From positions 1 through 54,452 of the forward strand of contig CAZZND010000001.1 in assembly GCA_964655465.1 (NCBI GenBank): DNA of 54,452 nucleotides, read 5' to 3'. The notes under the pieces were generated by a model. The model made no database searches. It saw only the letters and a list, made by a program, of their open reading frames with translations, and had not been told where the DNA came from. The position numbers were made by a program, and so were the translations under genes. Shown here piece after piece: positions 1 through 54,452 of the stretch; position 1 is the first letter of the stretch, and the number at the start of each line of letters is the position of its first letter. Source of the stretch: an uncultured Actinomycetes bacterium. GTDB taxonomy: Bacteria > Actinomycetota > UBA4738 > HRBIN12.

Positions 1-1
1 C

Positions 2-73
2 GACGAGGCGCTCGAAGGGCTCACGCGCGACGGTCTCGTCGTCGTCGCGCGCGGCCGCGCCCGGCTCGCGTGA
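2..73 (+). CDS. 3' end of an upstream gene (partial, product not assignable)
   Basis: An open frame enters the window and reads ...DEALEGLTRDGLVVVARGRARLA, then TGA at 71-73. It is too short to assign. Confidence 0.3.
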   Translation, partial: DEALEGLTRDGLVVVARGRARLA

Positions 74-179
74 CCCAACGGGTTCGACCCGGCGGCGGGC
101 CGGTAGACTCTCGCGGACCTCACGCCCGGCTGGTGCCGCCGGCCCGCCGCCGCGAGCCACGGAAGGACCTCCTCATACG

Positions 180-1868
180 ATGACCGACGTCCGCCGCACG
201 ACCTCCCGCCGCACCACCGCCCTCCTGCTGACCGTCATCCTCGTCGCGACCGGTTGCGCCGCGGTCGCGACTGCGGGCCCGCAGGCCGGGCTCGCGGCCG
301 CCGACGAAGACACCGCGTTCGCGCAGCAGCTTTGCGAGAACCTGCCGCAGCGCTGGCTGCAGCGCATGGCCAACGCGTTCCGCGACGACTTCAGCGGCGA
401 CGTGCAGTACCTGCCACGCTACCCCAACCCCGTGGACGGTGGTCTCTCGCACGCTGGTCCTTGGGACCACCTTCAGGAAGTCCCTCTGCTCGTGTGGGGA
501 CCCGGGTTCGTGAAGCCGGGCGTCTACCCGAAGGACGCGTCCCTCACCGACATCGCGCCCACCTCTGCCGCGCTCGTCAAGTTCCCGTATCAGGCGCCCG
601 ACGGCCGCGCGCTCACCGAGGGCCTGCTTCCTGCCGGCGAACGGAAGATGCCCAAGCTGGTCGTGACCCTGGTCTGGGACTCGAGCGGCATCAACGTGCT
701 CCAGGAGTGGCCGGACGACTGGCCCTTCCTGCGGTCCATGATCGAGGACGGCGCGTGGTTCCCCCACGCGACCGTCGGCATCTCGAACTCGAACACGCCA
801 CCCGGCCACGCGGCCATCGGCACCGGCGCGTTCCCCACGACGTCGGGGTTCGTCGACGAGTACCTGCGGATCGGCGACGCGCTCCCGCATCCCGGCGATG
901 GCGGCCCGTCCCTCTTGCTCTGGCCGACATTCGCCGACCTGTACGACCTCGCGAACGGCAACCGCCCCGTCGTGGGCGCCGTCGCGACGCTCGCGTCGCA
1001 CACGATGATGATGAGCCACGGGGCGATGTGGAACGGCGGTGACCGCGATATCTCGGTCGTGCGCCAAGCGATCGACGCCGAGACGAGCGGCGTCGAGGCC
1101 GTCGAGTGGAACCTGCCCGGCGAGGCGCGCCTGTACTACAAGTTCCCGCTGTACGCGAACGAGGTGTCCGCGATCGACGAGTTCAACCGCGAGCTTGACC
1201 AGCGCGACGGGCAGCTCGATGGCAACTGGCGGACGCACTCCATCGAGCAGCTCCGCAACGGGTTCGACACGCCGGCCCGAACGCCCTATCAGAGCCAACT
1301 GGTCGAAGCGGTCGTGGAGCGCGAGGGGTTCGGCGCCGACGCCACTCCCGACCTGCTGTTCCTCAATTACAAGGCCATCGACACGATCGGTCACTCGTTC
1401 GGTATGAGCAGCCCCGAGATGCAAGACACCGTCCGGTACCAGGACGAGGCGCTCGAGCAGATCGTCACGTTCCTGAACGAGCAGGTTGGCGAAGGCGAGT
1501 GGGCCTTGGTGCTGACGGCCGACCACGGATCCCAGTACCCCTGGGAGGTCAGCGGTGGCATCCCGATCGACCCGCCCAAGATGAAGGCGCTCGTGAACGA
1601 GCGGTTCGATAGCGATGACGACGGCGTGGCGGCGTTCCAGCAGATCCGCCCGACGCAGCTGTGGGCCGACCTCGACGAGCTCGAGCAGAACGGCTTCACG
1701 ACCGACGACGTGGCGAACTACATCGCGGGTCTGACGGCGGCGCAGGTCGCGCGGACGGACTACCCACTCAGCGACGCGCAGGCGGACGACCTCGTCTACG
1801 AGACCGCATTCCCGAGCCGCGTCATGGACCAGCTGGATTGCGTGACGGAAACCGGGGAGGGCACCTGA
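180..1868 (+). CDS. Alkaline-phosphatase-superfamily protein (nucleotide pyrophosphatase/phosphodiesterase-like), secreted or lipoprotein
   Basis: 562-aa ORF. The N-terminal signal peptide ends LVATGC (weak lipobox). AlkP-superfamily blocks YKAIDTIGHSFG and LVLTADHG are present. The stop overlaps the next start (TGATG at 1866-1870). Confidence 0.85.
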   Translation: MTDVRRTTSRRTTALLLTVILVATGCAAVATAGPQAGLAAADEDTAFAQQLCENLPQRWLQRMANAFRDDFSGDVQYLPRYPNPVDGGLSHAGPWDHLQEVPLLVWGPGFVKPGVYPKDASLTDIAPTSAALVKFPYQAPDGRALTEGLLPAGERKMPKLVVTLVWDSSGINVLQEWPDDWPFLRSMIEDGAWFPHATVGISNSNTPPGHAAIGTGAFPTTSGFVDEYLRIGDALPHPGDGGPSLLLWPTFADLYDLANGNRPVVGAVATLASHTMMMSHGAMWNGGDRDISVVRQAIDAETSGVEAVEWNLPGEARLYYKFPLYANEVSAIDEFNRELDQRDGQLDGNWRTHSIEQLRNGFDTPARTPYQSQLVEAVVEREGFGADATPDLLFLNYKAIDTIGHSFGMSSPEMQDTVRYQDEALEQIVTFLNEQVGEGEWALVLTADHGSQYPWEVSGGIPIDPPKMKALVNERFDSDDDGVAAFQQIRPTQLWADLDELEQNGFTTDDVANYIAGLTAAQVARTDYPLSDAQADDLVYETAFPSRVMDQLDCVTETGEGT

Positions 1869-4800
1869 TGGCCGACGCCGCGACGACGCGGGCCCGGTTC
1901 GGCACCGGGGCGATCGCGATCGCGTGCGCGGCGATCGTCCTGCTGATGCTCGGGTGGCAGTTCATCCAGGACCCGTCGTTGTCGGCGCCTACCCGGGACC
2001 CCGCCTGGTACACGTGGCGCGCCCAGGTGATCCTGGATAGCGACCCCGGCGAGGTCACGGGCGAGTGGGGCCCGTTCGTCGGTGCCGACCCGGCGGTGGG
2101 CAAGGAAGGCACGGCGCTGCTCTCCGCTGGCTACCGGGTCACCGCGCCGCTCGCCGGGGCCTTGTTGCAGCGCGTCGCGGGGATCGACAAGTACTCGTTC
2201 TCTGCCTTCCTGATGCTCGGCATGCCGGTGCTGACCGGCCTCGCGTTCGCCGCGGGCGCCTATCGATCGCGGAAGCACTGGCTCGTCATCCCGATGACGA
2301 TCTTGGCCACGGCCGCGTTGTTCATGACGACGCCGTACGTGGGCTACCTGGACAACATCACGGTGCTGTTCCTGCTGGCGCTCACGTTCCCGTTCCTGGG
2401 CGCGGCGCGCACGCACTGGGGCGCTCGGATCGCGCTGATCCTCATCGGTGCGGCGGCCGCGTTCACGCATCCGACGACCTGCGTCCTGTTCGGCCTGATG
2501 ATGCTCGGCGTCTTCGGGTTCCACTTCCTGACGTCGCGGATCCGCCTGGCGCCGGCCCTCAAGTCGGACGGCCCCGCGCTGCTATCTGTCGGCTTCGGCA
2601 TGATCGCGGGTCTCGCGTGCTGGGTCCTCGGCATCTGGGGGGTCGTGGGCAACCTGAACGACGCCGCGCTGCCGCCCCCGTACACGAAGGCGTTCTTCGT
2701 CGAGCGGCTGAGCGAGTGGGTGCTGTCGCTCCAGCCGCAGATCACCGTGCCGCTTCTCGTGTTCGCCGTGATCTCGACCATCCTTCTCGCTCGGCGCGAG
2801 CGCAGGCCCGCCGACCCCTACGACATCCACGCCGCGTGGTGGATGTTCCCGTTCATCGGGATCGCGACCGTGCTCACCGGCGCGGACTTCGACGTGGCGG
2901 GCGTCGACCCCGGGATCGTCCCGTACTACCGGTTCATGAACGCGTCCGCGGCGCCGATGGCGCTGGTTGGCCTCGGCGGGTTCGCCGTGATCATGTGGTT
3001 CTGGCGGAAGGACTCGCTGAAGCTCGCCCCGGCCGCCATCGCTGGCGGCCTGCTGATCGTGTGGTCGCTCGCCTGGATCGCGGTCGGCGACCTGCAGGGC
3101 GGATTCGAGACGTACGCCGCGTGGGCGTTCGTCGCGCTGGGCGTGCTCGCGATGATCCGGCCGATCCTCGAAGGTGGGCTCGTCCCCGTCGTGGCCGTCC
3201 TCGCGGTCGTGGCCATCGTCGGGTCGCTGGGATGGATGTTCCTGTTCGGATTGCGGCCCTCGAACTGGGTGAGCGAGAAGACCCAATGGGCGAACCAGAA
3301 GGTCCGCGCGTCGCTCGTCGCGGTCAACGAGGTCATCCAGGCAGCCGGCGAGCGGCCCAACGTCCTGGTCATGAACTACAACGACGTCGACGACCCCGAG
3401 ACGCAGGCGAACACCGCCTACGGATGGGCGAAGACCTACACGAACGTGTTCCGCACCGGTCTGCCGGGCGACCGGGCGCGCCAGAGCGTGACGTACCTGG
3501 GCACGGTCGGGAACCTCCTTGCCGGCGAGCAGACCGTCGGCGCGAGCGACGGCTACAACCGCGCCTCGACCGAGCACTTCGACGAGTTCGGCCGTCGTCT
3601 CGAGGAGTACCCCGAGGACCCGGTCGTGTTCCTCATCGGCCAGTACTACGGCGGTCTGTGCAACGCCGGCGCTTGTCCCGACGACGACCCCGCGACCCCC
3701 GACGTGAACGAGCGCACCGAGGCGCAGGCCGCGAACCTCGAGGCGGCGCTCGCCGAGGGGAAAGCCGTCGAGGTCGGTCCCGACGTCTACGTGCTCACGG
3801 GCGACGGGCTGTGGGAGCCGCCGGCCGACGTCGTCGCGAGCGCGAACGCGCGAGCTACCGAGGAGGCAGCGCGGTTCGCGGACCACCCGTCGGCTGCTGC
3901 GAACCCGCTGCACACGCTCGCGGTGCTCGCGGGCCTGTTCGTCCTCGCCATCCTCCCCGGGCTGCTGTCGATGCGGTTCTTCGGCGCCGACTCGGGCGTG
4001 TCGCGCGCAGCGATCGTCCCCGGCATGTCGGTGGTCCTGACGCTGCTGTCGGGGATCGCCGTGTTGTCGGTGTGGCGTGGTCCGCTCACCACGGGCAAGG
4101 GCTGGGTGATCGCCGGCGTCTCCGTCGGCATCGGCGCGCTCCTCGGGTTCGCCGGCGACACGATCCTCAAGCCTTTCCGCGGCTTCGCCGGTTTCTTCGA
4201 CAAGCTCTTCTCGCAGTTCTCGAACGTGGACTTCGCGGTCCTGATGGGTGTGCAGTTCCTGGCCCAGATGGGGCAGGGCATCGTGCAGGGCGCGATCGCG
4301 AAATCGCTCGCGTTCGGCGGCGAGAAGGGCTTCGACGTGCAGAACCTGCCGTCGGCGAAGTACCTGCTGACCGTCGTGCTGTTCCTGTACGTGCCGTACC
4401 TGTTCGTCTCGCCGATCATGGGCGTGTTCATCGACCGGTTCCCGCGCCGGCGCGTCGTGTGGATCGCCTCGTTGATCACGGCCGGCACCATCGCCGCGGT
4501 GGCGATCGCCGTGATGGCGCCGCTCGGGTCCGAGACGACCGAGGGGAAGACGCTGTCGACCGCGGGTCTGATCCTCGCCCTGATCGGCGTCCAGACGTGC
4601 GCCCGTGTCGTGCTCGCGGTGAAGTCGGCCGCCGTACCCGACGTGCTGTCGGGCAAGGACCTGCTGCAGGGCAACTCGGTGTCGCAGGCCGGCGGCGGCT
4701 TCTTCCAGCTGGTGGGGATCGCGGTGGGCGGCGTCGCCGCCGGTCTGCTGCCTCCGTTCATCCCGACGTTGATCGGCGCCGCCGTGTTCGTCATCGCCGG

Positions 4801-5551
4801 GATCGTCGCGCAGCGGCTCCGCCACACCGAGATCACGGCCCACGCGACCTCGCTCGGTCGCGAGATCTCGCACGTCTTCCGGAGCGTCGGCCAGGGATTG
4901 CGCGAGGTGTGGGGCCGCGCGGCCGCCAAGATGGGGCTCGCCTCGTTCCAGATGCTGCGCTACCAGTTCTGGGGCTTCAACGCGTTCACGTTCGGCCTGT
5001 ACGCGAAGTACCTCGCCGAGAGCGGCGACGCCGAGAGCTTGTCGCTCGTGATCTCGGGCACCGGGGGTCTGCTCGGCGCCGCGCTCGGGATCGTGGTCGC
5101 GCAGAAGCTGAAGGACCGCGTCGCGCCCGCGCGGCTGATGATCTCGGCGATGGTCGTGATGGGTGCCGGCACGCTGGTCGGCGGCGTGCTGCTGTCCATC
5201 ACCGGCTTCGCGATCATGCTGTTCGCCGGGTTCTTCGGCTTCTTCCTGGGGAAGGTCTCGGCCGACACGGTCGTGCAGCAGGCCATGCCCGACGACTTCC
5301 GCGGCCGCGCGTTCGCCCTGTTCGACATCGCCTACAACCTCGGCTTCATCATCCCGGCGTTCATCCTGTACCTCGTCTGGGTCGAGGGCAGCGGCGCCCG
5401 AACGCGGGCGATCCTGTTGGTCTCGGGCGCGGTGTTCCTGGTGCTGACGGCGCTGATCGCGTCGTGGGCGCGCCGGATCCGCGGCGAGCTCGCACCCCAG
5501 GACGACCTGATCGGCGAAGAGGCCGAAGAGCTGACGTCGGCGCTGGAGTAG
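1868..5551 (+). CDS. Large polytopic membrane protein: N-terminal multi-TM domain (GT-C/DUF-like), soluble linker, C-terminal MFS-type transporter domain
   Basis: ATG at 1868 is in frame within ORF 1661..5551 (MADAATTRARFG...). There are many hydrophobic helices in the first ~560 aa, then an acidic soluble segment (NYNDVDDPETQ...GLCNAGACPDDDP). The C-terminal ~500 aa carry an MFS motif-A-like GVFIDRFPRRRVVW. Length from this start is 1227 aa. Confidence 0.8.
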   Translation: MADAATTRARFGTGAIAIACAAIVLLMLGWQFIQDPSLSAPTRDPAWYTWRAQVILDSDPGEVTGEWGPFVGADPAVGKEGTALLSAGYRVTAPLAGALLQRVAGIDKYSFSAFLMLGMPVLTGLAFAAGAYRSRKHWLVIPMTILATAALFMTTPYVGYLDNITVLFLLALTFPFLGAARTHWGARIALILIGAAAAFTHPTTCVLFGLMMLGVFGFHFLTSRIRLAPALKSDGPALLSVGFGMIAGLACWVLGIWGVVGNLNDAALPPPYTKAFFVERLSEWVLSLQPQITVPLLVFAVISTILLARRERRPADPYDIHAAWWMFPFIGIATVLTGADFDVAGVDPGIVPYYRFMNASAAPMALVGLGGFAVIMWFWRKDSLKLAPAAIAGGLLIVWSLAWIAVGDLQGGFETYAAWAFVALGVLAMIRPILEGGLVPVVAVLAVVAIVGSLGWMFLFGLRPSNWVSEKTQWANQKVRASLVAVNEVIQAAGERPNVLVMNYNDVDDPETQANTAYGWAKTYTNVFRTGLPGDRARQSVTYLGTVGNLLAGEQTVGASDGYNRASTEHFDEFGRRLEEYPEDPVVFLIGQYYGGLCNAGACPDDDPATPDVNERTEAQAANLEAALAEGKAVEVGPDVYVLTGDGLWEPPADVVASANARATEEAARFADHPSAAANPLHTLAVLAGLFVLAILPGLLSMRFFGADSGVSRAAIVPGMSVVLTLLSGIAVLSVWRGPLTTGKGWVIAGVSVGIGALLGFAGDTILKPFRGFAGFFDKLFSQFSNVDFAVLMGVQFLAQMGQGIVQGAIAKSLAFGGEKGFDVQNLPSAKYLLTVVLFLYVPYLFVSPIMGVFIDRFPRRRVVWIASLITAGTIAAVAIAVMAPLGSETTEGKTLSTAGLILALIGVQTCARVVLAVKSAAVPDVLSGKDLLQGNSVSQAGGGFFQLVGIAVGGVAAGLLPPFIPTLIGAAVFVIAGIVAQRLRHTEITAHATSLGREISHVFRSVGQGLREVWGRAAAKMGLASFQMLRYQFWGFNAFTFGLYAKYLAESGDAESLSLVISGTGGLLGAALGIVVAQKLKDRVAPARLMISAMVVMGAGTLVGGVLLSITGFAIMLFAGFFGFFLGKVSADTVVQQAMPDDFRGRAFALFDIAYNLGFIIPAFILYLVWVEGSGARTRAILLVSGAVFLVLTALIASWARRIRGELAPQDDLIGEEAEELTSALE

Positions 5552-5554
5552 CCG

Positions 5555-5910
5555 GTGGACCTCTACGCACGCGACGGTGTGCGGCTGCACGTCGAGGTCG
5601 ACGGCTCGGGCGACCCCGTCACGGTGCTCGCGCACGGCCTCACGAGCTCCGCCATGAAGCTCGCCGCGTTCACGCCGTTCGTACCTGGCACCAAGGCGCG
5701 GTTCTGCTCCCGGGGTCACGGGCACTCGGGGCGTGGCGAGGCCGGGCACTACGGGTTCGCCGACCACGCGGCGGATCTGGCTTCGGTCGCCGACGAGATC
5801 GGCGCCACGCGCGCAGTGGGGACCTCGCGGCCTCGCTCCCGGACGCCGAGCTCGTGATGCTCGGCTCCGAGGCCGACCTCGTCGCCCGGGTCGCGGCCTT
5901 CGTCTCGTAG
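5555..5910 (+). pseudogene. Alpha/beta-hydrolase remnant (internal deletion plus frameshift)
   Basis: A GTG-started frame gives a typical N-terminus (MDLYARDGVRLHVEVDGSGDPVTVLAHGLTSS...DEIGATRAVG) and stops at 5857. A different frame continues with a typical C-terminus (...DLAASLPDAELVMLGSEADLVARVAAFVS*, stop at 5910). The GxSxG nucleophile elbow and the ~150-aa core are missing. Confidence 0.6.
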
Positions 5911-5954
5911 GCGACACGAACGACCGGCGAACGTTCACCCGTGGGAGCGCGCGA

Positions 5955-5983
5955 CTTGACACCCGAAGTGTCGACTGTAGACA
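5955..5983 (+). promoter_or_regulatory. Promoter with phased GTNNAC operator (site 1), upstream of the oxidoreductase operon
   Basis: TTGACA (5956-5961), a 16-nt spacer, then TAGACA (5978-5983). GTCGAC-T-GTAGAC at 5970-5982 overlaps the -10. Confidence 0.6.
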
Positions 5984-6050
5984 ATCCGCGCGAACGGCCG
6001 GGAGAACTGGCCGGCACGGCGATCGGGGAGGGGAGCGTGAAGCGCTCGTC

Positions 6051-7691
6051 GTGACCTACGACGCGATCATCATCGGTGGCGGCCACAACGGGCTCGTCGC
6101 CGGCTTCTACCTCGCGAAGGCCGGGCTGAAGCCGCTCATCCTCGAGCGACGCCCGTTCGTCGGCGGCGCCTGCAACACGGAGGAGTTCGCTCCCGGGTTC
6201 CGGGCCTCGACCGGCGCCTACGTGCTCTCGATGCTCCGCGAGGCCATCTGGTGGGACATGCGTCTCGTGCAGCGAGGGATCGTCGTCGACCCCGCAGGCC
6301 CGACGCTGAACCTCAACCCCGACGGCGCCGCGTTCCACCTCGGTGACGACATGGCGGCGAACATCGAGGAGACGAAGCGGTTCTCCCCGAAAGATGCCCT
6401 CGCGTTGCCTCGTTTCGAGGACGACCTGGCCGAGATGGCGGGTGCCGTCACGCCGGCGTTCAACTGGACCGCGCCCGACCCGCGCCTGCGCAAGCCCTCC
6501 GACCTCCGCGAGCTCGCCCGCTGGGGACGGATCGGGCTGCGTCATCGGCGGCGGTTGGCCGACCTGGCGTTCCTGTTCTCCACCTCGGCGGCGCGGTTCC
6601 TCGACGAACGGTTCGAGGACGATCACGTGAAGGCGGCGATCGGGTGGCACGCCATCAACGACAGCCTGGCGGGTCCGTCGACCCCCGGGACCGCCTACGT
6701 CCTGCTGCACGACCACGCGAGCGAGGAGACCGGCGGCGGTGTCCGTCGGTGGGGCTTCGTCCGCGGCGGGATGGGTCGGCTCACGGCGAGCATGGCGGAG
6801 GCCGCGCGCGAGGCGGGTGCCGAGATCCGGTGCGACACCGAGGTCGAGCGCATCCTCACTCGCGGCGGCGTGGCGGTCGGCGTCGAGCTCGCGAACGGAG
6901 AGGTCCTGCAGGCCCCGCGCGTGCTGTCCAACGCCGACCCGAAGCGGACGTTCCTGCGTCTGTGCGACCGCGGTGACCTACCCGAGGACTTCCTGGCGAA
7001 GATCGAGGCCTACCGCTGCATCGGTACGAGCATCAAGATCAACCTCGCGGTCTCGGAGCTGCCACAGGTTCGTGGGCTCCCCGAAGGGGGCGTCCAGCCG
7101 TACCACCGTGGGATCATGGAGCTCAACCCGTTCATCCCCGATATGGACCGCCAGCAGGCCCAGGCGATGCAGGGGATCCCGGCGGATCCCTCGCACGTCG
7201 AGCTGTGCTTCCCGACGGTGCACGATCCTTCGCTCGCACCCGAGGGCAAGCACGTCGTCACGATCGACGTGAACTCGCAGCCGTACGCGTTGCGAGACAC
7301 CGACTGGGACACCATCCGCGATGACCGCGCGGACCGCGCGATCGCGCAGATCGCGGAGTACTTCCCCAAGCTCCCCGACCTGATCGAGCATCGTCAGGTC
7401 CTGACGCCGCTCGATATGGAGCGAGTGATGGGGCTCACGGGTGGCCATGCGCTGCACGGCGACATGTCGCCCGACCAGCTGTTGTTCCTGCGTCCGGTCC
7501 GAGGCTGGGCGGACTATCGGACGCCGATCCGAGGGCTGTACCTCTGCGGCGCCGGCACCCATCCGGGTGGCGGTGTCACGGGGGCGAACGGACGCAACGC
7601 CTCTCGTGAGGTGCTGCGTGATGCGCGCACACGGATGCGCCGAGCCAGGAGGGGGAAGGTCGATGGGACGTCGAGCGATCCAGCGGCGTGA
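6051..7691 (+). CDS. NAD(P)/FAD-dependent oxidoreductase, phytoene-desaturase (CrtI)/PYROXD2-like family, paralog 1
   Basis: In-frame GTG at 6051 is followed at once by a Rossmann dinucleotide motif (YDAIIIGGGHNGLVAGFYLAKAGLKPLILERRPFVGGAC). The C-terminal block is LYLCGAGTHPGGGVTGANGRNA. The upstream part of ORF 5733.. is Arg/Pro-rich and overlaps the promoter. Confidence 0.85.
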   Translation: MTYDAIIIGGGHNGLVAGFYLAKAGLKPLILERRPFVGGACNTEEFAPGFRASTGAYVLSMLREAIWWDMRLVQRGIVVDPAGPTLNLNPDGAAFHLGDDMAANIEETKRFSPKDALALPRFEDDLAEMAGAVTPAFNWTAPDPRLRKPSDLRELARWGRIGLRHRRRLADLAFLFSTSAARFLDERFEDDHVKAAIGWHAINDSLAGPSTPGTAYVLLHDHASEETGGGVRRWGFVRGGMGRLTASMAEAAREAGAEIRCDTEVERILTRGGVAVGVELANGEVLQAPRVLSNADPKRTFLRLCDRGDLPEDFLAKIEAYRCIGTSIKINLAVSELPQVRGLPEGGVQPYHRGIMELNPFIPDMDRQQAQAMQGIPADPSHVELCFPTVHDPSLAPEGKHVVTIDVNSQPYALRDTDWDTIRDDRADRAIAQIAEYFPKLPDLIEHRQVLTPLDMERVMGLTGGHALHGDMSPDQLLFLRPVRGWADYRTPIRGLYLCGAGTHPGGGVTGANGRNASREVLRDARTRMRRARRGKVDGTSSDPAA

Positions 7692-9096
7692 GCTTCTCAA
7701 GATGGGCGCGGCAGCGGCCGTGCTCGGGGCGACGGGCGGTCTCACGCAGGCCGCGGCCGCGCGCCCGCGTTTCGCCGCGGCGCTCGCAGGCGCGCAGGGC
7801 CTGAGCCCCGCCGGGCCCGAGCTGGCGCTCCCACCGGGGTTCTCCTACAAGACGCTGTCGCCGTTCGGCTCGGCGCTGAGCGACGGGTTCCCGTGCCCGC
7901 CGATCCACGACGGGATGGGCGTCTACACCAACCCCGGCGGCGGCTACCGGATCGTGCGCAACCACGAGCTGGGCAGCGGGAACGACATCGGGCCCGGCAC
8001 GGTGATCGGCCGTCCGTGGACGGCATACGACCGGCTGGCACCCGGCGGCACGGTGACGCTCGTGGTCGACGGCGACGCGAACCTCGTCGAGCACTACATC
8101 AGCCTGAACGGCACCGACACCAACTGCGCGGGTGCCGAGACCCCGTGGGGCACGTGGCTCTCGTGCGAGGAGACGACGGTCGGCACCCACAGGGGCTGGG
8201 GCAAGCCGCACGGCTACCTGTTCGAGGTCGACCCGATGGGCGACGGCTCCGACGTCGGCAGACCGATCAAGGCTGCCGGACGGTTCGTGCACGAAGCGGC
8301 GGCGGTCGATCCCGAGACGTCGGTCGTGTTCATGACCGAGGACTGGAACCCCGACGGCTTCTACCGCTACGTCCCGGACGCCCCGGGCAACCTCCTCAAG
8401 GGCGGGGTCCTGCAGGCGCTGAAGGTGAAGGGTCATCCCCTGTACAACACCATCCAAGGCGAGACGGTCGGCGCCGTCTTGCCGGTGAGCTGGGTCGACA
8501 TCGACGACCCGGACCCGGACGACGCCGAGCGTGACGCCCGCGCGGTGCTCAAGCAGGCGAAGGCCAGGGGGGCCGCGCAGTTCCTCTCGGGGGAGGGGTG
8601 CACGTGGCGCGGCGACTCCGTCGTGTTCAGCTGCGGCGACGGCGGCGACAACGGCCGAGGGCAGATCTGGCAGTACACGCCGACGTCCAAGCGAGGGAGG
8701 GTCGGGGAGGAGGGCGAGCTGGTCCTGCTGTACCAGTCCACCGGCAAGGGACAGCTCGACTTCCCGGACAACCTGTGCACCAGCCCCGGTGGGGCGATCG
8801 TGATCGCGGAGGACGGCGACGACGAGCGGAACTTCCTGCGGGTCCTGCTCCCCGACGGGACGATCTTCGCCCTGGCCGAGAACCTCGTGCTGCTGCGCAA
8901 GCACATCATCGACGCGTCCGGCAAGCTCTACGACCCGACGGTGCCCGACGACGACTTCCACATCGACGACGGGGTCGGCGCCGGTGAGATGGCGGGCCCG
9001 CGGTTCAGCCCCGACGGGAAGTGGCTGTTCGTCAACATCCAGGTGCCGGGGGTCACGTGCGCGATCACCGGCGACTGGGACAGCCTGGGGATGTGA
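7663..9096 (+). CDS. Tat-secreted PhoX/DUF839-family phosphatase-like protein
   Basis: ATG at 7663 follows the RBS AGGAGGGGGAAG. Twin-arginine signal MGRRAIQRRELLKMGAAAAVLG. Blocks CAGAETPWGTWLSCEE, FEVDP, GRFVHEAAAVDP and MTEDWNPDGFYRY are typical of PhoX/DUF839. Confidence 0.8.
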   Translation: MGRRAIQRRELLKMGAAAAVLGATGGLTQAAAARPRFAAALAGAQGLSPAGPELALPPGFSYKTLSPFGSALSDGFPCPPIHDGMGVYTNPGGGYRIVRNHELGSGNDIGPGTVIGRPWTAYDRLAPGGTVTLVVDGDANLVEHYISLNGTDTNCAGAETPWGTWLSCEETTVGTHRGWGKPHGYLFEVDPMGDGSDVGRPIKAAGRFVHEAAAVDPETSVVFMTEDWNPDGFYRYVPDAPGNLLKGGVLQALKVKGHPLYNTIQGETVGAVLPVSWVDIDDPDPDDAERDARAVLKQAKARGAAQFLSGEGCTWRGDSVVFSCGDGGDNGRGQIWQYTPTSKRGRVGEEGELVLLYQSTGKGQLDFPDNLCTSPGGAIVIAEDGDDERNFLRVLLPDGTIFALAENLVLLRKHIIDASGKLYDPTVPDDDFHIDDGVGAGEMAGPRFSPDGKWLFVNIQVPGVTCAITGDWDSLGM

Positions 9097-10466
9097 CGAC
9101 GAGCACCGTGCGACCACCTGTGACGCACGACGTCGTTCCGAACGTGCGGACGGACCTGCCCGGCCCGAAGAGCCGGGAGGTCCTCGCGCGCCTCGATGAC
9201 GTGCTCTACGCGGGGCTGGTCCACGAGCTCGGACCGTTCGTCATCACCCGCAAGCACGGGTCAACGGTCGAGGACATCGACGGCAACGTGTTCCTCGACC
9301 TGCTCTCGGCGATGGCGTCCGTCCCGCTCGGCGCCGGTCACGAGCGGATCATGGAGGCGGCGCTCGAGGCCCACCGCCGCTTCGGCCTCGAGGACGCGCA
9401 CTTCTACGCGCACGAGCACATGCTGCCACTGTCCGAGAAGCTGCTGGCGGTGGCGCCCGAGGGGTTGGCGCGCGTCGACATCGCGCTGAACGGGACCGAA
9501 GCTGTCGAGACCATGGTGCGCTTCATGCGTCGCGCGACCGGCCGCCCGATCGTGATCGGCTTCATGGGCGGTTACCACGGCGAGGCAGGGACCGCGGGGG
9601 CGCTCAGCGCCGAGACGAGCGACCTGTCGACGGGGTACCGAGCGCTGATGCCCGGGTTCGCCCACGTGCCATACCCCAACCCGTACAGGACCCCGTTCGA
9701 GCCGCGCTCGGGCGGGACCGGCGACGGCACGATCGACTACCTGCGCGACCACGTGTTGTTCCACGCGATCGACGCGAGTGAGGTGGCGGGCGTGGTGATC
9801 GAGCCCGTGCTCGGCTCCGGCGGGTGCGTGGCGCCCCCGGTCGCGTTCTGGCCTGCGCTCCGCGAGCTCTGCGATGAGCACGGCTGGCTGCTGGGTGTCG
9901 ACGAGGTGAAGTCCGGCTACGGCCGGAGCGGTGCGATGTTCGCGATCGAGCGGAGCGGGGTGCGACCCGACCTGATGGCGCTCGGCAAAGCGATGGGCGG
10001 CGGCGTGATGCCGATCGGCGCCGTGCTCGGCACCGATCGAGCCATGGGCTTCGATGACCTCTCGACGGGGTCGACCTGGTCGTGGTTCCCGGCCTCCTGC
10101 GCGGCCGCGCTCGAGACGCTCGCGATCTTCGAGGAAGAGGACATCCTCGGCAACGTGGCGGCGCTCGAAGCGATCGGCGCCGAGGCGCTCGGGGGGCTGA
10201 TGGCGCGTCACACGTCGATCGGCGACGTGCGCGCGATCGGCGGCTTCCAGGCGATCGAGTTCGTCAAGGACCGCGTGACCGAAGAGCGCGATCTGGATCT
10301 TCAGGAGGCGGTCGCGTGGGCGATGGCAGGGCGAGGGGTGCTGGCGGACTCGTCGACGACCTCGCTGAACATCCAACCGTCACTCGTGCTCGCGCCTGAC
10401 GCCCTTCGTCGCGCGTACGCGATCGTGGGCGAGGCCATCGACGAGGCGGAGCGCGACGCCCGCTGA
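9093..10466 (+). CDS. Class-III (omega) aminotransferase, paralog 1
   Basis: GTG at 9093 overlaps the upstream stop (ATGTGA). It has the LPGPKS N-terminal block, DEVKSGYGRSGAMFA, and the PLP-lysine block LGKAMGGG. Confidence 0.85.
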   Translation: MTTSTVRPPVTHDVVPNVRTDLPGPKSREVLARLDDVLYAGLVHELGPFVITRKHGSTVEDIDGNVFLDLLSAMASVPLGAGHERIMEAALEAHRRFGLEDAHFYAHEHMLPLSEKLLAVAPEGLARVDIALNGTEAVETMVRFMRRATGRPIVIGFMGGYHGEAGTAGALSAETSDLSTGYRALMPGFAHVPYPNPYRTPFEPRSGGTGDGTIDYLRDHVLFHAIDASEVAGVVIEPVLGSGGCVAPPVAFWPALRELCDEHGWLLGVDEVKSGYGRSGAMFAIERSGVRPDLMALGKAMGGGVMPIGAVLGTDRAMGFDDLSTGSTWSWFPASCAAALETLAIFEEEDILGNVAALEAIGAEALGGLMARHTSIGDVRAIGGFQAIEFVKDRVTEERDLDLQEAVAWAMAGRGVLADSSTTSLNIQPSLVLAPDALRRAYAIVGEAIDEAERDAR

Positions 10467-11578
10467 TGCGCGACGACGAGGCTCTCGCCTGGGCGGGCGA
10501 CGAACTGCTGGCGCTCGTCGGCATCGGGTCGACCAGTGGGCACGAGCACGCGGCCGTCCACCATCTCGAGGAGCGCTGCGCGGCCTGGGGGCTGCCGGCG
10601 CGTCGCCTCCCCGTCGGGAGCGCTGCCGACGACCTGGTGATCGGATGGGCGGCCGAGCCGCGGCTCCTGCTGACCGCGCACATCGACACGATCGTGCCCG
10701 AGTGGGAGTGGACGGCGGCGCGCGAGGGCGACCGGGTGCGCGGGGTCGGCGCGGGCGACGACAAGGGCTCGATCGTGGCATCCGCGCTCGGCATGGTGCT
10801 TGCACGGGAGCAGGGGATCTCGCTCGAGGACCTGCCCGTCGCGCTCGGTGTGTGTACCGATGAGGAGCTCACCGGTCTCGGGTCGATCGCGATGGCGACG
10901 GCCTTGCGCCCCGAGTTCGTCGTCGCGGGCGAGCCGTCGCGGCTCCGGATCGGTGTCGCCGAGGCCGGGTTCGTCGACGCCCGATACCGCGTGCTCGGCC
11001 GTTCGGTGCACGGCTCGTTCCCCGAGCTCGGCGACAACGCCATCGAGAAGATGGCACGGATGATCGTGGCCGTGCACGAGGAGCCGTTCGCGCAGGTCAC
11101 CCACCCGCTGCTCGGCCGCAACGTCCCCGGCGCCCTGCAGATCGAGGGAGGCGGTGACCTCCACGTGATCCCCGGCCGCGCCTCCACTCGGATCGAGGTC
11201 CGGGTGGTCCCCGGCGGCCCCTCGGCGACCGAGATCGAAGCGAGGATGCGGCAGATCGCCGCCGACCATGACGCCGAGGTCGAGCTCGTGGAGCCGAGCG
11301 TCGAGCCGTTCGAGACCGACCCGGGCGGCCCGCTCGTCCACGCGCTGCAGGATGCGGTCGAGGTGGTGTGCGGGTCTCGCGCCGAGGAGATCGGGGTCCC
11401 GGCGTGGACGGACGCACACAACTTCGTCGACCTCGCGGGTGCTCAGGCGGTCGTGTGGGGACCGGGCGACTTCGAGCTTGCGCACGACGCCGACGAGGCG
11501 ATCGATCTGCACCAGGTAGTCACGGCGGCACGCGTCGTCGAACGGCTGCTGACCGACGCGAAGGGGTGGCTCTCGTGA
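10466..11578 (+). CDS. M20-family amidohydrolase/peptidase (ArgE/DapE-like), paralog 1
   Basis: 370-aa ORF with start ATG overlapping the upstream TGA. Metal-binding blocks LLLTAHIDTIVP and GAGDDKGS, then AWTDAHNF near the C-terminus. Confidence 0.85.
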   Translation: MRDDEALAWAGDELLALVGIGSTSGHEHAAVHHLEERCAAWGLPARRLPVGSAADDLVIGWAAEPRLLLTAHIDTIVPEWEWTAAREGDRVRGVGAGDDKGSIVASALGMVLAREQGISLEDLPVALGVCTDEELTGLGSIAMATALRPEFVVAGEPSRLRIGVAEAGFVDARYRVLGRSVHGSFPELGDNAIEKMARMIVAVHEEPFAQVTHPLLGRNVPGALQIEGGGDLHVIPGRASTRIEVRVVPGGPSATEIEARMRQIAADHDAEVELVEPSVEPFETDPGGPLVHALQDAVEVVCGSRAEEIGVPAWTDAHNFVDLAGAQAVVWGPGDFELAHDADEAIDLHQVVTAARVVERLLTDAKGWLS

Positions 11579-13161
11579 CCGCGGACGCGGTGGTCGTCGG
11601 GGCCGGGCACAACGGCCTCGTCACGGCGTTCTACCTGGCGCGCGCCGGTCTGAAGACCGTCGTGCTCGAACGGCGCGACGTCGTCGGGGGCGCCTGCGTC
11701 ACCGAGGAGTTCGCGCCGGGATCCCGGGCTTCGCCCGGCGCCTACGTCTTGTCGATGCTGCGTCCCGCCGTCTGGAGGGACATGCGTCTGGCCGAACGTG
11801 GGCTCCGTGTGGTGCCGGGCGGCCCCTCGCTCAACGTGTTCCCTGACGGGTCGTCGTTCACGCTGCACGCCGACACACACGCCGCGGTCGACGAGATCGA
11901 ACGGCTCGACCCCCGAGACGCCCGTGCGTTCCCCGCCTACGAGCGGCGGCTCCAGCAGGTCGCGCAGATGCTGCTGCCTCTCATCGACCGCGCGCCGTTC
12001 GATCCCCGCGTCCGCCGTCCGAGGGACCTCCGCGAGCTCCTCCACCTCGCCGGCATGGCCTGGCGGCATCGGGGGGAACTAGCCGACGCCGCGTTCCTGT
12101 TCTCGACGTCGGCGCGGCAGTACCTCGACGAGCATTTCCGGAGCGAGGAGCTCAAGGCGGCGCTCGGGTGGGAATCGATCAGCAACACGCTCGCCGGACC
12201 GTCGACGCCGGGTACCGCGTACGGTTTGCTGCACGAGGCCGCGTCAGGCGGGTCGGGCGGCGGTATCGGCTGGGGATTCGTCGATGGCGGCATGGGCGAG
12301 GTGACTCGTCTGATGGCCGAGGCGGCAGGCGAGGCCGGTGCTGTGATCCGCACCGGCGCCTCTGTCGCGCGCGTCCGCATCCAGCGCGGCCGAGCCAACG
12401 GGGTGGTGCTCGCCGACGGCCAGGAGATCGCGGCCGCCCGGGTGGTGTCCAACGCTGACCCGCGGCGCACGTTCGGGCTCGTGGACGCCGAGCACCTCCC
12501 CGAGTCGTTCGTGGCCTCCCTCGGTGCCTACAAGATCCGCGGCGCGAGCCTCAAGATCAACCTGGCCGTTGCCGAGCTGCCACGCCTGCGTGGTGACCGC
12601 AGCACCGAGGTACAGCCGTACCACCGCGGGCTCATCCAGGTCACGAAAACCCTGGGTGAGATGGATGCCGATCAGGCGATGGCCCGCGCCGGCACGCCGG
12701 CGGAGCGTCCGCACCTCGAAGTCTGCTTCCCGTCGGTCCACGACCCGTCGCTCGCGCCCGAGGGGCGACACGTGGTCACCGTCGGCGCTCGCTCGCAGCC
12801 CTATGACCTTCGCGGTACGACGTGGGACGAGCTGCGCGAGGTGGTCGCGGACCGGGTGATCGCCCAGCTCGGCGAGGTGTTCCCCGACCTGCCCGGCGCG
12901 GTCCTGCACAGCGAGGTGCTCTCGCCACTCGACCTCGAGCGCAGGCTCGCCCTCACCGGCGGGCACCACCTGCACGGCGACATGTCGCCCGATCAGCTGT
13001 ACTTCCTGCGGCCCGTCCGTGGGTACGCCGACTACCGCACGCCGGTGCCGGGGCTCTACCTCTGCGGCGCCGGCACCCATCCCGGCGGTGGTGTGACCGG
13101 GGCCAATGGCCGCAACGCCGCGGCCGTCATCCTCCGAGACGCCCGGAAAGGACGACGTTGA
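11575..13161 (+). CDS. NAD(P)/FAD-dependent oxidoreductase, CrtI/PYROXD2-like, paralog 2
   Basis: GTG at 11575 overlaps the upstream stop (GTGA). It has DAVVVGAGHNGLVTAFYLARAGLKTVVLERRDVVGGAC and is collinear along its whole length with the 6051-7691 product, sharing the same C-terminal LYLCGAGTHPGGGVTGANGRNA. Confidence 0.85.
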   Translation: MTADAVVVGAGHNGLVTAFYLARAGLKTVVLERRDVVGGACVTEEFAPGSRASPGAYVLSMLRPAVWRDMRLAERGLRVVPGGPSLNVFPDGSSFTLHADTHAAVDEIERLDPRDARAFPAYERRLQQVAQMLLPLIDRAPFDPRVRRPRDLRELLHLAGMAWRHRGELADAAFLFSTSARQYLDEHFRSEELKAALGWESISNTLAGPSTPGTAYGLLHEAASGGSGGGIGWGFVDGGMGEVTRLMAEAAGEAGAVIRTGASVARVRIQRGRANGVVLADGQEIAAARVVSNADPRRTFGLVDAEHLPESFVASLGAYKIRGASLKINLAVAELPRLRGDRSTEVQPYHRGLIQVTKTLGEMDADQAMARAGTPAERPHLEVCFPSVHDPSLAPEGRHVVTVGARSQPYDLRGTTWDELREVVADRVIAQLGEVFPDLPGAVLHSEVLSPLDLERRLALTGGHHLHGDMSPDQLYFLRPVRGYADYRTPVPGLYLCGAGTHPGGGVTGANGRNAAAVILRDARKGRR

Positions 13162-13994
13162 TGCTCGACCGTTTCGCGGAGTTCGCCGACGGGCTCGATC
13201 ACCCCGAAGGCGTCACCTGGAACCCTTTCGACGGGCACGTCTGGGCCGGCGGAGAAGGCGGCGAGCTCTATCGCGTGTCGCTGGACGGCGACGTTGAGCT
13301 CGTCGGCGCCACCGGGGGCTCGATGCTGGGCGTCACCGTGGACGGATCGGGGCGGGTCTATGCGTGCGACGCCGGCAAGGGCGAGATCGCCCGCCTCGAT
13401 CCGTCGACCGGCACGATCGAGACCTACGCGCGGGGCGTCGACGGCGCCGAGATGGCCGAGCCCAACGTCGCGGCCTTCGGGCCCGACGGGTCCCTGTACG
13501 TGACGTGCTCCGGCGAGGAGCGGACCGAGATCGTGCGGATCGCGCCCGGCGGCCGGACCGAGGTCTGGACCGAGGAGCTCACCGCCTACCCGAACGGGAT
13601 GGTCGTCCTGCCCGACGCGTCCGCGGTGCTCGTGATCGAGGCGAAGGCCGAGCGGGTCGCCCGCATCCCGATCCTCCCCGACGGGTCCGCCGGGCCGGCG
13701 ACGACCTTCGCGGCGCTTCCGGACACCGACGCTGACGGTCTGGCGCTCGACGAGGACGGTTTCGTGTGGGCCACGCTGTACCGGCCTGACGGCCTCGTTC
13801 GGCTATCCCCGGAGGGCGATGAGGTGCTCCGGATCGACGATCACCTGGCGAGCATCATGGACGCCCCCACCAACCTCGCGTTCGTGGGCGCGGACCTCGG
13901 CCGAGTGGTCGTGGCCAACGTCGGGGGACGCCACCTCCTCTCGGCCGATCTCGGTGTCCGAGGACAACCACTTCACTACCCGGAGGTGCCCTGA
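13161..13994 (+). CDS. SMP-30/gluconolactonase/LRE-like beta-propeller protein
   Basis: ATG at 13161 overlaps the upstream TGA. It reads MLDRFAEFADGLDHPEGVTWNP..., with repeated propeller-like segments (GRVYACD, GSLYVTC, PNGMVVLPD, DGLALDEDGFVWA). Confidence 0.75.
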   Translation: MLDRFAEFADGLDHPEGVTWNPFDGHVWAGGEGGELYRVSLDGDVELVGATGGSMLGVTVDGSGRVYACDAGKGEIARLDPSTGTIETYARGVDGAEMAEPNVAAFGPDGSLYVTCSGEERTEIVRIAPGGRTEVWTEELTAYPNGMVVLPDASAVLVIEAKAERVARIPILPDGSAGPATTFAALPDTDADGLALDEDGFVWATLYRPDGLVRLSPEGDEVLRIDDHLASIMDAPTNLAFVGADLGRVVVANVGGRHLLSADLGVRGQPLHYPEVP

Positions 13995-14791
13995 TGCGGT
14001 TCGATGGGAAGAACGTGATCGTGACCGGTGCGGCGCAAGGGATCGGCCGCGGCATCGTACAGGCCTTCCTGGACGAAGGCGCGCAGGTCCTCGCCGCCGA
14101 CGTTCGTGCCGACGGGCTGGGAGGCACGGTCGCGCTTGCGCCCGAACGCGTGCGTGCGCACGTGGTCGACCTCTCCGATTTCGATGCCGCTCGCGGCGTC
14201 GTGCCCGCGGCGTTGGGAGCGTTCGGCCGCGTGCACGTGCTGGTCAACTGCGCCGGGGTGATGCCCGGCGGTCCGCTCGTCGACGTCACGCAGGGGACCT
14301 TCGACCTGACGTTCGCGGTCAACGCACGCGCGCCGATGGCCACGATGCAGGCGATCGTCCCGCACTTCGCGGAGCACGGCGGCGGTGCGATCGTGAACAT
14401 CGCGTCGGCGAACGCCTTCAAGAACGAATCGCCCGAGGCGCCCTACAACGCCTCGAAGGCGGCGCTGGTCGCCCTCACCAAGGCTGCCGCGCATGAATGG
14501 GGCCACCTCGGGGTCCGGGCGAACTGCGTCGCGCCGGGACAAACCGTGACCCCCGAGGAAGAGGCTGAGATCGCGAACGATCCCGACGAGGCGCGGTTGC
14601 AGCGTGAGTACCTCCGCAAGATCCCCCTCCGTCGCGCCGGGGTGCCTCGCGATCAGGCCATGGCCGTGCTGTTCCTGGCGTCGGAGGACGCTGCATGGAT
14701 CAGCGGACAGACGCTGATCGTCGACGGCGGCGAGCTGGGCGGGGGGGACTGGTACGACGCGGCCGACGCGCCTCCCATCCCGGGTCGATGA
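13994..14791 (+). CDS. SDR-family oxidoreductase
   Basis: 265-aa ORF. It has TGAAQGIGRG (TGxxxGxG), NCAG, and the YNASKAA catalytic Tyr-x3-Lys. Confidence 0.9.
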   Translation: MRFDGKNVIVTGAAQGIGRGIVQAFLDEGAQVLAADVRADGLGGTVALAPERVRAHVVDLSDFDAARGVVPAALGAFGRVHVLVNCAGVMPGGPLVDVTQGTFDLTFAVNARAPMATMQAIVPHFAEHGGGAIVNIASANAFKNESPEAPYNASKAALVALTKAAAHEWGHLGVRANCVAPGQTVTPEEEAEIANDPDEARLQREYLRKIPLRRAGVPRDQAMAVLFLASEDAAWISGQTLIVDGGELGGGDWYDAADAPPIPGR

Positions 14792-14802
14792 GTCGGGGGT
14801 GC

Positions 14803-14829
14803 GCTGACTGTCGACCGTTGACAAGATCT
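14803..14829 (+). promoter_or_regulatory. Phased GTNNAC operator array (site 2) with promoter, upstream of the binding-protein operon
   Basis: GCTGAC-T-GTCGAC-C-GTTGAC-A-AGATCT, four hexamers with 7-bp period. TTGACA at 14818-14823 is a possible -35, with a TAGCGT -10-like box ~19 nt downstream. Confidence 0.55.
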
Positions 14830-14879
14830 GAGCCCCGGGCATAGCGTCCCGAGAGGAAAGGATCTAGGGGGAGGGATCC

Positions 14880-15965
14880 ATGTCCGCTCGTCGTGTGGTG
14901 GCCATCCTGAGCGTGCTGATCGTGGTCGGCGCGGCGTGTTCGTCCGATCCGACCTCGGCGCCGGCTTCAGGAGGGGGCTCCCCCGGCCCCGTCCAGGGCA
15001 CCGTCACCCTGTTCGGCTACGAGGACAACTTCGTCCCCGAGGTGATCGACCCCTTCTTCGCGGCCTACCCCGACCTCGAGGTGCGAACGGCCGTCTTCAG
15101 CAGCAACGACGAGGCCGTGACGAAGCTCCAGAACGGGTTCCAGGCCGACGTGATCAACGTGTGCACCGAGGAGACCGGTCGCATGATCGACCTCGGACTG
15201 CTGCAGCCGATCGACACGTCGCGCATCGAAGGCTGGGAGACCGTGTTCCCGGCGCTCAAGGACCAGCCAGGCGTGGTCAGCGACGGCCAGGTCTACATGA
15301 TCCCCAACGTGGGCGGGACCTCGGGCGTGATCTACAACCCCGAGGCCGTGCCGCAGGGCATCGATTCCTACCGCGACCTGTTCGAAGACCCCTCCCTCGC
15401 CGGCAAGGTGACGTTGGAGGACTCGGCGGCCACCGTGATCGCGATCGGCGCGCTGGCCCTCGGGCACACCGATCCTTTCAACCTGACCGAAGAGGAGATC
15501 GCCGAGATCCGCGACTACCTCATCGCGCACAAGTCGCAGATCCGCGCGTTGTTCAAGGGCGACGCGGACTTCCTGAACCTCTACCGGTCGGGCGAGATCG
15601 TGGCCGGCTTCGGCTACCACGACTACCGGGCCGCGATGACACGGGAAGGGTTCCCGGTCGAGTTCGTGCCCGCCGAGGGCTCGCTCGCGTGGATCTGCGG
15701 CGTGGGTCTGTCCTCGACCACTCGGAACGTCGATGCGGCCTACGCGGCGATGAACTACTACGTGTCGCCGACCCCGCAGAAGTTCTACGCCGAGTCCTAC
15801 ACCTATCTGGTCTCGGACCAGCGCACGCTCGACGAGCTCGATCCCGCACTCGTAGCGGAGCTTGGCCTCGACGACCCCACACAGCTCGAGGCGGCGATCG
15901 CGCTGCAGCTGCCCGAGAACTACGACCTGTGGCTCGAGGCCTTCCGCGACTTCAAGTCCGCCTGA
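14880..15965 (+). CDS. ABC transporter substrate-binding lipoprotein, PotD/PotF (polyamine-type) family, paralog 1
   Basis: 361-aa ORF preceded by the RBS GGGGGAGGG. The signal peptide ends VVGAACSS. It is collinear with the other three SBPs (FGYEDNF...EVIDPF...YPDLEV...AVFSSNDEA..KLQ.GF.ADV). Confidence 0.9.
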   Translation: MSARRVVAILSVLIVVGAACSSDPTSAPASGGGSPGPVQGTVTLFGYEDNFVPEVIDPFFAAYPDLEVRTAVFSSNDEAVTKLQNGFQADVINVCTEETGRMIDLGLLQPIDTSRIEGWETVFPALKDQPGVVSDGQVYMIPNVGGTSGVIYNPEAVPQGIDSYRDLFEDPSLAGKVTLEDSAATVIAIGALALGHTDPFNLTEEEIAEIRDYLIAHKSQIRALFKGDADFLNLYRSGEIVAGFGYHDYRAAMTREGFPVEFVPAEGSLAWICGVGLSSTTRNVDAAYAAMNYYVSPTPQKFYAESYTYLVSDQRTLDELDPALVAELGLDDPTQLEAAIALQLPENYDLWLEAFRDFKSA

Positions 15966-15987
15966 CGACATGAAAGGAGAGTTGCCC

Positions 15988-17085
15988 GTGTTCACCAAGC
16001 CCATCCGCACTCTCGCGGCGATCGCGGTCGTCGCGCTCGTCGCGGCGGCCTGTTCAAGCTCCAGCTCCAGCGCCCCGACCGGTGGCGGGACCGACTCGGG
16101 TGCTCCTGCAGAGCCATCCGGGACGTTGCGGGTCTTCGCCTTCGAAGACTCGATCATCCCCGAGGTCACCGAGCCGTTCCTCGAGCAGTACCCGAACGTC
16201 GAGCTCGAGACGGCGGCGTTCGGCTCCGGCGACGAAGCGCTCACCAAGCTCGAGTCCGGCTTCCAGACCGACGTGGTGGAGGTGTGCATCCGAGAGGTGC
16301 CCCGCTACACGGCCTCCGGCGTCCTCCTGCCCTTGGACGCGGCGCGGCTGGAGTCGTGGGAGTCGGTGTTCCCCGCGTTCAAGACCGGCGGCGAGCTCGA
16401 CGGCCAGACCTGGGTGGCGGTCGCGCAGGGAGGCCCCGCCGGGGTGGTGTGGAGCCCCGAGACCTTCCCGGCGGGCGTCACGTCGTACAGGCAGCTGTTC
16501 GAGGACCCGGCCTTGGCGGGCCGGGTCGCGATGGACTCCACGCCGTACTACATGATCGCGATCGGAGCCCTGGCGTTGGGGCAGGAGGATCCATACGACC
16601 TCACCCAAGAGGAGCTCGATCAGGTGACGCAGTACTTCATCGACCACAAGTCGCAGTTCCGCTCCTTCTACGAAGGTGACGCCGACTTCTTGAGCCTGTA
16701 CCGGAACGGCGAGATCGACGCGGCGGCGTCGTTCCCCGGCTACGAAGGCCAGTTGGCGAAGGACGGTCTCGAGATCGGCTTCAACTTCGCCGAGGAGGGG
16801 ACGCTGACCTGGATGTGCGGCATGGGGATCTCCGCCAACGCTGAGAACCCCGATGCCGCCTACGCCTGGGTGAACCACTTCCTGTCGACCGACATCCAGA
16901 AGTACTTCGCTGAGCAGTGGAACTACCTCGCCTCCAACGAGGAGACGCTCGCGGTCCTCGAGCAGGAGACGATCGAGAGCCTTCGGATGACCGATCCCGA
17001 GTGGCTGACACGGGCGATCCCGACGCAGATCCCGGCCAACTACGACGCGTGGCTCGACGCCGTGCGCCAGATCAAGTCGGCGTAA
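15988..17085 (+). CDS. ABC transporter substrate-binding lipoprotein, PotD/PotF family, paralog 2
   Basis: GTG at 15988 lies 7 nt after the strong RBS AAAGGAGAG (an alternative ATG at 15970 has no RBS). The signal peptide ends LVAAACSSSS and the overall architecture matches paralog 1. Confidence 0.85.
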   Translation: MFTKPIRTLAAIAVVALVAAACSSSSSSAPTGGGTDSGAPAEPSGTLRVFAFEDSIIPEVTEPFLEQYPNVELETAAFGSGDEALTKLESGFQTDVVEVCIREVPRYTASGVLLPLDAARLESWESVFPAFKTGGELDGQTWVAVAQGGPAGVVWSPETFPAGVTSYRQLFEDPALAGRVAMDSTPYYMIAIGALALGQEDPYDLTQEELDQVTQYFIDHKSQFRSFYEGDADFLSLYRNGEIDAAASFPGYEGQLAKDGLEIGFNFAEEGTLTWMCGMGISANAENPDAAYAWVNHFLSTDIQKYFAEQWNYLASNEETLAVLEQETIESLRMTDPEWLTRAIPTQIPANYDAWLDAVRQIKSA

Positions 17086-17116
17086 GAGTCGCGGGAAGGG
17101 GCGAAGAGGGAGCGCC

Positions 17117-17596
17117 ATGGGCGAGCTGCTGAGCCTTCGGAGCGTGCTCGATGAGACGGACGAACGGATCATCGAGGCTCTGAACCACGATGGGCGCCGC
17201 CCATTCACCCAGATCGCGCGTGAGCTCGGCGTGAACGAAGCGACGGTCCGACATCGCTATGCTCGCCTGGCGCGGCGTGGGGTCATCCAGGTCGTCGGGA
17301 TCTCCGACGCGCTGGCGCTCGGTCTCGTGTTCGCGGAGGTTGGGGTTCGCGTGCGAGGCGGTCCCGTGAGCCGTACGGTCGGCGCGCTCGTCGAGATCCC
17401 CGAGGTCGACTACGTGGCCGTGTGCACCGGCGCCTACGATCTCCTCATCGAGGTCGTGTGCATGGACAACGACCATCTCCTCCGAGTCCTCGACGAGGAG
17501 GTCCGGTCCGCGCCTGGCGTGGACTCGATCGACACCTTCACCATCCTGCAGGTGCCGAAGCACAGTTACGCTTGGACGAGCCTGCTGACCACGTAG
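17117..17596 (+). CDS. Lrp/AsnC-family transcriptional regulator
   Basis: 159-aa ORF. The N-terminal HTH is DERIIEALNHDGRRPFTQIARELGVNEATVRHRYARLARRGVI, and the C-terminal part is ASNC/RAM-like. Confidence 0.9.
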   Translation: MGELLSLRSVLDETDERIIEALNHDGRRPFTQIARELGVNEATVRHRYARLARRGVIQVVGISDALALGLVFAEVGVRVRGGPVSRTVGALVEIPEVDYVAVCTGAYDLLIEVVCMDNDHLLRVLDEEVRSAPGVDSIDTFTILQVPKHSYAWTSLLTT

Positions 17597-17698
17597 ATGA
17601 GGCGGCCGATCGCCGAAATCCGGCATGCGACGGTGTCGGCGATGCGGGTCTTCGGCGCATCGCTCCCTTGCCCACACCGGGGGTCGTGGCTAGCGTCA

Positions 17699-17725
17699 CG
17701 ATCGGCGGGATCAGCCCGCCGATCG
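17699..17725 (+). other. Perfect 11-bp GC-rich hairpin immediately upstream of the RBS of the M20 gene
   Basis: CGATCGGCGGG-ATCAG-CCCGCCGATCG is followed by TGAGGGAGCG and GTG at 17736. Confidence 0.6.
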
Positions 17726-17735
17726 TGAGGGAGCG

Positions 17736-18881
17736 GTGCGTGATGACGAGGCGCTCAGGTTCGCCATCGACGAACTGGCCCGTCTGATCGAGATCCCTTC
17801 GGTTTCCGATCGCGAGCACGAAGCGATGAAGCACCTGGCGCTTCGGTGCCGGCAACTCGATCTGCCGGTCGAAGAGCAGCCGGTGGCGGGAGCGGGTCCG
17901 AACCTGCTCGTCGGATGGGACCCGTCGCCGACGCTCCTGTTGACGGCCCATATCGACACGATCGTCCCCACGTGGCAGACCGATCACCGAGCGACCGTTG
18001 ACGGATCCGTCGTCCACGGTCTCGGTGCGCAGGATGACAAAGGTTGCGCTGTCGCCATCTTGCTGGCTCTGCTCATGGCTCGCGATGCGGGGATGCCGGT
18101 CGAGCGCTTGCCGGTCGCTCTGGGGTTCTGCGTCGACGAGGAGGTCGGAGGGAAAGGCTCCCGAGCCATGGCGGACTCCATGCGTCCACCGTTCGTCGTC
18201 GCTTCGGAGGGAACGGAGCTCGACGTTGCCGTAACGGAGACAGGTTTCGTCGAGGCCTGGGTCCGGATCGAGGGGCGTTCGATGCACGGATCGCTGATCG
18301 AGGAGGCGGACAACCCGCTGCTGCGCGCTGCCGGTCTCATACAGGATCTCGTCCGGGCCCCCTTCACCCAGATCGAGCACCCCATCGCGGGCAGGAACAT
18401 GGTTGCCATCCTGCACCTGCTCGCCGAACAGCGTTCGAACGCAACACCCGATGAGGCCCTGATGCTTATCGCGGCCCGCGTCTTCGGACAGCCGGACCTC
18501 GGCGACGTGGCAGAGGAGCTGACGCGGATCTGCGCCGGGCACCGAGCGAGGTTCGAGGAGATCGATCGTGGCGGTTGGTGGGAGACGCAGTGGGACGCGC
18601 CGCTCGTCCGAGCGCTCGGCAGTGCATCCGAGCGAGCGATCGGCCGAACCCCGCGGCCCACCAGGATGCCGGCGTGGACCGATGCCCATAGCTTCCATGA
18701 CCGGAGCGGCTCGCAGGTGGTGGTCTACGGGCCGGGTCACCTGCGGACTGCTCACCGACCCGACGAGCACATCGATGCGGCGGAGATCGTGCGTGCGGCC
18801 CGCGTGATGGCCCAGGTGATCGGCGACGTCCATCAACTCGAGGACGCAGTGCCGGCGACGGAGAAAGGGGAAGCGCCATGA
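17736..18881 (+). CDS. M20-family amidohydrolase/peptidase (ArgE/DapE-like), paralog 2
   Basis: 381-aa ORF with a GTG start after the GAGGGAG RBS. It has LLLTAHIDTIVP, GAQDDKGC and AWTDAHSF, and is collinear with 10466-11578. Confidence 0.85.
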   Translation: MRDDEALRFAIDELARLIEIPSVSDREHEAMKHLALRCRQLDLPVEEQPVAGAGPNLLVGWDPSPTLLLTAHIDTIVPTWQTDHRATVDGSVVHGLGAQDDKGCAVAILLALLMARDAGMPVERLPVALGFCVDEEVGGKGSRAMADSMRPPFVVASEGTELDVAVTETGFVEAWVRIEGRSMHGSLIEEADNPLLRAAGLIQDLVRAPFTQIEHPIAGRNMVAILHLLAEQRSNATPDEALMLIAARVFGQPDLGDVAEELTRICAGHRARFEEIDRGGWWETQWDAPLVRALGSASERAIGRTPRPTRMPAWTDAHSFHDRSGSQVVVYGPGHLRTAHRPDEHIDAAEIVRAARVMAQVIGDVHQLEDAVPATEKGEAP

Positions 18882-19966
18882 AGCGTGGGAGGACCATCGC
18901 AGCGAGCCTGGCGACGGCGGTGCTGCTTGCCGCATGCGGCACCGGGGGAAGCACCACGGCGGAGGGGACGGAGACGAGCGCAGCGCCGCTCTCGGGCGAC
19001 CTCACCTTCTTCGCCTACGAGGACGCCTTCGAACCTGCGTTGTTGGATCCATTCGAGTCCGCCAACCCAGGGGTGAACGTCAGGACGGCGGCTTTCTCGA
19101 GCGCCGACGAGACGATCACGAAGCTGCAGAGCGGATTCGTGGCGGACGTGGTGAACGTCTGTGTTGAGGACACTGGCCGGATGGTGGCCTCGGGCCTGTT
19201 GCAGCCGATCGACACCGCGCGGCTCGCGAACTGGGAGCGGATGTTCCCGGCGTTCCGCGAGCTGGATGGAGTCGCCGTGGACGGGCAGGTGTACCTCGTG
19301 CCGATGGTGGGCGGGACGAGCGGGATCATGTACGACGAGGACGCCATACCGGAAGGGGTCAGCTCGTACGCGACCGCCTTCTCGGAGGAGTACGCGGGGG
19401 AGATCGGGCTGGATGACGATCCTCTGACGGGGATCGCGGTAGCCGCGATGGCCCTTGGCATCGAGGAGCCTCTCAACCTGACCGAGGACCAGCTCGCCCA
19501 AGTCAAGGGATTCCTGATCGAGAAGAAACCGCTGATCCGGTCGCTCTTCAAGGGGGACTCCGACGTGTCGCAGCTGTTCGGATCGGGTGAGATCAGCATC
19601 GCGATCCCGGGGTACAAGGGCACGACAGAGACCCTTCAGGACGACGGGCTGCCGGCGGCGTTCTCGCTCGCGTCCGAGGGACAGCTGACGTGGACCTGCG
19701 GCTACTCGATCGGCGCGAACGCCGAGAACGTCGATGCCGCCTACGCCCTGATCAACCACTACAGCCAGCCTCAGACCCAGGCCTGGCAAGCGGAGAACTT
19801 CTTCTACCTCGTGTCCAACCAAGACACGCTGGATGCGGTGGCACCCGAGATCGTCGAAACGGCGGGGCTCGAGGACCCGGGGAACTTCGAGAACGCCGTG
19901 CCGTACGCCGTCCCTTCGAACTACGACGAGTGGGTCGCGGTCTGGCGCGAGTTCAAGTCCGCGTAG
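18878..19966 (+). CDS. ABC transporter substrate-binding lipoprotein, PotD/PotF family, paralog 3
   Basis: 362-aa ORF whose ATG overlaps the upstream stop (ATGA). The lipobox is LLAACGT. The fold pattern matches the other SBPs. Confidence 0.9.
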   Translation: MKRGRTIAASLATAVLLAACGTGGSTTAEGTETSAAPLSGDLTFFAYEDAFEPALLDPFESANPGVNVRTAAFSSADETITKLQSGFVADVVNVCVEDTGRMVASGLLQPIDTARLANWERMFPAFRELDGVAVDGQVYLVPMVGGTSGIMYDEDAIPEGVSSYATAFSEEYAGEIGLDDDPLTGIAVAAMALGIEEPLNLTEDQLAQVKGFLIEKKPLIRSLFKGDSDVSQLFGSGEISIAIPGYKGTTETLQDDGLPAAFSLASEGQLTWTCGYSIGANAENVDAAYALINHYSQPQTQAWQAENFFYLVSNQDTLDAVAPEIVETAGLEDPGNFENAVPYAVPSNYDEWVAVWREFKSA

Positions 19967-19978
19967 CTCATGGAGCGG

Positions 19979-20005
19979 AGCGGCCCGGTCTCGGACCGGG
20001 CCGCT
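19979..20005. terminator. Bidirectional stem-loop between convergent genes
   Basis: AGCGGCCCGGTC-TCG-GACCGGGCCGCT, a perfect 12-bp stem between the stops at 19966 (+) and 20013 (-). Confidence 0.65.
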
Positions 20006-20012
20006 GAGGCCG

Positions 20013-21551
20013 TCACGATCCGCGCTCCCGGTCGATCAGGTGGGCCGGCTCCGGTGGAGGATGGGAGGCGATCTCGCGCACGGCCTCTGCAACCCGTTCG
20101 CAGGACCAGCGGAACAGATCGGTCGGCATGTCCAGCGGTGGCTGCAGCCGGTACACCCACTTGCCCCACTGCGTGAGCCCGAGGACGCCGCGCTGTACGG
20201 CGACACGGTGAACGGCCCTGTGGAAGGCCGGAGCGGGCCGGATCGAGCTCTTGTCCTGCACGAACTCGATGCCGATGTACGCGCCCGCTGCCCGGACGTC
20301 GCCCACCTGCTCGACCTGGTGCACGAGCGGTCCGAGCACCTCGAGCGCGGTCCGTTCCATCAGCATGACGTTCTCGAGCGCGCCGGTGTCGAGGATCGCG
20401 TCGATGTTGGCGAGGGCGCCCGCCGCAGATGGTGGCGTCCACGCGAAGGTGCCGCCCAGAGCGAGGGTGCTGCTCGCCATGATCTCCTCGGTGCCCAAGA
20501 TCGCGCCGATCGGCTGTCCACCGCCGCTGAACCCCTTGCCGAGGAGCAGCAGATCCGGGCGGATGCCGTAGCGCTCGGCCGCGAACATCGTGCCGCAGCG
20601 TCCCAGGCCGGTCTGGACCTCGTCGAGGATCAGCTTCCAGCCCCATCGCGTACACATCGCCTGCAACCGCTCCCAGAACGCGGGCGAGGGCACGATGATC
20701 CCGCCCTCACCCAGCACGGGCTCTATCAGTACGCCGGCGATCTCGCCTGGTTCGACCTGGTGAACCAGCACCCAGTCCTCGAGATAGTCGAGCGTGGCCG
20801 TGTCATCGAAGGGTCCGGCCCCGCGATGGAACGGGGCCCGGTAGGCGTTCGGGTAGGGGATGAAGACGAGGCCCGGCGCGAACTGCGCGTGCTGGGTAGT
20901 CACCTCGGAGAGATCGGTCGACGATCCCGCCGTGAGGTAGGTGCTCTCGCCGTGGTACTGACCGAGGAACCCGAGGATCATCGGGCGGCCCGTGGCCTCT
21001 CGAGCAAGCTTGATGCCGCCTTCGACCGCCAGGGTGCCCGACAAGGAGTAGGCGACCCGCGAAAGGCCCTCCGGCGCGATCTCGAGGATGCGCTCGGCGA
21101 GCTCGATGACCGGCTCCGAGATCGTGTAGGCGGTGTTCTGCATGCCGAGCGAGCGTTCGCACTCGATCACAGCCTCGGTCACTCTCGACGTCCCTCGAAG
21201 AGGGGTCGACCCCCAGGCCGAGACATGGTCGGCGAACGTGTTGCCGTCCACGTCCTCCAGCAGCCACCCTCGTTGCCTGGCAAGGACGAGGGGTACGTCC
21301 GCGTGGTCGGCACGGCCGATGTACCGGCGGTCGAATCGGTCCAAGAGCTTGGAACTCAACGGACCGGGCAACGACGTGCGGACGCGAGGAGATTCGCCCT
21401 CCAGGGATGTGCGTAGTCGGTCCGTCTCCGCGTCGATGGCCAGACTGTAGGTGTCCCGTTCCGTCCTGTCGTCTCGGATCGCGGCGTGAGGAGGCGAAGA
21501 TCCATCGAACTTCGGACCGTGGCGGTCGTCCTCTGCCTTGACTCGACCCAC
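20013..21551 (-). CDS. Class-III (omega) aminotransferase, paralog 2
   Basis: It has LPGPLSSKL, DEVQTGLGRCGTMFAAE and the PLP-lysine block LGKGFSGG. I place the start at the in-frame GTG 21551-21549. This GTG sits in the same TAGAC(A/T)-GTCGACC-start arrangement as kbl, and it avoids overlap with the divergent permease gene. The N-terminus is still uncertain. Confidence 0.8.
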   Translation of the reverse strand: MGRVKAEDDRHGPKFDGSSPPHAAIRDDRTERDTYSLAIDAETDRLRTSLEGESPRVRTSLPGPLSSKLLDRFDRRYIGRADHADVPLVLARQRGWLLEDVDGNTFADHVSAWGSTPLRGTSRVTEAVIECERSLGMQNTAYTISEPVIELAERILEIAPEGLSRVAYSLSGTLAVEGGIKLAREATGRPMILGFLGQYHGESTYLTAGSSTDLSEVTTQHAQFAPGLVFIPYPNAYRAPFHRGAGPFDDTATLDYLEDWVLVHQVEPGEIAGVLIEPVLGEGGIIVPSPAFWERLQAMCTRWGWKLILDEVQTGLGRCGTMFAAERYGIRPDLLLLGKGFSGGGQPIGAILGTEEIMASSTLALGGTFAWTPPSAAGALANIDAILDTGALENVMLMERTALEVLGPLVHQVEQVGDVRAAGAYIGIEFVQDKSSIRPAPAFHRAVHRVAVQRGVLGLTQWGKWVYRLQPPLDMPTDLFRWSCERVAEAVREIASHPPPEPAHLIDRERGS

Positions 21552-21568
21552 GGTCGACTGTCTACTAT
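21552..21568. promoter_or_regulatory. Phased GTNNAC operator (site 3) in a divergent promoter region
   Basis: GTCGAC-T-GTCTAC at 21553-21565. The plus-strand -10-like box is TACTAT (21563-21568). The minus-strand -10-like box is TAGACA (21564-21559), 7 nt before GTG 21551. Confidence 0.6.
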
Positions 21569-21636
21569 CTTCCGCCCGTCCCCAGCGCCGCTGCCGACCT
21601 GCCGGCGGCTCGGTACGGAGGGTGCCCGGAGGTGAC

Positions 21637-22518
21637 GTGGCCGACCAGATCGCGACGGTGAAGACTGAGGAGGAGCGCCGCTCTGAGCCGATCGGTGGGG
21701 CTGGTCGCCCCGCCCGCGTTGCCAGGATCGCCTTCCTGGCCGGGGTCATGCTGCTGCTGTACGGGCCACTAGCGGTCCTCGCCCTCTTCTCTTTCAACGA
21801 TCAGATCGTGATCGCGTTGCCGTTCCACGCATTCACGCTCGAGTGGTATCGAGAGGCGCTCGACAACAAGCTGGTTCGGGAGTCGCTGAAGAACTCGCTG
21901 ATCCTGGCCTCCATCGTGACGCCGGTCGCGGTGGTGCTCGGGACGCTGGCCGCGTTCGCCCTCACGCGGTTCGCCTACCGGCTCCGCGGCGGCGTGGCGA
22001 TCCTCGTGGGAGGTCCGCTCGTGGTGCCGTGGCTGCTGATCGCCGTCGGGCTGTTGCTGTTCTTCAGCCGGCTCAAGATAGCGCTAGGGTTCACCACGAT
22101 CGGCCTGTCGCACGTGGTGGTCGCGTTCCCGCTCGTTGCGGCCATCGTCTCGGCCCGGCTCCTGCGGTTCGATCCGCGCCAGGAAGAGGCGGCGCGCGAT
22201 CTGGGCGCCACCAACGGCGAGGTCCTGAGGTTCGTGATCCTCCCGCACCTCGCGCCCGCGATCGCCGCCGCGGCGGTCCTCGCCTTCAGCTACTCGTTCA
22301 ACAATTTCGTGATCAGCTTCTTCACCGGAGGCTTCGAGCTCACCTTCCCGACGTGGGTGTTCTCGACCCTCCGCCATGCGCAGAACGTGCCGATTGTCAA
22401 CGCGATCTCGACGCTCGTCTCGGCGGTCCAACTGGCGGTCATCGTGCTCGCCTGGGTGCTGTGGAACCGTCGCGCGCGCAGGATCGCCAGCGCCGACCCG
22501 ATGGCGATGCTGTGGTAG
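21637..22518 (+). CDS. ABC transporter permease (PotC-like), system 1
   Basis: In-frame GTG at 21637 follows GGAGG. The product is a multi-TM protein with the EAA-type loop EEAARDLGATNGEVLRFVILPHLAPAI. Confidence 0.85.
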   Translation: MADQIATVKTEEERRSEPIGGAGRPARVARIAFLAGVMLLLYGPLAVLALFSFNDQIVIALPFHAFTLEWYREALDNKLVRESLKNSLILASIVTPVAVVLGTLAAFALTRFAYRLRGGVAILVGGPLVVPWLLIAVGLLLFFSRLKIALGFTTIGLSHVVVAFPLVAAIVSARLLRFDPRQEEAARDLGATNGEVLRFVILPHLAPAIAAAAVLAFSYSFNNFVISFFTGGFELTFPTWVFSTLRHAQNVPIVNAISTLVSAVQLAVIVLAWVLWNRRARRIASADPMAMLW

Positions 22519-23393
22519 CCAGCGCAGCTGCTGCGCCTCACCGCCGTAGCCTCGCCGGGCCGTTCTACGCGGCGCTGCCCACGGCGGTGCTCCTGCTGCT
22601 GTTCGTGGGGCCGATGCTCATCCTGCTGTACTTCTCGTTCCAGGAGTCGCTGTTCGGCCAGGCGAAGGGCTGGACGTTCGACAACTACACGTCGATCCTG
22701 ACCGATCGCACCTACGGGAAGGTCATGCTCACCACCGTCACGATCTGCACGATCTCCATGCTGGTGATGCTCGCGATCGCGATCCCCATGGCCTACCTAC
22801 TCGCCTTCCGCCTGCGCCCGAAGATGGAGTTGCTGTTCCTCCTCCTGCTCGTGCTCTCCGAAGAGCTCAACCCGTTGATCCGGGTGTACGCCTGGCGCAC
22901 CATCTTGGGTCGGCAAGGAGTCGTGAACTTCCTTCTCATGAAGCTCGGGCTCATCGAACACCCGATCGACGTGCTGTTGTTCTCGAGCCTGGCGGTTGTC
23001 ATCGTCATGTCGACCACTTACGTGCCGTACACGACCATCCCGATCTACGCGGCGTTGAAGGCGGTGGACCCCTCACTTCTCGAGGCGGCGGACGATCTGG
23101 GGGCCTCGTTCGCGACGAGGTTCCGCAAGATCCTCCTTCCGCTCGCGGCGCCGGGGATCTTCGTGTCGATCATCTTGGTCTACATCCCCTTGTACTCGGA
23201 GTTCGCCGCGCCGTCGCTGGTCGGCGGGACCAGCGGCTACATGATCGGCAACGCCATCCAGGAGCAGATCCTGGAGGCGGGCAACCGCGGTGTCGGCGCG
23301 GCGATGAGCTTCATGTTGCTGGTGCTGTCGGGGGCGATCGCCTTCGCCGGGTACCGGCTCGGCAGGATCAAGCGGCTGCAAGCGACGGCATAG
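22512..23393 (+). CDS. ABC transporter permease (PotB-like), system 1
   Basis: In-frame GTG at 22512 overlaps the upstream stop. The product is a multi-TM protein with the EAA loop LEAADDLGASFATRFRKILLPLAAPGI. Confidence 0.85.
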   Translation: MVASAAAAPHRRSLAGPFYAALPTAVLLLLFVGPMLILLYFSFQESLFGQAKGWTFDNYTSILTDRTYGKVMLTTVTICTISMLVMLAIAIPMAYLLAFRLRPKMELLFLLLLVLSEELNPLIRVYAWRTILGRQGVVNFLLMKLGLIEHPIDVLLFSSLAVVIVMSTTYVPYTTIPIYAALKAVDPSLLEAADDLGASFATRFRKILLPLAAPGIFVSIILVYIPLYSEFAAPSLVGGTSGYMIGNAIQEQILEAGNRGVGAAMSFMLLVLSGAIAFAGYRLGRIKRLQATA

Positions 23394-23402
23394 GAGGACG
23401 AC

Positions 23403-24542
23403 GTGTCTGAGGCATCGGAGTCGCGGGGTGGCGGGCCCGCCATGCGGCTGGAGGGGGTGGTGAAGCGGTTCGGCGATGTCGTGGCGGTCGATCACATCGA
23501 CTTCGAGATCCGGCCGAGCGAGTTCTTCTCTTTGCTCGGTCCGAGCGGCTGCGGCAAGACCACGACCCTGCGCATGCTCGCAGGGTTCGAGCGCCCCACC
23601 GAGGGACGCATCCTGATCGACGAGGTCGACTCCGCCGATCTGCCGCCGCACCGCCGCGATACGAACATGGTGTTCCAGAGCTACGCGCTGTTCCCGCACA
23701 TGACCGTGGCGCAGAACGTGGCGTTCGGGCCGCAGCGCAAGCGGTTGGGGCGTGCGGAGGTCGAGAACGCCGTGCGTGAGGCTCTCGCCACGGTACGGAT
23801 GAGGGACTACGCCGGCCGCTACCCGCGCGAGCTCTCCGGCGGGCAGCAGCAGCGGATCGCGCTCGCGCGCGCGCTCGACGAGCCGCTCGGGGCGCTCGAC
23901 CTGAAGCTCCGCGAGGAGATGCAGTTCGAGTTGAAGCGCATCCAGCGCGACGTGGGGATCAGCTTCGTCTATGTCACGCACGACCAAGGTGAGGCCATCA
24001 CGATGTCGGATCGGATCGCCGTGATGAACGGCGGTCGTGTCGAGCACCTCGGCACACCCGAAGAGGTCTACCTGCGGCCCGCCACGCGGTTCGTGGCCGG
24101 CTTCATCGGGCAGGCGAGCTTCCTGCCGTGCCGCGTCGAGACCGCCGGCCGCGATAGCGCTCGTGTCGTGCTCCCCGGTGGGGTCCCCGCGACGGCCGGG
24201 GGTGCCGCGGCAGGGTGCGTCGCCGGCACCGAGGCCGTGCTGATGCTGCGCCCAGAGCACGTGCGGTTGAGCGCCGCCGATCCCGGCCGGCCCGGCTCGT
24301 TCCCGGCCCGTGTCGTCGAGCAGGTCTTCCAGGGCGCGGTGGTGCGCTACGGCCTCGAGGCCGCCGAAGGCGCGCGCCTCACGGCGATCACGCCGCTCGC
24401 CGACCGCCTCGACCCCGACGCAGGGGGCAACGCGTGGGTGAGCTGGTCCTCCGAGTGGGCGTACGTGTTGCCGGCCGAAGACGGGGGCGAGACGCCAGCA
24501 GAGCAGACGGCGAGGCTTCCCAGCGGCGACGTCGTGTCGTAG
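23403..24542 (+). CDS. ABC transporter ATP-binding protein (PotA-like), system 1, with a 9-aa deletion at Walker B
   Basis: It has Walker A [9 protein letters not shown], Q-loop [11 protein letters not shown], signature LSGGQQQR and H-loop YVTHDQ. The segment between the signature and DEP reads [14 protein letters not shown], whereas the paralog reads [23 protein letters not shown]. Confidence 0.85.
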   Translation: [379 protein letters not shown]

Positions 24543-24551
24543 ACTGTCAAC
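24539..24551 (+). promoter_or_regulatory. Phased GTNNAC operator (site 4) with a -10-like TAGACT, upstream of the grd-like operon
   Basis: GTAGAC-T-GTCAAC overlaps the potA-like stop codon (TAG 24540-24542). TAGACT lies at 24540-24545. Confidence 0.55.
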
Positions 24552-24554
24552 AGC

Positions 24555-25808
24555 TTGTCATCCACCCACGCTGATCTTGTGATCGCGGCGTTCGCGATCG
24601 ACGAGATCGTCGAGGGGACCCAGACAGGGCGGGACGGCACGACGCTGATCGTGTCGCCACCGCAGCTCGCGGTCGGAGCCGGGGAACCGGCACTGGCGGA
24701 GGCCACGGTCGAGGTCGTCCGTCCCGGCGATCGCGTCCGCATCTCGAACGTCCTCGATGCCGTGCTGCCCGACGTGCGCGCGGACGACCCCGTGTGCACG
24801 TTCCCGGGTGCCCTCGGCACCCTCAGCCCGGCGGGGAACGGCCGGTTGCATCGCCTGCGCGGGGTCGCGGTCCTGTCGGTCTGCGACTGGCAGGCCGCCG
24901 GCCACGTCGAGCCCGACGACTTCCCGGATTGCGTCGTGGACATGGACGGGCCGGGCGCGTCCCTCAGCCCCTGGGGCTCGACGTGCAACGTCGTCGTGCG
25001 GGCGGTGCCGGCGACCGGCGCGCCGGTCGCCGACGTAGATCGCGCGATCCGGCGCGCGACGCTTCGCGTCGCGCGCACCCTCGCCGAGACAACCATGGAG
25101 GCTGCGCCCGACGACGTGACCACCTTCGGACCGCTGCGCGCCGCGCCGGACGACCTGCCTCGCGTCGCGGCCATCCTGCAGGTCGCCTCCGAGGGTCCGC
25201 TGACCGACACGTTCTTCTACGGGGCGCCGATGGGCGGCCTGGTTCCCACCGTGATCGATCCCCGCGAACCGCTCGGTGGCGCGTTGATCAACGGGGCGTA
25301 CGACTGGCCGTCGGTCCGCAACCAGACGGCGACGTACCAGGACCTCGCGCTCGTCCACGAGCTGATCGCCGCCGACGGCGAGCGTCTGCGCTTCGCCGGG
25401 CTGATCGTGGCGCTCGGCTACCTCAGCACGGCGTTCGAGAAGCAGCGTTCGGCCATGCTGTCGGCGCGTCTCGCCCGTTCTCTCGGAGCCGACGCTGCGA
25501 TCTGCACGACGTTCTCGTCGGGCAACTCCCACACCGACACGATGCTCACCGTGCGCGCGCTCGAGCGTATGGACATCGCCGCGGTGCCGATCGTGGCCGA
25601 GACCAACGGCGGGCTCACCGACCACGTCCCCGAGGCCGTGAGCATCGTGAGCGTGGGGAACGAGGACGAGCTCGTCGAGGCGTGGACGCCCGACCGCGTG
25701 ATCGGGAGCGACGGGCCCGCGCGCGCCGGCGAGCCCGTCCCGACGTGGGCGTACCTCGGCGCGACGGTGCAGACCGGTGACGGATGGCTCCAGGCGGTGC
25801 CGGCATGA
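24555..25808 (+). CDS. Glycine/sarcosine/betaine reductase component B, GrdE/GrdG/GrdI-family subunit (no mid-protein Cys, so GrdI-like)
   Basis: 417-aa ORF. From memory it is collinear with GrdE-family proteins (VEVVRPGDRVRISNVLDAV...FPGALG...GRLHRLRGVAV; CVVDMDGPGASLSPWGSTCNVVV; SSGNSHTD...PIVAETNG). Its stop overlaps the start of the GrdB-like gene (ATGA). The start is uncertain: TTG 24555 or GTG 24579. Confidence 0.72.
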   Translation: MSSTHADLVIAAFAIDEIVEGTQTGRDGTTLIVSPPQLAVGAGEPALAEATVEVVRPGDRVRISNVLDAVLPDVRADDPVCTFPGALGTLSPAGNGRLHRLRGVAVLSVCDWQAAGHVEPDDFPDCVVDMDGPGASLSPWGSTCNVVVRAVPATGAPVADVDRAIRRATLRVARTLAETTMEAAPDDVTTFGPLRAAPDDLPRVAAILQVASEGPLTDTFFYGAPMGGLVPTVIDPREPLGGALINGAYDWPSVRNQTATYQDLALVHELIAADGERLRFAGLIVALGYLSTAFEKQRSAMLSARLARSLGADAAICTTFSSGNSHTDTMLTVRALERMDIAAVPIVAETNGGLTDHVPEAVSIVSVGNEDELVEAWTPDRVIGSDGPARAGEPVPTWAYLGATVQTGDGWLQAVPA

Positions 25809-27094
25809 CGGTCGTGCACTACCTCAACCAGTTCTTCGCCGGCCTCGGCGGCGAGGAGGTGGCCGGCCACGAACCGATCCGCCTCGACGGACCGCAGGGC
25901 CCGGGACGAGGTCTCGCGGCCGAGGGTCTCGACGTCGACGTCACCCTCGCCTGTGGCGACGATCATTTCGGTGAGCACGAGGACGAAGCGCTGCGGACCC
26001 TCCTCGGCTGGATCGACGAGCTCGATCCGGACGTGCTCGTCTGCGGGCCGGCGTTCGGCTCGGGTCGCTACGGCTACGCGTGCGGCGTGCTGGCGCGCGA
26101 GGCCGCGCGGCGCGGCGTGCCGGTCGTGACCGCGATGACGCCCGACTCGCCCGGGGTGCTCGCTGCCGAGGGCGCGGCGTACGTCGTGCCGACCACGTCC
26201 AATGTCGCCGGCATGCGGGCGGTGCTGCCCGTCGTGGCAGGGCTCGCGAAGAGGCTCGCCGCCGCCGAGGCCGTGGGGGGGCCCGAGGAGGAGGGCTACC
26301 TGCCGCGGGGGCTCCGCGCGAACGCGCGGGCCGATCGCCCGGGCGCCGCGCGCGCGATCGACCTGGCGCTCGCCCGCCTGGCCGGCGAAACGATGACCGA
26401 GGTCGAGCCCTCCGGCGATCGGGTACCGCCGCCGCCCGCGCTGACGGACCTCTCGGATGCCACGATCGCGCTCGTCACGGAGGCCGGCTGTGTGCCACAG
26501 GGCAATCCCGATCGCTTGCCCACGCGTCGCGCCAACGTGTGGTTGCGTTATCCGATCGATGGGGTCGCGTCGTTCACCGCCGACCGGTATCAGTCGGTCC
26601 ACGCTGGCTTCGACACGACCGCCGCGAACGAAGATCCCAACCGCCTGGTGCCGCTCGACGCCGCGCGCGCGTTAGAAGCGGCCGGCAAGTTCGGTCGCTT
26701 GCACGACGCGTTCTACACGACGTCGGGCGTCGACACGCCGGTGGCCACGGCCGCCAAGTTCGGGCGCGAGATCGCCGAGGAATGCCGCGAGGCCGGGGTG
26801 CAGGCCGTGATCCTGACAGGCACCTGAGGGACAGGAACGCGTTGCGGGGCAACGCTGTCGAAGGAGTTGGAGCGGATGGGGATCCCGACCGTGTTCATCA
26901 CGGCGCTCCCGACCATCGCGCAGATGGTGGGCGCCAACCGGATCATGCGCGGTGTCTCGATCACGCACCCCACGGGCGACCCGTCGCTCGCGGCTGGGGA
27001 CGAGCTCGCACTTCGCACCGCGATGCTCGACCGCGCCCTGGACATGCTGCAGACCGACGTCGGGCCGCTGACGGTGTGGGAGGTCGAACGCTGA
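25805..27094 (+). CDS. grdB: Selenoprotein B of a Grd-type reductase (GrdB/GrdF/GrdH family); TGA 26825-26827 decoded as selenocysteine
   Basis: The N-terminus MTVVHYLNQFFAGLGGEE is the hallmark GrdB start. ORF 25784..26827 ends ...AVILTGT at a TGA. The same frame continues GTGTRCGATLSKELERMGIPTVFITALPTIAQMVGANRIMRGVSITHPTGDP..., which includes the 75-aa ORF 26867..27094. This reproduces the U-x2-C-x2-C Sec motif of GrdB. The product is 429 aa with Sec at residue 341. The symbol is family-level only. Confidence 0.88.
26838..26857 (+). other. Candidate bacterial SECIS hairpin for the GrdB-like UGA
   Basis: The 7-bp stem GCGTTGC/GCAACGC (26839-26845 and 26849-26855) has a G-rich apex (GGG). 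It starts about 11 nt after the UGA, and C26838:G26857 extends it across a bulged T. Confidence 0.55.
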
Positions 27095-27095
27095 C

Positions 27096-28409
27096 GTGAC
27101 CACCCCCGCGATCCTCGGCGCCAGTCTGACCCTGCAGCACGTGCCCGACCTCGTGCGGCACGGGTCCAAACCGGCGCGCGAGCCCGACCTGCTGCCCCGG
27201 TTGCTCACGTCGCTCAGGACCTACGACGACGCCGTCGCGTACCCGCCGCATCAGGTGTTCATCGGCAACCTCTCGCCGCGCGCGCTCCGTGACCTGCCTC
27301 GGCCGTGGTGGCGCGACGCGCCTCCCGCGCCCGAGGACGGGCCGAGCGGGCAGATCGTCGATGAGGCCACGTTCTACGAGTGGCTCGCCGCGCTCGACCG
27401 GTTCGAGCTGGTGCGCATGAAACAGGAGCCTCGTCCCGGAGATCTGCCACTGTACGCAGGCGGAGAAGTCATCGGCGCGTTCGCGCCTGGCCACGACCAG
27501 GACGAGTCGCTCACCGCCTCGGTGCTGCTCGAGAACCTGTCGTGCCTGGTGAGCGCGACGTCCGCGACCCGCCACCTGCTGACCGCCTCCGGTGTCGATC
27601 CCGCGTCGATCACCCATGTGATCGCCTGCGGCGAAGAGGCGATCGGCGACCGCTACCAGCGTGGCGGCGGCAACCTCGCGAAGGCGGTCGCCGAGGCCTG
27701 CGACCTGACCGAGGCCAGCGGCGCCGACGTGAAGGCGTTCTGTGCGGGCCCGATCCACGCGCTGATCGTCGCCGGGGCGCTCGTCGCCTCCGGCGTGCAC
27801 GACCGGGTCGCCGTCGTGGCCGGCGGATCGCTCGCCAAGCTCGGCATGAAGTTCCTCGGGGCGCTCGAGACCGGTGGGCCGATCATCGACGATACCCTCG
27901 CGGGGATGGCCGTCTTGGTGGGCCGCGCCGAGGACGATCCGTCTGCGCCGGTCATGCGCATGGACGCGATCGGACGCCACCGCACCGGCTCGGTCTCGCA
28001 GCAGGCCTTGCTGGAGGACATCGTCGGTGGACCGCTGGATGCGATGGGTATCGGCATCGCCGACATCGATGTCTACGCGACGGAGCTGCACAACCCCGAG
28101 GTCACCGAGCCCGCCGGCGGCGGCGACGTGCCCGACCGCAACTACCGGATGCTCGCGGGGCTCGGGGTCGTTCGAGGCGAGCTCGAGCGCGAGGCGATGG
28201 CCACGTTCGTGCACGACCACGGCTTGCCCGGCTTCTCGCCCACGCAGGGGCATATCGCCTCGGGCGTGCCCTGGCTCCCGCACGCGCTCGCGCGGTTCCG
28301 CGCGCGCGACCTCGACCGAACGATGTTGCTCGCCAAAGGCAGCCTGTTCCTCGGGCGGATGACGCGGCTGTGGGACGGCGCCTCGATCACCATGGAGGCC
28401 CAACGATGA
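27096..28409 (+). CDS. grdC: Grd reductase component C, beta subunit (GrdC-like, thiolase/KAS-III-like fold)
   Basis: 437-aa ORF with a GTG 2 nt after the GrdB stop. These blocks match my recollection of GrdC: ASLTLQHVPDLVRHG, AYPPHQVFIGNLSP..PWW, ACGEEAIGDRYQRGGGNLAKAV, DVKAFCAGPIHALI, EPAGGGDVPDRNYRML, GLPGFSPTQGHIASGVPW and KGSLFLGRMT. Confidence 0.75.
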   Translation: MTTPAILGASLTLQHVPDLVRHGSKPAREPDLLPRLLTSLRTYDDAVAYPPHQVFIGNLSPRALRDLPRPWWRDAPPAPEDGPSGQIVDEATFYEWLAALDRFELVRMKQEPRPGDLPLYAGGEVIGAFAPGHDQDESLTASVLLENLSCLVSATSATRHLLTASGVDPASITHVIACGEEAIGDRYQRGGGNLAKAVAEACDLTEASGADVKAFCAGPIHALIVAGALVASGVHDRVAVVAGGSLAKLGMKFLGALETGGPIIDDTLAGMAVLVGRAEDDPSAPVMRMDAIGRHRTGSVSQQALLEDIVGGPLDAMGIGIADIDVYATELHNPEVTEPAGGGDVPDRNYRMLAGLGVVRGELEREAMATFVHDHGLPGFSPTQGHIASGVPWLPHALARFRARDLDRTMLLAKGSLFLGRMTRLWDGASITMEAQR

Positions 28410-28762
28410 ACGTCAGCGCCGAGACCTACGACGTCCTCGCGACGAGCGGCCACGTCTTCCTCGACGTGTGGGGTCCGCAGTGCCAGCCGTGCATCGCGAT
28501 GATGCCGGCGATCGACGATCTGGCGCGCCGTTACGACGGCCGGGTCAAGGTCTTGAAGCTCGAAGGGCCCGAGCACCGCGAGCTGTGCCGCTCGCTCCGC
28601 GTGGCCGGTCTGCCCACCTACATCACGATGCGCGACGGCGGCGAGGTCGAACGCCTGACCGGCAACGGGCTCACGTTCACCGACCTGGAGGCCGCGATCG
28701 AGCGGCTGCTGGACGGCGCCCCCGTGGTGGGGCTCCCCGTTCCCGAACACCTGAGGGGGTGA
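28406..28762 (+). CDS. Thioredoxin-family protein with an atypical CQPC active site
   Basis: ATG at 28406 overlaps the GrdC stop (ATGA). It reads FLDVWGPQCQPCIAMMPAIDDLARRYDGRVKVLKLE...GLPTYITMRDGGEV, a Trx fold with CQPC in place of CGPC. Length 118 aa. Confidence 0.85.
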   Translation: MNVSAETYDVLATSGHVFLDVWGPQCQPCIAMMPAIDDLARRYDGRVKVLKLEGPEHRELCRSLRVAGLPTYITMRDGGEVERLTGNGLTFTDLEAAIERLLDGAPVVGLPVPEHLRG

Positions 28763-28773
28763 ATACGAGATCC

Positions 28774-29232
28774 ATGGAACTTCGAGGCAAGAAGGTGATC
28801 GCCCTCGGCGAGCGCGACAGCGTGCCCGGCGAGGCGCTCGCCGAGGTCGCCCGCTCGGCGGGCGCCGAGGTCATCGAGGTGCGCACGGAGTGCTTCGTCT
28901 GAACAGCTTCCGGTGCGATGGATCCTGAGAACCAGGGACTGATCAAGGGGATCGTCGAGGAACACGGCTCCGCCGACCTGGTCGTGCTGCTGGGCGCAGC
29001 CGACGAGGACGCGGTGGAGGTCGCGGCCCAGACGGTCCGTGAGGGCGATCCCTCGTACGTGGGTCCACTCGCCGGGGTCCAGTTGGGACTCCCCGTGCTG
29101 CACGTCTTCGAGGACCAAGTGAAGGAGCAGGCCGACCCGGTCGTCTACGAGGAGCAGGTCGGTTTCTTCGTGCTGTCCTTCGACACCGGCGCGATCATCC
29201 AGGCGATGCGGCGGGCCCGTGGCGAAGCCTGA
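28774..29232 (+). CDS. grdA: Glycine/sarcosine/betaine reductase complex selenoprotein A (GrdA); TGA 28900-28902 decoded as selenocysteine
   Basis: MELRGKKVIALGERDSVPGEALAEVARSAGAEVIEVRTECFV-[TGA]-TASGAMDPENQ...VVLLGAADEDAVEVAAQTVREGDPSYVGPLAGVQLGLPVLHVFE. The CFV-U-TAxGAMD motif and GPLAGVQLGLPV are diagnostic of GrdA. The ORF track splits the gene into the end of 28468..28902 and 28918..29232. The product is 152 aa with Sec at residue 43. Confidence 0.92.
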
Positions 29233-29258
29233 CGCGGCGGGCCCGCCCCTGGGTCCGC

Positions 29259-30455
29259 TCAGGATCGAAGACCGAGCTCACGGCCGACGCGGCCGAAGAT
29301 GGCGATGGCCTCGTCGAGATCGTCGTCAGTATGGTCCGCGGTCACGATGGTGCGCACGCGCGCCCGACCCTTCGCCACCGTCGGGAACACGATCGCCGGG
29401 GCGAACACCCCGGCGTCGAACAGCGCGGCGGCGAACGCCTGGGCCGTCGACTCGTCGCTGGTGATCACCGGGGTGATCGGGGTCTCCGACCCGCCCGTGT
29501 CGAACCCGAGCCCGGCCAGCCCCTCCTTGGATCGTGCGGTGTTCGTCCACAGGCGCTCGAGCCGCTCGGGCTCGTCGCGCATGACGCCGAGCGCCTCGAG
29601 GCATGCCGCCGCCACCGCGGGCGGCGTCGATGTCGAGAACAGGTACGGACGCCCGCGTTGTCGCAACCACTCGATGAGGTGGGCCGGGCCCGCGATGAAC
29701 CCGCCGAGCACGCCGATCGCCTTCGACAGCGTCCCCACCTGGATGTCGACGCGGCCGTGCAGGCCGAAGTGGTCGACCGTGCCTGCGCCGCCCGCGCCGA
29801 GGACCCCGCTCGCGTGTGCATCGTCGACCATCATGATCGCGCCCCGCCGCTCGGCGACCTCGACCAGGTCCGGCAGGGGCGCGATGTCGCCGTCCATAGA
29901 GAACACGCCGTCGGTGATCAGCAGCTGCCGGCGGGCCTCGCCGGCGGTCTCGGCCAACAGACGCTCGGCATGGGCGGCGTCGGCGTGCTCGTAGACCTCG
30001 ATCCTGGCCTTCGACAACCGGGCGCCATCGATGATCGACGCGTGGTTGAGCCGGTCGGACACGATCACGTCCTCGGGCCCCAAGATCGCGGCGACGGTGC
30101 CGGCGTTCGCGGCGAACCCCGACTGGAACATCAGCGCCGCTTCCGCGTGTTTGAAGGCGGCGAACCGTTCCTCCAACTCGACGTGCAGGTCCATCGTCCC
30201 CGCGATCGTTCGGACCGCCCCCGAGCCGGCGCCCAGGTCGCGGGCAGCCCGTGCCGCCGCCTCGTTGAGGCGCGGATGGTTCGCGAGACCCAGGTAGTTG
30301 TTCGACGCGAGGTTGATCACCTCGCGACCGTCGAAGGTCGCGCGGGCTCCGGTCGGGCCGGACAAGGTGCGCGACCGCAGGAGCAGCCCGTCGGCCTCGA
30401 GGCTGGCGACCTCGTCGCGGAGGAACGCGAGCCGGTCCACGGATCCAGCTGACAT
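29259..30455 (-). CDS. kbl: Glycine C-acetyltransferase (2-amino-3-ketobutyrate CoA ligase), Kbl/BioF family
   Basis: ATG at 30455 (MSAGSVDRLAF...) gives 398 aa. Blocks are NLASNNYLGLANHP, VRTIAGTMDLHVELE, VSDRLNHASIIDG, DDAHASGVLG and GTLSKA (PLP Lys). The LNHASIIDG block and the length favour Kbl over BioF. Confidence 0.78.
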   Translation of the reverse strand: MSAGSVDRLAFLRDEVASLEADGLLLRSRTLSGPTGARATFDGREVINLASNNYLGLANHPRLNEAAARAARDLGAGSGAVRTIAGTMDLHVELEERFAAFKHAEAALMFQSGFAANAGTVAAILGPEDVIVSDRLNHASIIDGARLSKARIEVYEHADAAHAERLLAETAGEARRQLLITDGVFSMDGDIAPLPDLVEVAERRGAIMMVDDAHASGVLGAGGAGTVDHFGLHGRVDIQVGTLSKAIGVLGGFIAGPAHLIEWLRQRGRPYLFSTSTPPAVAAACLEALGVMRDEPERLERLWTNTARSKEGLAGLGFDTGGSETPITPVITSDESTAQAFAAALFDAGVFAPAIVFPTVAKGRARVRTIVTADHTDDDLDEAIAIFGRVGRELGLRS

Positions 30456-30469
30456 GGTCGACAGTCTAC
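30456..30469 (-). promoter_or_regulatory. Phased GTNNAC operator (site 5a) with -10 TAGACT, directly abutting the kbl start codon
   Basis: The minus strand reads TAGACT-GTCGACC-ATG. The plus strand reads GTCGAC-A-GTCTAC at 30457-30469. The geometry fits a leaderless transcript. Confidence 0.6.
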
Positions 30470-30505
30470 CGTCATGGATGGCAACCCCAGGTGGTGTTGT
30501 CACCG

Positions 30506-30521
30506 GTTGACGGTCTACCAT
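30506..30521 (+). promoter_or_regulatory. Phased GTNNAC operator (site 5b) with -10 TACCAT, 6 nt upstream of the GntR start
   Basis: GTTGAC-G-GTCTAC at 30506-30518. TACCAT at 30516-30521 is followed by GGGTGC and ATG 30528. Confidence 0.6.
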
Positions 30522-30527
30522 GGGTGC

Positions 30528-31196
30528 ATGACGCAACTCACTCCACTGGAGGTGCCTCGTTCCCTCGCCGAGGACGCCGCCGACCGCGTTCGGGAACAGA
30601 TCCTGTCCGGCGGATTCGCCCAGGGCGAGCACCTCGTTGAAGCGAAGATCGCCGAGCAGCTCGGGATCAGCCGCGGGCCGGTGCGCGAAGCCTTCAAGCT
30701 GCTGCGCGCCGAGGGCCTACTGCAGGAAGAGCCCCGGCGTGGGACCTTCGTGGTACGGATGGTGCCGGACGATGTGCGCGAGATCTACGGGCTCCGGGCC
30801 TCGATCGAAGGACGGGCCGCCCGGATGGTGGCGGGAGCGCGAGACGACGATGTGCTCGGAAGGCTTCGGACGAGACTCGGCGCGATCGACGACGCCGTCC
30901 GGAGCGGCGACGCTGCCGCGGTGTTCCAGGCAGACCTGGCGTTCCACCAGGAGATGGTCGCCCTGGCCGGCAACAGCAGGATCGCCGAGGTGTTCGCCAG
31001 GTACGTGCCGACGCTCCGAGCGTTGCTCCGGCTCGATGAGCATGTCTACCGTTCGCTCGACGACATCGCGATGGAGCACCGGCCGTTGTTCGAGGCTATC
31101 GAAGCCGGAGACGCCGACGAAGCTGCTCGGCTCGCCGAGCAACACTGCGACCACGCGGGCGACCTGATCGCCGACTACGTCGAAAGCGGCGGGTAG
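30528..31196 (+). CDS. GntR-family transcriptional regulator (FadR/VanR-like, FCD ligand domain)
   Basis: Starts MTQLTPLEVPRSLAEDAADRVREQILSGGFAQGEHLVEAKIAEQLGISRGPVREAFKLLRAEGLL (GntR wHTH). The C-terminal region is all-helical and FCD-like. I chose ATG 30528 over 30474 because of the promoter geometry. Confidence 0.85.
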   Translation: MTQLTPLEVPRSLAEDAADRVREQILSGGFAQGEHLVEAKIAEQLGISRGPVREAFKLLRAEGLLQEEPRRGTFVVRMVPDDVREIYGLRASIEGRAARMVAGARDDDVLGRLRTRLGAIDDAVRSGDAAAVFQADLAFHQEMVALAGNSRIAEVFARYVPTLRALLRLDEHVYRSLDDIAMEHRPLFEAIEAGDADEAARLAEQHCDHAGDLIADYVESGG

Positions 31197-31216
31197 GGGG
31201 TCTCCGAGGTCGTTTC

Positions 31217-31239
31217 GTAGACGGTTGACGATCTACCAT
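31217..31239 (+). promoter_or_regulatory. Phased GTNNAC operator (site 6) with promoter, upstream of ABC system 2
   Basis: GTAGAC-G-GTTGAC-G-ATCTAC at 31217-31236. The -10-like box is TACCAT at 31234-31239. Confidence 0.6.
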
Positions 31240-31306
31240 CGGGTGTCCTAGCTTCACGGCCATCCGGACACGACGCCCCGGATCTGGGGCAGGGGAGGGC
31301 TGGATC

Positions 31307-32431
31307 ATGCGTCGTCGATCTCTCGGTGCGGTCGCCTTGGCAGCGACCTTCGCGATCTTCTCGGCGGCGTGTTCGTCCGACACGACGCCGTCCGAACCCA
31401 CGAGCTCGGCGGGCGGGACCGCGACCGCAGCCCCCTCGGGCCCCCTGCGGTTGTTCTCCTACAGCGACGGGTTCGATCCGACCTACATGGAGACGTTCTT
31501 CGAGGAGTACCCCGACATCGAGCTCGAGACCGCCGCGTTCGGGTCGAACGACGAAGCCATCGCCAAGCTCCTCGCGGGCTTCGAGGCCGACGTCGTGAAC
31601 AGCTGTGTCGACGAGGCAACCCTTGAGATGGTGACCAGGGGTCTGTACCAGCCGCTGGATCTGTCGCGTCTCGAGCATTGGGAAGAGCTCTTCCCGTCGA
31701 TGAAGGAGCTTCCCGGCGTCGTGGTGGATGGGCAGGCATACATCGTGCCGGTCGATGCCGGCACCGCAGGGATCATGTACGACGCCGACGTGGTCACCGA
31801 GACGCCGGATTCATGGCTCGACCTGTTCGACCCGCAGTGGGCGGACCGCGCCTCGATTGAAGACCTGTCCGTGACCGCGATCGACATCGGCGCCCTCGCG
31901 ACGGGCATCACCGACCCGATCGGCATGGATGAGGCGCAGCTGGAGCAGGTCAAGCAGTTCCTCATCGACAACCGTGGTCAGTTCCGCACGTTCTGGAAGG
32001 GCGAAGCGGACATCAAGGCACAGTTCAAGAACGGCGAGGTGGTGATCGCGAGCGGGTATCCCGGCACCGCGAAGTCTCTCCGGGATCAGGGCGTGAACGT
32101 CCAGTTCGCGCAGGCGTCGGAGGGTCAGCCGCTGTGGACGTGCGGCTACGGGATCAGCCCCGAGGCCGAGAACCTCGACGCCGCGTACGCGCTGCTGAAC
32201 TGGTACACGAGCCTTCCCCCGCAGATCTACGCGGCCGAGAACTTCAGCTATGTCACGTCGAACAGCAAGATCGTCGACGAGGTGTCCGAGGACGTGCTCA
32301 ACGCCACGGGGATCATGCGCTTCGTCACCGGAGCTGACGGCGCCCCCGCCGACGTCAACCTGATCCCGGCGAGCCCGCCTGAAGACTCAGAGGCCTGGCG
32401 CGCGGCCTGGACCGAGGTCAAGGCGTCGTAG
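31307..32431 (+). CDS. ABC transporter substrate-binding lipoprotein, PotD/PotF family, paralog 4
   Basis: 374-aa ORF preceded by the RBS GGGGAGGG. The signal peptide ends IFSAACSS. It is collinear with SBP paralogs 1-3. Confidence 0.9.
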   Translation: MRRRSLGAVALAATFAIFSAACSSDTTPSEPTSSAGGTATAAPSGPLRLFSYSDGFDPTYMETFFEEYPDIELETAAFGSNDEAIAKLLAGFEADVVNSCVDEATLEMVTRGLYQPLDLSRLEHWEELFPSMKELPGVVVDGQAYIVPVDAGTAGIMYDADVVTETPDSWLDLFDPQWADRASIEDLSVTAIDIGALATGITDPIGMDEAQLEQVKQFLIDNRGQFRTFWKGEADIKAQFKNGEVVIASGYPGTAKSLRDQGVNVQFAQASEGQPLWTCGYGISPEAENLDAAYALLNWYTSLPPQIYAAENFSYVTSNSKIVDEVSEDVLNATGIMRFVTGADGAPADVNLIPASPPEDSEAWRAAWTEVKAS

Positions 32432-33330
32432 TGGCCATCGCCGCCGAGCGAGGCCTGCCGCCGCTCGCGGCTCCCGGCACCGACGCGCTGCGGCGGCGCC
32501 GTGCCGCCGGGCGGTGGGCCTGGCGCGCGTTCCTCGGCGTCGTCGGGCTCGTTCTGTTCGGGCCCCTGCTGATCCTCGTCGCGTTCGCGTTCAGCGATTC
32601 GAACATCCTCGCCTTCCCGTTCGAAGGTGTCACGACCCGCTGGTTCACGGCGGTGTTCGACGACGCGCTCCTGCGGAAGGCGCTCGTGAACTCCTTCGTG
32701 ATCGCCGCCATCGTCACGCCGGTCTGTCTGGTCTTGGGGACCCTCGCCGCGTTCGGGCTGACCCGCTTCCGCTTCCGTGGCCGAGGTGCGGTCGGCGGTC
32801 TGGTCGCCGCGCCGCTCGTGCTGCCCTGGCTCCTTATCGGGATCGCCGCGTTGATGGCGTACGCCAGGCTGGACATCGAACTGTCGCGTGGCACGGTCAT
32901 CGTCACGCAGATCGTGTGCACGTTCCCGCTGGTCACGGCCATCGTCGCGGCGCAGCTGTTCCGGTTCCAGCGAACCCAGGAAGAGGCCGCGATCGACCTC
33001 GGCTGCTCGCGGCTTCAGGTATTGCGCTACATCATCTTGCCGCACATCGGTCCTGCCCTCGCCGCGGCGGCGATCTTCGCGTTCACCTGGTCGTTCAACA
33101 ACTACGAGATCAGCCTGTTCACGATCGGATTCGACATGACCTTCCCGATCTGGGTGTATTCGTCGGTCCGCAACCCCGACCACACCGCCGTCGTCAACGC
33201 CGTCTCCACGCTGATCTCGGCGGCGCAGGTGGTGCTGATCGTGATCGCGGTGCAGCTTCTGCGGGCCAGAGGCGGCAGCGTGCACGCCATGGCGGGCAGC
33301 GAGATGGCGACGGCGGCGGCGAAGACCTGA
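32431..33330 (+). CDS. ABC transporter permease (PotC-like), system 2
   Basis: 299-aa ORF whose GTG overlaps the upstream TAG by 1 nt. The EAA loop is EEAAIDLGCSRLQVLRYIILPHIGPAL. It is collinear with 21637-22518. Confidence 0.85.
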   Translation: MAIAAERGLPPLAAPGTDALRRRRAAGRWAWRAFLGVVGLVLFGPLLILVAFAFSDSNILAFPFEGVTTRWFTAVFDDALLRKALVNSFVIAAIVTPVCLVLGTLAAFGLTRFRFRGRGAVGGLVAAPLVLPWLLIGIAALMAYARLDIELSRGTVIVTQIVCTFPLVTAIVAAQLFRFQRTQEEAAIDLGCSRLQVLRYIILPHIGPALAAAAIFAFTWSFNNYEISLFTIGFDMTFPIWVYSSVRNPDHTAVVNAVSTLISAAQVVLIVIAVQLLRARGGSVHAMAGSEMATAAAKT

Positions 33331-34214
33331 TGGCTGCCACCGACCCCGGCATCGTCCGTCCCGCGTTCGGGCGTCCTCTCCGGCGCCACGGCGGCGCGGT
33401 CGGGATCTTGTTCGCACCCGTCACGCTGCTCGTGATCTTGTTCCTCGGGCCGATGCTGATCATGGTGCAGATGAGCGTCGTCAGGTTCCCGCCGAGCACC
33501 GCCGGGGGCTACACGCTCGGGCATTACGCCGACGTGCTCACGAACGAGCTCAACCGCACCATCGCGGTCAACACCGCGTTCATCGCAACGACCTCGATGA
33601 TCGTCATGCTCGCGATCGCGATCCCGCTCGCGTACTACCTGGCGTTCAAGGCGCGGAAGTGGGAGCTCTGGATGTTGCTCGCGCTCGTCCTGGCCGACGA
33701 GCTCGCGCCCGTCGTGAAGATCTACGCCTGGCAGGTGATCCTCGGCCGCAACGGGATCGCGAACTACCTGATCCCGGGCGAGCCCGTGGACTGGCTCATC
33801 TACAGCCGGTTCGCCGTCATCCTCACGCTCGCGACCACCTACATCACGTACACCACGATCCCGATCTACGCGGCGATGAAGGCGATCGACCCCACGGTGT
33901 TCGAGGCGTCGACCGACCTCGGGGCCGGCTGGTGGCCACAGGCCCGGCGCATCCTGATCCCTCTGGCCGCCCCGGGCATCTTCATCGCTCTGATCCTCGT
34001 GTACATCCCGATGCTCACGGACTTCGTTACCTCCGACATCGTCGGCGGCGCGGGCGGGGGCACGTACATGCTGGGCCAGCGCGTGCGCGACCTGATCCTG
34101 CAGGGCGCGAACTGGGGTCCCGGCGCAGCGCTCAACTTCCTGCTCCTGATCACGTCCGGGGTGCTCGCCCTGGCCGCCTACCGACTCGCCAAGCTGAACA
34201 GGATCCAGACATGA
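33330..34214 (+). CDS. ABC transporter permease (PotB-like), system 2
   Basis: ATG at 33330 overlaps the upstream TGA. The EAA loop is FEASTDLGAGWWPQARRILIPLAAPGI. It is collinear with 22512-23393. Confidence 0.85.
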   Translation: MAATDPGIVRPAFGRPLRRHGGAVGILFAPVTLLVILFLGPMLIMVQMSVVRFPPSTAGGYTLGHYADVLTNELNRTIAVNTAFIATTSMIVMLAIAIPLAYYLAFKARKWELWMLLALVLADELAPVVKIYAWQVILGRNGIANYLIPGEPVDWLIYSRFAVILTLATTYITYTTIPIYAAMKAIDPTVFEASTDLGAGWWPQARRILIPLAAPGIFIALILVYIPMLTDFVTSDIVGGAGGGTYMLGQRVRDLILQGANWGPGAALNFLLLITSGVLALAAYRLAKLNRIQT

Positions 34215-35365
34215 CCGCACGCACGCAGGGCGCTGGAGAGCTCGTCGTCGACAGATGCACGAAGGCGTTCGGCGATGTCGTCGCCGTGAATGACGTCACC
34301 CTCGAGATCCCGAGCGGTGGGTTCTTCTCGATGCTCGGTCCGTCGGGATGCGGCAAGACCACGACCCTCAGGATGATCGCGGGTTTCGAGACGCCCGACC
34401 GCGGGAGGATCCTCCTCCGCGGCGGCGACGTCACGGGGCTGCCTCCGCAGCGCCGCGACGTGAACATGGTCTTCCAGTCCTACGCCCTGTTCCCCCACAT
34501 GACGGTCGCCGAGAACGTCGCGTTCGGGCTCAAGATCAAGCGGGTCGCTCGCGCCGAGGTTGGCCCCCGCGTGGAGGAGGCGCTTCGAACCGTCCGGCTC
34601 GACGGCCTCGCTGACCGTCGCCCGAGCCAGCTGTCGGGGGGTCAGCAGCAGCGGGTCGCCCTCGCTCGCGCGCTCGTCAATCGCCCGGCCGCGTTGCTGC
34701 TCGACGAGCCGCTGGGGGCCCTCGATCTGCAGCTGCGCAAGGAGATGCAGCTCGAGCTCAAGCAGTTGCAGGTGCGTACCGGAACGACGTTCGTCTATGT
34801 GACCCACGACCAGGAAGAGGCGATGACCATGTCGGATCGCATCGCGGTCATGAGCGGCGGCGTCGTCGAACAGCTGGCCCCGCCGCGCGAGCTCTACCAG
34901 CGCCCGGCCACCCCGTTCGTCGCTGGATTCATCGGCGTGTCCAACCTGATCGAGCTCCGCGTCGACGATCGCGCCGATGGGCGGCTGATCATGCGCATCG
35001 GAGAGGGCGAGCGGATCTTGGCCGTGGACCCCGGCGGGGTCGACGGGAGCGCGACCATCACCGTGCGCCCCGAATGGATCCGGCTCGCCCCGAGCGGTGC
35101 GTCGACGGACGACGGCTCCTCGTCGGTCACCGGCACGGTGTCCGACGTCGTGTACCTCGGCTCCGTCACCCAGGTGCTCGTCGACCTCCGGACGGGGGAG
35201 CGCCTCACGGTGCACCGGCTCAACGACGAGGTGGCTGCCGTGGATCCTCGTCCCGGCGACGAGGTCGTCCTACGATGGGCCGCCGAGCACAGCTACGTGA
35301 TCGGGTCCCCAGGCGCGGGTACGGAAGAGGAAGCGAGCCCCGTCGGGGCGCGAGGAGAGGGGTAG
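34211..35365 (+). CDS. ABC transporter ATP-binding protein (PotA-like), system 2 (intact Walker B)
   Basis: ATG at 34211 overlaps the upstream stop (ATGA). It has GPSGCGKTT, LSGGQQQRVALARALVNRPAALLLDEPLGALD and YVTHDQ. Confidence 0.9.
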   Translation: MTARTQGAGELVVDRCTKAFGDVVAVNDVTLEIPSGGFFSMLGPSGCGKTTTLRMIAGFETPDRGRILLRGGDVTGLPPQRRDVNMVFQSYALFPHMTVAENVAFGLKIKRVARAEVGPRVEEALRTVRLDGLADRRPSQLSGGQQQRVALARALVNRPAALLLDEPLGALDLQLRKEMQLELKQLQVRTGTTFVYVTHDQEEAMTMSDRIAVMSGGVVEQLAPPRELYQRPATPFVAGFIGVSNLIELRVDDRADGRLIMRIGEGERILAVDPGGVDGSATITVRPEWIRLAPSGASTDDGSSSVTGTVSDVVYLGSVTQVLVDLRTGERLTVHRLNDEVAAVDPRPGDEVVLRWAAEHSYVIGSPGAGTEEEASPVGARGEG

Positions 35366-35369
35366 ACCG

Positions 35370-36689
35370 ATGGCCAGGTTGAGCGCGAGCCAGATCGTTG
35401 AGATGTCCAAGCGGTACACGATGTTCGACTGGCAGGCGCAGTCCAAGGTTTCGCCGATCCCCGTGGAGCGCGCCAAGGGGGTCTATTTCTGGGACGTCGA
35501 CGGCAAGCGCTACCTGGATCTCAACAGCCAGCTATGGAGCGTGAACGCGGGGCACGGCGACCCGCGCATCGTGGCGGCGATCGCCAAGCAGGCCGAGCGC
35601 CTCGCGTTCATCTCGCCGTTCCAGACCTACGAGGAGCGGGCGCTGCTCGGCCAGAAGATGGCGGAGCTCCTTCCGGGAGACATCGAGAAGACCTTCTTCA
35701 CGCTGGGTGGGGCAGAGGCGAACGAGAACGCGGTCAAGATCGCGCGCATGGTGACGGGTCGCCACAAGATCCTCGCGCGCTACCGCTCGTACCACGGCGC
35801 CACCACCGGAACGATGACGCTCACGGGTGATCCGCGCCGCTGGCCGCACGAGCCCGGGCTCAGCGGCGTGGTGCACGTGCTGGACCCCTATCACGGTCCC
35901 GGACGCCCGTGGGACGATGCGGAGACGGCGCTCGCGCTCCTGGAGGAGACGATCGAGCTCGAGGGGCCCGAGTCGATCGCGGCCTTCTTCCTGGAGACGA
36001 TCACCGGCACGAACGGCGTTCTGATCCCGCCCGATGGCTACCTGCAAGGGGTTCGTGCGCTCTGCGACCGCTACGGGATCCTGATGGTGTGCGACGAGGT
36101 CATGTGCGGCTTCGGGCGCACCGGGGAGTGGTTCGGAGTCAACCACTGGGGCATCGTCCCCGACCTGATGTCGATGGCGAAGGGACTCACGTCCTCCTAC
36201 GTCCCGCTCGGGGCCCTCGGGCTGCGGCCCCACGTCGCGGCCCACTTCGAGGACAACGTGTTCGGAGCGGGGCTCACCTACAACAGCCATCCGGTTGGGG
36301 TCGCCACCGCGCTCGCCACGATCGCCGTCTACGAAGAGGACGGCCTGGTCGAGAACGCGAAGAAGATGGGCGAGGTCATGGCTCGTCACCATCAGGAGCT
36401 GAAGGCGAAGCACCCGAGCGTGGGCGACGTGCGCAGCATCGGGCTGTTCGGCGTGATCGACCTCGTGAAGTCGCAGGCCACCGGAGAGCCGATGTCGCCG
36501 TTCAACGTCACGAACGAGGTCATGGGCAAGATCAACCGTTACCTGCTCGATCACGGGGTCGCGACGGTGGTCCGGTGGTGGAGCGTGAACACCAACCCGC
36601 CGCTGTGCATCGACGAGGAGCAGCTCGGCGAGGCCTTCGAGGTGCTCGACCAGGCGCTGGTGATCGCCGACGAAGCCATGGAGGACTGA
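35370..36689 (+). CDS. Class-III (omega) aminotransferase, paralog 3
   Basis: 439-aa ORF. It has SYHGATTGTMTLTG, CDEVMCGFGRTGEWFG and the PLP-lysine block SMAKGLTSSYVPLG. Confidence 0.88.
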   Translation: MARLSASQIVEMSKRYTMFDWQAQSKVSPIPVERAKGVYFWDVDGKRYLDLNSQLWSVNAGHGDPRIVAAIAKQAERLAFISPFQTYEERALLGQKMAELLPGDIEKTFFTLGGAEANENAVKIARMVTGRHKILARYRSYHGATTGTMTLTGDPRRWPHEPGLSGVVHVLDPYHGPGRPWDDAETALALLEETIELEGPESIAAFFLETITGTNGVLIPPDGYLQGVRALCDRYGILMVCDEVMCGFGRTGEWFGVNHWGIVPDLMSMAKGLTSSYVPLGALGLRPHVAAHFEDNVFGAGLTYNSHPVGVATALATIAVYEEDGLVENAKKMGEVMARHHQELKAKHPSVGDVRSIGLFGVIDLVKSQATGEPMSPFNVTNEVMGKINRYLLDHGVATVVRWWSVNTNPPLCIDEEQLGEAFEVLDQALVIADEAMED

Positions 36690-36694
36690 ACCTC

Positions 36695-37564
36695 GTGCGC
36701 GAGCGCGTCGGGTTCATCGGCCTCGGCATCATGGGCCGGCCGATGGCGAAGAACCTGCTCGCCGCCGGGTTCCCGCTCACGGTGCACTCCCGGAGCCCGG
36801 ATCCCGTCGATGAGCTGGTCTCCCTGGGAGCGGCGCGTGGGGAGGGGCCGGCCTCGGTCGCGGCGGCCAGCGACATCACGATCACGATGCTGCCCGACAC
36901 CGCCGATGTCGAGCAGGTCCTGACGGGCCCCGGCGGCGTGATCGAGGCTGCGGCCGCGGGCTCGCTCGTGATCGACATGAGCTCGATCGATCCCGGGCCG
37001 ACGAGCGCGATGGCGGCGGCCTTCGGGGACCGGGGCGTTGCGATGCTCGATGCGCCGGTCAGCGGCGGTGAGAAGGGGGCGACCGAGGCGGCCCTCTCGA
37101 TCATGGTCGGTGGCGACGGGGCCGCGTTCGAACGCGCCCGGCCGGTGTTCCAGGCCCTGGGGAAGAACATCGTGCACGTCGGGCCGGCCGGTGCCGGACA
37201 GGTGTGCAAGGCGTGCAACCAGCTGGTGGTCGCCGCCACGATCGAAGCCGTTGCTGAGGCCTTGCTGCTCGCCGAGCGTTCCGGTGTGGATCCCGCCAAG
37301 GTCCGCGAGGCGCTGATGGGCGGGTTCGCGGGGTCGAAGATCCTCGAGGTGCACGGACAGCGGATGCTCGACCGTGCGTTCGACCCCGGATTCCGGATCC
37401 GGCTGCACCGCAAGGACGCGAGGATCGTGGAAGACGCCGCCGCAGTAGCCGGATCCCCCATCCCGTCGTTCGCGGTGGTCGCTCAGCAGCTGCAGGCGGC
37501 GGTCGAGGCCGGGGACGGGGAGCGCGACCACTCGGCGCTGTTCGCCGAGCTCGAACGATCGTAG
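36695..37564 (+). CDS. NAD(P)-dependent 3-hydroxyacid dehydrogenase (HIBADH/tartronate-semialdehyde-reductase family)
   Basis: In-frame GTG at 36695. It has VGFIGLGIMGRPMAKNLL (Rossmann), DAPVSGG and the CKACNQL block. Confidence 0.85.
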   Translation: MRERVGFIGLGIMGRPMAKNLLAAGFPLTVHSRSPDPVDELVSLGAARGEGPASVAAASDITITMLPDTADVEQVLTGPGGVIEAAAAGSLVIDMSSIDPGPTSAMAAAFGDRGVAMLDAPVSGGEKGATEAALSIMVGGDGAAFERARPVFQALGKNIVHVGPAGAGQVCKACNQLVVAATIEAVAEALLLAERSGVDPAKVREALMGGFAGSKILEVHGQRMLDRAFDPGFRIRLHRKDARIVEDAAAVAGSPIPSFAVVAQQLQAAVEAGDGERDHSALFAELERS

Positions 37565-37600
37565 TCGGGCACGCGGCATGCTCTGCAGCGGAATCTTTGG

Positions 37601-37627
37601 GTCTACTGTCGACTGTTGACGATCTAC
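37601..37627 (+). promoter_or_regulatory. Phased GTNNAC operator array (site 7, the most regular) with promoter, upstream of the PhoA-type phosphatase
   Basis: GTCTAC-T-GTCGAC-T-GTTGAC-G-ATCTAC, four hexamers with 7-bp period. TTGACG at 37615-37620 is followed after an 18-nt spacer by TAGGAT at 37639-37644. Confidence 0.65.
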
Positions 37628-37687
37628 CCGGGTGCCCATAGGATCGTCGAGTCGCCGGGCCCGTACCCCGGCGGAGGAGGGGGAGTC

Positions 37688-39010
37688 ATGCGCGGGAGAA
37701 CGTTGCGGCGTTCCGTCCGTGTCGCGCTCGTCGCGAGCGGGTTGGTCTTCGCGCTGATCGCGCCGAGCACGGCGGCGCGACCGCCGAGGCCCTCGTCGGC
37801 GCCGAAGAACATCATCGTCTTCATCGGCGACGGGATGGGGCCCGAGCAGGTCAGGTTGGGCCGTCTGTACAAGGGGAGCGCGCTCAACGTCAACGGCATC
37901 CCGTGGGGCGCGGTCGGCTCCCTCAACACGAACTCGCTCGACGGCGTCACCGACTCGGCCGCCGGCGCGACGGCGCTCGCCACCGGCTACGAGACCCACA
38001 ACGGCTGGGTTTCGATGATCCCGACGATCCCGACGCCCACCGCGGTCGAGACGGTGCTCGAGCGGGCGGAGGACAAAGGCAAGGCCACCGGGCTCGTGAC
38101 GAGCGTCGGGATGACGAACGCCACGACCGCGGCCTACGCCTCCCACGTCACCGACCGGGGCGAGGACGATGAGATCGCCGTGCAGATGCACGCGCAGGGT
38201 AGTGAGTTCCTGATGGGCGCCGGCTCCGAGGCCGGGCTCGTGAACCAGCCGGGCGTGACGTACGTGGACAACGTGACCGAGATGAACGCCTACGTGGCGG
38301 GCCCGGGAACTGGTCCGATGTACGGCCTGATGGGTGTGGAGTCGTTCGCACATCCGATCGACCGCGCGAACGAAGGCGTGATCGGGATCGAGCCGACCCT
38401 TGCGGAGATGACCACGTCCGCGCTCGACGTCCTGAGCACTGACCCCGACGGGTTCCTCCTCATGGTCGAGGACGGTGCGATCGATTGGGCCGGCCACTCG
38501 CGCGACGGCGCTTGGTCCGCCACGGACATGATCGCCATGGACAACGCCGTGAAGGCTGCGTACGACTGGGCGATAACCCGGACCGACACCCTGATCGTCG
38601 TCACCGCGGACCACGAGTGCGGCGGCCTGACCTTCTTGACGAAGGGCGCCTCCAAGATCGACGTCGTCGGGCTCCGGCAACAAACCGCGACCGTCGAGTT
38701 CATGTGGGGCGAGATCAAGCACGGTGCAGACACCGAGGCGACCGTGGAGCGCTACACGGGCCTCGACCTCACGCGGACGGAGCTAGCCCACATCAACGAC
38801 ATCGCCGCACAGGGAAGCGGCGAGATGGGCATCGCCGACGTTCTGTCCGACCGGTGGAACGTGGGCTGGGGCTGGTACGGCCTGGATGAAGGTGACCACA
38901 CCGACACGCCTGTGCCGATCTACGCATGGGGTCCGAAGGCTTCGGACTTCGCGGGCACGGCCTACGTGAACGAGCGCGTGGGTCAGCTCCTTCTGTCCTA
39001 CCTGACGTAG
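37688..39010 (+). CDS. Alkaline phosphatase (PhoA family), secreted
   Basis: ATG at 37688 follows GGAGGAGGGGGAG. The signal peptide is MRGRTLRRSVRVALVASGLVFALIAPSTAA. It has NIIVFIGDGMG, the active-site block DSAAGATALATGY, WAGHS and VTADHECGG. Confidence 0.88.
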   Translation: MRGRTLRRSVRVALVASGLVFALIAPSTAARPPRPSSAPKNIIVFIGDGMGPEQVRLGRLYKGSALNVNGIPWGAVGSLNTNSLDGVTDSAAGATALATGYETHNGWVSMIPTIPTPTAVETVLERAEDKGKATGLVTSVGMTNATTAAYASHVTDRGEDDEIAVQMHAQGSEFLMGAGSEAGLVNQPGVTYVDNVTEMNAYVAGPGTGPMYGLMGVESFAHPIDRANEGVIGIEPTLAEMTTSALDVLSTDPDGFLLMVEDGAIDWAGHSRDGAWSATDMIAMDNAVKAAYDWAITRTDTLIVVTADHECGGLTFLTKGASKIDVVGLRQQTATVEFMWGEIKHGADTEATVERYTGLDLTRTELAHINDIAAQGSGEMGIADVLSDRWNVGWGWYGLDEGDHTDTPVPIYAWGPKASDFAGTAYVNERVGQLLLSYLT

Positions 39011-39017
39011 CGCGGTC

Positions 39018-39051
39018 GTGGGGGCGGGCGACGGAAGTCGCCCGCCCCCAC
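39018..39051 (+). terminator. Strong GC-rich stem-loop terminator (no U-tract)
   Basis: GTGGGGGCGGGCGAC-GGAA-GTCGCCCGCCCCCAC, a perfect 15-bp stem 8 nt after the stop at 39010. Confidence 0.75.
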
Positions 39052-39130
39052 CGCCCTATCGCGCTCTGGGTCGTTCGGGCCGCGTTCTTCCACGAGACCC
39101 CGATCGCCGCCGCGGGCTAGCATCTCGGGG

Positions 39131-39853
39131 ATGACCGAGGAGCTCTTCAGCCACGACGCCTACCTGCGGGATTGCGACGCGACGGTGATCGCCGTCACCG
39201 ACGAGGGCGTCGTGCTCGACCGGACCGTGTGTTACGCCCGTGGGGGCGGCCAGCCCGGCGACACGGGCACCCTCATGTGGGAAGGGGGGCACGCCACCAT
39301 CACCGATACCGTGAAATCGCGCGACACCGGAGAGGTCCTGCACCCGGTCGACGGCGCACCGCCTCCGGTCGGCGCATCCGTGACCGTGTCGATCGATTGG
39401 GATCGCCGGTACCTGCACATGCGGACGCACACGGCGCTGCATTCGCTGTCCGGGATCGTCTACGCCGACTACGGCGCGAAGGTCACGGGCGGCAACATGG
39501 AGTCAGGCGGCATCGCCCGGATGGATTTCGAGCTGGGCGGCATCAGCCAGGAGTTCGGCCGCGAGGTCGAGGACAAGCTGAACGCCGCCCTGACGCGCGA
39601 CGTCGAGGTCCACGTGCTGTTCCTGCCTCGCGCCGAGGCGTTCGCGGACCCCGACCTCATCCGGACCAAGGTGTCGTTGATCCCCGAGCACGTGGACCCC
39701 ATCCGCGTGATCGACATCACGGGTATCGACAAGCAGGCCGACGGTGGCACCCACGTCCGCTCCACGGGTGAGGTCGGCCGTGTCCGCGTGGTCAAGACCG
39801 AGTCGAAGGGCAAGGCCAACAAGCGGATGCGGATCGAGCTCGAGACGCGGTGA
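39131..39853 (+). CDS. alaX: Alanyl-tRNA editing protein (AlaX-M-like; tRNA synthetase second additional domain)
   Basis: 240-aa ORF with zinc/editing motifs HTALHSLSG and GGTHV. The N-terminal beta-barrel-like region begins FSHDAYLRDCDATV. Confidence 0.8.
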   Translation: MTEELFSHDAYLRDCDATVIAVTDEGVVLDRTVCYARGGGQPGDTGTLMWEGGHATITDTVKSRDTGEVLHPVDGAPPPVGASVTVSIDWDRRYLHMRTHTALHSLSGIVYADYGAKVTGGNMESGGIARMDFELGGISQEFGREVEDKLNAALTRDVEVHVLFLPRAEAFADPDLIRTKVSLIPEHVDPIRVIDITGIDKQADGGTHVRSTGEVGRVRVVKTESKGKANKRMRIELETR

Positions 39854-40884
39854 CGGCGCCGATCGCAGGCCGCACCCCGCGCGACGACGGGTTCTCGATG
39901 CCGGCCGAGTGGGCGCCGCACCAGGCGACCCTCATGGCATGGCCGAACCGCATGCGCGCGGATCTGTGGGGTCACCTGTTCGCAGACGCCGAGCACGACT
40001 ACGCGACCGTCGCGAACGCGATCGCCGCTTTCGAGCCGGTGATCATGGTCGTCGACCCGGCGCAGATGACCGAGGCGCGTGAGCGCCTGCGCGACGACAT
40101 CGAGTTGCTGCCCGTGCTGATCGACGACTCCTGGATACGTGACAGCGGCCCCATCTTCGTGACCGACGGCCGTGGCGATGTCGCGCTCGTGCACTTCGGT
40201 TTCAACGGGTGGGGCGAACGGTACCGGCCGTACGACCACGACGCACGGGTTCCCCAGGCTATCGCCGCGCACCTCGGGATGCGACGATACGTCGCTCCGA
40301 TGATCCTCGAGGGCGGTTCGATCTGCGTTGACGGTGAAGGCACGCTCCTGACCACCGAGACCTGCAACCTGAACCCGAACCGGAACCCCTCGATGACCGC
40401 GGAACAGATCGATGCGGTGCTGCATGACTACCTCGGCGCCGAGGTCGTCGTGTGGCTCCCCTACGGCTGGTCCGCGAGCCGAGACACCGACGGGCACGTC
40501 GACGGGATCGCGCTGTTCACCGCGGCGGGGACGGCCATGTTGCTCGCGCCCGCCGACCCCTCCGACCCCGACCACGATCGCGGTCTCGCCAACGCCGAGG
40601 TGATCGCACGCACCCCCGACGCGCGCGGCCGCACGATCGAGGTCACGCCGTTCGACCCCGGGGCGCCGGTGGAGCTCACCCACCTGAACGTCTATCTGAC
40701 CAACGGTGGCGGCGTGATCGTGCCGGTCGGAGACGTCCCTGAGGACGAGGTCGCGCTCGCGCAGATCCGCGCTGCGATGCCCGACCGCGAAGTGGTGCCG
40801 GTGCCCGGGGTCGTGCTCCACGAGGGCGGTGGCGGTCCCCACTGCATCACCCAGCAGGTGCCGGCGGGCACGGCGGTGGCGTGA
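39850..40884 (+). CDS. aguA: Agmatine deiminase (porphyromonas-type peptidyl-arginine deiminase family)
   Basis: 344-aa ORF whose GTG overlaps the upstream stop (GTGA). It has MPAEWAPHQATLMAWP, DDSWIRDSGP, LEGGSICVDGEGT and the catalytic-Cys block GGGPHCITQQVP. Confidence 0.88.
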   Translation: MTAPIAGRTPRDDGFSMPAEWAPHQATLMAWPNRMRADLWGHLFADAEHDYATVANAIAAFEPVIMVVDPAQMTEARERLRDDIELLPVLIDDSWIRDSGPIFVTDGRGDVALVHFGFNGWGERYRPYDHDARVPQAIAAHLGMRRYVAPMILEGGSICVDGEGTLLTTETCNLNPNRNPSMTAEQIDAVLHDYLGAEVVVWLPYGWSASRDTDGHVDGIALFTAAGTAMLLAPADPSDPDHDRGLANAEVIARTPDARGRTIEVTPFDPGAPVELTHLNVYLTNGGGVIVPVGDVPEDEVALAQIRAAMPDREVVPVPGVVLHEGGGGPHCITQQVPAGTAVA

Positions 40885-40893
40885 GCCGCGCGT

Positions 40894-42807
40894 TCAGCTC
40901 ACGAGCACGGTCGCCGCGACGAACACCAGATACACCGCGACACCACCCGCGGTAAGGACGAGGCGAAGCTGTCGCGGGATGGGGGACCGGCCCCAGACGA
41001 AGTAGAGCAGCGGGCCCAGGAACGGCACCACCAGAACGACGAGCATCCACCGGGCGCGGAACGGGATGGGCAGGGACTCCTGCCGGATGAGGTCCCACAC
41101 CGCGACCGCCACCCAGGTCACGTACAGAACGAGCGGCAGGATGTAGCCGTAGAGCCCGAGGGCGAGGCTCCACCACGACGTCGCGATCGGTACACCAAGC
41201 ACGGTCGGCTCCTTCATGGTCTGCGGTCCGTGCGCGGGCTCGATGTCGCCCACGGCGCGGATCCGATAGGTCGGTGGGACGTTCTGCTCGGGGATGGCGG
41301 GGATCGGCGGCGCTGCCGCAGGATCACCCGGCATCTGCTCCTGGGGCGGCGCCGCCGGTTGGTCGCGGTAGTCGGGCAGCCGGACGTCCAGGAGCAGCCG
41401 TCCGCCGACGGTGATCCACGGGGCCATCGAGCCGCCGGTTCCACCGAGTCGGAAGCCCTCGCAGGGGAAGCGCAGCTCGATCGCACCGGGCACGCTCGAG
41501 GTCGCGTCGTTCGCCGCGAAGCAGTCACCCCCGAGCGTCGGTGCCGCGAGCGCCAGATCGGCGAGGCCGCTGCCCCGCACGACGTTGGCCTCGATGTTGT
41601 TGCCGCCCGTCGGCCAGAAGGCGCGGTCGGGCGCCGGCAACAACACCACCCCGTACGAAGGGTGGTTCTCTATCAGGTTGCCGCTGATCAGGTTGCCGCG
41701 GCCGCCGAACACGATGATCCCGTTGCCGAAGGCGGGCGCCCACTCCGAGGACGTCATGGGCGCGTCCGTGTACCCGTTGTCGTGGATGTGGTTCCCAGCG
41801 ATCACCGCGTCGCGCTGTGGCGCGGCCGGCTCGGAGTCCAGCGTGTTCGGCACGACTCCCGCCGCGTTGTCGTGCCACTCGCTGTTCACGATCGCGAGGT
41901 TTCCTCCCGCGTTCGTCCCCGAATAGCCGAGCAGGTTGTGCTCGGCCTCGACATCGGTGATCACCACGTCGCAGGGCTGGCACCCGCCGATGGAGAACCC
42001 CGAGTCGGGGGAACCGCTCGCGTAAGAGTGGTCGAACTGGCCGAAGCGCGAGGCGAACGCGTAGATCCCGTAGTCCCCGTTGTTCTCGGCGGTCACGTAC
42101 GAGGCGCGGAACCCGAGGACCCCGTTCCAGAACACGCCGTTCAGCAGGTGGTTCCGGACCGTCAGGTTCTCGACGACCACCCCGTCGGCCTCGAAGACCT
42201 GGATGCCGTTCGCGCGCTCGAACCGGCCGTCGATGATCGTGCGGTTGCGGTCGACGCCTCGGATCGTGACGTAGGGAACGCCCACCGTCACCGACTCGTG
42301 GTAGACGCCGCGATCGATCAGCACCATGCCCCCTGGCTCGGCCGCGTCGACCGCCTCCTGGATGGTGGGTCGATCCTCGGGGACCCGGATGGTCGCCGCG
42401 AACCCGGCCGGCGGTGGTTCGGCGCCGGGCCCCACGTCACGGGTCGGACCCGGTGCCGCCACGTCGCCGACCACGACGATGCCCGTCATCCCGTTGCCCG
42501 CGGCGCCGTGCAGCGAGCAGTGGTAGGCGTAGACCCCAGGAGCGTCGAACGTGCGGTCGTACTCGAGCTCCGGTTCGAGGATCGGTGAACGCCACGCGCC
42601 GTCGTCGGCCACCACGTCGTGCTGGGCGCGTCCTCGGTTCGTCCACTCGACGGTCTGACCGGGCTGGACCCTGACGATCTGGCTCGCGAAGACGTTGTCC
42701 AGGGCCTCGACGGCGGCCCCGTATCCGGGGTCCTGCGCTCCCGCAGGCGTGGCGACCAGGGCCAACGGCCCGACGAGCAGGAACAGGCTCATCCAACGCC
42801 GGGTCAT
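40894..42807 (-). CDS. Secreted cupredoxin-domain / right-handed parallel beta-helix protein with a C-terminal PLDc_N-like membrane anchor
   Basis: In-frame ATG at 42807 gives the signal peptide MTRRWMSLFLLVGPLALVATPAGAQ. A type-1 copper-like site is present (HDVV...YAYHCSLHGAAGNGMTG). The beta-helix (NosD-like) repeats are long and Gly/Asn-rich. The C-terminus has 3-4 TM helices with WDLIRQ...VPFLGPLLYFVWGR. Confidence 0.75.
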   Translation of the reverse strand: MTRRWMSLFLLVGPLALVATPAGAQDPGYGAAVEALDNVFASQIVRVQPGQTVEWTNRGRAQHDVVADDGAWRSPILEPELEYDRTFDAPGVYAYHCSLHGAAGNGMTGIVVVGDVAAPGPTRDVGPGAEPPPAGFAATIRVPEDRPTIQEAVDAAEPGGMVLIDRGVYHESVTVGVPYVTIRGVDRNRTIIDGRFERANGIQVFEADGVVVENLTVRNHLLNGVFWNGVLGFRASYVTAENNGDYGIYAFASRFGQFDHSYASGSPDSGFSIGGCQPCDVVITDVEAEHNLLGYSGTNAGGNLAIVNSEWHDNAAGVVPNTLDSEPAAPQRDAVIAGNHIHDNGYTDAPMTSSEWAPAFGNGIIVFGGRGNLISGNLIENHPSYGVVLLPAPDRAFWPTGGNNIEANVVRGSGLADLALAAPTLGGDCFAANDATSSVPGAIELRFPCEGFRLGGTGGSMAPWITVGGRLLLDVRLPDYRDQPAAPPQEQMPGDPAAAPPIPAIPEQNVPPTYRIRAVGDIEPAHGPQTMKEPTVLGVPIATSWWSLALGLYGYILPLVLYVTWVAVAVWDLIRQESLPIPFRARWMLVVLVVPFLGPLLYFVWGRSPIPRQLRLVLTAGGVAVYLVFVAATVLVS

Positions 42808-42823
42808 CGGCGCTGGCCCTCGC

Positions 42824-43720
42824 TCACGCCAGGTTCGCCGCATGCCAGTCGGCGACCTCGGCGACCCAACGCCCGGGCGCCTCCATCTGCGGCACGTGCC
42901 CGACACCAGGGAGGATCCTGCCACGCCACGCCGGGTGCCGAACCAGCTCGGCCTCGGCGAAGCGGGCGGGGACGAACCGATCGCGGCGGCCATGCACGAC
43001 CAGCACCGGGCAGCGCACGGCGTCGAGTGCACGGCGGGCGACGTCGCGACGCCGGGCCAGCCGGAGCAAGGAGCGCGATGCCTGCACGAACGCGACGGGC
43101 ACATCGGGGCGTTCCTGCTGGTCGGCGATCAGTTCCTCGTGCAAGCGCACGACCTCGGTCGGGATCGTTCGGGGGTCGGCGGTGACCATGCGCATCGCGA
43201 GACGGACGACCTGGTCCGGCCGGAGCCTGGTGAGGCGCGCCCGCACCACGGCCTCGCCCAGACCGGGGATCTCGGCGGTGCCGAAGCCGGCCATGACGAT
43301 CGGGCTCGGAACGCCGCCGCCTGCCCACGGGAAGGCCGAGCCGGTCAGGATCAGTCCGGCGACCCGGTCGGGCTCGATCGCTGCCTGCAGGACGGCGAGC
43401 ACCCCGCCCATGGAGTTGCCCGAGAGCACCACCGGACCCGGTGCTTCGACTGCCAGGAACCCGTCGAGGGCCCGCCGGAGGTCCGTGATCCCGGCCGGTC
43501 GTCCCGCGAGCGGGGTCCGGCCGAACCCCGGCAGGTCGAGGGCGATGACCGGCCCCAGTCCGGCGAGGCTGGGCGCGACCTGCACCCAGTTCAGGTGGGA
43601 GCCGCCCAGGCCGTGGACCAGGACGAACGAGACGTCGCCCGGGCCCTCCCACCCCCGCCACATCACGGGCCCGTCGGGAGTCTCGGTGGTCCGGGGACCC
43701 GGCAGCTCGATCCCACTCAC
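42824..43720 (-). CDS. Alpha/beta-fold hydrolase
   Basis: 298-aa ORF. It has FVLVHGLGGSHLNW, the nucleophile elbow GNSMGG, and a C-terminal GVGHVPQME block. Confidence 0.85.
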   Translation of the reverse strand: MSGIELPGPRTTETPDGPVMWRGWEGPGDVSFVLVHGLGGSHLNWVQVAPSLAGLGPVIALDLPGFGRTPLAGRPAGITDLRRALDGFLAVEAPGPVVLSGNSMGGVLAVLQAAIEPDRVAGLILTGSAFPWAGGGVPSPIVMAGFGTAEIPGLGEAVVRARLTRLRPDQVVRLAMRMVTADPRTIPTEVVRLHEELIADQQERPDVPVAFVQASRSLLRLARRRDVARRALDAVRCPVLVVHGRRDRFVPARFAEAELVRHPAWRGRILPGVGHVPQMEAPGRWVAEVADWHAANLA

Positions 43721-43820
43721 CGCGCGAGCCTACCGCCCACCTGAGGCGGGGCTCGCGGGTGGGCGGCCCTCCGGCCGGACCCTCGTGAACGTCTTCACAA
43801 GACCTCCACGTGCCTTGAGC

Positions 43821-43850
43821 TTTACAGATGTGCAGGTCACCCCCTACGAT
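43821..43850 (+). promoter_or_regulatory. Candidate sigma-70-type promoter for the sigma-factor gene
   Basis: TTTACA (43821-43826), an 18-nt spacer, then TACGAT (43845-43850). This implies a 5' UTR of ~150 nt. Confidence 0.35.
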
Positions 43851-44002
43851 GGTCGTCGAGCGGCGAAGGCGTTTCGCAGGCACGGGGGGTGCCTCGATGA
43901 ACCCGTCGGCCGCCCGATCCGAACCAGGAACGACCCCGAGTTCCCGAGGACCGCCTCGTCGCGCCCAGCGGCCGGAGGCCTCGAGGAGGAGAGTGATACG
44001 AA

Positions 44003-44938
44003 GTGCCTGAGCCGGCGCGTCCCTTGGGGACCGACGACGCTGATGACCTGCGCCTCTACCTCGAGGCGGCGGCACGCGAGCCGCTGCTGACCAAAGAGGA
44101 AGAGGTGGAGCTGGCGATGACCATCGAGGGTGGGAAAGAGGCCGAGGAGCGCCTGCGCGCCGGCCGCCTCCGCTCGGAGAAGTCGATCGCGAAGGCCCGT
44201 GCCGACGTGCGCAAGGCCGAGGCCGCCCGCCAGCGGTTCATCATGGCCAACCTGCGTCTGGTCGTGTCCGTCGCTCGCAAGTACCAGGGACAGGGGCTGC
44301 CGCTCCTTGACCTGATCCAGGAAGGCAACATCGGCCTGATGCGCGCCGTCGAGCTGTTCGACTGGCGTCGTGGGTTCAAGTTCTCGACCTACGCCACGTG
44401 GTGGATCCGCCAGGGGATCACGCGCGCGATCGCCGATCGTTCGCGCTCGATCCGTCTGCCCGTGCACATCCACGATCGTCTGCGCAAGCTGAACCGCACG
44501 CGGTTCCAGTTCGCCCAGTCGATGGGCCGCGAGCCCTCGCGCGACGAGCTGGCGAAGGCCCTCGACACCACGGTCGAAGAGATCGACGACCTGACCGAGA
44601 TGGGCCGTCGTGAGCCGCTGTCGCTGCAGTCGCCCGTGGGCGAGGACACCGAGCTCGGCGACCTGATCGAGGAGGTCGACTCCGACGCCGGGTTCAACGA
44701 GGTCGAGGATCAGCTGCTGCGCGAGGAGATCGGTGGCGCGGTCGACAAGGTGCTCGACGAGCGCGAGCGTCACGTGGTGGCGCTGCGCTACGGACTCGAG
44801 AACGGCCAGCCGCTCAGCCTGCGTGAGACCGGCAAGGTGCTCGGTCTGTCGGGCGAGCGCGTGCGGCTGATCGAGCGTGAGGCGCTGCGCAAGCTGCGCG
44901 ACTCGAACCTGATCAACGCGATGGCGCTCGGCGGCTGA
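44003..44938 (+). CDS. RNA polymerase sigma-70 family factor, group 1/2 (HrdB/SigB-like, short N-terminus)
   Basis: 311-aa ORF with a GTG start after GGAGGAGAG. It has region 1.2 ([20 protein letters not shown]), region 2 ([12 protein letters not shown]...[19 protein letters not shown]...[17 protein letters not shown]) and region 4 ([29 protein letters not shown]). Confidence 0.9.
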
Positions 44939-44959
44939 GCCGCCGACCCATCTGACCTT

Positions 44960-44990
44960 CGAAGGGGCGGCCCTGCGGGCCGCCCCTTCG
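44960..44990 (+). terminator. Stem-loop terminator after the sigma-factor gene
   Basis: CGAAGGGGCGGCCC-TGC-GGGCCGCCCCTTCG, a perfect 14-bp stem. Confidence 0.75.
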
Positions 44991-45112
44991 CGCTTCCTGG
45001 CAGCGGCCGACCGGCCGCCCGGATGGCCCTATCACCCGAATTCCTGGATCTCACCCAGAAGGTTCCCCTGAAGCGACGCGGCCGGCTCGCTGGGCCCCGG
45101 TCGAGGGCTACG

Positions 45113-46831
45113 ATGCCATCCATGTCCGATGATCCGGAGATCGTTCGTCGCATACGCGAGGCCGTCATCGGCGACGACGCGGCCGTGCAGGGCCCGTTCG
45201 GCGTCCGGCGGGTCACCTACGCCGACTACACCGCGAGCGGGCGGTCACTCGCCTTCATCGAGGACGTGATCCGCGACCAGGTCCTGCCGCTGTACGGCAA
45301 CACGCACAGCGAGTCCTCGGGGACGGGTCGTCAGACGACGAGGCTCCGCGAGGACTCGAGGCGGGTCATCCGCGATGCCTGCGGCGGCACCGACGAGCAC
45401 GTGGTCCTGTTCGCGGGCTCGGGCTCGACCGGTGCGATCATGAAGCTGATCGACTGCATGAACCTGTGGCTGCCCGCCGACCTCGACCGCCGCTACGGCC
45501 TCGCGTCGCACATCCCTGCCTCGGAGCGTCCCGTCGTGCTCATCGGCCCGTACGAGCATCATTCGAACGAGCTGCCGTGGCGTGAATCGATCGCGGATGT
45601 CGTCACGATCCCCGAGGACGCCGACGGCAGGATCGATCTGCATGCCCTGGAGCAGGCACTGCACGCCCACGAGGACCGGCCGCTCAAGATCGGCAGCTTC
45701 TCGGCCGCTTCGAACGTGACCGGGATCTTGTCGGACATGCAGGCGATCTCTATCCTTCTGCACCGCCACGGCGCCCTGTCGTGCTGGGATGCCGCGGCCG
45801 CCGCGCCCTACGTCGAGCTCCGGATGGCGCCGCACCGGTCGGGCTCTGAGGCGGACCTCGACTACGCCGACGCGATGTTCATCTCGCCGCACAAGCTCAT
45901 CGGCGGGCCCGGCACGCCCGGCGTTCTCGTGGCGCGGCGCGCCCTGTTCACGAACAGCGTGCCGAGCGTCCCGGGCGGAGGGACGGTCGAGTACGTCAAC
46001 GCGCTCGAGCACGTGTACGCGCCCGAGATCGAGCGACGCGAGGAAGGAGGGACCCCCGACATCGTGGGGTCCATCCGCGCAGGGCTCGTGTTCAAGCTCA
46101 AGGAGGAGGTCGGGGCGCCGTTCATCCGCGACCGCGAGGAGGAGCTGACCCACCGGGCGCTGCACCGATGGGAGGAGAACACCGCGATCGAGATCCTCGG
46201 GAGCCACGATCTGCCGCGCCTGTCCATCGTGTCGTTCGTCGTCCGTCATCGCGACCGGTACCTGCACCACAATTTCGTGGTCGCCTTGCTGAACGACCTG
46301 TTCGGCATCCAGGCCCGTGGTGGGTGCTCGTGCGCGGGACCCTACGGGCACCGGCTGCTTGGGATCGACCTCGAGCGCTCGCACGAGTTCGAGCGCGAGA
46401 TCCACCTCGGCTGCGAAGGGATCAAGCCCGGGTGGATCCGGGTCAGCTTCAACTACTTCATCGACGAGACCGTGTTCGGGTTCATCCTGGACGCCGTGGA
46501 CCTGGTCGCCACCGACGGGTGGCGGCTGCTGCCGTGGTACCGGCTCGAACCGTCGAGCGGGACGTGGCGCCACGTCGACGGGGCGGGCGAGGCGCCGCTG
46601 TCCCTCGATGCGATCCGGTTCGACGCAGCGGACCCCGTCGTCCCGGACCATCTGCTGCACGAGCCGGCCGCGCGGTTGCGGGCCTATCTCGACGAGGCGC
46701 GTGCTCTGCTCGCGTCGCTGCCGGCCCCGCCTCCCGGCGGTGATCTCACCGGCGACGTCGGTCCGGACTTCGAGCACCTGCGCTGGTTCTGGCTGCCGTC
46801 GGAGGCGGCCGCCGAGCTGATCCAGGGCTGA
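45113..46831 (+). CDS. Class-V-fold PLP-dependent enzyme (cysteine-desulfurase/NifS-like, long form)
   Basis: The ORF has two candidate ATGs, 45113 (5 nt after GAGGG) and 45122. It has YADYTASGRSL, YGNTHSE, FAGSGSTGA, the PLP-lysine region SPHKLIGGPGTPGVL, and a C-terminal GGCSCAGPYGHRLL block. Confidence 0.75.
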   Translation: MPSMSDDPEIVRRIREAVIGDDAAVQGPFGVRRVTYADYTASGRSLAFIEDVIRDQVLPLYGNTHSESSGTGRQTTRLREDSRRVIRDACGGTDEHVVLFAGSGSTGAIMKLIDCMNLWLPADLDRRYGLASHIPASERPVVLIGPYEHHSNELPWRESIADVVTIPEDADGRIDLHALEQALHAHEDRPLKIGSFSAASNVTGILSDMQAISILLHRHGALSCWDAAAAAPYVELRMAPHRSGSEADLDYADAMFISPHKLIGGPGTPGVLVARRALFTNSVPSVPGGGTVEYVNALEHVYAPEIERREEGGTPDIVGSIRAGLVFKLKEEVGAPFIRDREEELTHRALHRWEENTAIEILGSHDLPRLSIVSFVVRHRDRYLHHNFVVALLNDLFGIQARGGCSCAGPYGHRLLGIDLERSHEFEREIHLGCEGIKPGWIRVSFNYFIDETVFGFILDAVDLVATDGWRLLPWYRLEPSSGTWRHVDGAGEAPLSLDAIRFDAADPVVPDHLLHEPAARLRAYLDEARALLASLPAPPPGGDLTGDVGPDFEHLRWFWLPSEAAAELIQG

Positions 46832-46841
46832 ACCGGCGCGC

Positions 46842-47519
46842 CTACACGGGGTCGCCTGCGGCCCGTCGTGCGAGCGCCACCTGCTCCTCGAGGTGCGCCC
46901 CGAGCTGCGCCACGAACGCGTCGATGTCGTCCTGTACCTCGACGTCACCTGTCGGGAGGATGGGCGGGCCCACCGCGATCGCGAGCTTCGGACGAAGCGG
47001 GAGCCGGAGCTTCGGGCCGCCGCGCGGCCACCGGACCTGCGTGCCCCAGATCCCCACGGGGACCACGGGCGCGCCGGTCGTCAGCGCGATCCGGGCCGCC
47101 CCGGTCCGCAGACGCTGGAGCCCGTCGCGGCCCCCGTGGTCGTCGATGCGCCCCTCTGGGGCGACCGCGGTCATCCCACCGTGGCGGATCTGGGTGATGA
47201 TCGCCTCGAGCGCGCCACCGTCGCCCGCCCCCCGCCGGATGGGGACCTGATCCGCGCTGCGCAAGATCCACCCGACCACCGGGAACCGGAACATCTCGGC
47301 GGCGACCAGGAACCGGCTCTCACGACGAAGCGCGCGTGCGACCTCGATGGCGAGCACCGGTCCGTCGAGCATGCTCACGTGGTTGAAGGCCAAGATCGCA
47401 GGCCCCTTCGCCGGGATGTGTTCGACGCCTCGGATGCGCACCCGGAACAGCAGCCGGACGAAGGGAGCCACCAACGGGAGCGCGACCCGCCAGAAGGTGT
47501 TCAGCTCGCCGGCCCGCAC
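46842..47519 (-). CDS. plsC: Lysophospholipid (1-acyl-sn-glycerol-3-phosphate) acyltransferase
   Basis: 225-aa ORF. It has the HX4D motif FNHVSMLDGP, plus the APEGR block. Confidence 0.8.
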   Translation of the reverse strand: MRAGELNTFWRVALPLVAPFVRLLFRVRIRGVEHIPAKGPAILAFNHVSMLDGPVLAIEVARALRRESRFLVAAEMFRFPVVGWILRSADQVPIRRGAGDGGALEAIITQIRHGGMTAVAPEGRIDDHGGRDGLQRLRTGAARIALTTGAPVVPVGIWGTQVRWPRGGPKLRLPLRPKLAIAVGPPILPTGDVEVQDDIDAFVAQLGAHLEEQVALARRAAGDPV

Positions 47520-47556
47520 GCGGCGATGCTACGCCTCGCGCGCGGCGGCCGCACCC

Positions 47557-48657
47557 TCAGAACCGGACGACGGTGCGGATGACCTCCCCGGCGAGCATCG
47601 AGGCGAACGCCTCGTCGATGGCCTCGTCGGTGAACGCGATCTCCTGCGAGACCATCGACTCGAGGTCGAGCCTCCCGTCGACCGACCAATGCAACCACGT
47701 GCGGAAGTCCTCGGTGAGGGGGTCGCCGCCGTCCGTGATCGCCAGCCTCGCCTTGTTGGGGTAGGCGGCGCCCGGGAGCCCATCGCCCCAGGCGATCGTC
47801 ACGGTGGACCCAGGGCGCGGCACGCCTACCGCGACCGCGACGCCCGCCCTGGCAAGCATGGCGACGGCCTGCTCGACGACCTTGGCGACGCCCGTGGCCT
47901 CGATCGCCACGTCGACCCCGCCGGTGAGGTCGCGGACCGCGTCGACGGCGTCGTGAGCCGTCGCGTCGACGGTGTCGGTGGCGCCGAGACGACGTGCGAT
48001 GTCGAGCTTCGTCGCGATCAGATCGACCGCGACGATCCGTGCGGCGCCTGCGATCCTGGCTGCTTGCACCGCGGCGAGGCCGATCCCTCCGAGCCCGATC
48101 ACCGCGACGGAGTCACCGGGCTGCACCCCGGCGGTGTTCACGACGGCGCCGATCCCGGTCGAGGCCCCGCACCCGAGTAGACAGGCATGCACGGGATCTG
48201 CGCCGTCGGGCATCGCGATCGCCTGTGGCGCCTGCACCACGACGTGGGTAGCGAGGGACCCGACCGACAGCGTGCCGGTGAGGTTGGCGCCGTCGGTCAC
48301 GGCCCGCATGCGCGGCGGCTGCTCCCAGGCGTGTGTGCACTGCCGTGGCCGGCCTCGCGCGCAGGCCCGGCACGTGCCGCAGGGCACCGCCCACACCAGT
48401 AGCACGGAAGTGCCCGGTGCCAGGCCGTCGACGTCGGGACCGACGGCGTCGACCACGCCCGCGCCCTCGTGACCGAGGAGCATGGGGAACGGCACCCCCC
48501 AGTTGCCGTGCTCGATCGCCCACAGGTCGGAGTGACACAGGCCGTTCGCGGTGACGGCGATCCGGACCTCGCCGGGGCCTGGGTCGTCGATCTCGATGGG
48601 CTCGATCCGAGCAGGCCCTCCGGATCGCCGCACGACAACCCCTCGTCCCTCGATCAC
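47557..48657 (-). CDS. Zinc-dependent alcohol dehydrogenase family protein
   Basis: 366-aa ORF. It has GLCHSDLW, LGHEGAGVV, the structural-zinc block CGTCRACARGRPRQC, and the Rossmann motif VIGLGGIGLAAV. Confidence 0.85.
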   Translation of the reverse strand: MIEGRGVVVRRSGGPARIEPIEIDDPGPGEVRIAVTANGLCHSDLWAIEHGNWGVPFPMLLGHEGAGVVDAVGPDVDGLAPGTSVLLVWAVPCGTCRACARGRPRQCTHAWEQPPRMRAVTDGANLTGTLSVGSLATHVVVQAPQAIAMPDGADPVHACLLGCGASTGIGAVVNTAGVQPGDSVAVIGLGGIGLAAVQAARIAGAARIVAVDLIATKLDIARRLGATDTVDATAHDAVDAVRDLTGGVDVAIEATGVAKVVEQAVAMLARAGVAVAVGVPRPGSTVTIAWGDGLPGAAYPNKARLAITDGGDPLTEDFRTWLHWSVDGRLDLESMVSQEIAFTDEAIDEAFASMLAGEVIRTVVRF

Positions 48658-48712
48658 GCTCGCCCTCCGCTCATGGCTCTCGGCGTTCGGCGCATGCTAG
48701 CGTCGGGCGCCG

Positions 48713-49879
48713 ATGGACGTGGACGTTCGGACGTTGAGGGATCGGGTGGCCGCACGCGAGGACGAGTTCCTCGCCGTGCTCGAGCAGATGGTGAACGTCG
48801 ACTGCGGCTCGTACACGCCGGGCGGCGTCAACGCGATCGCCGACCTCTGCGAGCAGCGGTTCCGCGACGGGGGATGGGACGTCGAGCGTCGCCCGCACGA
48901 GCCGGCTGAAGGCGAGGCGCAGCTCGGGGACCTGGTGATCGGTCGGCTGCAAGGCACAGGGACCACGAACGTGTTGCTGATCGGCCACACGGACACGGTG
49001 TTCGACGAGGGAACCGTCGCCGAGCGTCCGTTCCGGATCGAGGGGACCCTCGCCCGCGGACCGGGGGTGTCCGACATGAAGGGCGGGCTCCTGACGGGAT
49101 TCTTCGCGACCCTGGCGCTGCAGGACGCCGGCGTGAAGAGGTTCGGCACCCTCACCTACGTCTGCAACCCCGACGAGGAGATCGGGTCGCCGTTCTCGCG
49201 GCCGGTCATCCGCTCGCTCGCGCCCGAGCACGACGTCGCGTTCGTGCTCGAAGGGGCGCGGGAGAACGGCGATGTCGTGTCGGCGCGGAAAGGGGTGACC
49301 GACTACGAGATGATCGTGAACGGCCGTGCCGCCCACGCCGGTGTCGAGCCCGAGCGCGGGCGCCACGCGGTGTTGCAGGCGGCCCACACGATCGTGGCGC
49401 TGCAGGCGCTGAACGGCCGCTGGCCGGGCGTCACGGTGAACGTTGGCGTCGCTCGCGGCGGCACGCGGCCGAACGTCGTGCCCGCCCGTTGCGTGCTCGA
49501 GGTGGATCTGCGTTCGCCCGCGCTCGACACGCTCGAGGAGGCCGAGCGCGAGATCGAACGGGTCTGCGCGCAGACGCTGGTGGACGACACGCGGATCGAG
49601 GTGCACCGCAGCGCGTGGCATCGCCCGATGGAGAAGAGCGACGGTTCCGCTCGGCTGGTCGAGATCGCGACCGGCCTCGCCGCCGAGCTCGGGTTCGACC
49701 TGAAGGACGCGGCGACGGGCGGCGCCTCGGACGCGAACACGACCAGCGCCGCCGGCACGCCCACCCTCGACGGGCTCGGCCCGATCGGCGGCGACGACCA
49801 CGCGCCGGGGGAGTGGCTCGACCTCGAGAGCGTGGTCCCCCGCACCGCGATGCTCGCGGGCCTGATCGCCTCGTCATGA
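48713..49879 (+). CDS. M20-family metallopeptidase (carboxypeptidase G2-like)
   Basis: 388-aa ORF. It has LLIGHTDTVF, GVSDMKGG, NPDEEIGSP and GGASDAN. Confidence 0.85.
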   Translation: MDVDVRTLRDRVAAREDEFLAVLEQMVNVDCGSYTPGGVNAIADLCEQRFRDGGWDVERRPHEPAEGEAQLGDLVIGRLQGTGTTNVLLIGHTDTVFDEGTVAERPFRIEGTLARGPGVSDMKGGLLTGFFATLALQDAGVKRFGTLTYVCNPDEEIGSPFSRPVIRSLAPEHDVAFVLEGARENGDVVSARKGVTDYEMIVNGRAAHAGVEPERGRHAVLQAAHTIVALQALNGRWPGVTVNVGVARGGTRPNVVPARCVLEVDLRSPALDTLEEAEREIERVCAQTLVDDTRIEVHRSAWHRPMEKSDGSARLVEIATGLAAELGFDLKDAATGGASDANTTSAAGTPTLDGLGPIGGDDHAPGEWLDLESVVPRTAMLAGLIASS

Positions 49880-50997
49880 GCGAGTTATGGCGCTTCGACG
49901 AGCTGCACCCCGACGCCTACCGAACGCTCGTCGAGGGCGTTCCGGCGATCTTGTACATCGACCGGCCGGATGAGGACTCGACCAACCTGTACACCAGCCC
50001 CCAGGTCGAGCAGCTCCTGGGCTACACGGTCCAGGAGTGGACGACCGACCTCGAGCTGTGGCGGGCGTGCCTGCATCCTGACGACGTCGATCCCACGATG
50101 CAGGCCAATCGGATCTCCAACGAGCGCGGCGAACGGTTCCTGCACGAGTACCGACTGCGCGCGAAGGACGGCCGGTGGGTGTGGATCCGCGACGAGGCCA
50201 TCCCCATGACATCCAAGGACGGCACGCTGCTGTACTGGCGCGGGGTGATGCTGGACATCACCGACCGCAAGGAGGCCGAGGAGCGCCTGCGCTGGAGCCT
50301 CGATGTCCTGCGGCAGACGCTGCAGCAGCGACGCGAGCTGGCGGCGCGCGTGCAGCACGCCCAAGAGGCCGAGCGGCGCAAGATCGCGGCAGAGCTGCAC
50401 GACGACCCGATCCAGGTGATGAGCGCCGTGGACATGCGTCTGCAGATGATGGCGGGCTATCCCGACGCCGTGACGAGCGAGGCGCTCGAGGCGCTCGAGG
50501 CGGACGTGCGCGGGGCGATCGAACGGTTGCGCTCGATGCTATTCGAGCTGCGGCCCGTGGCGCTCGATCGTAGCGGGCTCGTCGTAGCGCTCGAGCAGTA
50601 CCTCGAGTACCTGGCCCCCACGGCCGGGTGGCGCTGGGAGATCCACGGCGAGCTCGAGACCCAGCCCGAGCCCGACACCCGGGCGCTGCTCTACCGCATC
50701 GCCCAGGAGGCCATCCAGAACGTCCGCAAGCACGCCGGCGCGACCCGGGTCCGGGTCGACGTCGCGTCGGCGGGGGACGGGGTCACCGTTCGCGTATTCG
50801 ACGACGGTTCGGGCTTCGACCCTGACGTCGCGACCACACCCGAGCCCGGGCACCTCGGCATGTCCGCGATGCTCGAGAGCGCGGAGCTCGCCGGCGGCTG
50901 GGTCCGGATCTCCAGCGCGCAAGGCGAGGGCAGCACGGTGGAGTGCTGGCTGCCCCTCGACGTGAGCGTCGATCCGGGGCTCACGCAGGAGGTCTAG
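49876..50997 (+). CDS. PAS-domain sensor histidine kinase (HisKA_3/NarX-type)
   Basis: ATG at 49876 overlaps the upstream stop (ATGA). It has a PAS block (EWTTDLELWRACLHPDDVD...YRLRAKDGRWVWIRDEA), the H-box ERRKIAAELHDDPIQ, an ATPase N-box AQEAIQNVRKHA, and the G-box DDGSGFD. Confidence 0.85.
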   Translation: MSELWRFDELHPDAYRTLVEGVPAILYIDRPDEDSTNLYTSPQVEQLLGYTVQEWTTDLELWRACLHPDDVDPTMQANRISNERGERFLHEYRLRAKDGRWVWIRDEAIPMTSKDGTLLYWRGVMLDITDRKEAEERLRWSLDVLRQTLQQRRELAARVQHAQEAERRKIAAELHDDPIQVMSAVDMRLQMMAGYPDAVTSEALEALEADVRGAIERLRSMLFELRPVALDRSGLVVALEQYLEYLAPTAGWRWEIHGELETQPEPDTRALLYRIAQEAIQNVRKHAGATRVRVDVASAGDGVTVRVFDDGSGFDPDVATTPEPGHLGMSAMLESAELAGGWVRISSAQGEGSTVECWLPLDVSVDPGLTQEV

Positions 50998-51752
50998 ACC
51001 GGCTCGTCCGCCCGCGCCTTCAAGGCGTCGAACAGCCGGTGGGCCTCGTCGCGCGCCTCGCCGACCGCCCGCACGAGCGGCGTGAGCGCCGCCTTGCGGC
51101 CTTCTCGCCAGCCGGTGGGCCGGCCGACCCGCCGTTCGAACTCGTTGCCCTCGCCGACCTGTGAACGCCAGAACTCGTCCATCTCCTCGAAGACCCGCGC
51201 CGCGTTCTCCGGCGTGTGGTCGAACGGGACGAACGTGGTGCCGAACCGTTCGTTCAGGCGGCGCATGATGGCGCCGAAGTCGGTCGTGACCTCGTCGAAC
51301 GGGGCGACGACGAACCCGTCGGCGACCCGGAGCACGGCGCGGTGGAAGCGCACGTAGGAGTGGAATGCCGCGTGCGGGGTCAGGAACGGCCGGTATTGCA
51401 TGGTGCCCAAGACGGCGGCGTCGGGCTCGCGGATCAGCACCATCGTCGGGACCCCGAGGCGCACGGCCTCGAGCACCTGTGCCGCCGCGTGCGTATGGTG
51501 CGCGATCTGGAGGGGGCGCCCTTGGGGCATCCGGAAGGCAGCGACCGCGAACGAGTTGGCCGAGCGCGCGAACCCCTCGATCACGACGTCGGTGGCGGCG
51601 CCGACGAGCTCGCCGTGACCTCGGATCTTCGCGATGGCCATCCCCGGTCCGCGATAGGAGGCCACCAGCGTCTTGGCCCACCAGGCCGTCCGGCGCGCGG
51701 CGGCTTCGCCGCCGCGCGCCTCCGCCAACGGGTCGAACGAGGCTCCCGCCAT
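50994..51752 (-). CDS. Hypothetical protein (no family recognised)
   Basis: 252-aa ORF with normal composition and codon bias. It lies co-directionally downstream of the Ppx/GppA gene, and its stop overlaps the kinase stop. Confidence 0.6.
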   Translation of the reverse strand: MAGASFDPLAEARGGEAAARRTAWWAKTLVASYRGPGMAIAKIRGHGELVGAATDVVIEGFARSANSFAVAAFRMPQGRPLQIAHHTHAAAQVLEAVRLGVPTMVLIREPDAAVLGTMQYRPFLTPHAAFHSYVRFHRAVLRVADGFVVAPFDEVTTDFGAIMRRLNERFGTTFVPFDHTPENAARVFEEMDEFWRSQVGEGNEFERRVGRPTGWREGRKAALTPLVRAVGEARDEAHRLFDALKARADEPV

Positions 51753-51810
51753 CGTTCGACCCTAACGTGATGGGACGGGGCCGGCTCGCTCGCGTTTCGG
51801 TAAGACGCTC

Positions 51811-53313
51811 TCAGTCGAGTCCGGCCGGGATGATGCGGAGCGGGCGGCCGACCGCCTCGACGAACCGGTCGGCGACCCCACGGGGCCGCCACCCCGCGGG
51901 GACGGGAGCGGTGACCTCGAACCCCTCGCTCGTCCAGGCGCAGCGGATCTCGGCGGCCGAATCCTTCAGGATACGCCGGTGCAGGTCGTCGGCCAGCGCC
52001 AGCGCCGCCGCGGCCCGCTCCACGACCGCACGATCCTGCTCGTCGACGAGACGCCCGGCCGAGACGTCGTCTCCGGCGTCGCGCAGGATGGTCGCGAGCG
52101 CCGCCAGGTCACCGTGCGAGAAGCCTGCGAGGTCCGAGGTGAGGACGATCATCGCCGCGTGCTTGAACCGGTCGTAGTAGTCGATCGCGCGTCCGACGTC
52201 GACGAGGGTCGCGGCATGCCCGAGCATCTCGCGGATCGACGATGGCGACGCCGCGTCGAGCACGTCGAAGATGCGCAGCGCGATCGCCGTGCGTCGGTCG
52301 GCGGTGTTGGCTTCCCACGTGGCGAACCGGCGTGCGAGCGTTGCCACCGAGATCGTTCGAACCCACGATGCCGGCGGCACGTCGCGTCCGAACGAGTCGA
52401 GGGCGAGCCCCTCGCGCAGACCGCGGCTGGAGACCACGATGCGGCGGGCACCGACGTGGTCCATGACACCGGCGGCCACGATCGCGCCCCCGACGATCGT
52501 GTCGGCGCGGTCGGGGTTGAGCCCGGGTACCAGCGCGCGCCGCTTCATGGATCGCTCGGCGAGGTCGTCGAGCATGGCCGCGAGACCTCGGCCGGTCAGC
52601 TCGTAGCCGTGCAGCAGCGGCAGGTCGGGGTCGGTACGCCGCACGTCGATCTTGGCCAGGTTGCGCACGGTCCCTCCGATGCCGACCAGGTCCTCGTGCC
52701 TGCGGAGCTCGGTGAGGCCGGCTTCGTCGAGCGCCTCGGCGAAGGCCTTGCGCAGCCGCGCCATCTCTTCCTCGGCGGGGGGGTCGTGCTCGAGGTAGCG
52801 GTCCGAAGCACGGAGCGAACCGTACGGCAGGGTCCACGACCCCGCGAGCTCGCGGTCCTCGAACCGCGTGAGCTCGACGCTGCCGCCGCCGATGTCCATC
52901 GTGAGCCCGGCGGTGACGGGAAGGTCATAAACCGCCCCGAGGAACCCCAGGCGTGCCTCGAGCTCACCGTCGATCACCCGCAGCGGGATGCCGACCGCCT
53001 CGGCGGCGCCGACGAGATCGGACCCGTTGCGGGCCTCACGGGCCGCCGAGGTCGCGACGGCGATGATCCGGGTCGCGCCCGCGCCGTCGGCGATGGCTTT
53101 GAAATCGTGGAGCGCCTCGACGGCGCGGGCGATCGCGTCCTCGCCGAGGGCGTCGCCGTCGCGGAGCTCGCGTGCGAGGCGCAGCGGCGAGCGCGCGTCC
53201 TCGATGACGTCGAGGTGCCCGTCCTCGCGCAGACGGAAGACGGTCATCCGGCCCGAGTTCGAACCGATGTCGACGACGGCGAACGGGCGGTCGTCGGTCG
53301 TCACATCCGTCAT
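51811..53313 (-). CDS. ppx: Ppx/GppA-family exopolyphosphatase / guanosine pentaphosphate phosphohydrolase
   Basis: In-frame ATG at 53313 (MTDVTTDDRPFAVVDIGSNSGRMTVF) carries the ASKHA phosphate-1 motif DIGSNS. It also has DIGGGSVE and a C-terminal HD-like helical domain. The upstream extension of ORF ..53727 is low-complexity. Confidence 0.85.
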   Translation of the reverse strand: MTDVTTDDRPFAVVDIGSNSGRMTVFRLREDGHLDVIEDARSPLRLARELRDGDALGEDAIARAVEALHDFKAIADGAGATRIIAVATSAAREARNGSDLVGAAEAVGIPLRVIDGELEARLGFLGAVYDLPVTAGLTMDIGGGSVELTRFEDRELAGSWTLPYGSLRASDRYLEHDPPAEEEMARLRKAFAEALDEAGLTELRRHEDLVGIGGTVRNLAKIDVRRTDPDLPLLHGYELTGRGLAAMLDDLAERSMKRRALVPGLNPDRADTIVGGAIVAAGVMDHVGARRIVVSSRGLREGLALDSFGRDVPPASWVRTISVATLARRFATWEANTADRRTAIALRIFDVLDAASPSSIREMLGHAATLVDVGRAIDYYDRFKHAAMIVLTSDLAGFSHGDLAALATILRDAGDDVSAGRLVDEQDRAVVERAAAALALADDLHRRILKDSAAEIRCAWTSEGFEVTAPVPAGWRPRGVADRFVEAVGRPLRIIPAGLD

Positions 53314-53597
53314 GGGCGCATGCTCCCACACGAGCCCGTCGCACCGATGAACGCGACGGGTCGGGGAGGTTTTTTTTTTAAGGCGGGTGCGCGAGCGAGC
53401 CATCATCGCCAGCGAGCTGCCAACAGCCTGAGCGACACCCCCAGCCGGCTTCGGCGAGGGCCTGGGCTTCGCGTCGTCTTGAACACCGCTCAGCCTGTCA
53501 TGTCCGAACGGCCTCTCGGATCCGGGTCGGAAGGCCCGATCGCGCGCGGGGGCCCGGTCGCAGGCTCCGAGGGAGGTGTCGTGGAAGGGAGCACGGG

Positions 53598-54092
53598 ATG
53601 AAGGTGCTGGTGGCGACGGCGAGCAGGCACGGCTCGACCGCCGAGATCGGATCGTGGATCGCGGATGTGCTGACCGAGGCGGGATACGACGTGTCGTGCC
53701 TGGACGTGACGGCCGGCCCGGATCCACGTGACTTCGACGCGGTGGTCCTGGGCAGCGCGGTGTACGCGGGACACTGGACGAAGGAGGCCAAGGCGTTCGT
53801 GGAGGGCGCGGACGGCGGGTTCGCCGGCCGGCCCGTGTGGCTGTTCTCGAGCGGCCCGGTCGGCGATCCGCCGAAGCCCGAGGAAGAGTCCGTGGACGCG
53901 GCGAACGTCATCGCGGCGACCCGGGCCCGCGAGCACCGGGTGTTCGCGGGGCGCATCGTCAAGGCAGACCTTCACTTCGCCGAGCGCGCGATCGTCACCG
54001 CCCTGAAGGTGCCCGAAGGCGATTTCCGCGATCGGGACGAGGTCGAGGCGTGGGCGCGCTCGATCGCCGGCGCGCTGGGCGCCGGCTCGTGA
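53598..54092 (+). CDS. Flavodoxin-domain protein (HemG/flavodoxin_5-like)
   Basis: 164-aa ORF preceded by the RBS GGAAGGGAG. It starts MKVLVATASRHGSTAEIGSWIA, with VVLGSAVYAGHW. Confidence 0.8.
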   Translation: MKVLVATASRHGSTAEIGSWIADVLTEAGYDVSCLDVTAGPDPRDFDAVVLGSAVYAGHWTKEAKAFVEGADGGFAGRPVWLFSSGPVGDPPKPEEESVDAANVIAATRAREHRVFAGRIVKADLHFAERAIVTALKVPEGDFRDRDEVEAWARSIAGALGAGS

Positions 54093-54093
54093 G

Positions 54094-54186
54094 CGGAGGC
54101 GGACGGGAATCGAACCCGCCAGGGGGCTCGTCGCCCCCTCATCGGTTTTGAAGACCGAGGGGCCCACCAGGAACCCGGACGCCTCC
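54094..54186 (-). tRNA. selC: tRNA-Sec (anticodon UCA)
   Basis: The reverse complement reads GGAGGCGT-CC-GGGTTC-CTGGT-GGGCCC-C-TCGGT-CTTCAAA-ACCGA-TG-AGGGGGC-GACGA-GCCCCCT-G-GCGGG-TTCGATT-CCCGT-CCGCCTCC-G. Features are a 7-nt anticodon loop with UCA, a 6-bp D stem, a long variable arm (7-bp stem), a TTCGATT T-loop and discriminator G. It is 93 nt long and no CCA is encoded. A TAGCCT -10-like box (54199-54194) lies 7 nt upstream of the 5' end. Confidence 0.93.
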
Positions 54187-54316
54187 GACGCTCAGGCTAC
54201 CGTCGAACCGGCGCCGAGGACCGAGATCCTTAGTGAGTCCTTGGCTCGGCGTTGCCCGGTCCCTTGCGCGCGGCTCGCGAGCATGGGAGATGTCCGAGAC
54301 CCACAGGAGGGTTCGA

Positions 54317-54452
54317 ATGAACGGGAAGCGGTACCTGATGGCCGTCGCGATCGCCGGCACGATGCTCGCCGGCCTGATCCCCGCGGCGCACGCGAACGAT
54401 GCCGACGTCATCCGTCGCGGATCGTGCAGCGGCGCGAGCGACTGGAAGCTCA
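54317..54452 (+). CDS. Secreted protein, 5' partial (runs off the window)
   Basis: ATG at 54317 follows the RBS AGGAGGG. The signal peptide is MNGKRYLMAVAIAGTMLAGLIPAAHA. Confidence 0.55.
   Translation, partial: MNGKRYLMAVAIAGTMLAGLIPAAHANDADVIRRGSCSGASDWKL

Follow-up and report, generated by a model that had tools for sequence, protein, structure and literature searches.

A predicted bipartite SECIS, combining a distal hairpin with a long-range helix, in the selenoprotein A gene of an uncultured actinomycete

RESULTS

The in-frame UGA of grdA in this uncultured actinomycete is probably decoded as Sec through a bipartite SECIS composed of a distal hairpin, D1, and a long-range helix, and not through a hairpin adjacent to the codon; we put the probability of this reading at about 60%. 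Hairpin and helix exist, they are conserved and they are under selection, and the clade to which the gene belongs has no conserved proximal SECIS. We infer that SelB binds D1 and that the structure directs Sec insertion.

A selenoprotein A gene in a grd operon

The window, i.e., the whole 54,452-nt stretch of DNA that was analyzed, comes from a high-GC (69.6%), actinomycete-type genome. Its grdA coding sequence (28774 to 29232, plus strand) runs from the ATG at 28774 to the terminal TGA at 29230 to 29232 and comprises 152 codons, including Sec43, plus the stop. The Sec codon UGA (28900 to 28902, plus strand) encodes residue 43 in the motif C-F-V-U (C40-F-V-U43). An earlier note on this DNA, made from its letters alone, had given the same start, in-frame TGA and stop, and our translation reproduces its string exactly. 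It had also remarked that the list of open reading frames splits the gene into two pieces, 28468 to 28902 and 28918 to 29232, as is indeed the case. The public gene call for the contig retains only a C-terminal fragment of 104 amino acids (P0001).

The note had taken the gene for a canonical grdA with Sec43 and had proposed a search with the Pfam GRDA model. The readthrough product matched that model (PF04723) over its full length, with 183.1 bits (cutoff, 22) and residues 3 to 149 aligned to profile positions 1 to 147 of 147. It also matched the NCBIfam equivalog NF040748 over the full length with 185.9 bits (cutoff, 130), and both the CFVU motif and the GPLAGVQLGLPV block were found in the translation. 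These matches, the surrounding grd operon and a tRNA-Sec gene bear the identification out, so that, judged by its sequence, 28774 to 29232 is a genuine selenoprotein A gene of a glycine-reductase-type enzyme, with Sec at residue 43. The closest relative is an Actinomycetes metagenome-assembled genome, at 81% identity. The note had considered that a sequencing error might have created the TGA. TGA occupies the Sec column in every one of 80 related loci, which represent at least 7 phyla (81 of 81 sequences with the window's own), as well as in 105 further metagenomic grdA genes, and the frame is conserved on both sides of it in the relatives. The TGA is therefore not an error.

The operon is ordered grdE-grdB(Sec)-grdC-trx-grdA, all on the plus strand. 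It begins with a grdE-like proprotein gene (component B alpha/beta; 24555 to 25808; Pfam PF09338, 248 bits), whose product scored only 152 bits against the GrdG model (cutoff, 780). The grdB-family selenoprotein B gene follows (25784 to 27094; TIGR01918, 414 bits), with a Sec codon TGA at 26825 to 26827, read through in our translation, and the motif U-x-x-G-x-x-C. Next come grdC, for the component C beta subunit (27096 to 28409; NF040746, 499 bits, cutoff 450), and a thioredoxin gene (28406 to 28762; PF00085, 48.6 bits) with the active site C-Q-P-C, which shares an ATGA overlap with the grdC stop. GrdB and GrdE did not match the glycine-specific equivalogs (TIGR01917, 380 bits, cutoff 602), and the scores for GrdF (412, cutoff 800) and GrdH (375, cutoff 775) were likewise too low. 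The partner GrdB thus passes only the subfamily model TIGR01918, and glycine as the substrate is not supported by the equivalog models. A tRNA-Sec gene, selC (54093 to 54186, minus strand), was found with Rfam RF01852 (76.2 bits) and assigned the anticodon TCA by ARAGORN. No selA, selB or selD was found within the window, which ends 266 nt past selC, and no grdD or trxB was detected across its 54 kb; the latter two may lie elsewhere in the genome.

A distal hairpin and a long-range helix are conserved in grdA

D1 surfaced in an unbiased scan of synonymous entropy that also recovers the SECIS of grdB. The hairpin (GGGGUCC-AGUUG-GGACUCC; 29074 to 29092, plus strand) has 7 bp and a loop at 29081 to 29085, with a free energy of -10.5 kcal/mol for its 19 nt, and it is made of codons that are rare in this genome. 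At least six of its seven pairs form, at a fixed offset, in 71 of 81 loci. The helix is perfect in 51 of 72 loci (expected, 2.13), and 71 of 72 have UUR as the Leu codon of the loop (expected, 10.5). The loops of the distal-positive loci are AGUUG (36), CGUUG (27), AGUUA (7) and AGCUU (1). Variation in D1 is G-U compatible, which points to the sense-strand RNA as the object of selection. We rejected the idea that D1 is a palindrome or operator at the DNA level, given that the G-U-compatible variation is confined to the sense strand and that the antisense fold is weaker (-6.6 versus -10.5 kcal/mol).

The bSECIS consensus for bacteria requires an apical loop of 3 to 9 nt, an upper stem of 4 to 16 bp, a G at loop position 1 or 2 with, as a rule, G or U after it, a free energy of -7.5 kcal/mol or lower and a spacing of 16 to 37 nt (PMC13188914). 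D1 conforms in loop size (5 nt), stem (7 bp), the G at loop position 2 followed by U, and energy, but not in spacing, which is 178 nt in linear terms from the UGA to the loop (28903 to 29080). The Rfam SECIS families (RF00031 and RF01988 to RF01991) had no match in 28700 to 29300 at E values up to 10, and none across the window at gathering score; no other Rfam family matched the element either. Our covariance model matched grdA only, once per locus, in 698 kb; D1 was its sole match in the window, at 50.9 bits.

RNAalifold predicted both D1 and the long-range helix de novo; these elements, the ones actually conserved, had escaped the earlier note. A 12-nt spacer (28903 to 28914, plus strand; ungapped alignments A2 and A3) separates the UGA from this first conserved helix, which has 11 bp. 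Strand 1 (GCGAUGGAUCC; 28915 to 28925, plus strand) covers the Ala-Met-Asp-Pro codons, and strand 2 (GGGUCCA[C]UCGC; 29061 to 29072, plus strand), with a bulged C at 29068, covers Val3-Gly-Pro-Leu-Ala. The 135 nt between them (28926 to 29060, plus strand) form a looped-out domain, an imperfect rod in the minimum free energy (MFE) and centroid folds of the window. Across lineages only two 2-bp helices were predicted inside this domain (columns 86-87:94-95 and 154-155:160-161).

All 11 pairs of the long-range helix form in the window, with pair probabilities of 0.70 to 1.0, and 89.2% of the cells pair over 73 sequences, with compensatory changes present. In the full model, 91.6% of the cells are paired, compared with 25 to 60% for slid partners, and both sides have changed in 34 cells, compared with 5.8 in shuffles, a count of 34 being reached in 0 of 500. 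Covariation was seen at pairs 27-180, 32-174 and 35-171. Strand 2 is enriched in rare codons, with observed and expected counts of 55 and 12.3 for Gly GGT, 39 and 8.5 for Pro CCA, and 56 and 10.2 for Leu TTR. As 7 of the 11 pairs are already fixed by conserved amino acids, the case for the helix rests on four variable pairs and on this codon skew. Helix and D1 are part of the unconstrained MFE structure of the window (z = -3.2), and both are present in the single-sequence MFE structures of 67% of loci, compared with 0.3% of synonymous shuffles.

The proximal region of grdA lacks a conserved SECIS

The grdB gene of the same operon served as an internal positive control. Its canonical SECIS hairpin (GCGUUGC-GGG-GCAACGC; 26839 to 26855, plus strand; -9.0 kcal/mol) starts 11 nt after its UGA. 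Each of the 56 loci has a hairpin there (z about 15), and its codons are frozen (GCA, 49 of 49; TGC, 56 of 56). In loci L054 and L060, Rfam SECIS_4 matches the homologous grdB element and not grdA. The grdB hairpin and D1 are alike in their 7-bp stem and G-led loop; the loop is GGG in grdB and GUU in D1, and it is the long-range helix of grdA, starting at 12 nt, whose position corresponds to that of the grdB stem.

Nothing comparable was found directly after the UGA of grdA. RNAalifold gave no consensus structure for the proximal region over 81 grdA sequences. The bSECIS rules are met in 16 of 81 grdA genes, at scattered positions, versus 47 of 56 grdB genes at one position, and the best proximal candidate in the window's grdA reaches -7.0 kcal/mol, short of the required -7.5. 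Four-fold sites at +1 to +5 after the grdA UGA have entropies of 1.56 to 1.92 bits, i.e., they are unconstrained, whereas the hairpin codons of grdB are frozen. In the Pro clade, to which the window's gene belongs, proximal helices are not conserved, each occurring in 0 to 5 of 35 sequences. The suspicion voiced in the earlier note, that the SECIS of this gene is not obvious and may be non-canonical, thus proved sound: no proximal element of this gene satisfies the published bSECIS rules, and the clade has conserved none.

The note had drawn an imperfect stem of seven pairs with a bulged A at 28908 to 28938 (plus strand) and had suggested energy folding near the UGA. The stem does exist as the MFE structure of a 51-nt excerpt but is absent from the fold of the full region, and we rejected it: over 81 sequences 58.7% of its cells are paired, against a shuffle mean of 60.0%. 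Its 5' arm (28908 to 28914) adjoins strand 1 of the long-range helix, which would occupy its 16-nt loop.

Other local candidates were also set aside. Helices A (nt 11-15:24-28), A' (11-15:23-27) and A'' (9-13:20-24) pair at shuffle level or show an excess that tracks clade composition. Synonymous pairs did not covary within clades: the p values for helix A were 0.15 and 0.70, and both pairs of A' had 1.0, two of these tests being trivial because one column is invariant in the clade concerned. Helix B (24-28:33-37) is plausible for Leu-type lineages and impossible for the Pro clade. Hairpin H3 (GAUC-AAGGG-GAUC, nt 42 to 54) is present in only 14 of 35 members of the closest clade and arises from the codons for Leu-Ile-Lys-Arg-Ile; its region lies within the looped-out rod of the long-range model. 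Comparison of the MFE of the 40 to 80 nt after the UGA with dinucleotide or synonymous shuffles was dropped as a test, since it is powerless in GC-rich coding sequence, where the obvious SECIS of grdB also has a z of about 0.

Distribution of D1 and of proximal hairpins

In an independent, unbiased sample, the D1 structure was present in 75 of 95 grdA genes. The 20 genes lacking it comprised 7 with strong proximal hairpins of unrelated sequence, 10 with another downstream hairpin with a G-U loop and 3 with none. In Dehalococcoidia, all 8 loci are devoid of D1 and of the long-range helix and carry an 8-bp proximal hairpin, a swap that is a single evolutionary event. At cluster level in the unbiased sample, a proximal hairpin occurs in 6 of 13 D1-less clusters versus 7 of 40 D1-positive ones, a modest association. 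D1 and the proximal hairpin are thus not strictly exclusive, as D1 and a bSECIS-compliant proximal hairpin co-occur in those 7 of 40 clusters.

Cys forms of GrdA as a natural test of hairpin loss proved uninformative. Four "full-length" sequences have TGC, TGC, TGT and GGA in place of the TGA, and all still have the hairpin. They come from contigs of less than 1 kb each, with recorded coverages of 1.4 to 1.7x for two of them; each codon is one base off TGA, and one would place Gly at the catalytic site. These codons are most likely read errors.

DISCUSSION

Family membership assigns GrdA the role of a small carrier protein. Protein B (GrdE/GrdB) would transfer the carboxymethyl group to Sec43 of selenoprotein A, where it would be bound as a selenoether; selenoprotein A would be reduced by thioredoxin and the product passed to protein C. 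For the insertion of Sec43, D1 would act as the SelB-binding hairpin, which its size and loop would suit, 174 nt downstream of the UGA in linear terms. The long-range helix would fold D1 back to the UGA, with a 1-nt linker between strand 2 and D1 and the intervening 135 nt looped out. With the ribosome on the UGA, the helix would begin where a canonical SECIS stem would, and the D1 loop would lie some 20 nt-equivalents away. Judging from the predicted fold, the path through the helix, 12 + 1 + 7 or about 20, falls within the bSECIS spacing range. Because ribosomes translating the 135-nt loop would melt the helix, it would have to form anew during the time that a ribosome spends waiting at the UGA.

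The evidence tips slightly toward a wider occurrence, in which most grdA genes (Actinomycetota, Thermoleophilia, Chloroflexota, Rokubacteria, Bacillota, Spirochaetes and Deltaproteobacteria) may use a natural bipartite SECIS, with a SelB-type hairpin about 58 codons downstream docked by a long-range helix, and lineages that lost it may have re-invented proximal hairpins several times.

It is conceivable, with perhaps one chance in a few, that the mRNA structure is real and selected but has a function other than Sec insertion, the true recoding signal being elsewhere or weak and lineage specific. The structure might pause translation for folding, govern the stability or processing of the mRNA, or act as a SelB- or selenium-responsive regulator; a model for the latter is the SECIS-like element upstream of selAB in E. 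coli. A spacing of D1 far beyond the bSECIS range would fit such a function, as would its presence alongside compliant proximal hairpins in 7 of 40 clusters and the three sequences that have none of the elements. Nevertheless, the start of the long-range helix, 12 nt past the UGA, is close to that of the grdB stem at 11 nt, and the D1 loop follows the bSECIS G-[G/U] rule. Moreover, D1 is lost exactly where strong proximal or other downstream G-U-loop hairpins appear, and no other candidate signal after the UGA is under any constraint.

We regard it as rather improbable that a weak proximal hairpin (UCCUG-AGAAC-CAGGG; 28923 to 28937, plus strand), with helix B as its counterpart in Leu-type relatives, is the working SECIS and that the distal structure only assists, e.g., by raising the local SelB concentration or slowing the ribosome. 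The geometry of this hairpin is bSECIS-like, with a spacing of 25 nt, a 5-nt loop and a G at loop position 2; for helix B, 78.5% of cells are paired, covariation is slightly in excess, and 19 of 44 Leu-type sequences form it in full. That excess, however, tracks clade composition (Pro versus Leu and AT versus GC), and the central pair of helix B is impossible in the Pro clade (0 of 35). The shifted version in the window requires the rare codon CCU, which 2 of 35 have, and an equivalent helix is present in only 2 of 35 Pro-clade relatives. At -4.6 kcal/mol the hairpin falls short of the -7.5 threshold, it shows no synonymous constraint, and it shares nucleotides 28923 to 28925 with strand 1 of the conserved long-range helix; we judged it not functional.

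Finally, the 104-residue gene call and the four non-TGA contigs might suggest that no recoding signal is needed, the TGA being a true stop, a lesion in a pseudogene or a sequencing error. Sequence comparison refutes this reading, which has a negligible probability in view of the TGA and flanking frame kept in 81 of 81 and 105 independent sequences, the tRNA-Sec and second Sec gene (grdB) in the same window, and the small size, low recorded coverage (1.4 to 1.7x for two) and single-base difference from TGA of those contigs.

As in known GrdA systems (PF04723, NF040748), Sec is encoded by UGA within a C-x-x-U motif, the GPLAGVQLGLPV block is present, and the operon includes grdE, grdB(Sec), grdC and a thioredoxin gene. 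The gene differs from them in its uncultured high-GC host, in that no grdD or trxB was found in 54 kb and in a partner GrdB that is recognized at subfamily level only and has U-x-x-G-x-x-C. D1 resembles the canonical bacterial SECIS (E. coli fdhF type, bSECIS model, SECIS_4 RF01990) in its stem of 7 bp, its free energy and its 5-nt loop, where the G at position 2 precedes a U. The canonical element, however, is contiguous with its UGA at a spacing of 16 to 37 nt, whereas that of grdA lies 178 nt away linearly. In grdA a 135-nt insertion splits the strands of the basal helix, with the hairpin attached to the 3' one. Archaeal and eukaryotic SECIS elements, located in 3' untranslated regions (UTRs), act well over a hundred nucleotides from the UGA (PMC13188914). 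The grdA element resembles them in distance, but it lies inside the coding sequence, and its hairpin is of the bacterial type, lacking both the GA quartet and the GAA_A bulge. They work via adaptor proteins, whereas the grdA element is apparently tethered to the UGA by base pairing. An engineered 3'-UTR SECIS in E. coli, reportedly described by Su, Li and Gladyshev in 2005, is said to have shown that bacterial SECIS need not be translated, although it reportedly still had to keep the usual short spacing to the UGA; the element of grdA differs in that it occurs naturally, lies far from the UGA in the sequence and is linked to it by a helix. In the literature that we covered, we found no account of a distal or long-range grdA SECIS or of the hairpin sequence, but an earlier description may exist.

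GrdA is a central selenoprotein of Stickland-type amino-acid fermentation, including that of gut pathogens and oral spirochaetes, and its genes are among those most often misannotated as truncated, as happened in this contig. If the bipartite reading is true, grdA would provide the first natural case of a bacterial SECIS placed elsewhere than directly downstream of its UGA, and a widespread natural exception to the rule on that position. The resistance of grdA to SECIS prediction would then be explained. Selenoprotein finders that rely on SECIS, with a search range of about 40 to 60 nt, would be structurally blind to the class, and some other selenoprotein genes that do not fit the bSECIS model may work alike. 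For heterologous expression of GrdA, and for the design of Sec-insertion cassettes, a local hairpin would not suffice, and the 200 nt downstream would have to be included. The bipartite prediction is directly testable by synonymous mutations, and grdA would offer a natural system for asking how far, and by what RNA architecture, SelB can reach the ribosome.

The grdA gene and its in-frame TGA codon

The grdA gene runs on the forward strand from the ATG at 28774 to the stop TGA at 29230-29232, with an in-frame TGA at 28900-28902 as codon 43. Our own translation was identical to that proposed in the earlier note, and the ORF list gives the same two pieces, 28468..28902 and 28918..29232, into which the note had seen the gene split. 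The public protein call on the 54,452-base contig holds only a 104-residue C-terminal piece (P0001). The read-through product, with Sec written as Cys for profile searches, matched the Pfam GRDA HMM from end to end (183.1 bits, E = 3.4e-54) and the NCBIfam selenoprotein A equivalog (185.9 bits against a cutoff of 130), confirming a canonical GrdA. Its nearest relatives come from uncultured Actinomycetes MAGs and are at most 81% identical; the G+C content of the window is 69.6%. As a gene, it adds a new but ordinary member to the GrdA family.

We collected 80 related loci from species-representative genomes of Actinomycetota, Thermoleophilia, Chloroflexota, Rokubacteria, Deltaproteobacteria, Bacillota and Treponema. 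All 80 have TGA at the Sec column, showing that the codon is real and not the sequencing error that had been raised as an option. Four seemingly full-length database proteins (L082-L085) carry TGC, TGC, TGT and GGA at this position, each one base from TGA, and one of them would put Gly at the catalytic position. They come from ENA contigs shorter than 1 kb, with a coverage of 1.4-1.7x for the two whose names record it, and all four still have the distal hairpin described below. We rejected them as true Cys homologues; they are most likely read errors, picked out because a full-length ORF results. According to older literature, true Cys homologues of GrdA do not exist (PMC1088965, PMC1794560). 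GrdA with a UGA-encoded Sec is thus confirmed.

The operon and its surroundings

Four forward-strand genes precede grdA. The grdE-like proprotein gene (24555-25808; Pfam Gly_reductase, 248 bits) is very divergent, scoring 152 bits to GrdG against a cutoff of 780 and 98 bits to the fluoroacetate reductase FarE. The grdB-family gene (25784-27094; TIGR01918, 414 bits) has its own in-frame TGA at 26825-26827, within a U-G-T-G-T-R-C motif, i.e., UxxGxxC instead of the classic UxxCxxC; this form is common to 33 of the 56 grdB genes of the related loci. The window GrdB passes the subfamily model only, and the glycine-, sarcosine- and betaine-specific models all remain far under their cutoffs, singling out no substrate. 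These two genes are followed by grdC (27096-28409; 499 bits against a cutoff of 450) and a thioredoxin gene (28406-28762; a modest 48.6 bits to Pfam) whose start overlaps the grdC stop (ATGA) and whose active site is C-Q-P-C instead of C-G-P-C. A tRNA-Sec gene is found at 54093-54186 on the reverse strand.

The product of grdD is the alpha subunit of protein C, which carries the acetyl-thioester cysteine. Neither grdD nor trxB was found anywhere in the 54 kb of the window. Searching with a GrdD from Bacillota detected grdD in only 14 of 81 loci, GrdC being present in 70, and in none of 17 sampled actinobacterial, Thermoleophilia, Chloroflexota and deltaproteobacterial loci, 6 kb on either side being covered. 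Judging from gene content, grdE-grdB-grdC-trx-grdA may represent a grdD-less operon type.

Convergent to grdA is a gene for a BioF/Kbl-family glycine C-acetyltransferase-like protein (29259-30632, reverse strand; TIGR01825, 553 bits), and in locus L001 an ORF of matching size (457 aa) and orientation is located directly downstream of grdA. Other genes in the neighbourhood encode a GntR regulator and a Zn-dependent dehydrogenase (30474-31196, forward, and 47557-48657, reverse). By their annotation, these three genes are compatible with a threonine-to-glycine supply for the reductase. Genes for amine and amino-acid catabolism and uptake abound at 5733-13161, 14880-24542 and 31307-36689, including two flavin amine oxidases, four class-III aminotransferases and two M20 peptidases, with a third M20 peptidase at 48713-49879. 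The surroundings also comprise PotABCD-like ABC transporter components, with five solute-binding-protein genes, and an agmatine-deiminase-type gene (PAD_porph) at 39850-40884.

The grdB SECIS as a positive control

The consensus of bacterial SECIS elements (bSECIS) calls for a stem of 4-16 bp, a loop of 3-9 nt with a G in its first two positions, a location 16-37 nt from the UGA and an energy of -7.5 kcal/mol or lower (PMC13188914). We used grdB of the same loci as a positive control. Its hairpin in the window, GCGUUGC-GGG-GCAACGC (26839-26855, forward strand), starts 11 nt past the UGA and has an energy of -9.0 kcal/mol. A hairpin occupies this position in 56/56 loci (z about 15 against synonymous shuffles), and in 47 of them it obeys all bSECIS rules, at one position. 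Codon choice in this hairpin is all but invariant across phyla (Ala GCA 49/49, Cys TGC 56/56, Thr ACG 34/37). Rfam SECIS_4 matches the homologous element of Bacillota loci at about 60 bits, whereas the window element falls below the gathering score; the model appears to be tuned to low-GC sequences.

The grdB SECIS was detected by synonymous-site entropy and by position-specific hairpin occupancy. Comparing minimum free energies (MFE) with dinucleotide or synonymous shuffles missed even this clear element in GC-rich coding DNA (26825-26885; z about 0), and therefore weak MFE z-scores after the grdA UGA (28900-28970) carry no weight either way.

Absence of a conserved SECIS next to the grdA UGA

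The suspicion in the earlier note that the grdA SECIS is not obvious and may be non-canonical was well founded, as RNAalifold predicted no consensus structure after the UGA from 81 sequences. The bSECIS rules are obeyed in only 16 of the 81 grdA genes, at scattered positions, and the best proximal candidate in the window reaches -7.0 kcal/mol. Codons +1 to +5 show almost no constraint at their four-fold sites (1.56-1.92 bits). The imperfect stem that had been drawn at 28908-28938 did not survive, with 58.7% of cells paired compared with 60.0% in shuffles. Three other proximal helices were also discarded: pairing in helix A was no better than in column shuffles, and helices A' and B showed a slight excess that tracks clade composition. 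Members of the window's clade, with Pro at codon +8 after the UGA, keep no proximal helix (0 to 5 of 35). The absence of a canonical proximal SECIS from grdA is thus confirmed.

A distal hairpin revealed by codon usage

We scanned synonymous-codon entropy along both genes. The scan recovered the grdB SECIS (codons +5 to +9, -1.11 bits). For grdA it gave no dip at codons +1 to +24 and a single dip at codons +50 to +59, in the GPLAGVQLGLPV block. This block uses codons rare for these genomes (Leu UUG 49/58, Gly GGA 33/58, Leu CUC 53/58, Val GUC 44/50), which jointly make up the hairpin GG(A/G)GUCC-AGUUG-GGACUCC. We call it D1; the window has it at 29074-29092 on the forward strand, with 7 bp including one G-U pair and an energy of -10.5 kcal/mol.

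In 71 of 81 loci, D1 forms with six or all seven of its pairs, and its distance from the UGA is fixed at 174 nt (171 nt in five). Given the same amino acids and the codon usage of each locus, a perfect helix would be expected in 2.13 of 72 loci and was found in 51; a UUR codon in the loop was found in 71 against 10.5 expected, and in 40/40 GC-rich loci against 2.5. The loop, N-G-U-U-N, fits the published loop rule. Where Ser or Pro replaces Gln, the stem has 8 bp and its C-G pair closes a G-U-U triloop, the same architecture as that of the grdB hairpin. D1 varies by A/G and C/U changes that preserve G-U pairs on the sense strand, and its antisense strand folds less well (-6.6 kcal/mol), indicating that D1 is an RNA feature rather than a DNA palindrome.

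A long-range helix joins D1 to the UGA-proximal region

The codons directly 5' of D1 are skewed as well (Gly GGT 55 against 12.3 expected, Pro CCA 39 against 8.5, Leu TTR 56 against 10.2). They make up strand 2, GGUCCAUUGGC. Apart from one bulged base, this strand complements GCNAUGGAYC, at nt 16-25 past the UGA. From a 73-sequence alignment alone, RNAalifold predicted both this long-range helix and D1. In the full model of 11 + 7 pairs, 91.6% of cells are paired, compared with 25-60% when partners are slid by 1-3 columns, and 34 cells are changed on both sides compared with 5.8 +/- 6.3 in shuffles (0/500 reach 34). Compensatory changes occur at pairs 27-180 (C-G 38, G-C 4, U-A 2), 32-174 (A-U 58, G-C 4) and 35-171 (C-G 30, U-A 23). 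Conserved amino acids dictate 7 of the 11 long-range pairs, so this evidence draws its weight from the remaining four pairs and the codon skew.

In the window, 28915-28925 and 29061-29072 on the forward strand make all 11 pairs, with C29068 bulged and a duplex energy of -15.4 kcal/mol. The unconstrained MFE from the UGA to +210 includes the whole model and equals the enforced-model energy (-105.3 kcal/mol), with pair probabilities of 0.70-1.0 for the long-range helix and 0.71-0.76 for D1. The fold of 28903-29100 has an energy of -104.7 kcal/mol and a z of -3.2, and its centroid is the MFE structure. Both elements are present in single-sequence MFEs of 67% of the 73 loci compared with 0.3% of synonymous shuffles. 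D1 and the long-range helix almost certainly form a real, conserved and strongly selected structure.

The window MFE adds an outer helix, 28904-28913 with 29093-29100 (CAGC...CGG with CCG.GCUG), which makes the long-range helix and D1 part of a closed three-way junction. The outer helix falls within the footprint of a ribosome that has the UGA in its A site. Pro CCC is preferred directly after D1 (39/58), which the predicted outer helix might explain.

Specificity and distribution of the structure

With a covariance model of strand 2 and D1, we searched both strands of the window and of 99 metagenome loci, 698 kb in all. The model gave 62 matches of at least 29.9 bits, everything else scoring 24.8 bits or less. 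In the window it matched 29061-29094 only (50.9 bits), and the other matches are one per locus in 61 loci. The three matches checked by hand, in L086, L087 and L130, lie 161 nt past the TGA; that of L128, where an insertion follows the Sec site, lies at 176 nt.

Because the first loci had been fetched by peptide patterns overlapping the structure, we drew an independent metagenome sample using a pattern that covers the Sec site only. Of the 105 GrdA-like genes obtained, 95 could be analysed; they fall into 53 clusters at 80% nucleotide identity. D1 was present in 75 of the 95 sequences and 40 of the 53 clusters. Some variants have both arms changed, the register shifted and other amino acids, e.g., GAGACCC-GGUU-GGGUCUC encoding E-T-R-L-G-L.

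Among the 20 sequences without D1, seven carry a strong proximal hairpin whose sequence is unrelated, such as GACCUUGA-GGU-UCAAGGUC, GGCCAU-GGAC-AUGGCC and a -28 kcal/mol stem. Ten others have no proximal hairpin and a different downstream one at +111 to +129, AGCUGCUG-GUC-UAGCAGCU and compensated variants. This hairpin, with a G-U loop, is found in AT-rich grdA lineages (L120, L121, L136, L147, L182, L157, L114, L144, L152), and its variants AGCUGCA-GGUCU-UGCAGCU, AGCAGCA-GGUCU-UGCUGCU and CUGCCG-GUC-UGGCAG differ by compensatory changes at synonymous sites. The consensus fold of five close AT-rich sequences (L120, L121, L136, L147, L182) places it directly after a domain closed by long-range pairing. 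The last three sequences have neither a proximal nor a downstream hairpin.

In Dehalococcoidia, ordinary codons are used at both sites in 8/8 loci, a perfect D1 helix and the UUR codon are each found in 0/8, and only 5-7 of the 11 long-range pairs form. All eight have an 8-bp proximal hairpin, CUUGACCU-KGA-RGGUCAAG, whose loop is at nt 27 and whose energy is -10.3 to -12.4 kcal/mol; this swap is one evolutionary event. In 7 of the 40 D1 clusters, a proximal hairpin that obeys the bSECIS rules is present as well. The association of D1 loss with alternative hairpins is genuine, if not strict. Among grdA lineages without D1 there are at least four unrelated proximal hairpins of SECIS type (L038, L040-L045, L061, L063; L097, L100, L116; L119/L196; L113/L205; L139), and their sequences suggest repeated re-invention.

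A possible bipartite SECIS

The long-range helix would begin 12 nt after the UGA, compared with 11 nt for the grdB SECIS stem. As a single linker base follows strand 2, D1 should emerge at the UGA-proximal end of that helix. Its loop would then be about 12 + 1 + 7 = 20 nt-equivalents from the UGA, inside the 16-37 range, with 135 nt looped out. While a ribosome is held up at the UGA, a slow step, the next 200 nt of the mRNA would be open to folding.

Recent literature places bacterial SECIS elements directly after the UGA (PMC13449736). The distal grdA element fails the defining spacing rule of the bSECIS consensus, and no Rfam family matches it. The literature covered, whose scope stopped short of the original grdA cloning and bSECISearch papers, contains no distal or helix-bridged grdA SECIS and no D1 sequence; with that caveat, such an element is apparently undescribed. 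D1 obeys the bSECIS stem, loop and energy rules, which makes the element bacterial in kind. The best-supported reading, with a probability of roughly 0.6, is that D1 and the long-range helix together constitute the SECIS of grdA.

What the first reader, a model, noticed from the sequence alone, without database searches (positions are those of the whole stretch)
54094..54186. selC (tRNA-Sec) 25 kb from the two selenoprotein genes, with no other Sec machinery in the window
A 93-nt tRNA on the minus strand has anticodon UCA, a 6-bp D stem, a long variable arm with a 7-bp stem, and discriminator G. These are the defining features of bacterial tRNA-Sec. Its presence independently supports decoding of the two in-frame UGAs. 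No selA, selB or selD is recognisable in the window. The ORF track instead proposes a spurious 90-aa ORF (54139..54411) across the gene. The eighth acceptor position is a T:C mismatch and the sixth anticodon-stem position a C:T mismatch in my hand fold, so the 8/5 versus 7/5 architecture deserves a look. tRNA-Sec genes are also occasional integration sites, but I see no integrase nearby.
Basis: seen in the sequence. Interest (0 to 1): 0.6.

Follow-up and report, generated by a model that had tools for sequence, protein, structure and literature searches.

The report
Ordinary actinobacterial selenocysteine tRNA gene
This is a genuine, working-looking gene for the tRNA that inserts selenocysteine at UGA codons. 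Its two "mismatches" are normal for this tRNA across the Actinomycetota and already described, so the finding is correct but ordinary.

Summary
ARAGORN and Rfam both call a tRNA-Sec (anticodon UCA, discriminator G73) at 54094-54186 on the minus strand. It is the only selC in this 3.03-Mb genome assembled from a metagenome (MAG).

The rest of the selenocysteine (Sec) system sits on other contigs:
- selA and selB are adjacent on C17.
- A UGA-containing selD is on C52.
- A UGA-containing formate dehydrogenase is on C289.

In better-assembled genus relatives, selC, the grd operon and selAB share one contig. selC lies 35-42 kb from grdA and 119-128 kb from selA.

Both hand-fold mismatches are lineage traits. 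Among 82 distinct Actinomycetota tRNA-Sec, the 8th acceptor layer is a standard pair in 7. The 6th anticodon-stem layer is a standard pair in 10. The 3' nucleotide can instead pair with the G before the T stem (60/82), which gives the 7-bp acceptor / 6-bp T-stem drawing published for mycobacteria in 2026 (PMC13449736). Covariation cannot decide between that drawing and an 8/5 fold with one non-Watson-Crick layer. Either way the domain keeps 13 layers.

There is no integrase on the contig and no att-like repeat in the assembly. A conserved TANNNT box 7 nt upstream suggests the gene has its own promoter starting at about G1.

This scan has reached the same verdict on several other actinobacterial genomes.

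The parts
54094..54186 (-). selC, mature tRNA-Sec (93 nt, G1 = 54186, discriminator G73 = 54094). No CCA is encoded: the next bases are CUC.
   Evidence: ARAGORN; Rfam RF01852 at 76.2 bits; sequence; MFE cloverleaf -53.1 kcal/mol, z -3.34
54180..54186 (-). Acceptor stem 5' strand, GGAGGCG. It pairs with 54095-54101 to give 7 Watson-Crick pairs.
   Evidence: helix 1 is 99.8% paired over 82 sequences, and 4 of its 7 pairs show changes on both sides
54179..54179 (-). U at position 8, opposite C 54102. This is the flagged U:C 'mismatch'.
   Evidence: Column 8:88 is a standard pair in only 7 of 82 Actinomycetota tRNA-Sec. It is U or A opposite C, or U opposite U, in all 30 relatives of the same order.
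54160..54176 (-). D arm: a 6-bp stem (GGG[U]UCC / GGGCCC) with one bulged U (54173 in the alignment's register) and the 4-nt loop UGGU.
   Evidence: Helix 2 is 95.9% paired, with 5 of 6 pairs changed on both sides; fold. Bulged D-stem nucleotides are usual in bacterial tRNA-Sec (PMC3711452).
54142..54158 (-). Anticodon arm: 5-bp stem and loop CUUCAAA, with anticodon UCA at 54151-54149. The flanking C 54159 and U 54141 form the unpaired '6th layer'.
   Evidence: Column 28:46 is paired in 10 of 82. Column 29:45 covaries: C:G 44, G:U 17, U:A 3.
54121..54139 (-). Variable (extra) arm: 7-bp stem AGGGGGC/GCCCCCU with the 5-nt loop GACGA.
   Evidence: Helix 4 is 98.4% paired, and all 7 pairs show changes on both sides; fold
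54102..54120 (-). T arm: linker G 54120 ('G48'), 5-bp stem GCGGG/CCCGU, loop UUCGAUU, then C 54102. G 54120 can pair with C 54102 as a 6th T-stem pair.
   Evidence: Helix 5 is 100% paired. Column 70:88 is G:C in 58, G:U in 2 and unpaired in 22 of 82, with no double change. The MFE fold draws it paired.
54194..54199 (-). TAGCCT, a TANNNT -10-like box ending 7 nt before G1. Inferred promoter of selC.
   Evidence: A TANNNT box starts at -15..-11 (mostly -13 or -12) in 47 of 57 actinobacterial selC loci, including all 30 of the order. Background is 0.0007 per position in this genome. Its function is inferred, not shown.
53598..54092 (+). Convergent flavodoxin-like gene. Its stop codon (54090-54092) ends 1 nt from the tRNA's G73.
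   Evidence: Pfam Flavodoxin_5, 80.6 bits; ORF list
54139..54411 (-). Spurious 90-aa ORF that runs across the 5' half of selC and its promoter region.
   Evidence: ORF list; no Pfam family. It overlaps a tRNA supported by covariation.
25784..27094 (+). Client gene grdB-family selenoprotein, with in-frame UGA at 26825-26827.
Evidence: The ORF stops at 26827 under table 11. Read-through gives ...AVILTGTUGTGTRCG....
28774..29232 (+). Client gene grdA (selenoprotein A), with in-frame UGA at 28900-28902.
   Evidence: Read-through gives ...ECFVUTASGAMD.... The UGA is kept in 4 genus relatives at 73-79% identity, each with '1 TGA'.

Best explanation
This is the single functional selC gene of an uncultured Actinomycetota bacterium.

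The pathway is inferred from established knowledge of bacterial Sec decoding:
- SerRS charges the RNA with serine, using the long extra arm and G73 as identity elements.
- SelA converts Ser to Sec using selenophosphate made by SelD. SelA recognises the 6-bp D stem and 4-nt D loop.
- SelB delivers the tRNA to UGA codons in grdA, grdB, selD and a formate dehydrogenase. SelB reads the 13-layer acceptor/T domain.

The acceptor/T domain is the actinobacterial variant. It has seven Watson-Crick acceptor pairs. A 13th layer follows, whose 3' C most probably pairs with the G that precedes the T stem (7/6) rather than with U8.

The gene stands alone, far from selAB. It appears to have its own -10-only promoter, placed so that transcription starts at or within a nucleotide of the mature 5' end. 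CCA is added after transcription.
For: Identity:
- ARAGORN calls tRNA-SeC, and RF01852 scores 76.2 bits at E 6e-14.
- The cloverleaf is supported over 82 distinct Actinomycetota sequences. 92.6% of cells are paired, against 75.8% in shuffles and 45-54% when partners are slid. The covariation score is 0.507 against 0.07-0.13.
- It is the only selC in the genome.

Machinery and client genes:
- selA and selB are adjacent on C17, and selD is on C52.
- The selD UGA sits at the catalytic SHGAG-U-ACK site.
- An FdhA-like gene on C289 has one in-frame TGA.
- grdA and grdB carry in-frame UGAs in the window.
- In genus relatives selC, grdA and selA lie on one contig.

For the 7/6 drawing:
- The MFE and centroid folds draw it.
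- Column 70:88 is paired in 60 of 82, while 8:88 is paired in 7 of 82.
- The same acceptor/T-arm sequence occurs in Mycobacterium, for which 7/6 was published.

Promoter: a TANNNT box lies at -13 or -12 in all 30 relatives of the order.
Against: - Nothing contradicts the tRNA-Sec identity.
- The 7/6 detail has no covariation support. G at column 70 never changes together with column 88.
- That G is conserved in all bacterial tRNA-Sec for the C15:G20a:G48 base triple (PMC3711452).
- 22 of 82 sequences can pair the 13th layer neither way.
The transcription start and aminoacylation are therefore inferred.
- The assembly has 7% estimated contamination and 324 contigs, so the link between C1 and the sel contigs rests on synteny in relatives.
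Confidence: 0.96

Rival explanations
1. The identity is the same, but the architecture differs. On this reading the tRNA keeps the standard bacterial 8/5 geometry. The 8th acceptor layer is a non-Watson-Crick U-C contact stacked in the helix. G48 stays a linker engaged in the C15:G20a:G48 triple, as in Aquifex aeolicus tRNA-Sec.
For: - The nucleotide counts match those of 8/5 tRNAs: 10 nt before the D stem and 8 nt between the T stem and G73.
- G48, C15 and G20a are reported as completely conserved in bacterial tRNA-Sec (PMC3711452), and all three are present here.
- 22 of 82 relatives have G-G or G-A at this layer, so a non-canonical layer is tolerated.
- 7 of 82 have a true C:G 8th pair with the same spacing.
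Against: - The thermodynamic fold prefers G:C over U-C.
- C is kept opposite G in 58 of 82 sequences. One of the two remaining G:U cases, L036, lies in the same order.
- Position 8 is never G among the 70 full-length tRNAs that carry the same 3' half.
- The published mycobacterial drawing is 7/6.
Confidence: 0.4
2. The gene is a decayed or suppressor-like pseudo-tRNA that is not used for Sec insertion. On this reading the two mismatches are damage.
For: There are two non-paired layers in a hand fold, no encoded CCA, and the gene lies 266 nt from a contig end.
Against: - The same two non-paired layers occur across the order and much of the phylum.
- The gene is full length and scores well above the gathering threshold.
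- It is present in 21 of 24 genus relatives.
- It is the only selC in a genome with intact selA, selB and selD and at least four UGA-containing genes.
Confidence: 0.02
3. selC marks the edge of an integrated mobile element, or contig C1 is contamination from another organism.
For: - tRNA-Sec genes do serve as integration sites. Nine other Actinomycetota contigs carry only the 3' part of selC (about 50-60 nt), and one of these (L100) abuts a tyrosine integrase.
- The MAG has 7% estimated contamination.
Against: - No repeat of the tRNA longer than 18 nt at E < 0.1 exists elsewhere in the assembly, apart from a 28-nt anticodon-arm match to tRNA-Ser on C99.
- No tyrosine-integrase match lies on C1, and none among the ORFs scanned on the 3' side of the tRNA.
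- In genus relatives selC, grdA and selA are on one contig at similar spacing.
Confidence: 0.03

Closest known systems
Mycobacterial tRNA-Sec, the 7-bp acceptor / 6-bp T-stem variant (RNA Biol 2026, PMC13449736)
   Same: - The acceptor and T-arm sequences are identical: GGAGGCGU ... GGCGGGUUCGAUUCCCGUCCGCCUCCG.
- The acceptor/T domain has 13 layers.
- The D stem is 6 bp, the variable arm is long and the discriminator is G73.
   Different: - In mycobacteria selC is described as part of a selC-selA-selB transcript, and nearly all copies encode CCA.
- Here selC stands alone. It lies 119-128 kb from selA in genus relatives.
- It has no encoded CCA.
- It carries a bulged U in the D stem.
- It serves grd-type selenoproteins as well as formate dehydrogenase.
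Canonical bacterial 8/5 tRNA-Sec (E. coli selC; Aquifex aeolicus structure, PMC3711452; Rfam RF01852)
   Same: It shares the UCA anticodon, G73, the strand lengths of an 8/5 fold and the G-U first T-stem pair. It also shares the G48 linker, the C15:G20a pair, the 4-nt D loop with GG and the long extra arm.
   Different: - The 8th acceptor pair is U-C instead of Watson-Crick.
- The anticodon stem is 5 bp rather than 6, with a C-U at the 26:44 layer.
12-bp tRNA-Sec variants (7/5 Cloacimonetes type, bulged types, 8/4; PMC5330540, PMC5389517)
   Same: They also deviate from a clean 8/5 drawing, and some occur in Actinobacteria, for example Rubrobacter.
   Different: [quoted passage not shown] This tRNA has 8 residues after a 5-bp T stem, which makes 13 layers.

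Membership tests
Bacterial tRNA-Sec (selC, RF01852) | Covariance-model match above the curated threshold, with anticodon UCA in a 7-nt loop | tested here: met
   76.2 bits against a gathering score of 47, full-length match. ARAGORN calls SeC (tca).
Bacterial tRNA-Sec (selC, RF01852) | Discriminator G73 | tested here: met
   G at 54094. The last column is invariant G in the alignment of 82 sequences, which were selected for G73.
Bacterial tRNA-Sec (selC, RF01852) | 13-bp acceptor + T domain | tested here: met
   13 standard pairs when drawn 7+6. Drawn 8+5, it has 12 standard pairs plus a U-C layer.
Bacterial tRNA-Sec (selC, RF01852) | 6-bp D stem with a 4-nt D loop | tested here: met
   GGG[U]UCC-UGGU-GGGCCC. 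The helix is 95.9% paired, with 5 covarying pairs and one bulged U.
Bacterial tRNA-Sec (selC, RF01852) | Long variable arm (stem of 6-9 bp) | tested here: met
   7-bp stem with a 5-nt loop. All 7 pairs covary.
Bacterial tRNA-Sec (selC, RF01852) | Co-occurrence with selA, selB, selD and in-frame UGA client genes | tested here: met
   selA at 491 bits, selB at 315 bits and selD at 363 bits. UGA in selD, fdhA, grdA and grdB.
Bacterial tRNA-Sec (selC, RF01852) | Serylation by SerRS, conversion by SelA, and binding by SelB but not EF-Tu | not testable with these tools
   This is biochemical. Only the sequence determinants are seen.
Actinobacterial/mycobacterial 7/6 tRNA-Sec variant (PMC13449736) | Seven acceptor pairs, with nucleotide 8 unable to pair with its 3' partner | tested here: met
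   U-C here. Column 8:88 is a standard pair in 7 of 82.
Actinobacterial/mycobacterial 7/6 tRNA-Sec variant (PMC13449736) | A sixth T-stem pair formed by the nucleotide preceding the T stem | tested here: inconclusive
   G:C is possible here and in 58 of 82, with G:U in 2 more. The MFE fold draws it. There is no compensatory change, and the G is conserved for another known reason.
Actinobacterial/mycobacterial 7/6 tRNA-Sec variant (PMC13449736) | selC directly upstream of selA-selB | tested here: not met
   selAB is on C17. In genus relatives selA lies 119-128 kb from selC. This is a feature of gene context, not of the RNA.
12-bp (7/5 or 8/4) tRNA-Sec variants | [quoted passage not shown] | tested here: not met
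   There are eight residues after a 5-bp T stem.
tRNA-gene-integrated genomic island at selC | A direct repeat of the tRNA 3' end, and an integrase on the 3' side | tested here: not met
   No repeat in the assembly. No tyrosine-integrase match on C1, and none among the ORFs scanned on the 3' side. The assembly is fragmented, so this holds only for what was assembled.

The most novel reading that the evidence does not exclude
The most novel reading not excluded concerns how the 5' end is made. In this lineage, and much of the Actinomycetota, selC may be transcribed from a -10-only promoter. That promoter is placed so that the primary transcript begins at the mature G1, or one nucleotide before it. 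The 5' end of tRNA-Sec would then be made by initiation rather than by RNase P. From my own recollection, not checked here, eukaryotic tRNA-Sec also has no 5' leader. This would sidestep the problem of RNase P measuring a 13-layer acceptor/T domain.
Probability: 0.3. Interest if true: 0.4.

Novelty: already known. Interest (0 to 1): 0.1.

Why it matters
The gene matters mainly for annotation. It confirms that the in-frame UGAs in grdA, grdB, selD and a formate dehydrogenase of this genome can be read as selenocysteine. It also shows that the 90-aa ORF laid over it should be dropped.

The comparative work adds a modest point. The non-pairing 8th acceptor layer, and the possible 7/6 redrawing published for mycobacteria, are not limited to that genus. 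They extend over much of the Actinomycetota sampled here: 75 of 82 distinct sequences lack a standard 8th pair. Covariation alone cannot tell 7/6 from 8/5 with a non-canonical layer.

Tried and rejected
- **Second selC or allo-tRNA in the genome:** the RF01852 hits that were fetched and checked are tRNA-Ser or tRNA-Leu; ten weaker hits were not checked.
- **att-like repeat of the tRNA 3' end:** blastn-short of the whole tRNA and of both halves against the whole assembly gave only chance matches of 12-18 nt. The one exception is a 28-nt anticodon-arm match to tRNA-Ser.
- **Integrase near selC:** there is none on C1. Six tyrosine-integrase matches lie on other contigs.
- **12-bp 7/5 fold:** rejected, because 8 nucleotides separate the 5-bp T stem from G73.
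- **Covariation proof of 7/6:** attempted on 82 sequences. There is no double change at 70:88, so the question stays undecided.
- **Conserved local synteny:** the convergent flavodoxin gene sits next to selC in only one of 29 relatives' loci, so the immediate neighbours are not conserved.
- **Sigma-70 consensus scan:** it found no promoter. The TANNNT box was found by aligning the upstream regions.
- **Literature search for 'tRNASec' with '7+6':** it found nothing. The mycobacterial paper came from a search on genus names.

Full report
**Observation**

ARAGORN finds a single tRNA in the 54,452-base window. It is tRNA-SeC with anticodon tca at 54093-54186 on the minus strand. A scan of the whole window against Rfam at gathering thresholds returns a single hit. 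That hit is RF01852 (tRNA-Sec) at 54095-54186, minus strand, 76.2 bits against a gathering score of 47, E 6e-14, covering model positions 1-91 of 91.

Read from the sequence, the mature RNA is 93 nt, from G1 at 54186 to the discriminator G at 54094. The next bases are CUC, so CCA is not encoded.

- Anticodon UCA in a CUUCAAA loop.
- A six-pair D stem.
- A seven-pair variable-arm stem.
- Discriminator G.
- A U:C at the 8th acceptor position.
- A C:U at the outermost anticodon-stem position.

The 90-aa ORF at 54139..54411 is a mechanical ORF with no Pfam family. It lies across the tRNA's 5' half and its upstream region.

**Is the Sec system complete?**

The window is the whole of contig C1 of a 3.03-Mb, 324-contig MAG (94% complete, 7% contamination). 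The rest of the system is on other contigs:
- selA (TIGR00474, 491 bits) and selB (TIGR00475, 315 bits) are adjacent on C17.
- selD (TIGR00476, 363 bits) is on C52. It has one in-frame TGA, which falls at the catalytic site...RFSHGAG-U-ACKLGP.... SelD is therefore itself a selenoprotein here.
- A formate-dehydrogenase alpha-subunit gene on C289 (616 bits) also has one in-frame TGA.

In the window, the grdB-family gene has UGA at 26825-26827 and grdA has UGA at 28900-28902. Earlier notes of this scan on the same window reached the same reading.

RF01852 finds no second selC. The next-best hits that were checked are tRNA-Ser and tRNA-Leu.

**Linkage**

Because the assembly is fragmented, I used better-assembled genomes of the same genus. 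selC is found in 21 of 24 of them. In G024, G006 and G005, selC, grdA and selA lie on one contig:
- selC to grdA is 35-42 kb, a range that also includes G021.
- selC to selA is 119-128 kb, a range that also includes G002.

The 25-kb spacing to the grd operon in this window is therefore a loose but conserved neighbourhood. selC is not part of a selABC operon. This also argues that C1 and the sel contigs belong to one organism. selD has no TGA in three of the five relatives, so Sec and probably Cys forms of SelD alternate within the genus.

**The two mismatches**

I collected tRNA-Sec genes found with the Rfam model, not by similarity to this sequence. The sources were 40 relatives and 150 genomes drawn across the phylum. 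I aligned the 82 distinct sequences that share the 8+5 spacing with G73.

The cloverleaf as a whole is strongly supported:

| Measure | Observed | Shuffled | Partners slid |
|---|---|---|---|
| Cells forming standard pairs | 92.6% | 75.8% | 45-54% |
| Covariation score | 0.507 | 0.178 | 0.07-0.13 |

The 8th acceptor layer (columns 8:88) is a standard pair in only 7 of the 82 sequences, always C:G. The outermost anticodon-stem layer (28:46) is paired in only 10 of 82. The next layer in (29:45) covaries: C:G 44, G:U 17, U:A 3.

Within the order, all 30 sequences have U or A opposite C, or U opposite U, at the 8th layer.

The exact 27-nt T-arm plus 3' acceptor strand of this tRNA occurs in Streptomyces, Mycobacterium, Pseudonocardia, Geodermatophilus, Kocuria, Nitriliruptor and Acidimicrobiia records. 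Among the 70 full-length tRNAs recovered that way, position 8 is U in 66 and A in 4, never G.

The mismatches are therefore lineage traits, not damage or sequencing error.

**8/5, 7/5 or 7/6**

The tRNA has 8 nucleotides between a 5-bp T stem and G73. It is therefore not one of the 12-bp variants described by Santesmasses et al., which have 7 residues there (PMC5330540). Nor is it one of the 8/4 tRNAs of Mukai et al. (PMC5389517).

The C opposite U8 can instead pair with the G that precedes the T stem. That gives seven acceptor pairs plus six T-stem pairs. RNAfold draws exactly this (MFE -53.1 kcal/mol, z -3.34). In an enumeration of 112 distinct sequences, 61 fold perfectly as 7/6 only and 12 as 8/5 only.

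On the 82-sequence alignment, the candidate pair 70:88 is G:C in 58, G:U in 2 and unpaired in 22, with no change on both sides.

This 7/6 drawing is already published for mycobacterial tRNA-Sec (RNA Biol 2026, PMC13449736). That tRNA has the same acceptor and T-arm sequence.

Against taking 7/6 as proven:
- In the Aquifex aeolicus crystal structure the corresponding G48 is a linker in a C15:G20a:G48 base triple. These three nucleotides are reported as completely conserved in bacterial tRNA-Sec (PMC3711452). The conserved G therefore has another explanation.
- A quarter of the actinobacterial sequences have G-G or G-A at this layer whichever way they are drawn.

I conclude that the 13-layer domain is kept, which is what SelB binding depends on in E. 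coli (Baron and Boeck 1991, cited). The 7/6 drawing is somewhat more likely than 8/5 with a non-canonical U-C layer. Sequence data cannot settle it.

The D stem is six pairs with one bulged U and a UGGU loop. Bulges there are common in bacterial tRNA-Sec.

**Expression (inferred)**

The consensus sigma-70 scan finds nothing. Aligning the upstream regions of relatives shows one conserved element in otherwise unrelated sequence. It is a TANNNT hexamer, here TAGCCT at 54199-54194, ending 7 nt before G1.

It starts at -15 to -11, mostly -13 or -12, in 47 of 57 actinobacterial selC loci, including all 30 of the order. TANNNT occurs at 0.0007 per position in this genome.

TANNNT is the usual actinobacterial -10 box (my own knowledge). 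Its position predicts a transcript starting at G1 or one base before.

On the 3' side, the stop codon of a convergent flavodoxin-like gene (Pfam Flavodoxin_5) ends one base from G73.

**Integration site**

None of the seven ORFs scanned between 45023 and the tRNA has an integrase domain. No tyrosine-integrase match lies on C1. No repeat of the tRNA's 3' part is found anywhere in the assembly.

In other Actinomycetota the idea does hold. Nine of the 80 loci printed by the 3'-half search carry only the 3' part of selC, from the anticodon arm onward. One of them (L100, an Acidimicrobiia MAG) abuts a tyrosine integrase gene.

**Verdict**

This is a genuine and complete but ordinary selC of the actinobacterial type. 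This scan has reached the same verdict for selC genes of several other actinobacterial genomes. I found the mycobacterial paper independently, before reading those notes.

Noticed in passing
L054, L066, L076, L086, L100, L113, L118, L126, L128 (other Actinomycetota genome contigs): These loci hold only the 3' part of selC, from the anticodon arm to G73, with an unrelated 5' side. They look like att-site remnants of elements integrated into selC. In L100 (521-1756, minus) a tyrosine integrase gene starts about 14 nt from the remnant.
   Followed up: partly
L263-L267 and L271 (second RF01852 hits in six Actinomycetota genomes): These are tRNA-Sec-shaped tRNAs of 89-95 nt with anticodon GCA, a long variable arm and U73. 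Five of the six also encode CCA. ARAGORN calls them tRNA-Cys. They resemble the selC* tRNA-Cys of Mukai et al. The passage read from that paper lists Firmicutes, Thermodesulfobacteria, Nitrospirae and Proteobacteria, but not Actinobacteria.
   Followed up: no
L091, L094, L097, L119, L120, L130 (those with informative titles are Geodermatophilus, Trujillonella, Modestobacter and a Mycobacteriales MAG): These selC genes have the same scaffold but the anticodon loop CUCUAAA, that is anticodon CUA. This fits the UAG-to-Sec recoding reported for Geodermatophilaceae (recalled from Mukai et al. 2016, not re-read). L056, L078 and L092 (Nocardioidaceae) have the loop CCUCAAA, with C instead of U at position 33.
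   Followed up: no
G000 C52:13619-14539 compared with G002, G005 and G024: selD carries UGA at the catalytic SHGAG-U-ACK site in this genome. It has no in-frame TGA in three genus relatives. Sec and non-Sec SelD therefore alternate within one genus.
   Followed up: partly
window 54121-54148, + strand: Read on the + strand, the variable-arm hairpin followed by the complement of the anticodon loop (CATCGGTTTT) scores as the only terminator-like site of the region. It begins 29 nt after the stop of the convergent flavodoxin-like gene, so the antisense of selC might end that transcript.
   Followed up: no
G000 C289:119-2005, minus strand: A formate dehydrogenase alpha-subunit gene (TIGR01591, 616 bits) with one in-frame TGA. 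It is a fourth probable selenoprotein gene of this genome.
   Followed up: no
window 45023-46831, + strand: A 602-aa class-V aminotransferase (Pfam Aminotran_5, 138 bits) lies 7 kb from selC. By my own recollection this fold family includes cysteine desulfurases and selenocysteine lyases. No link to Sec metabolism was tested.
   Followed up: no
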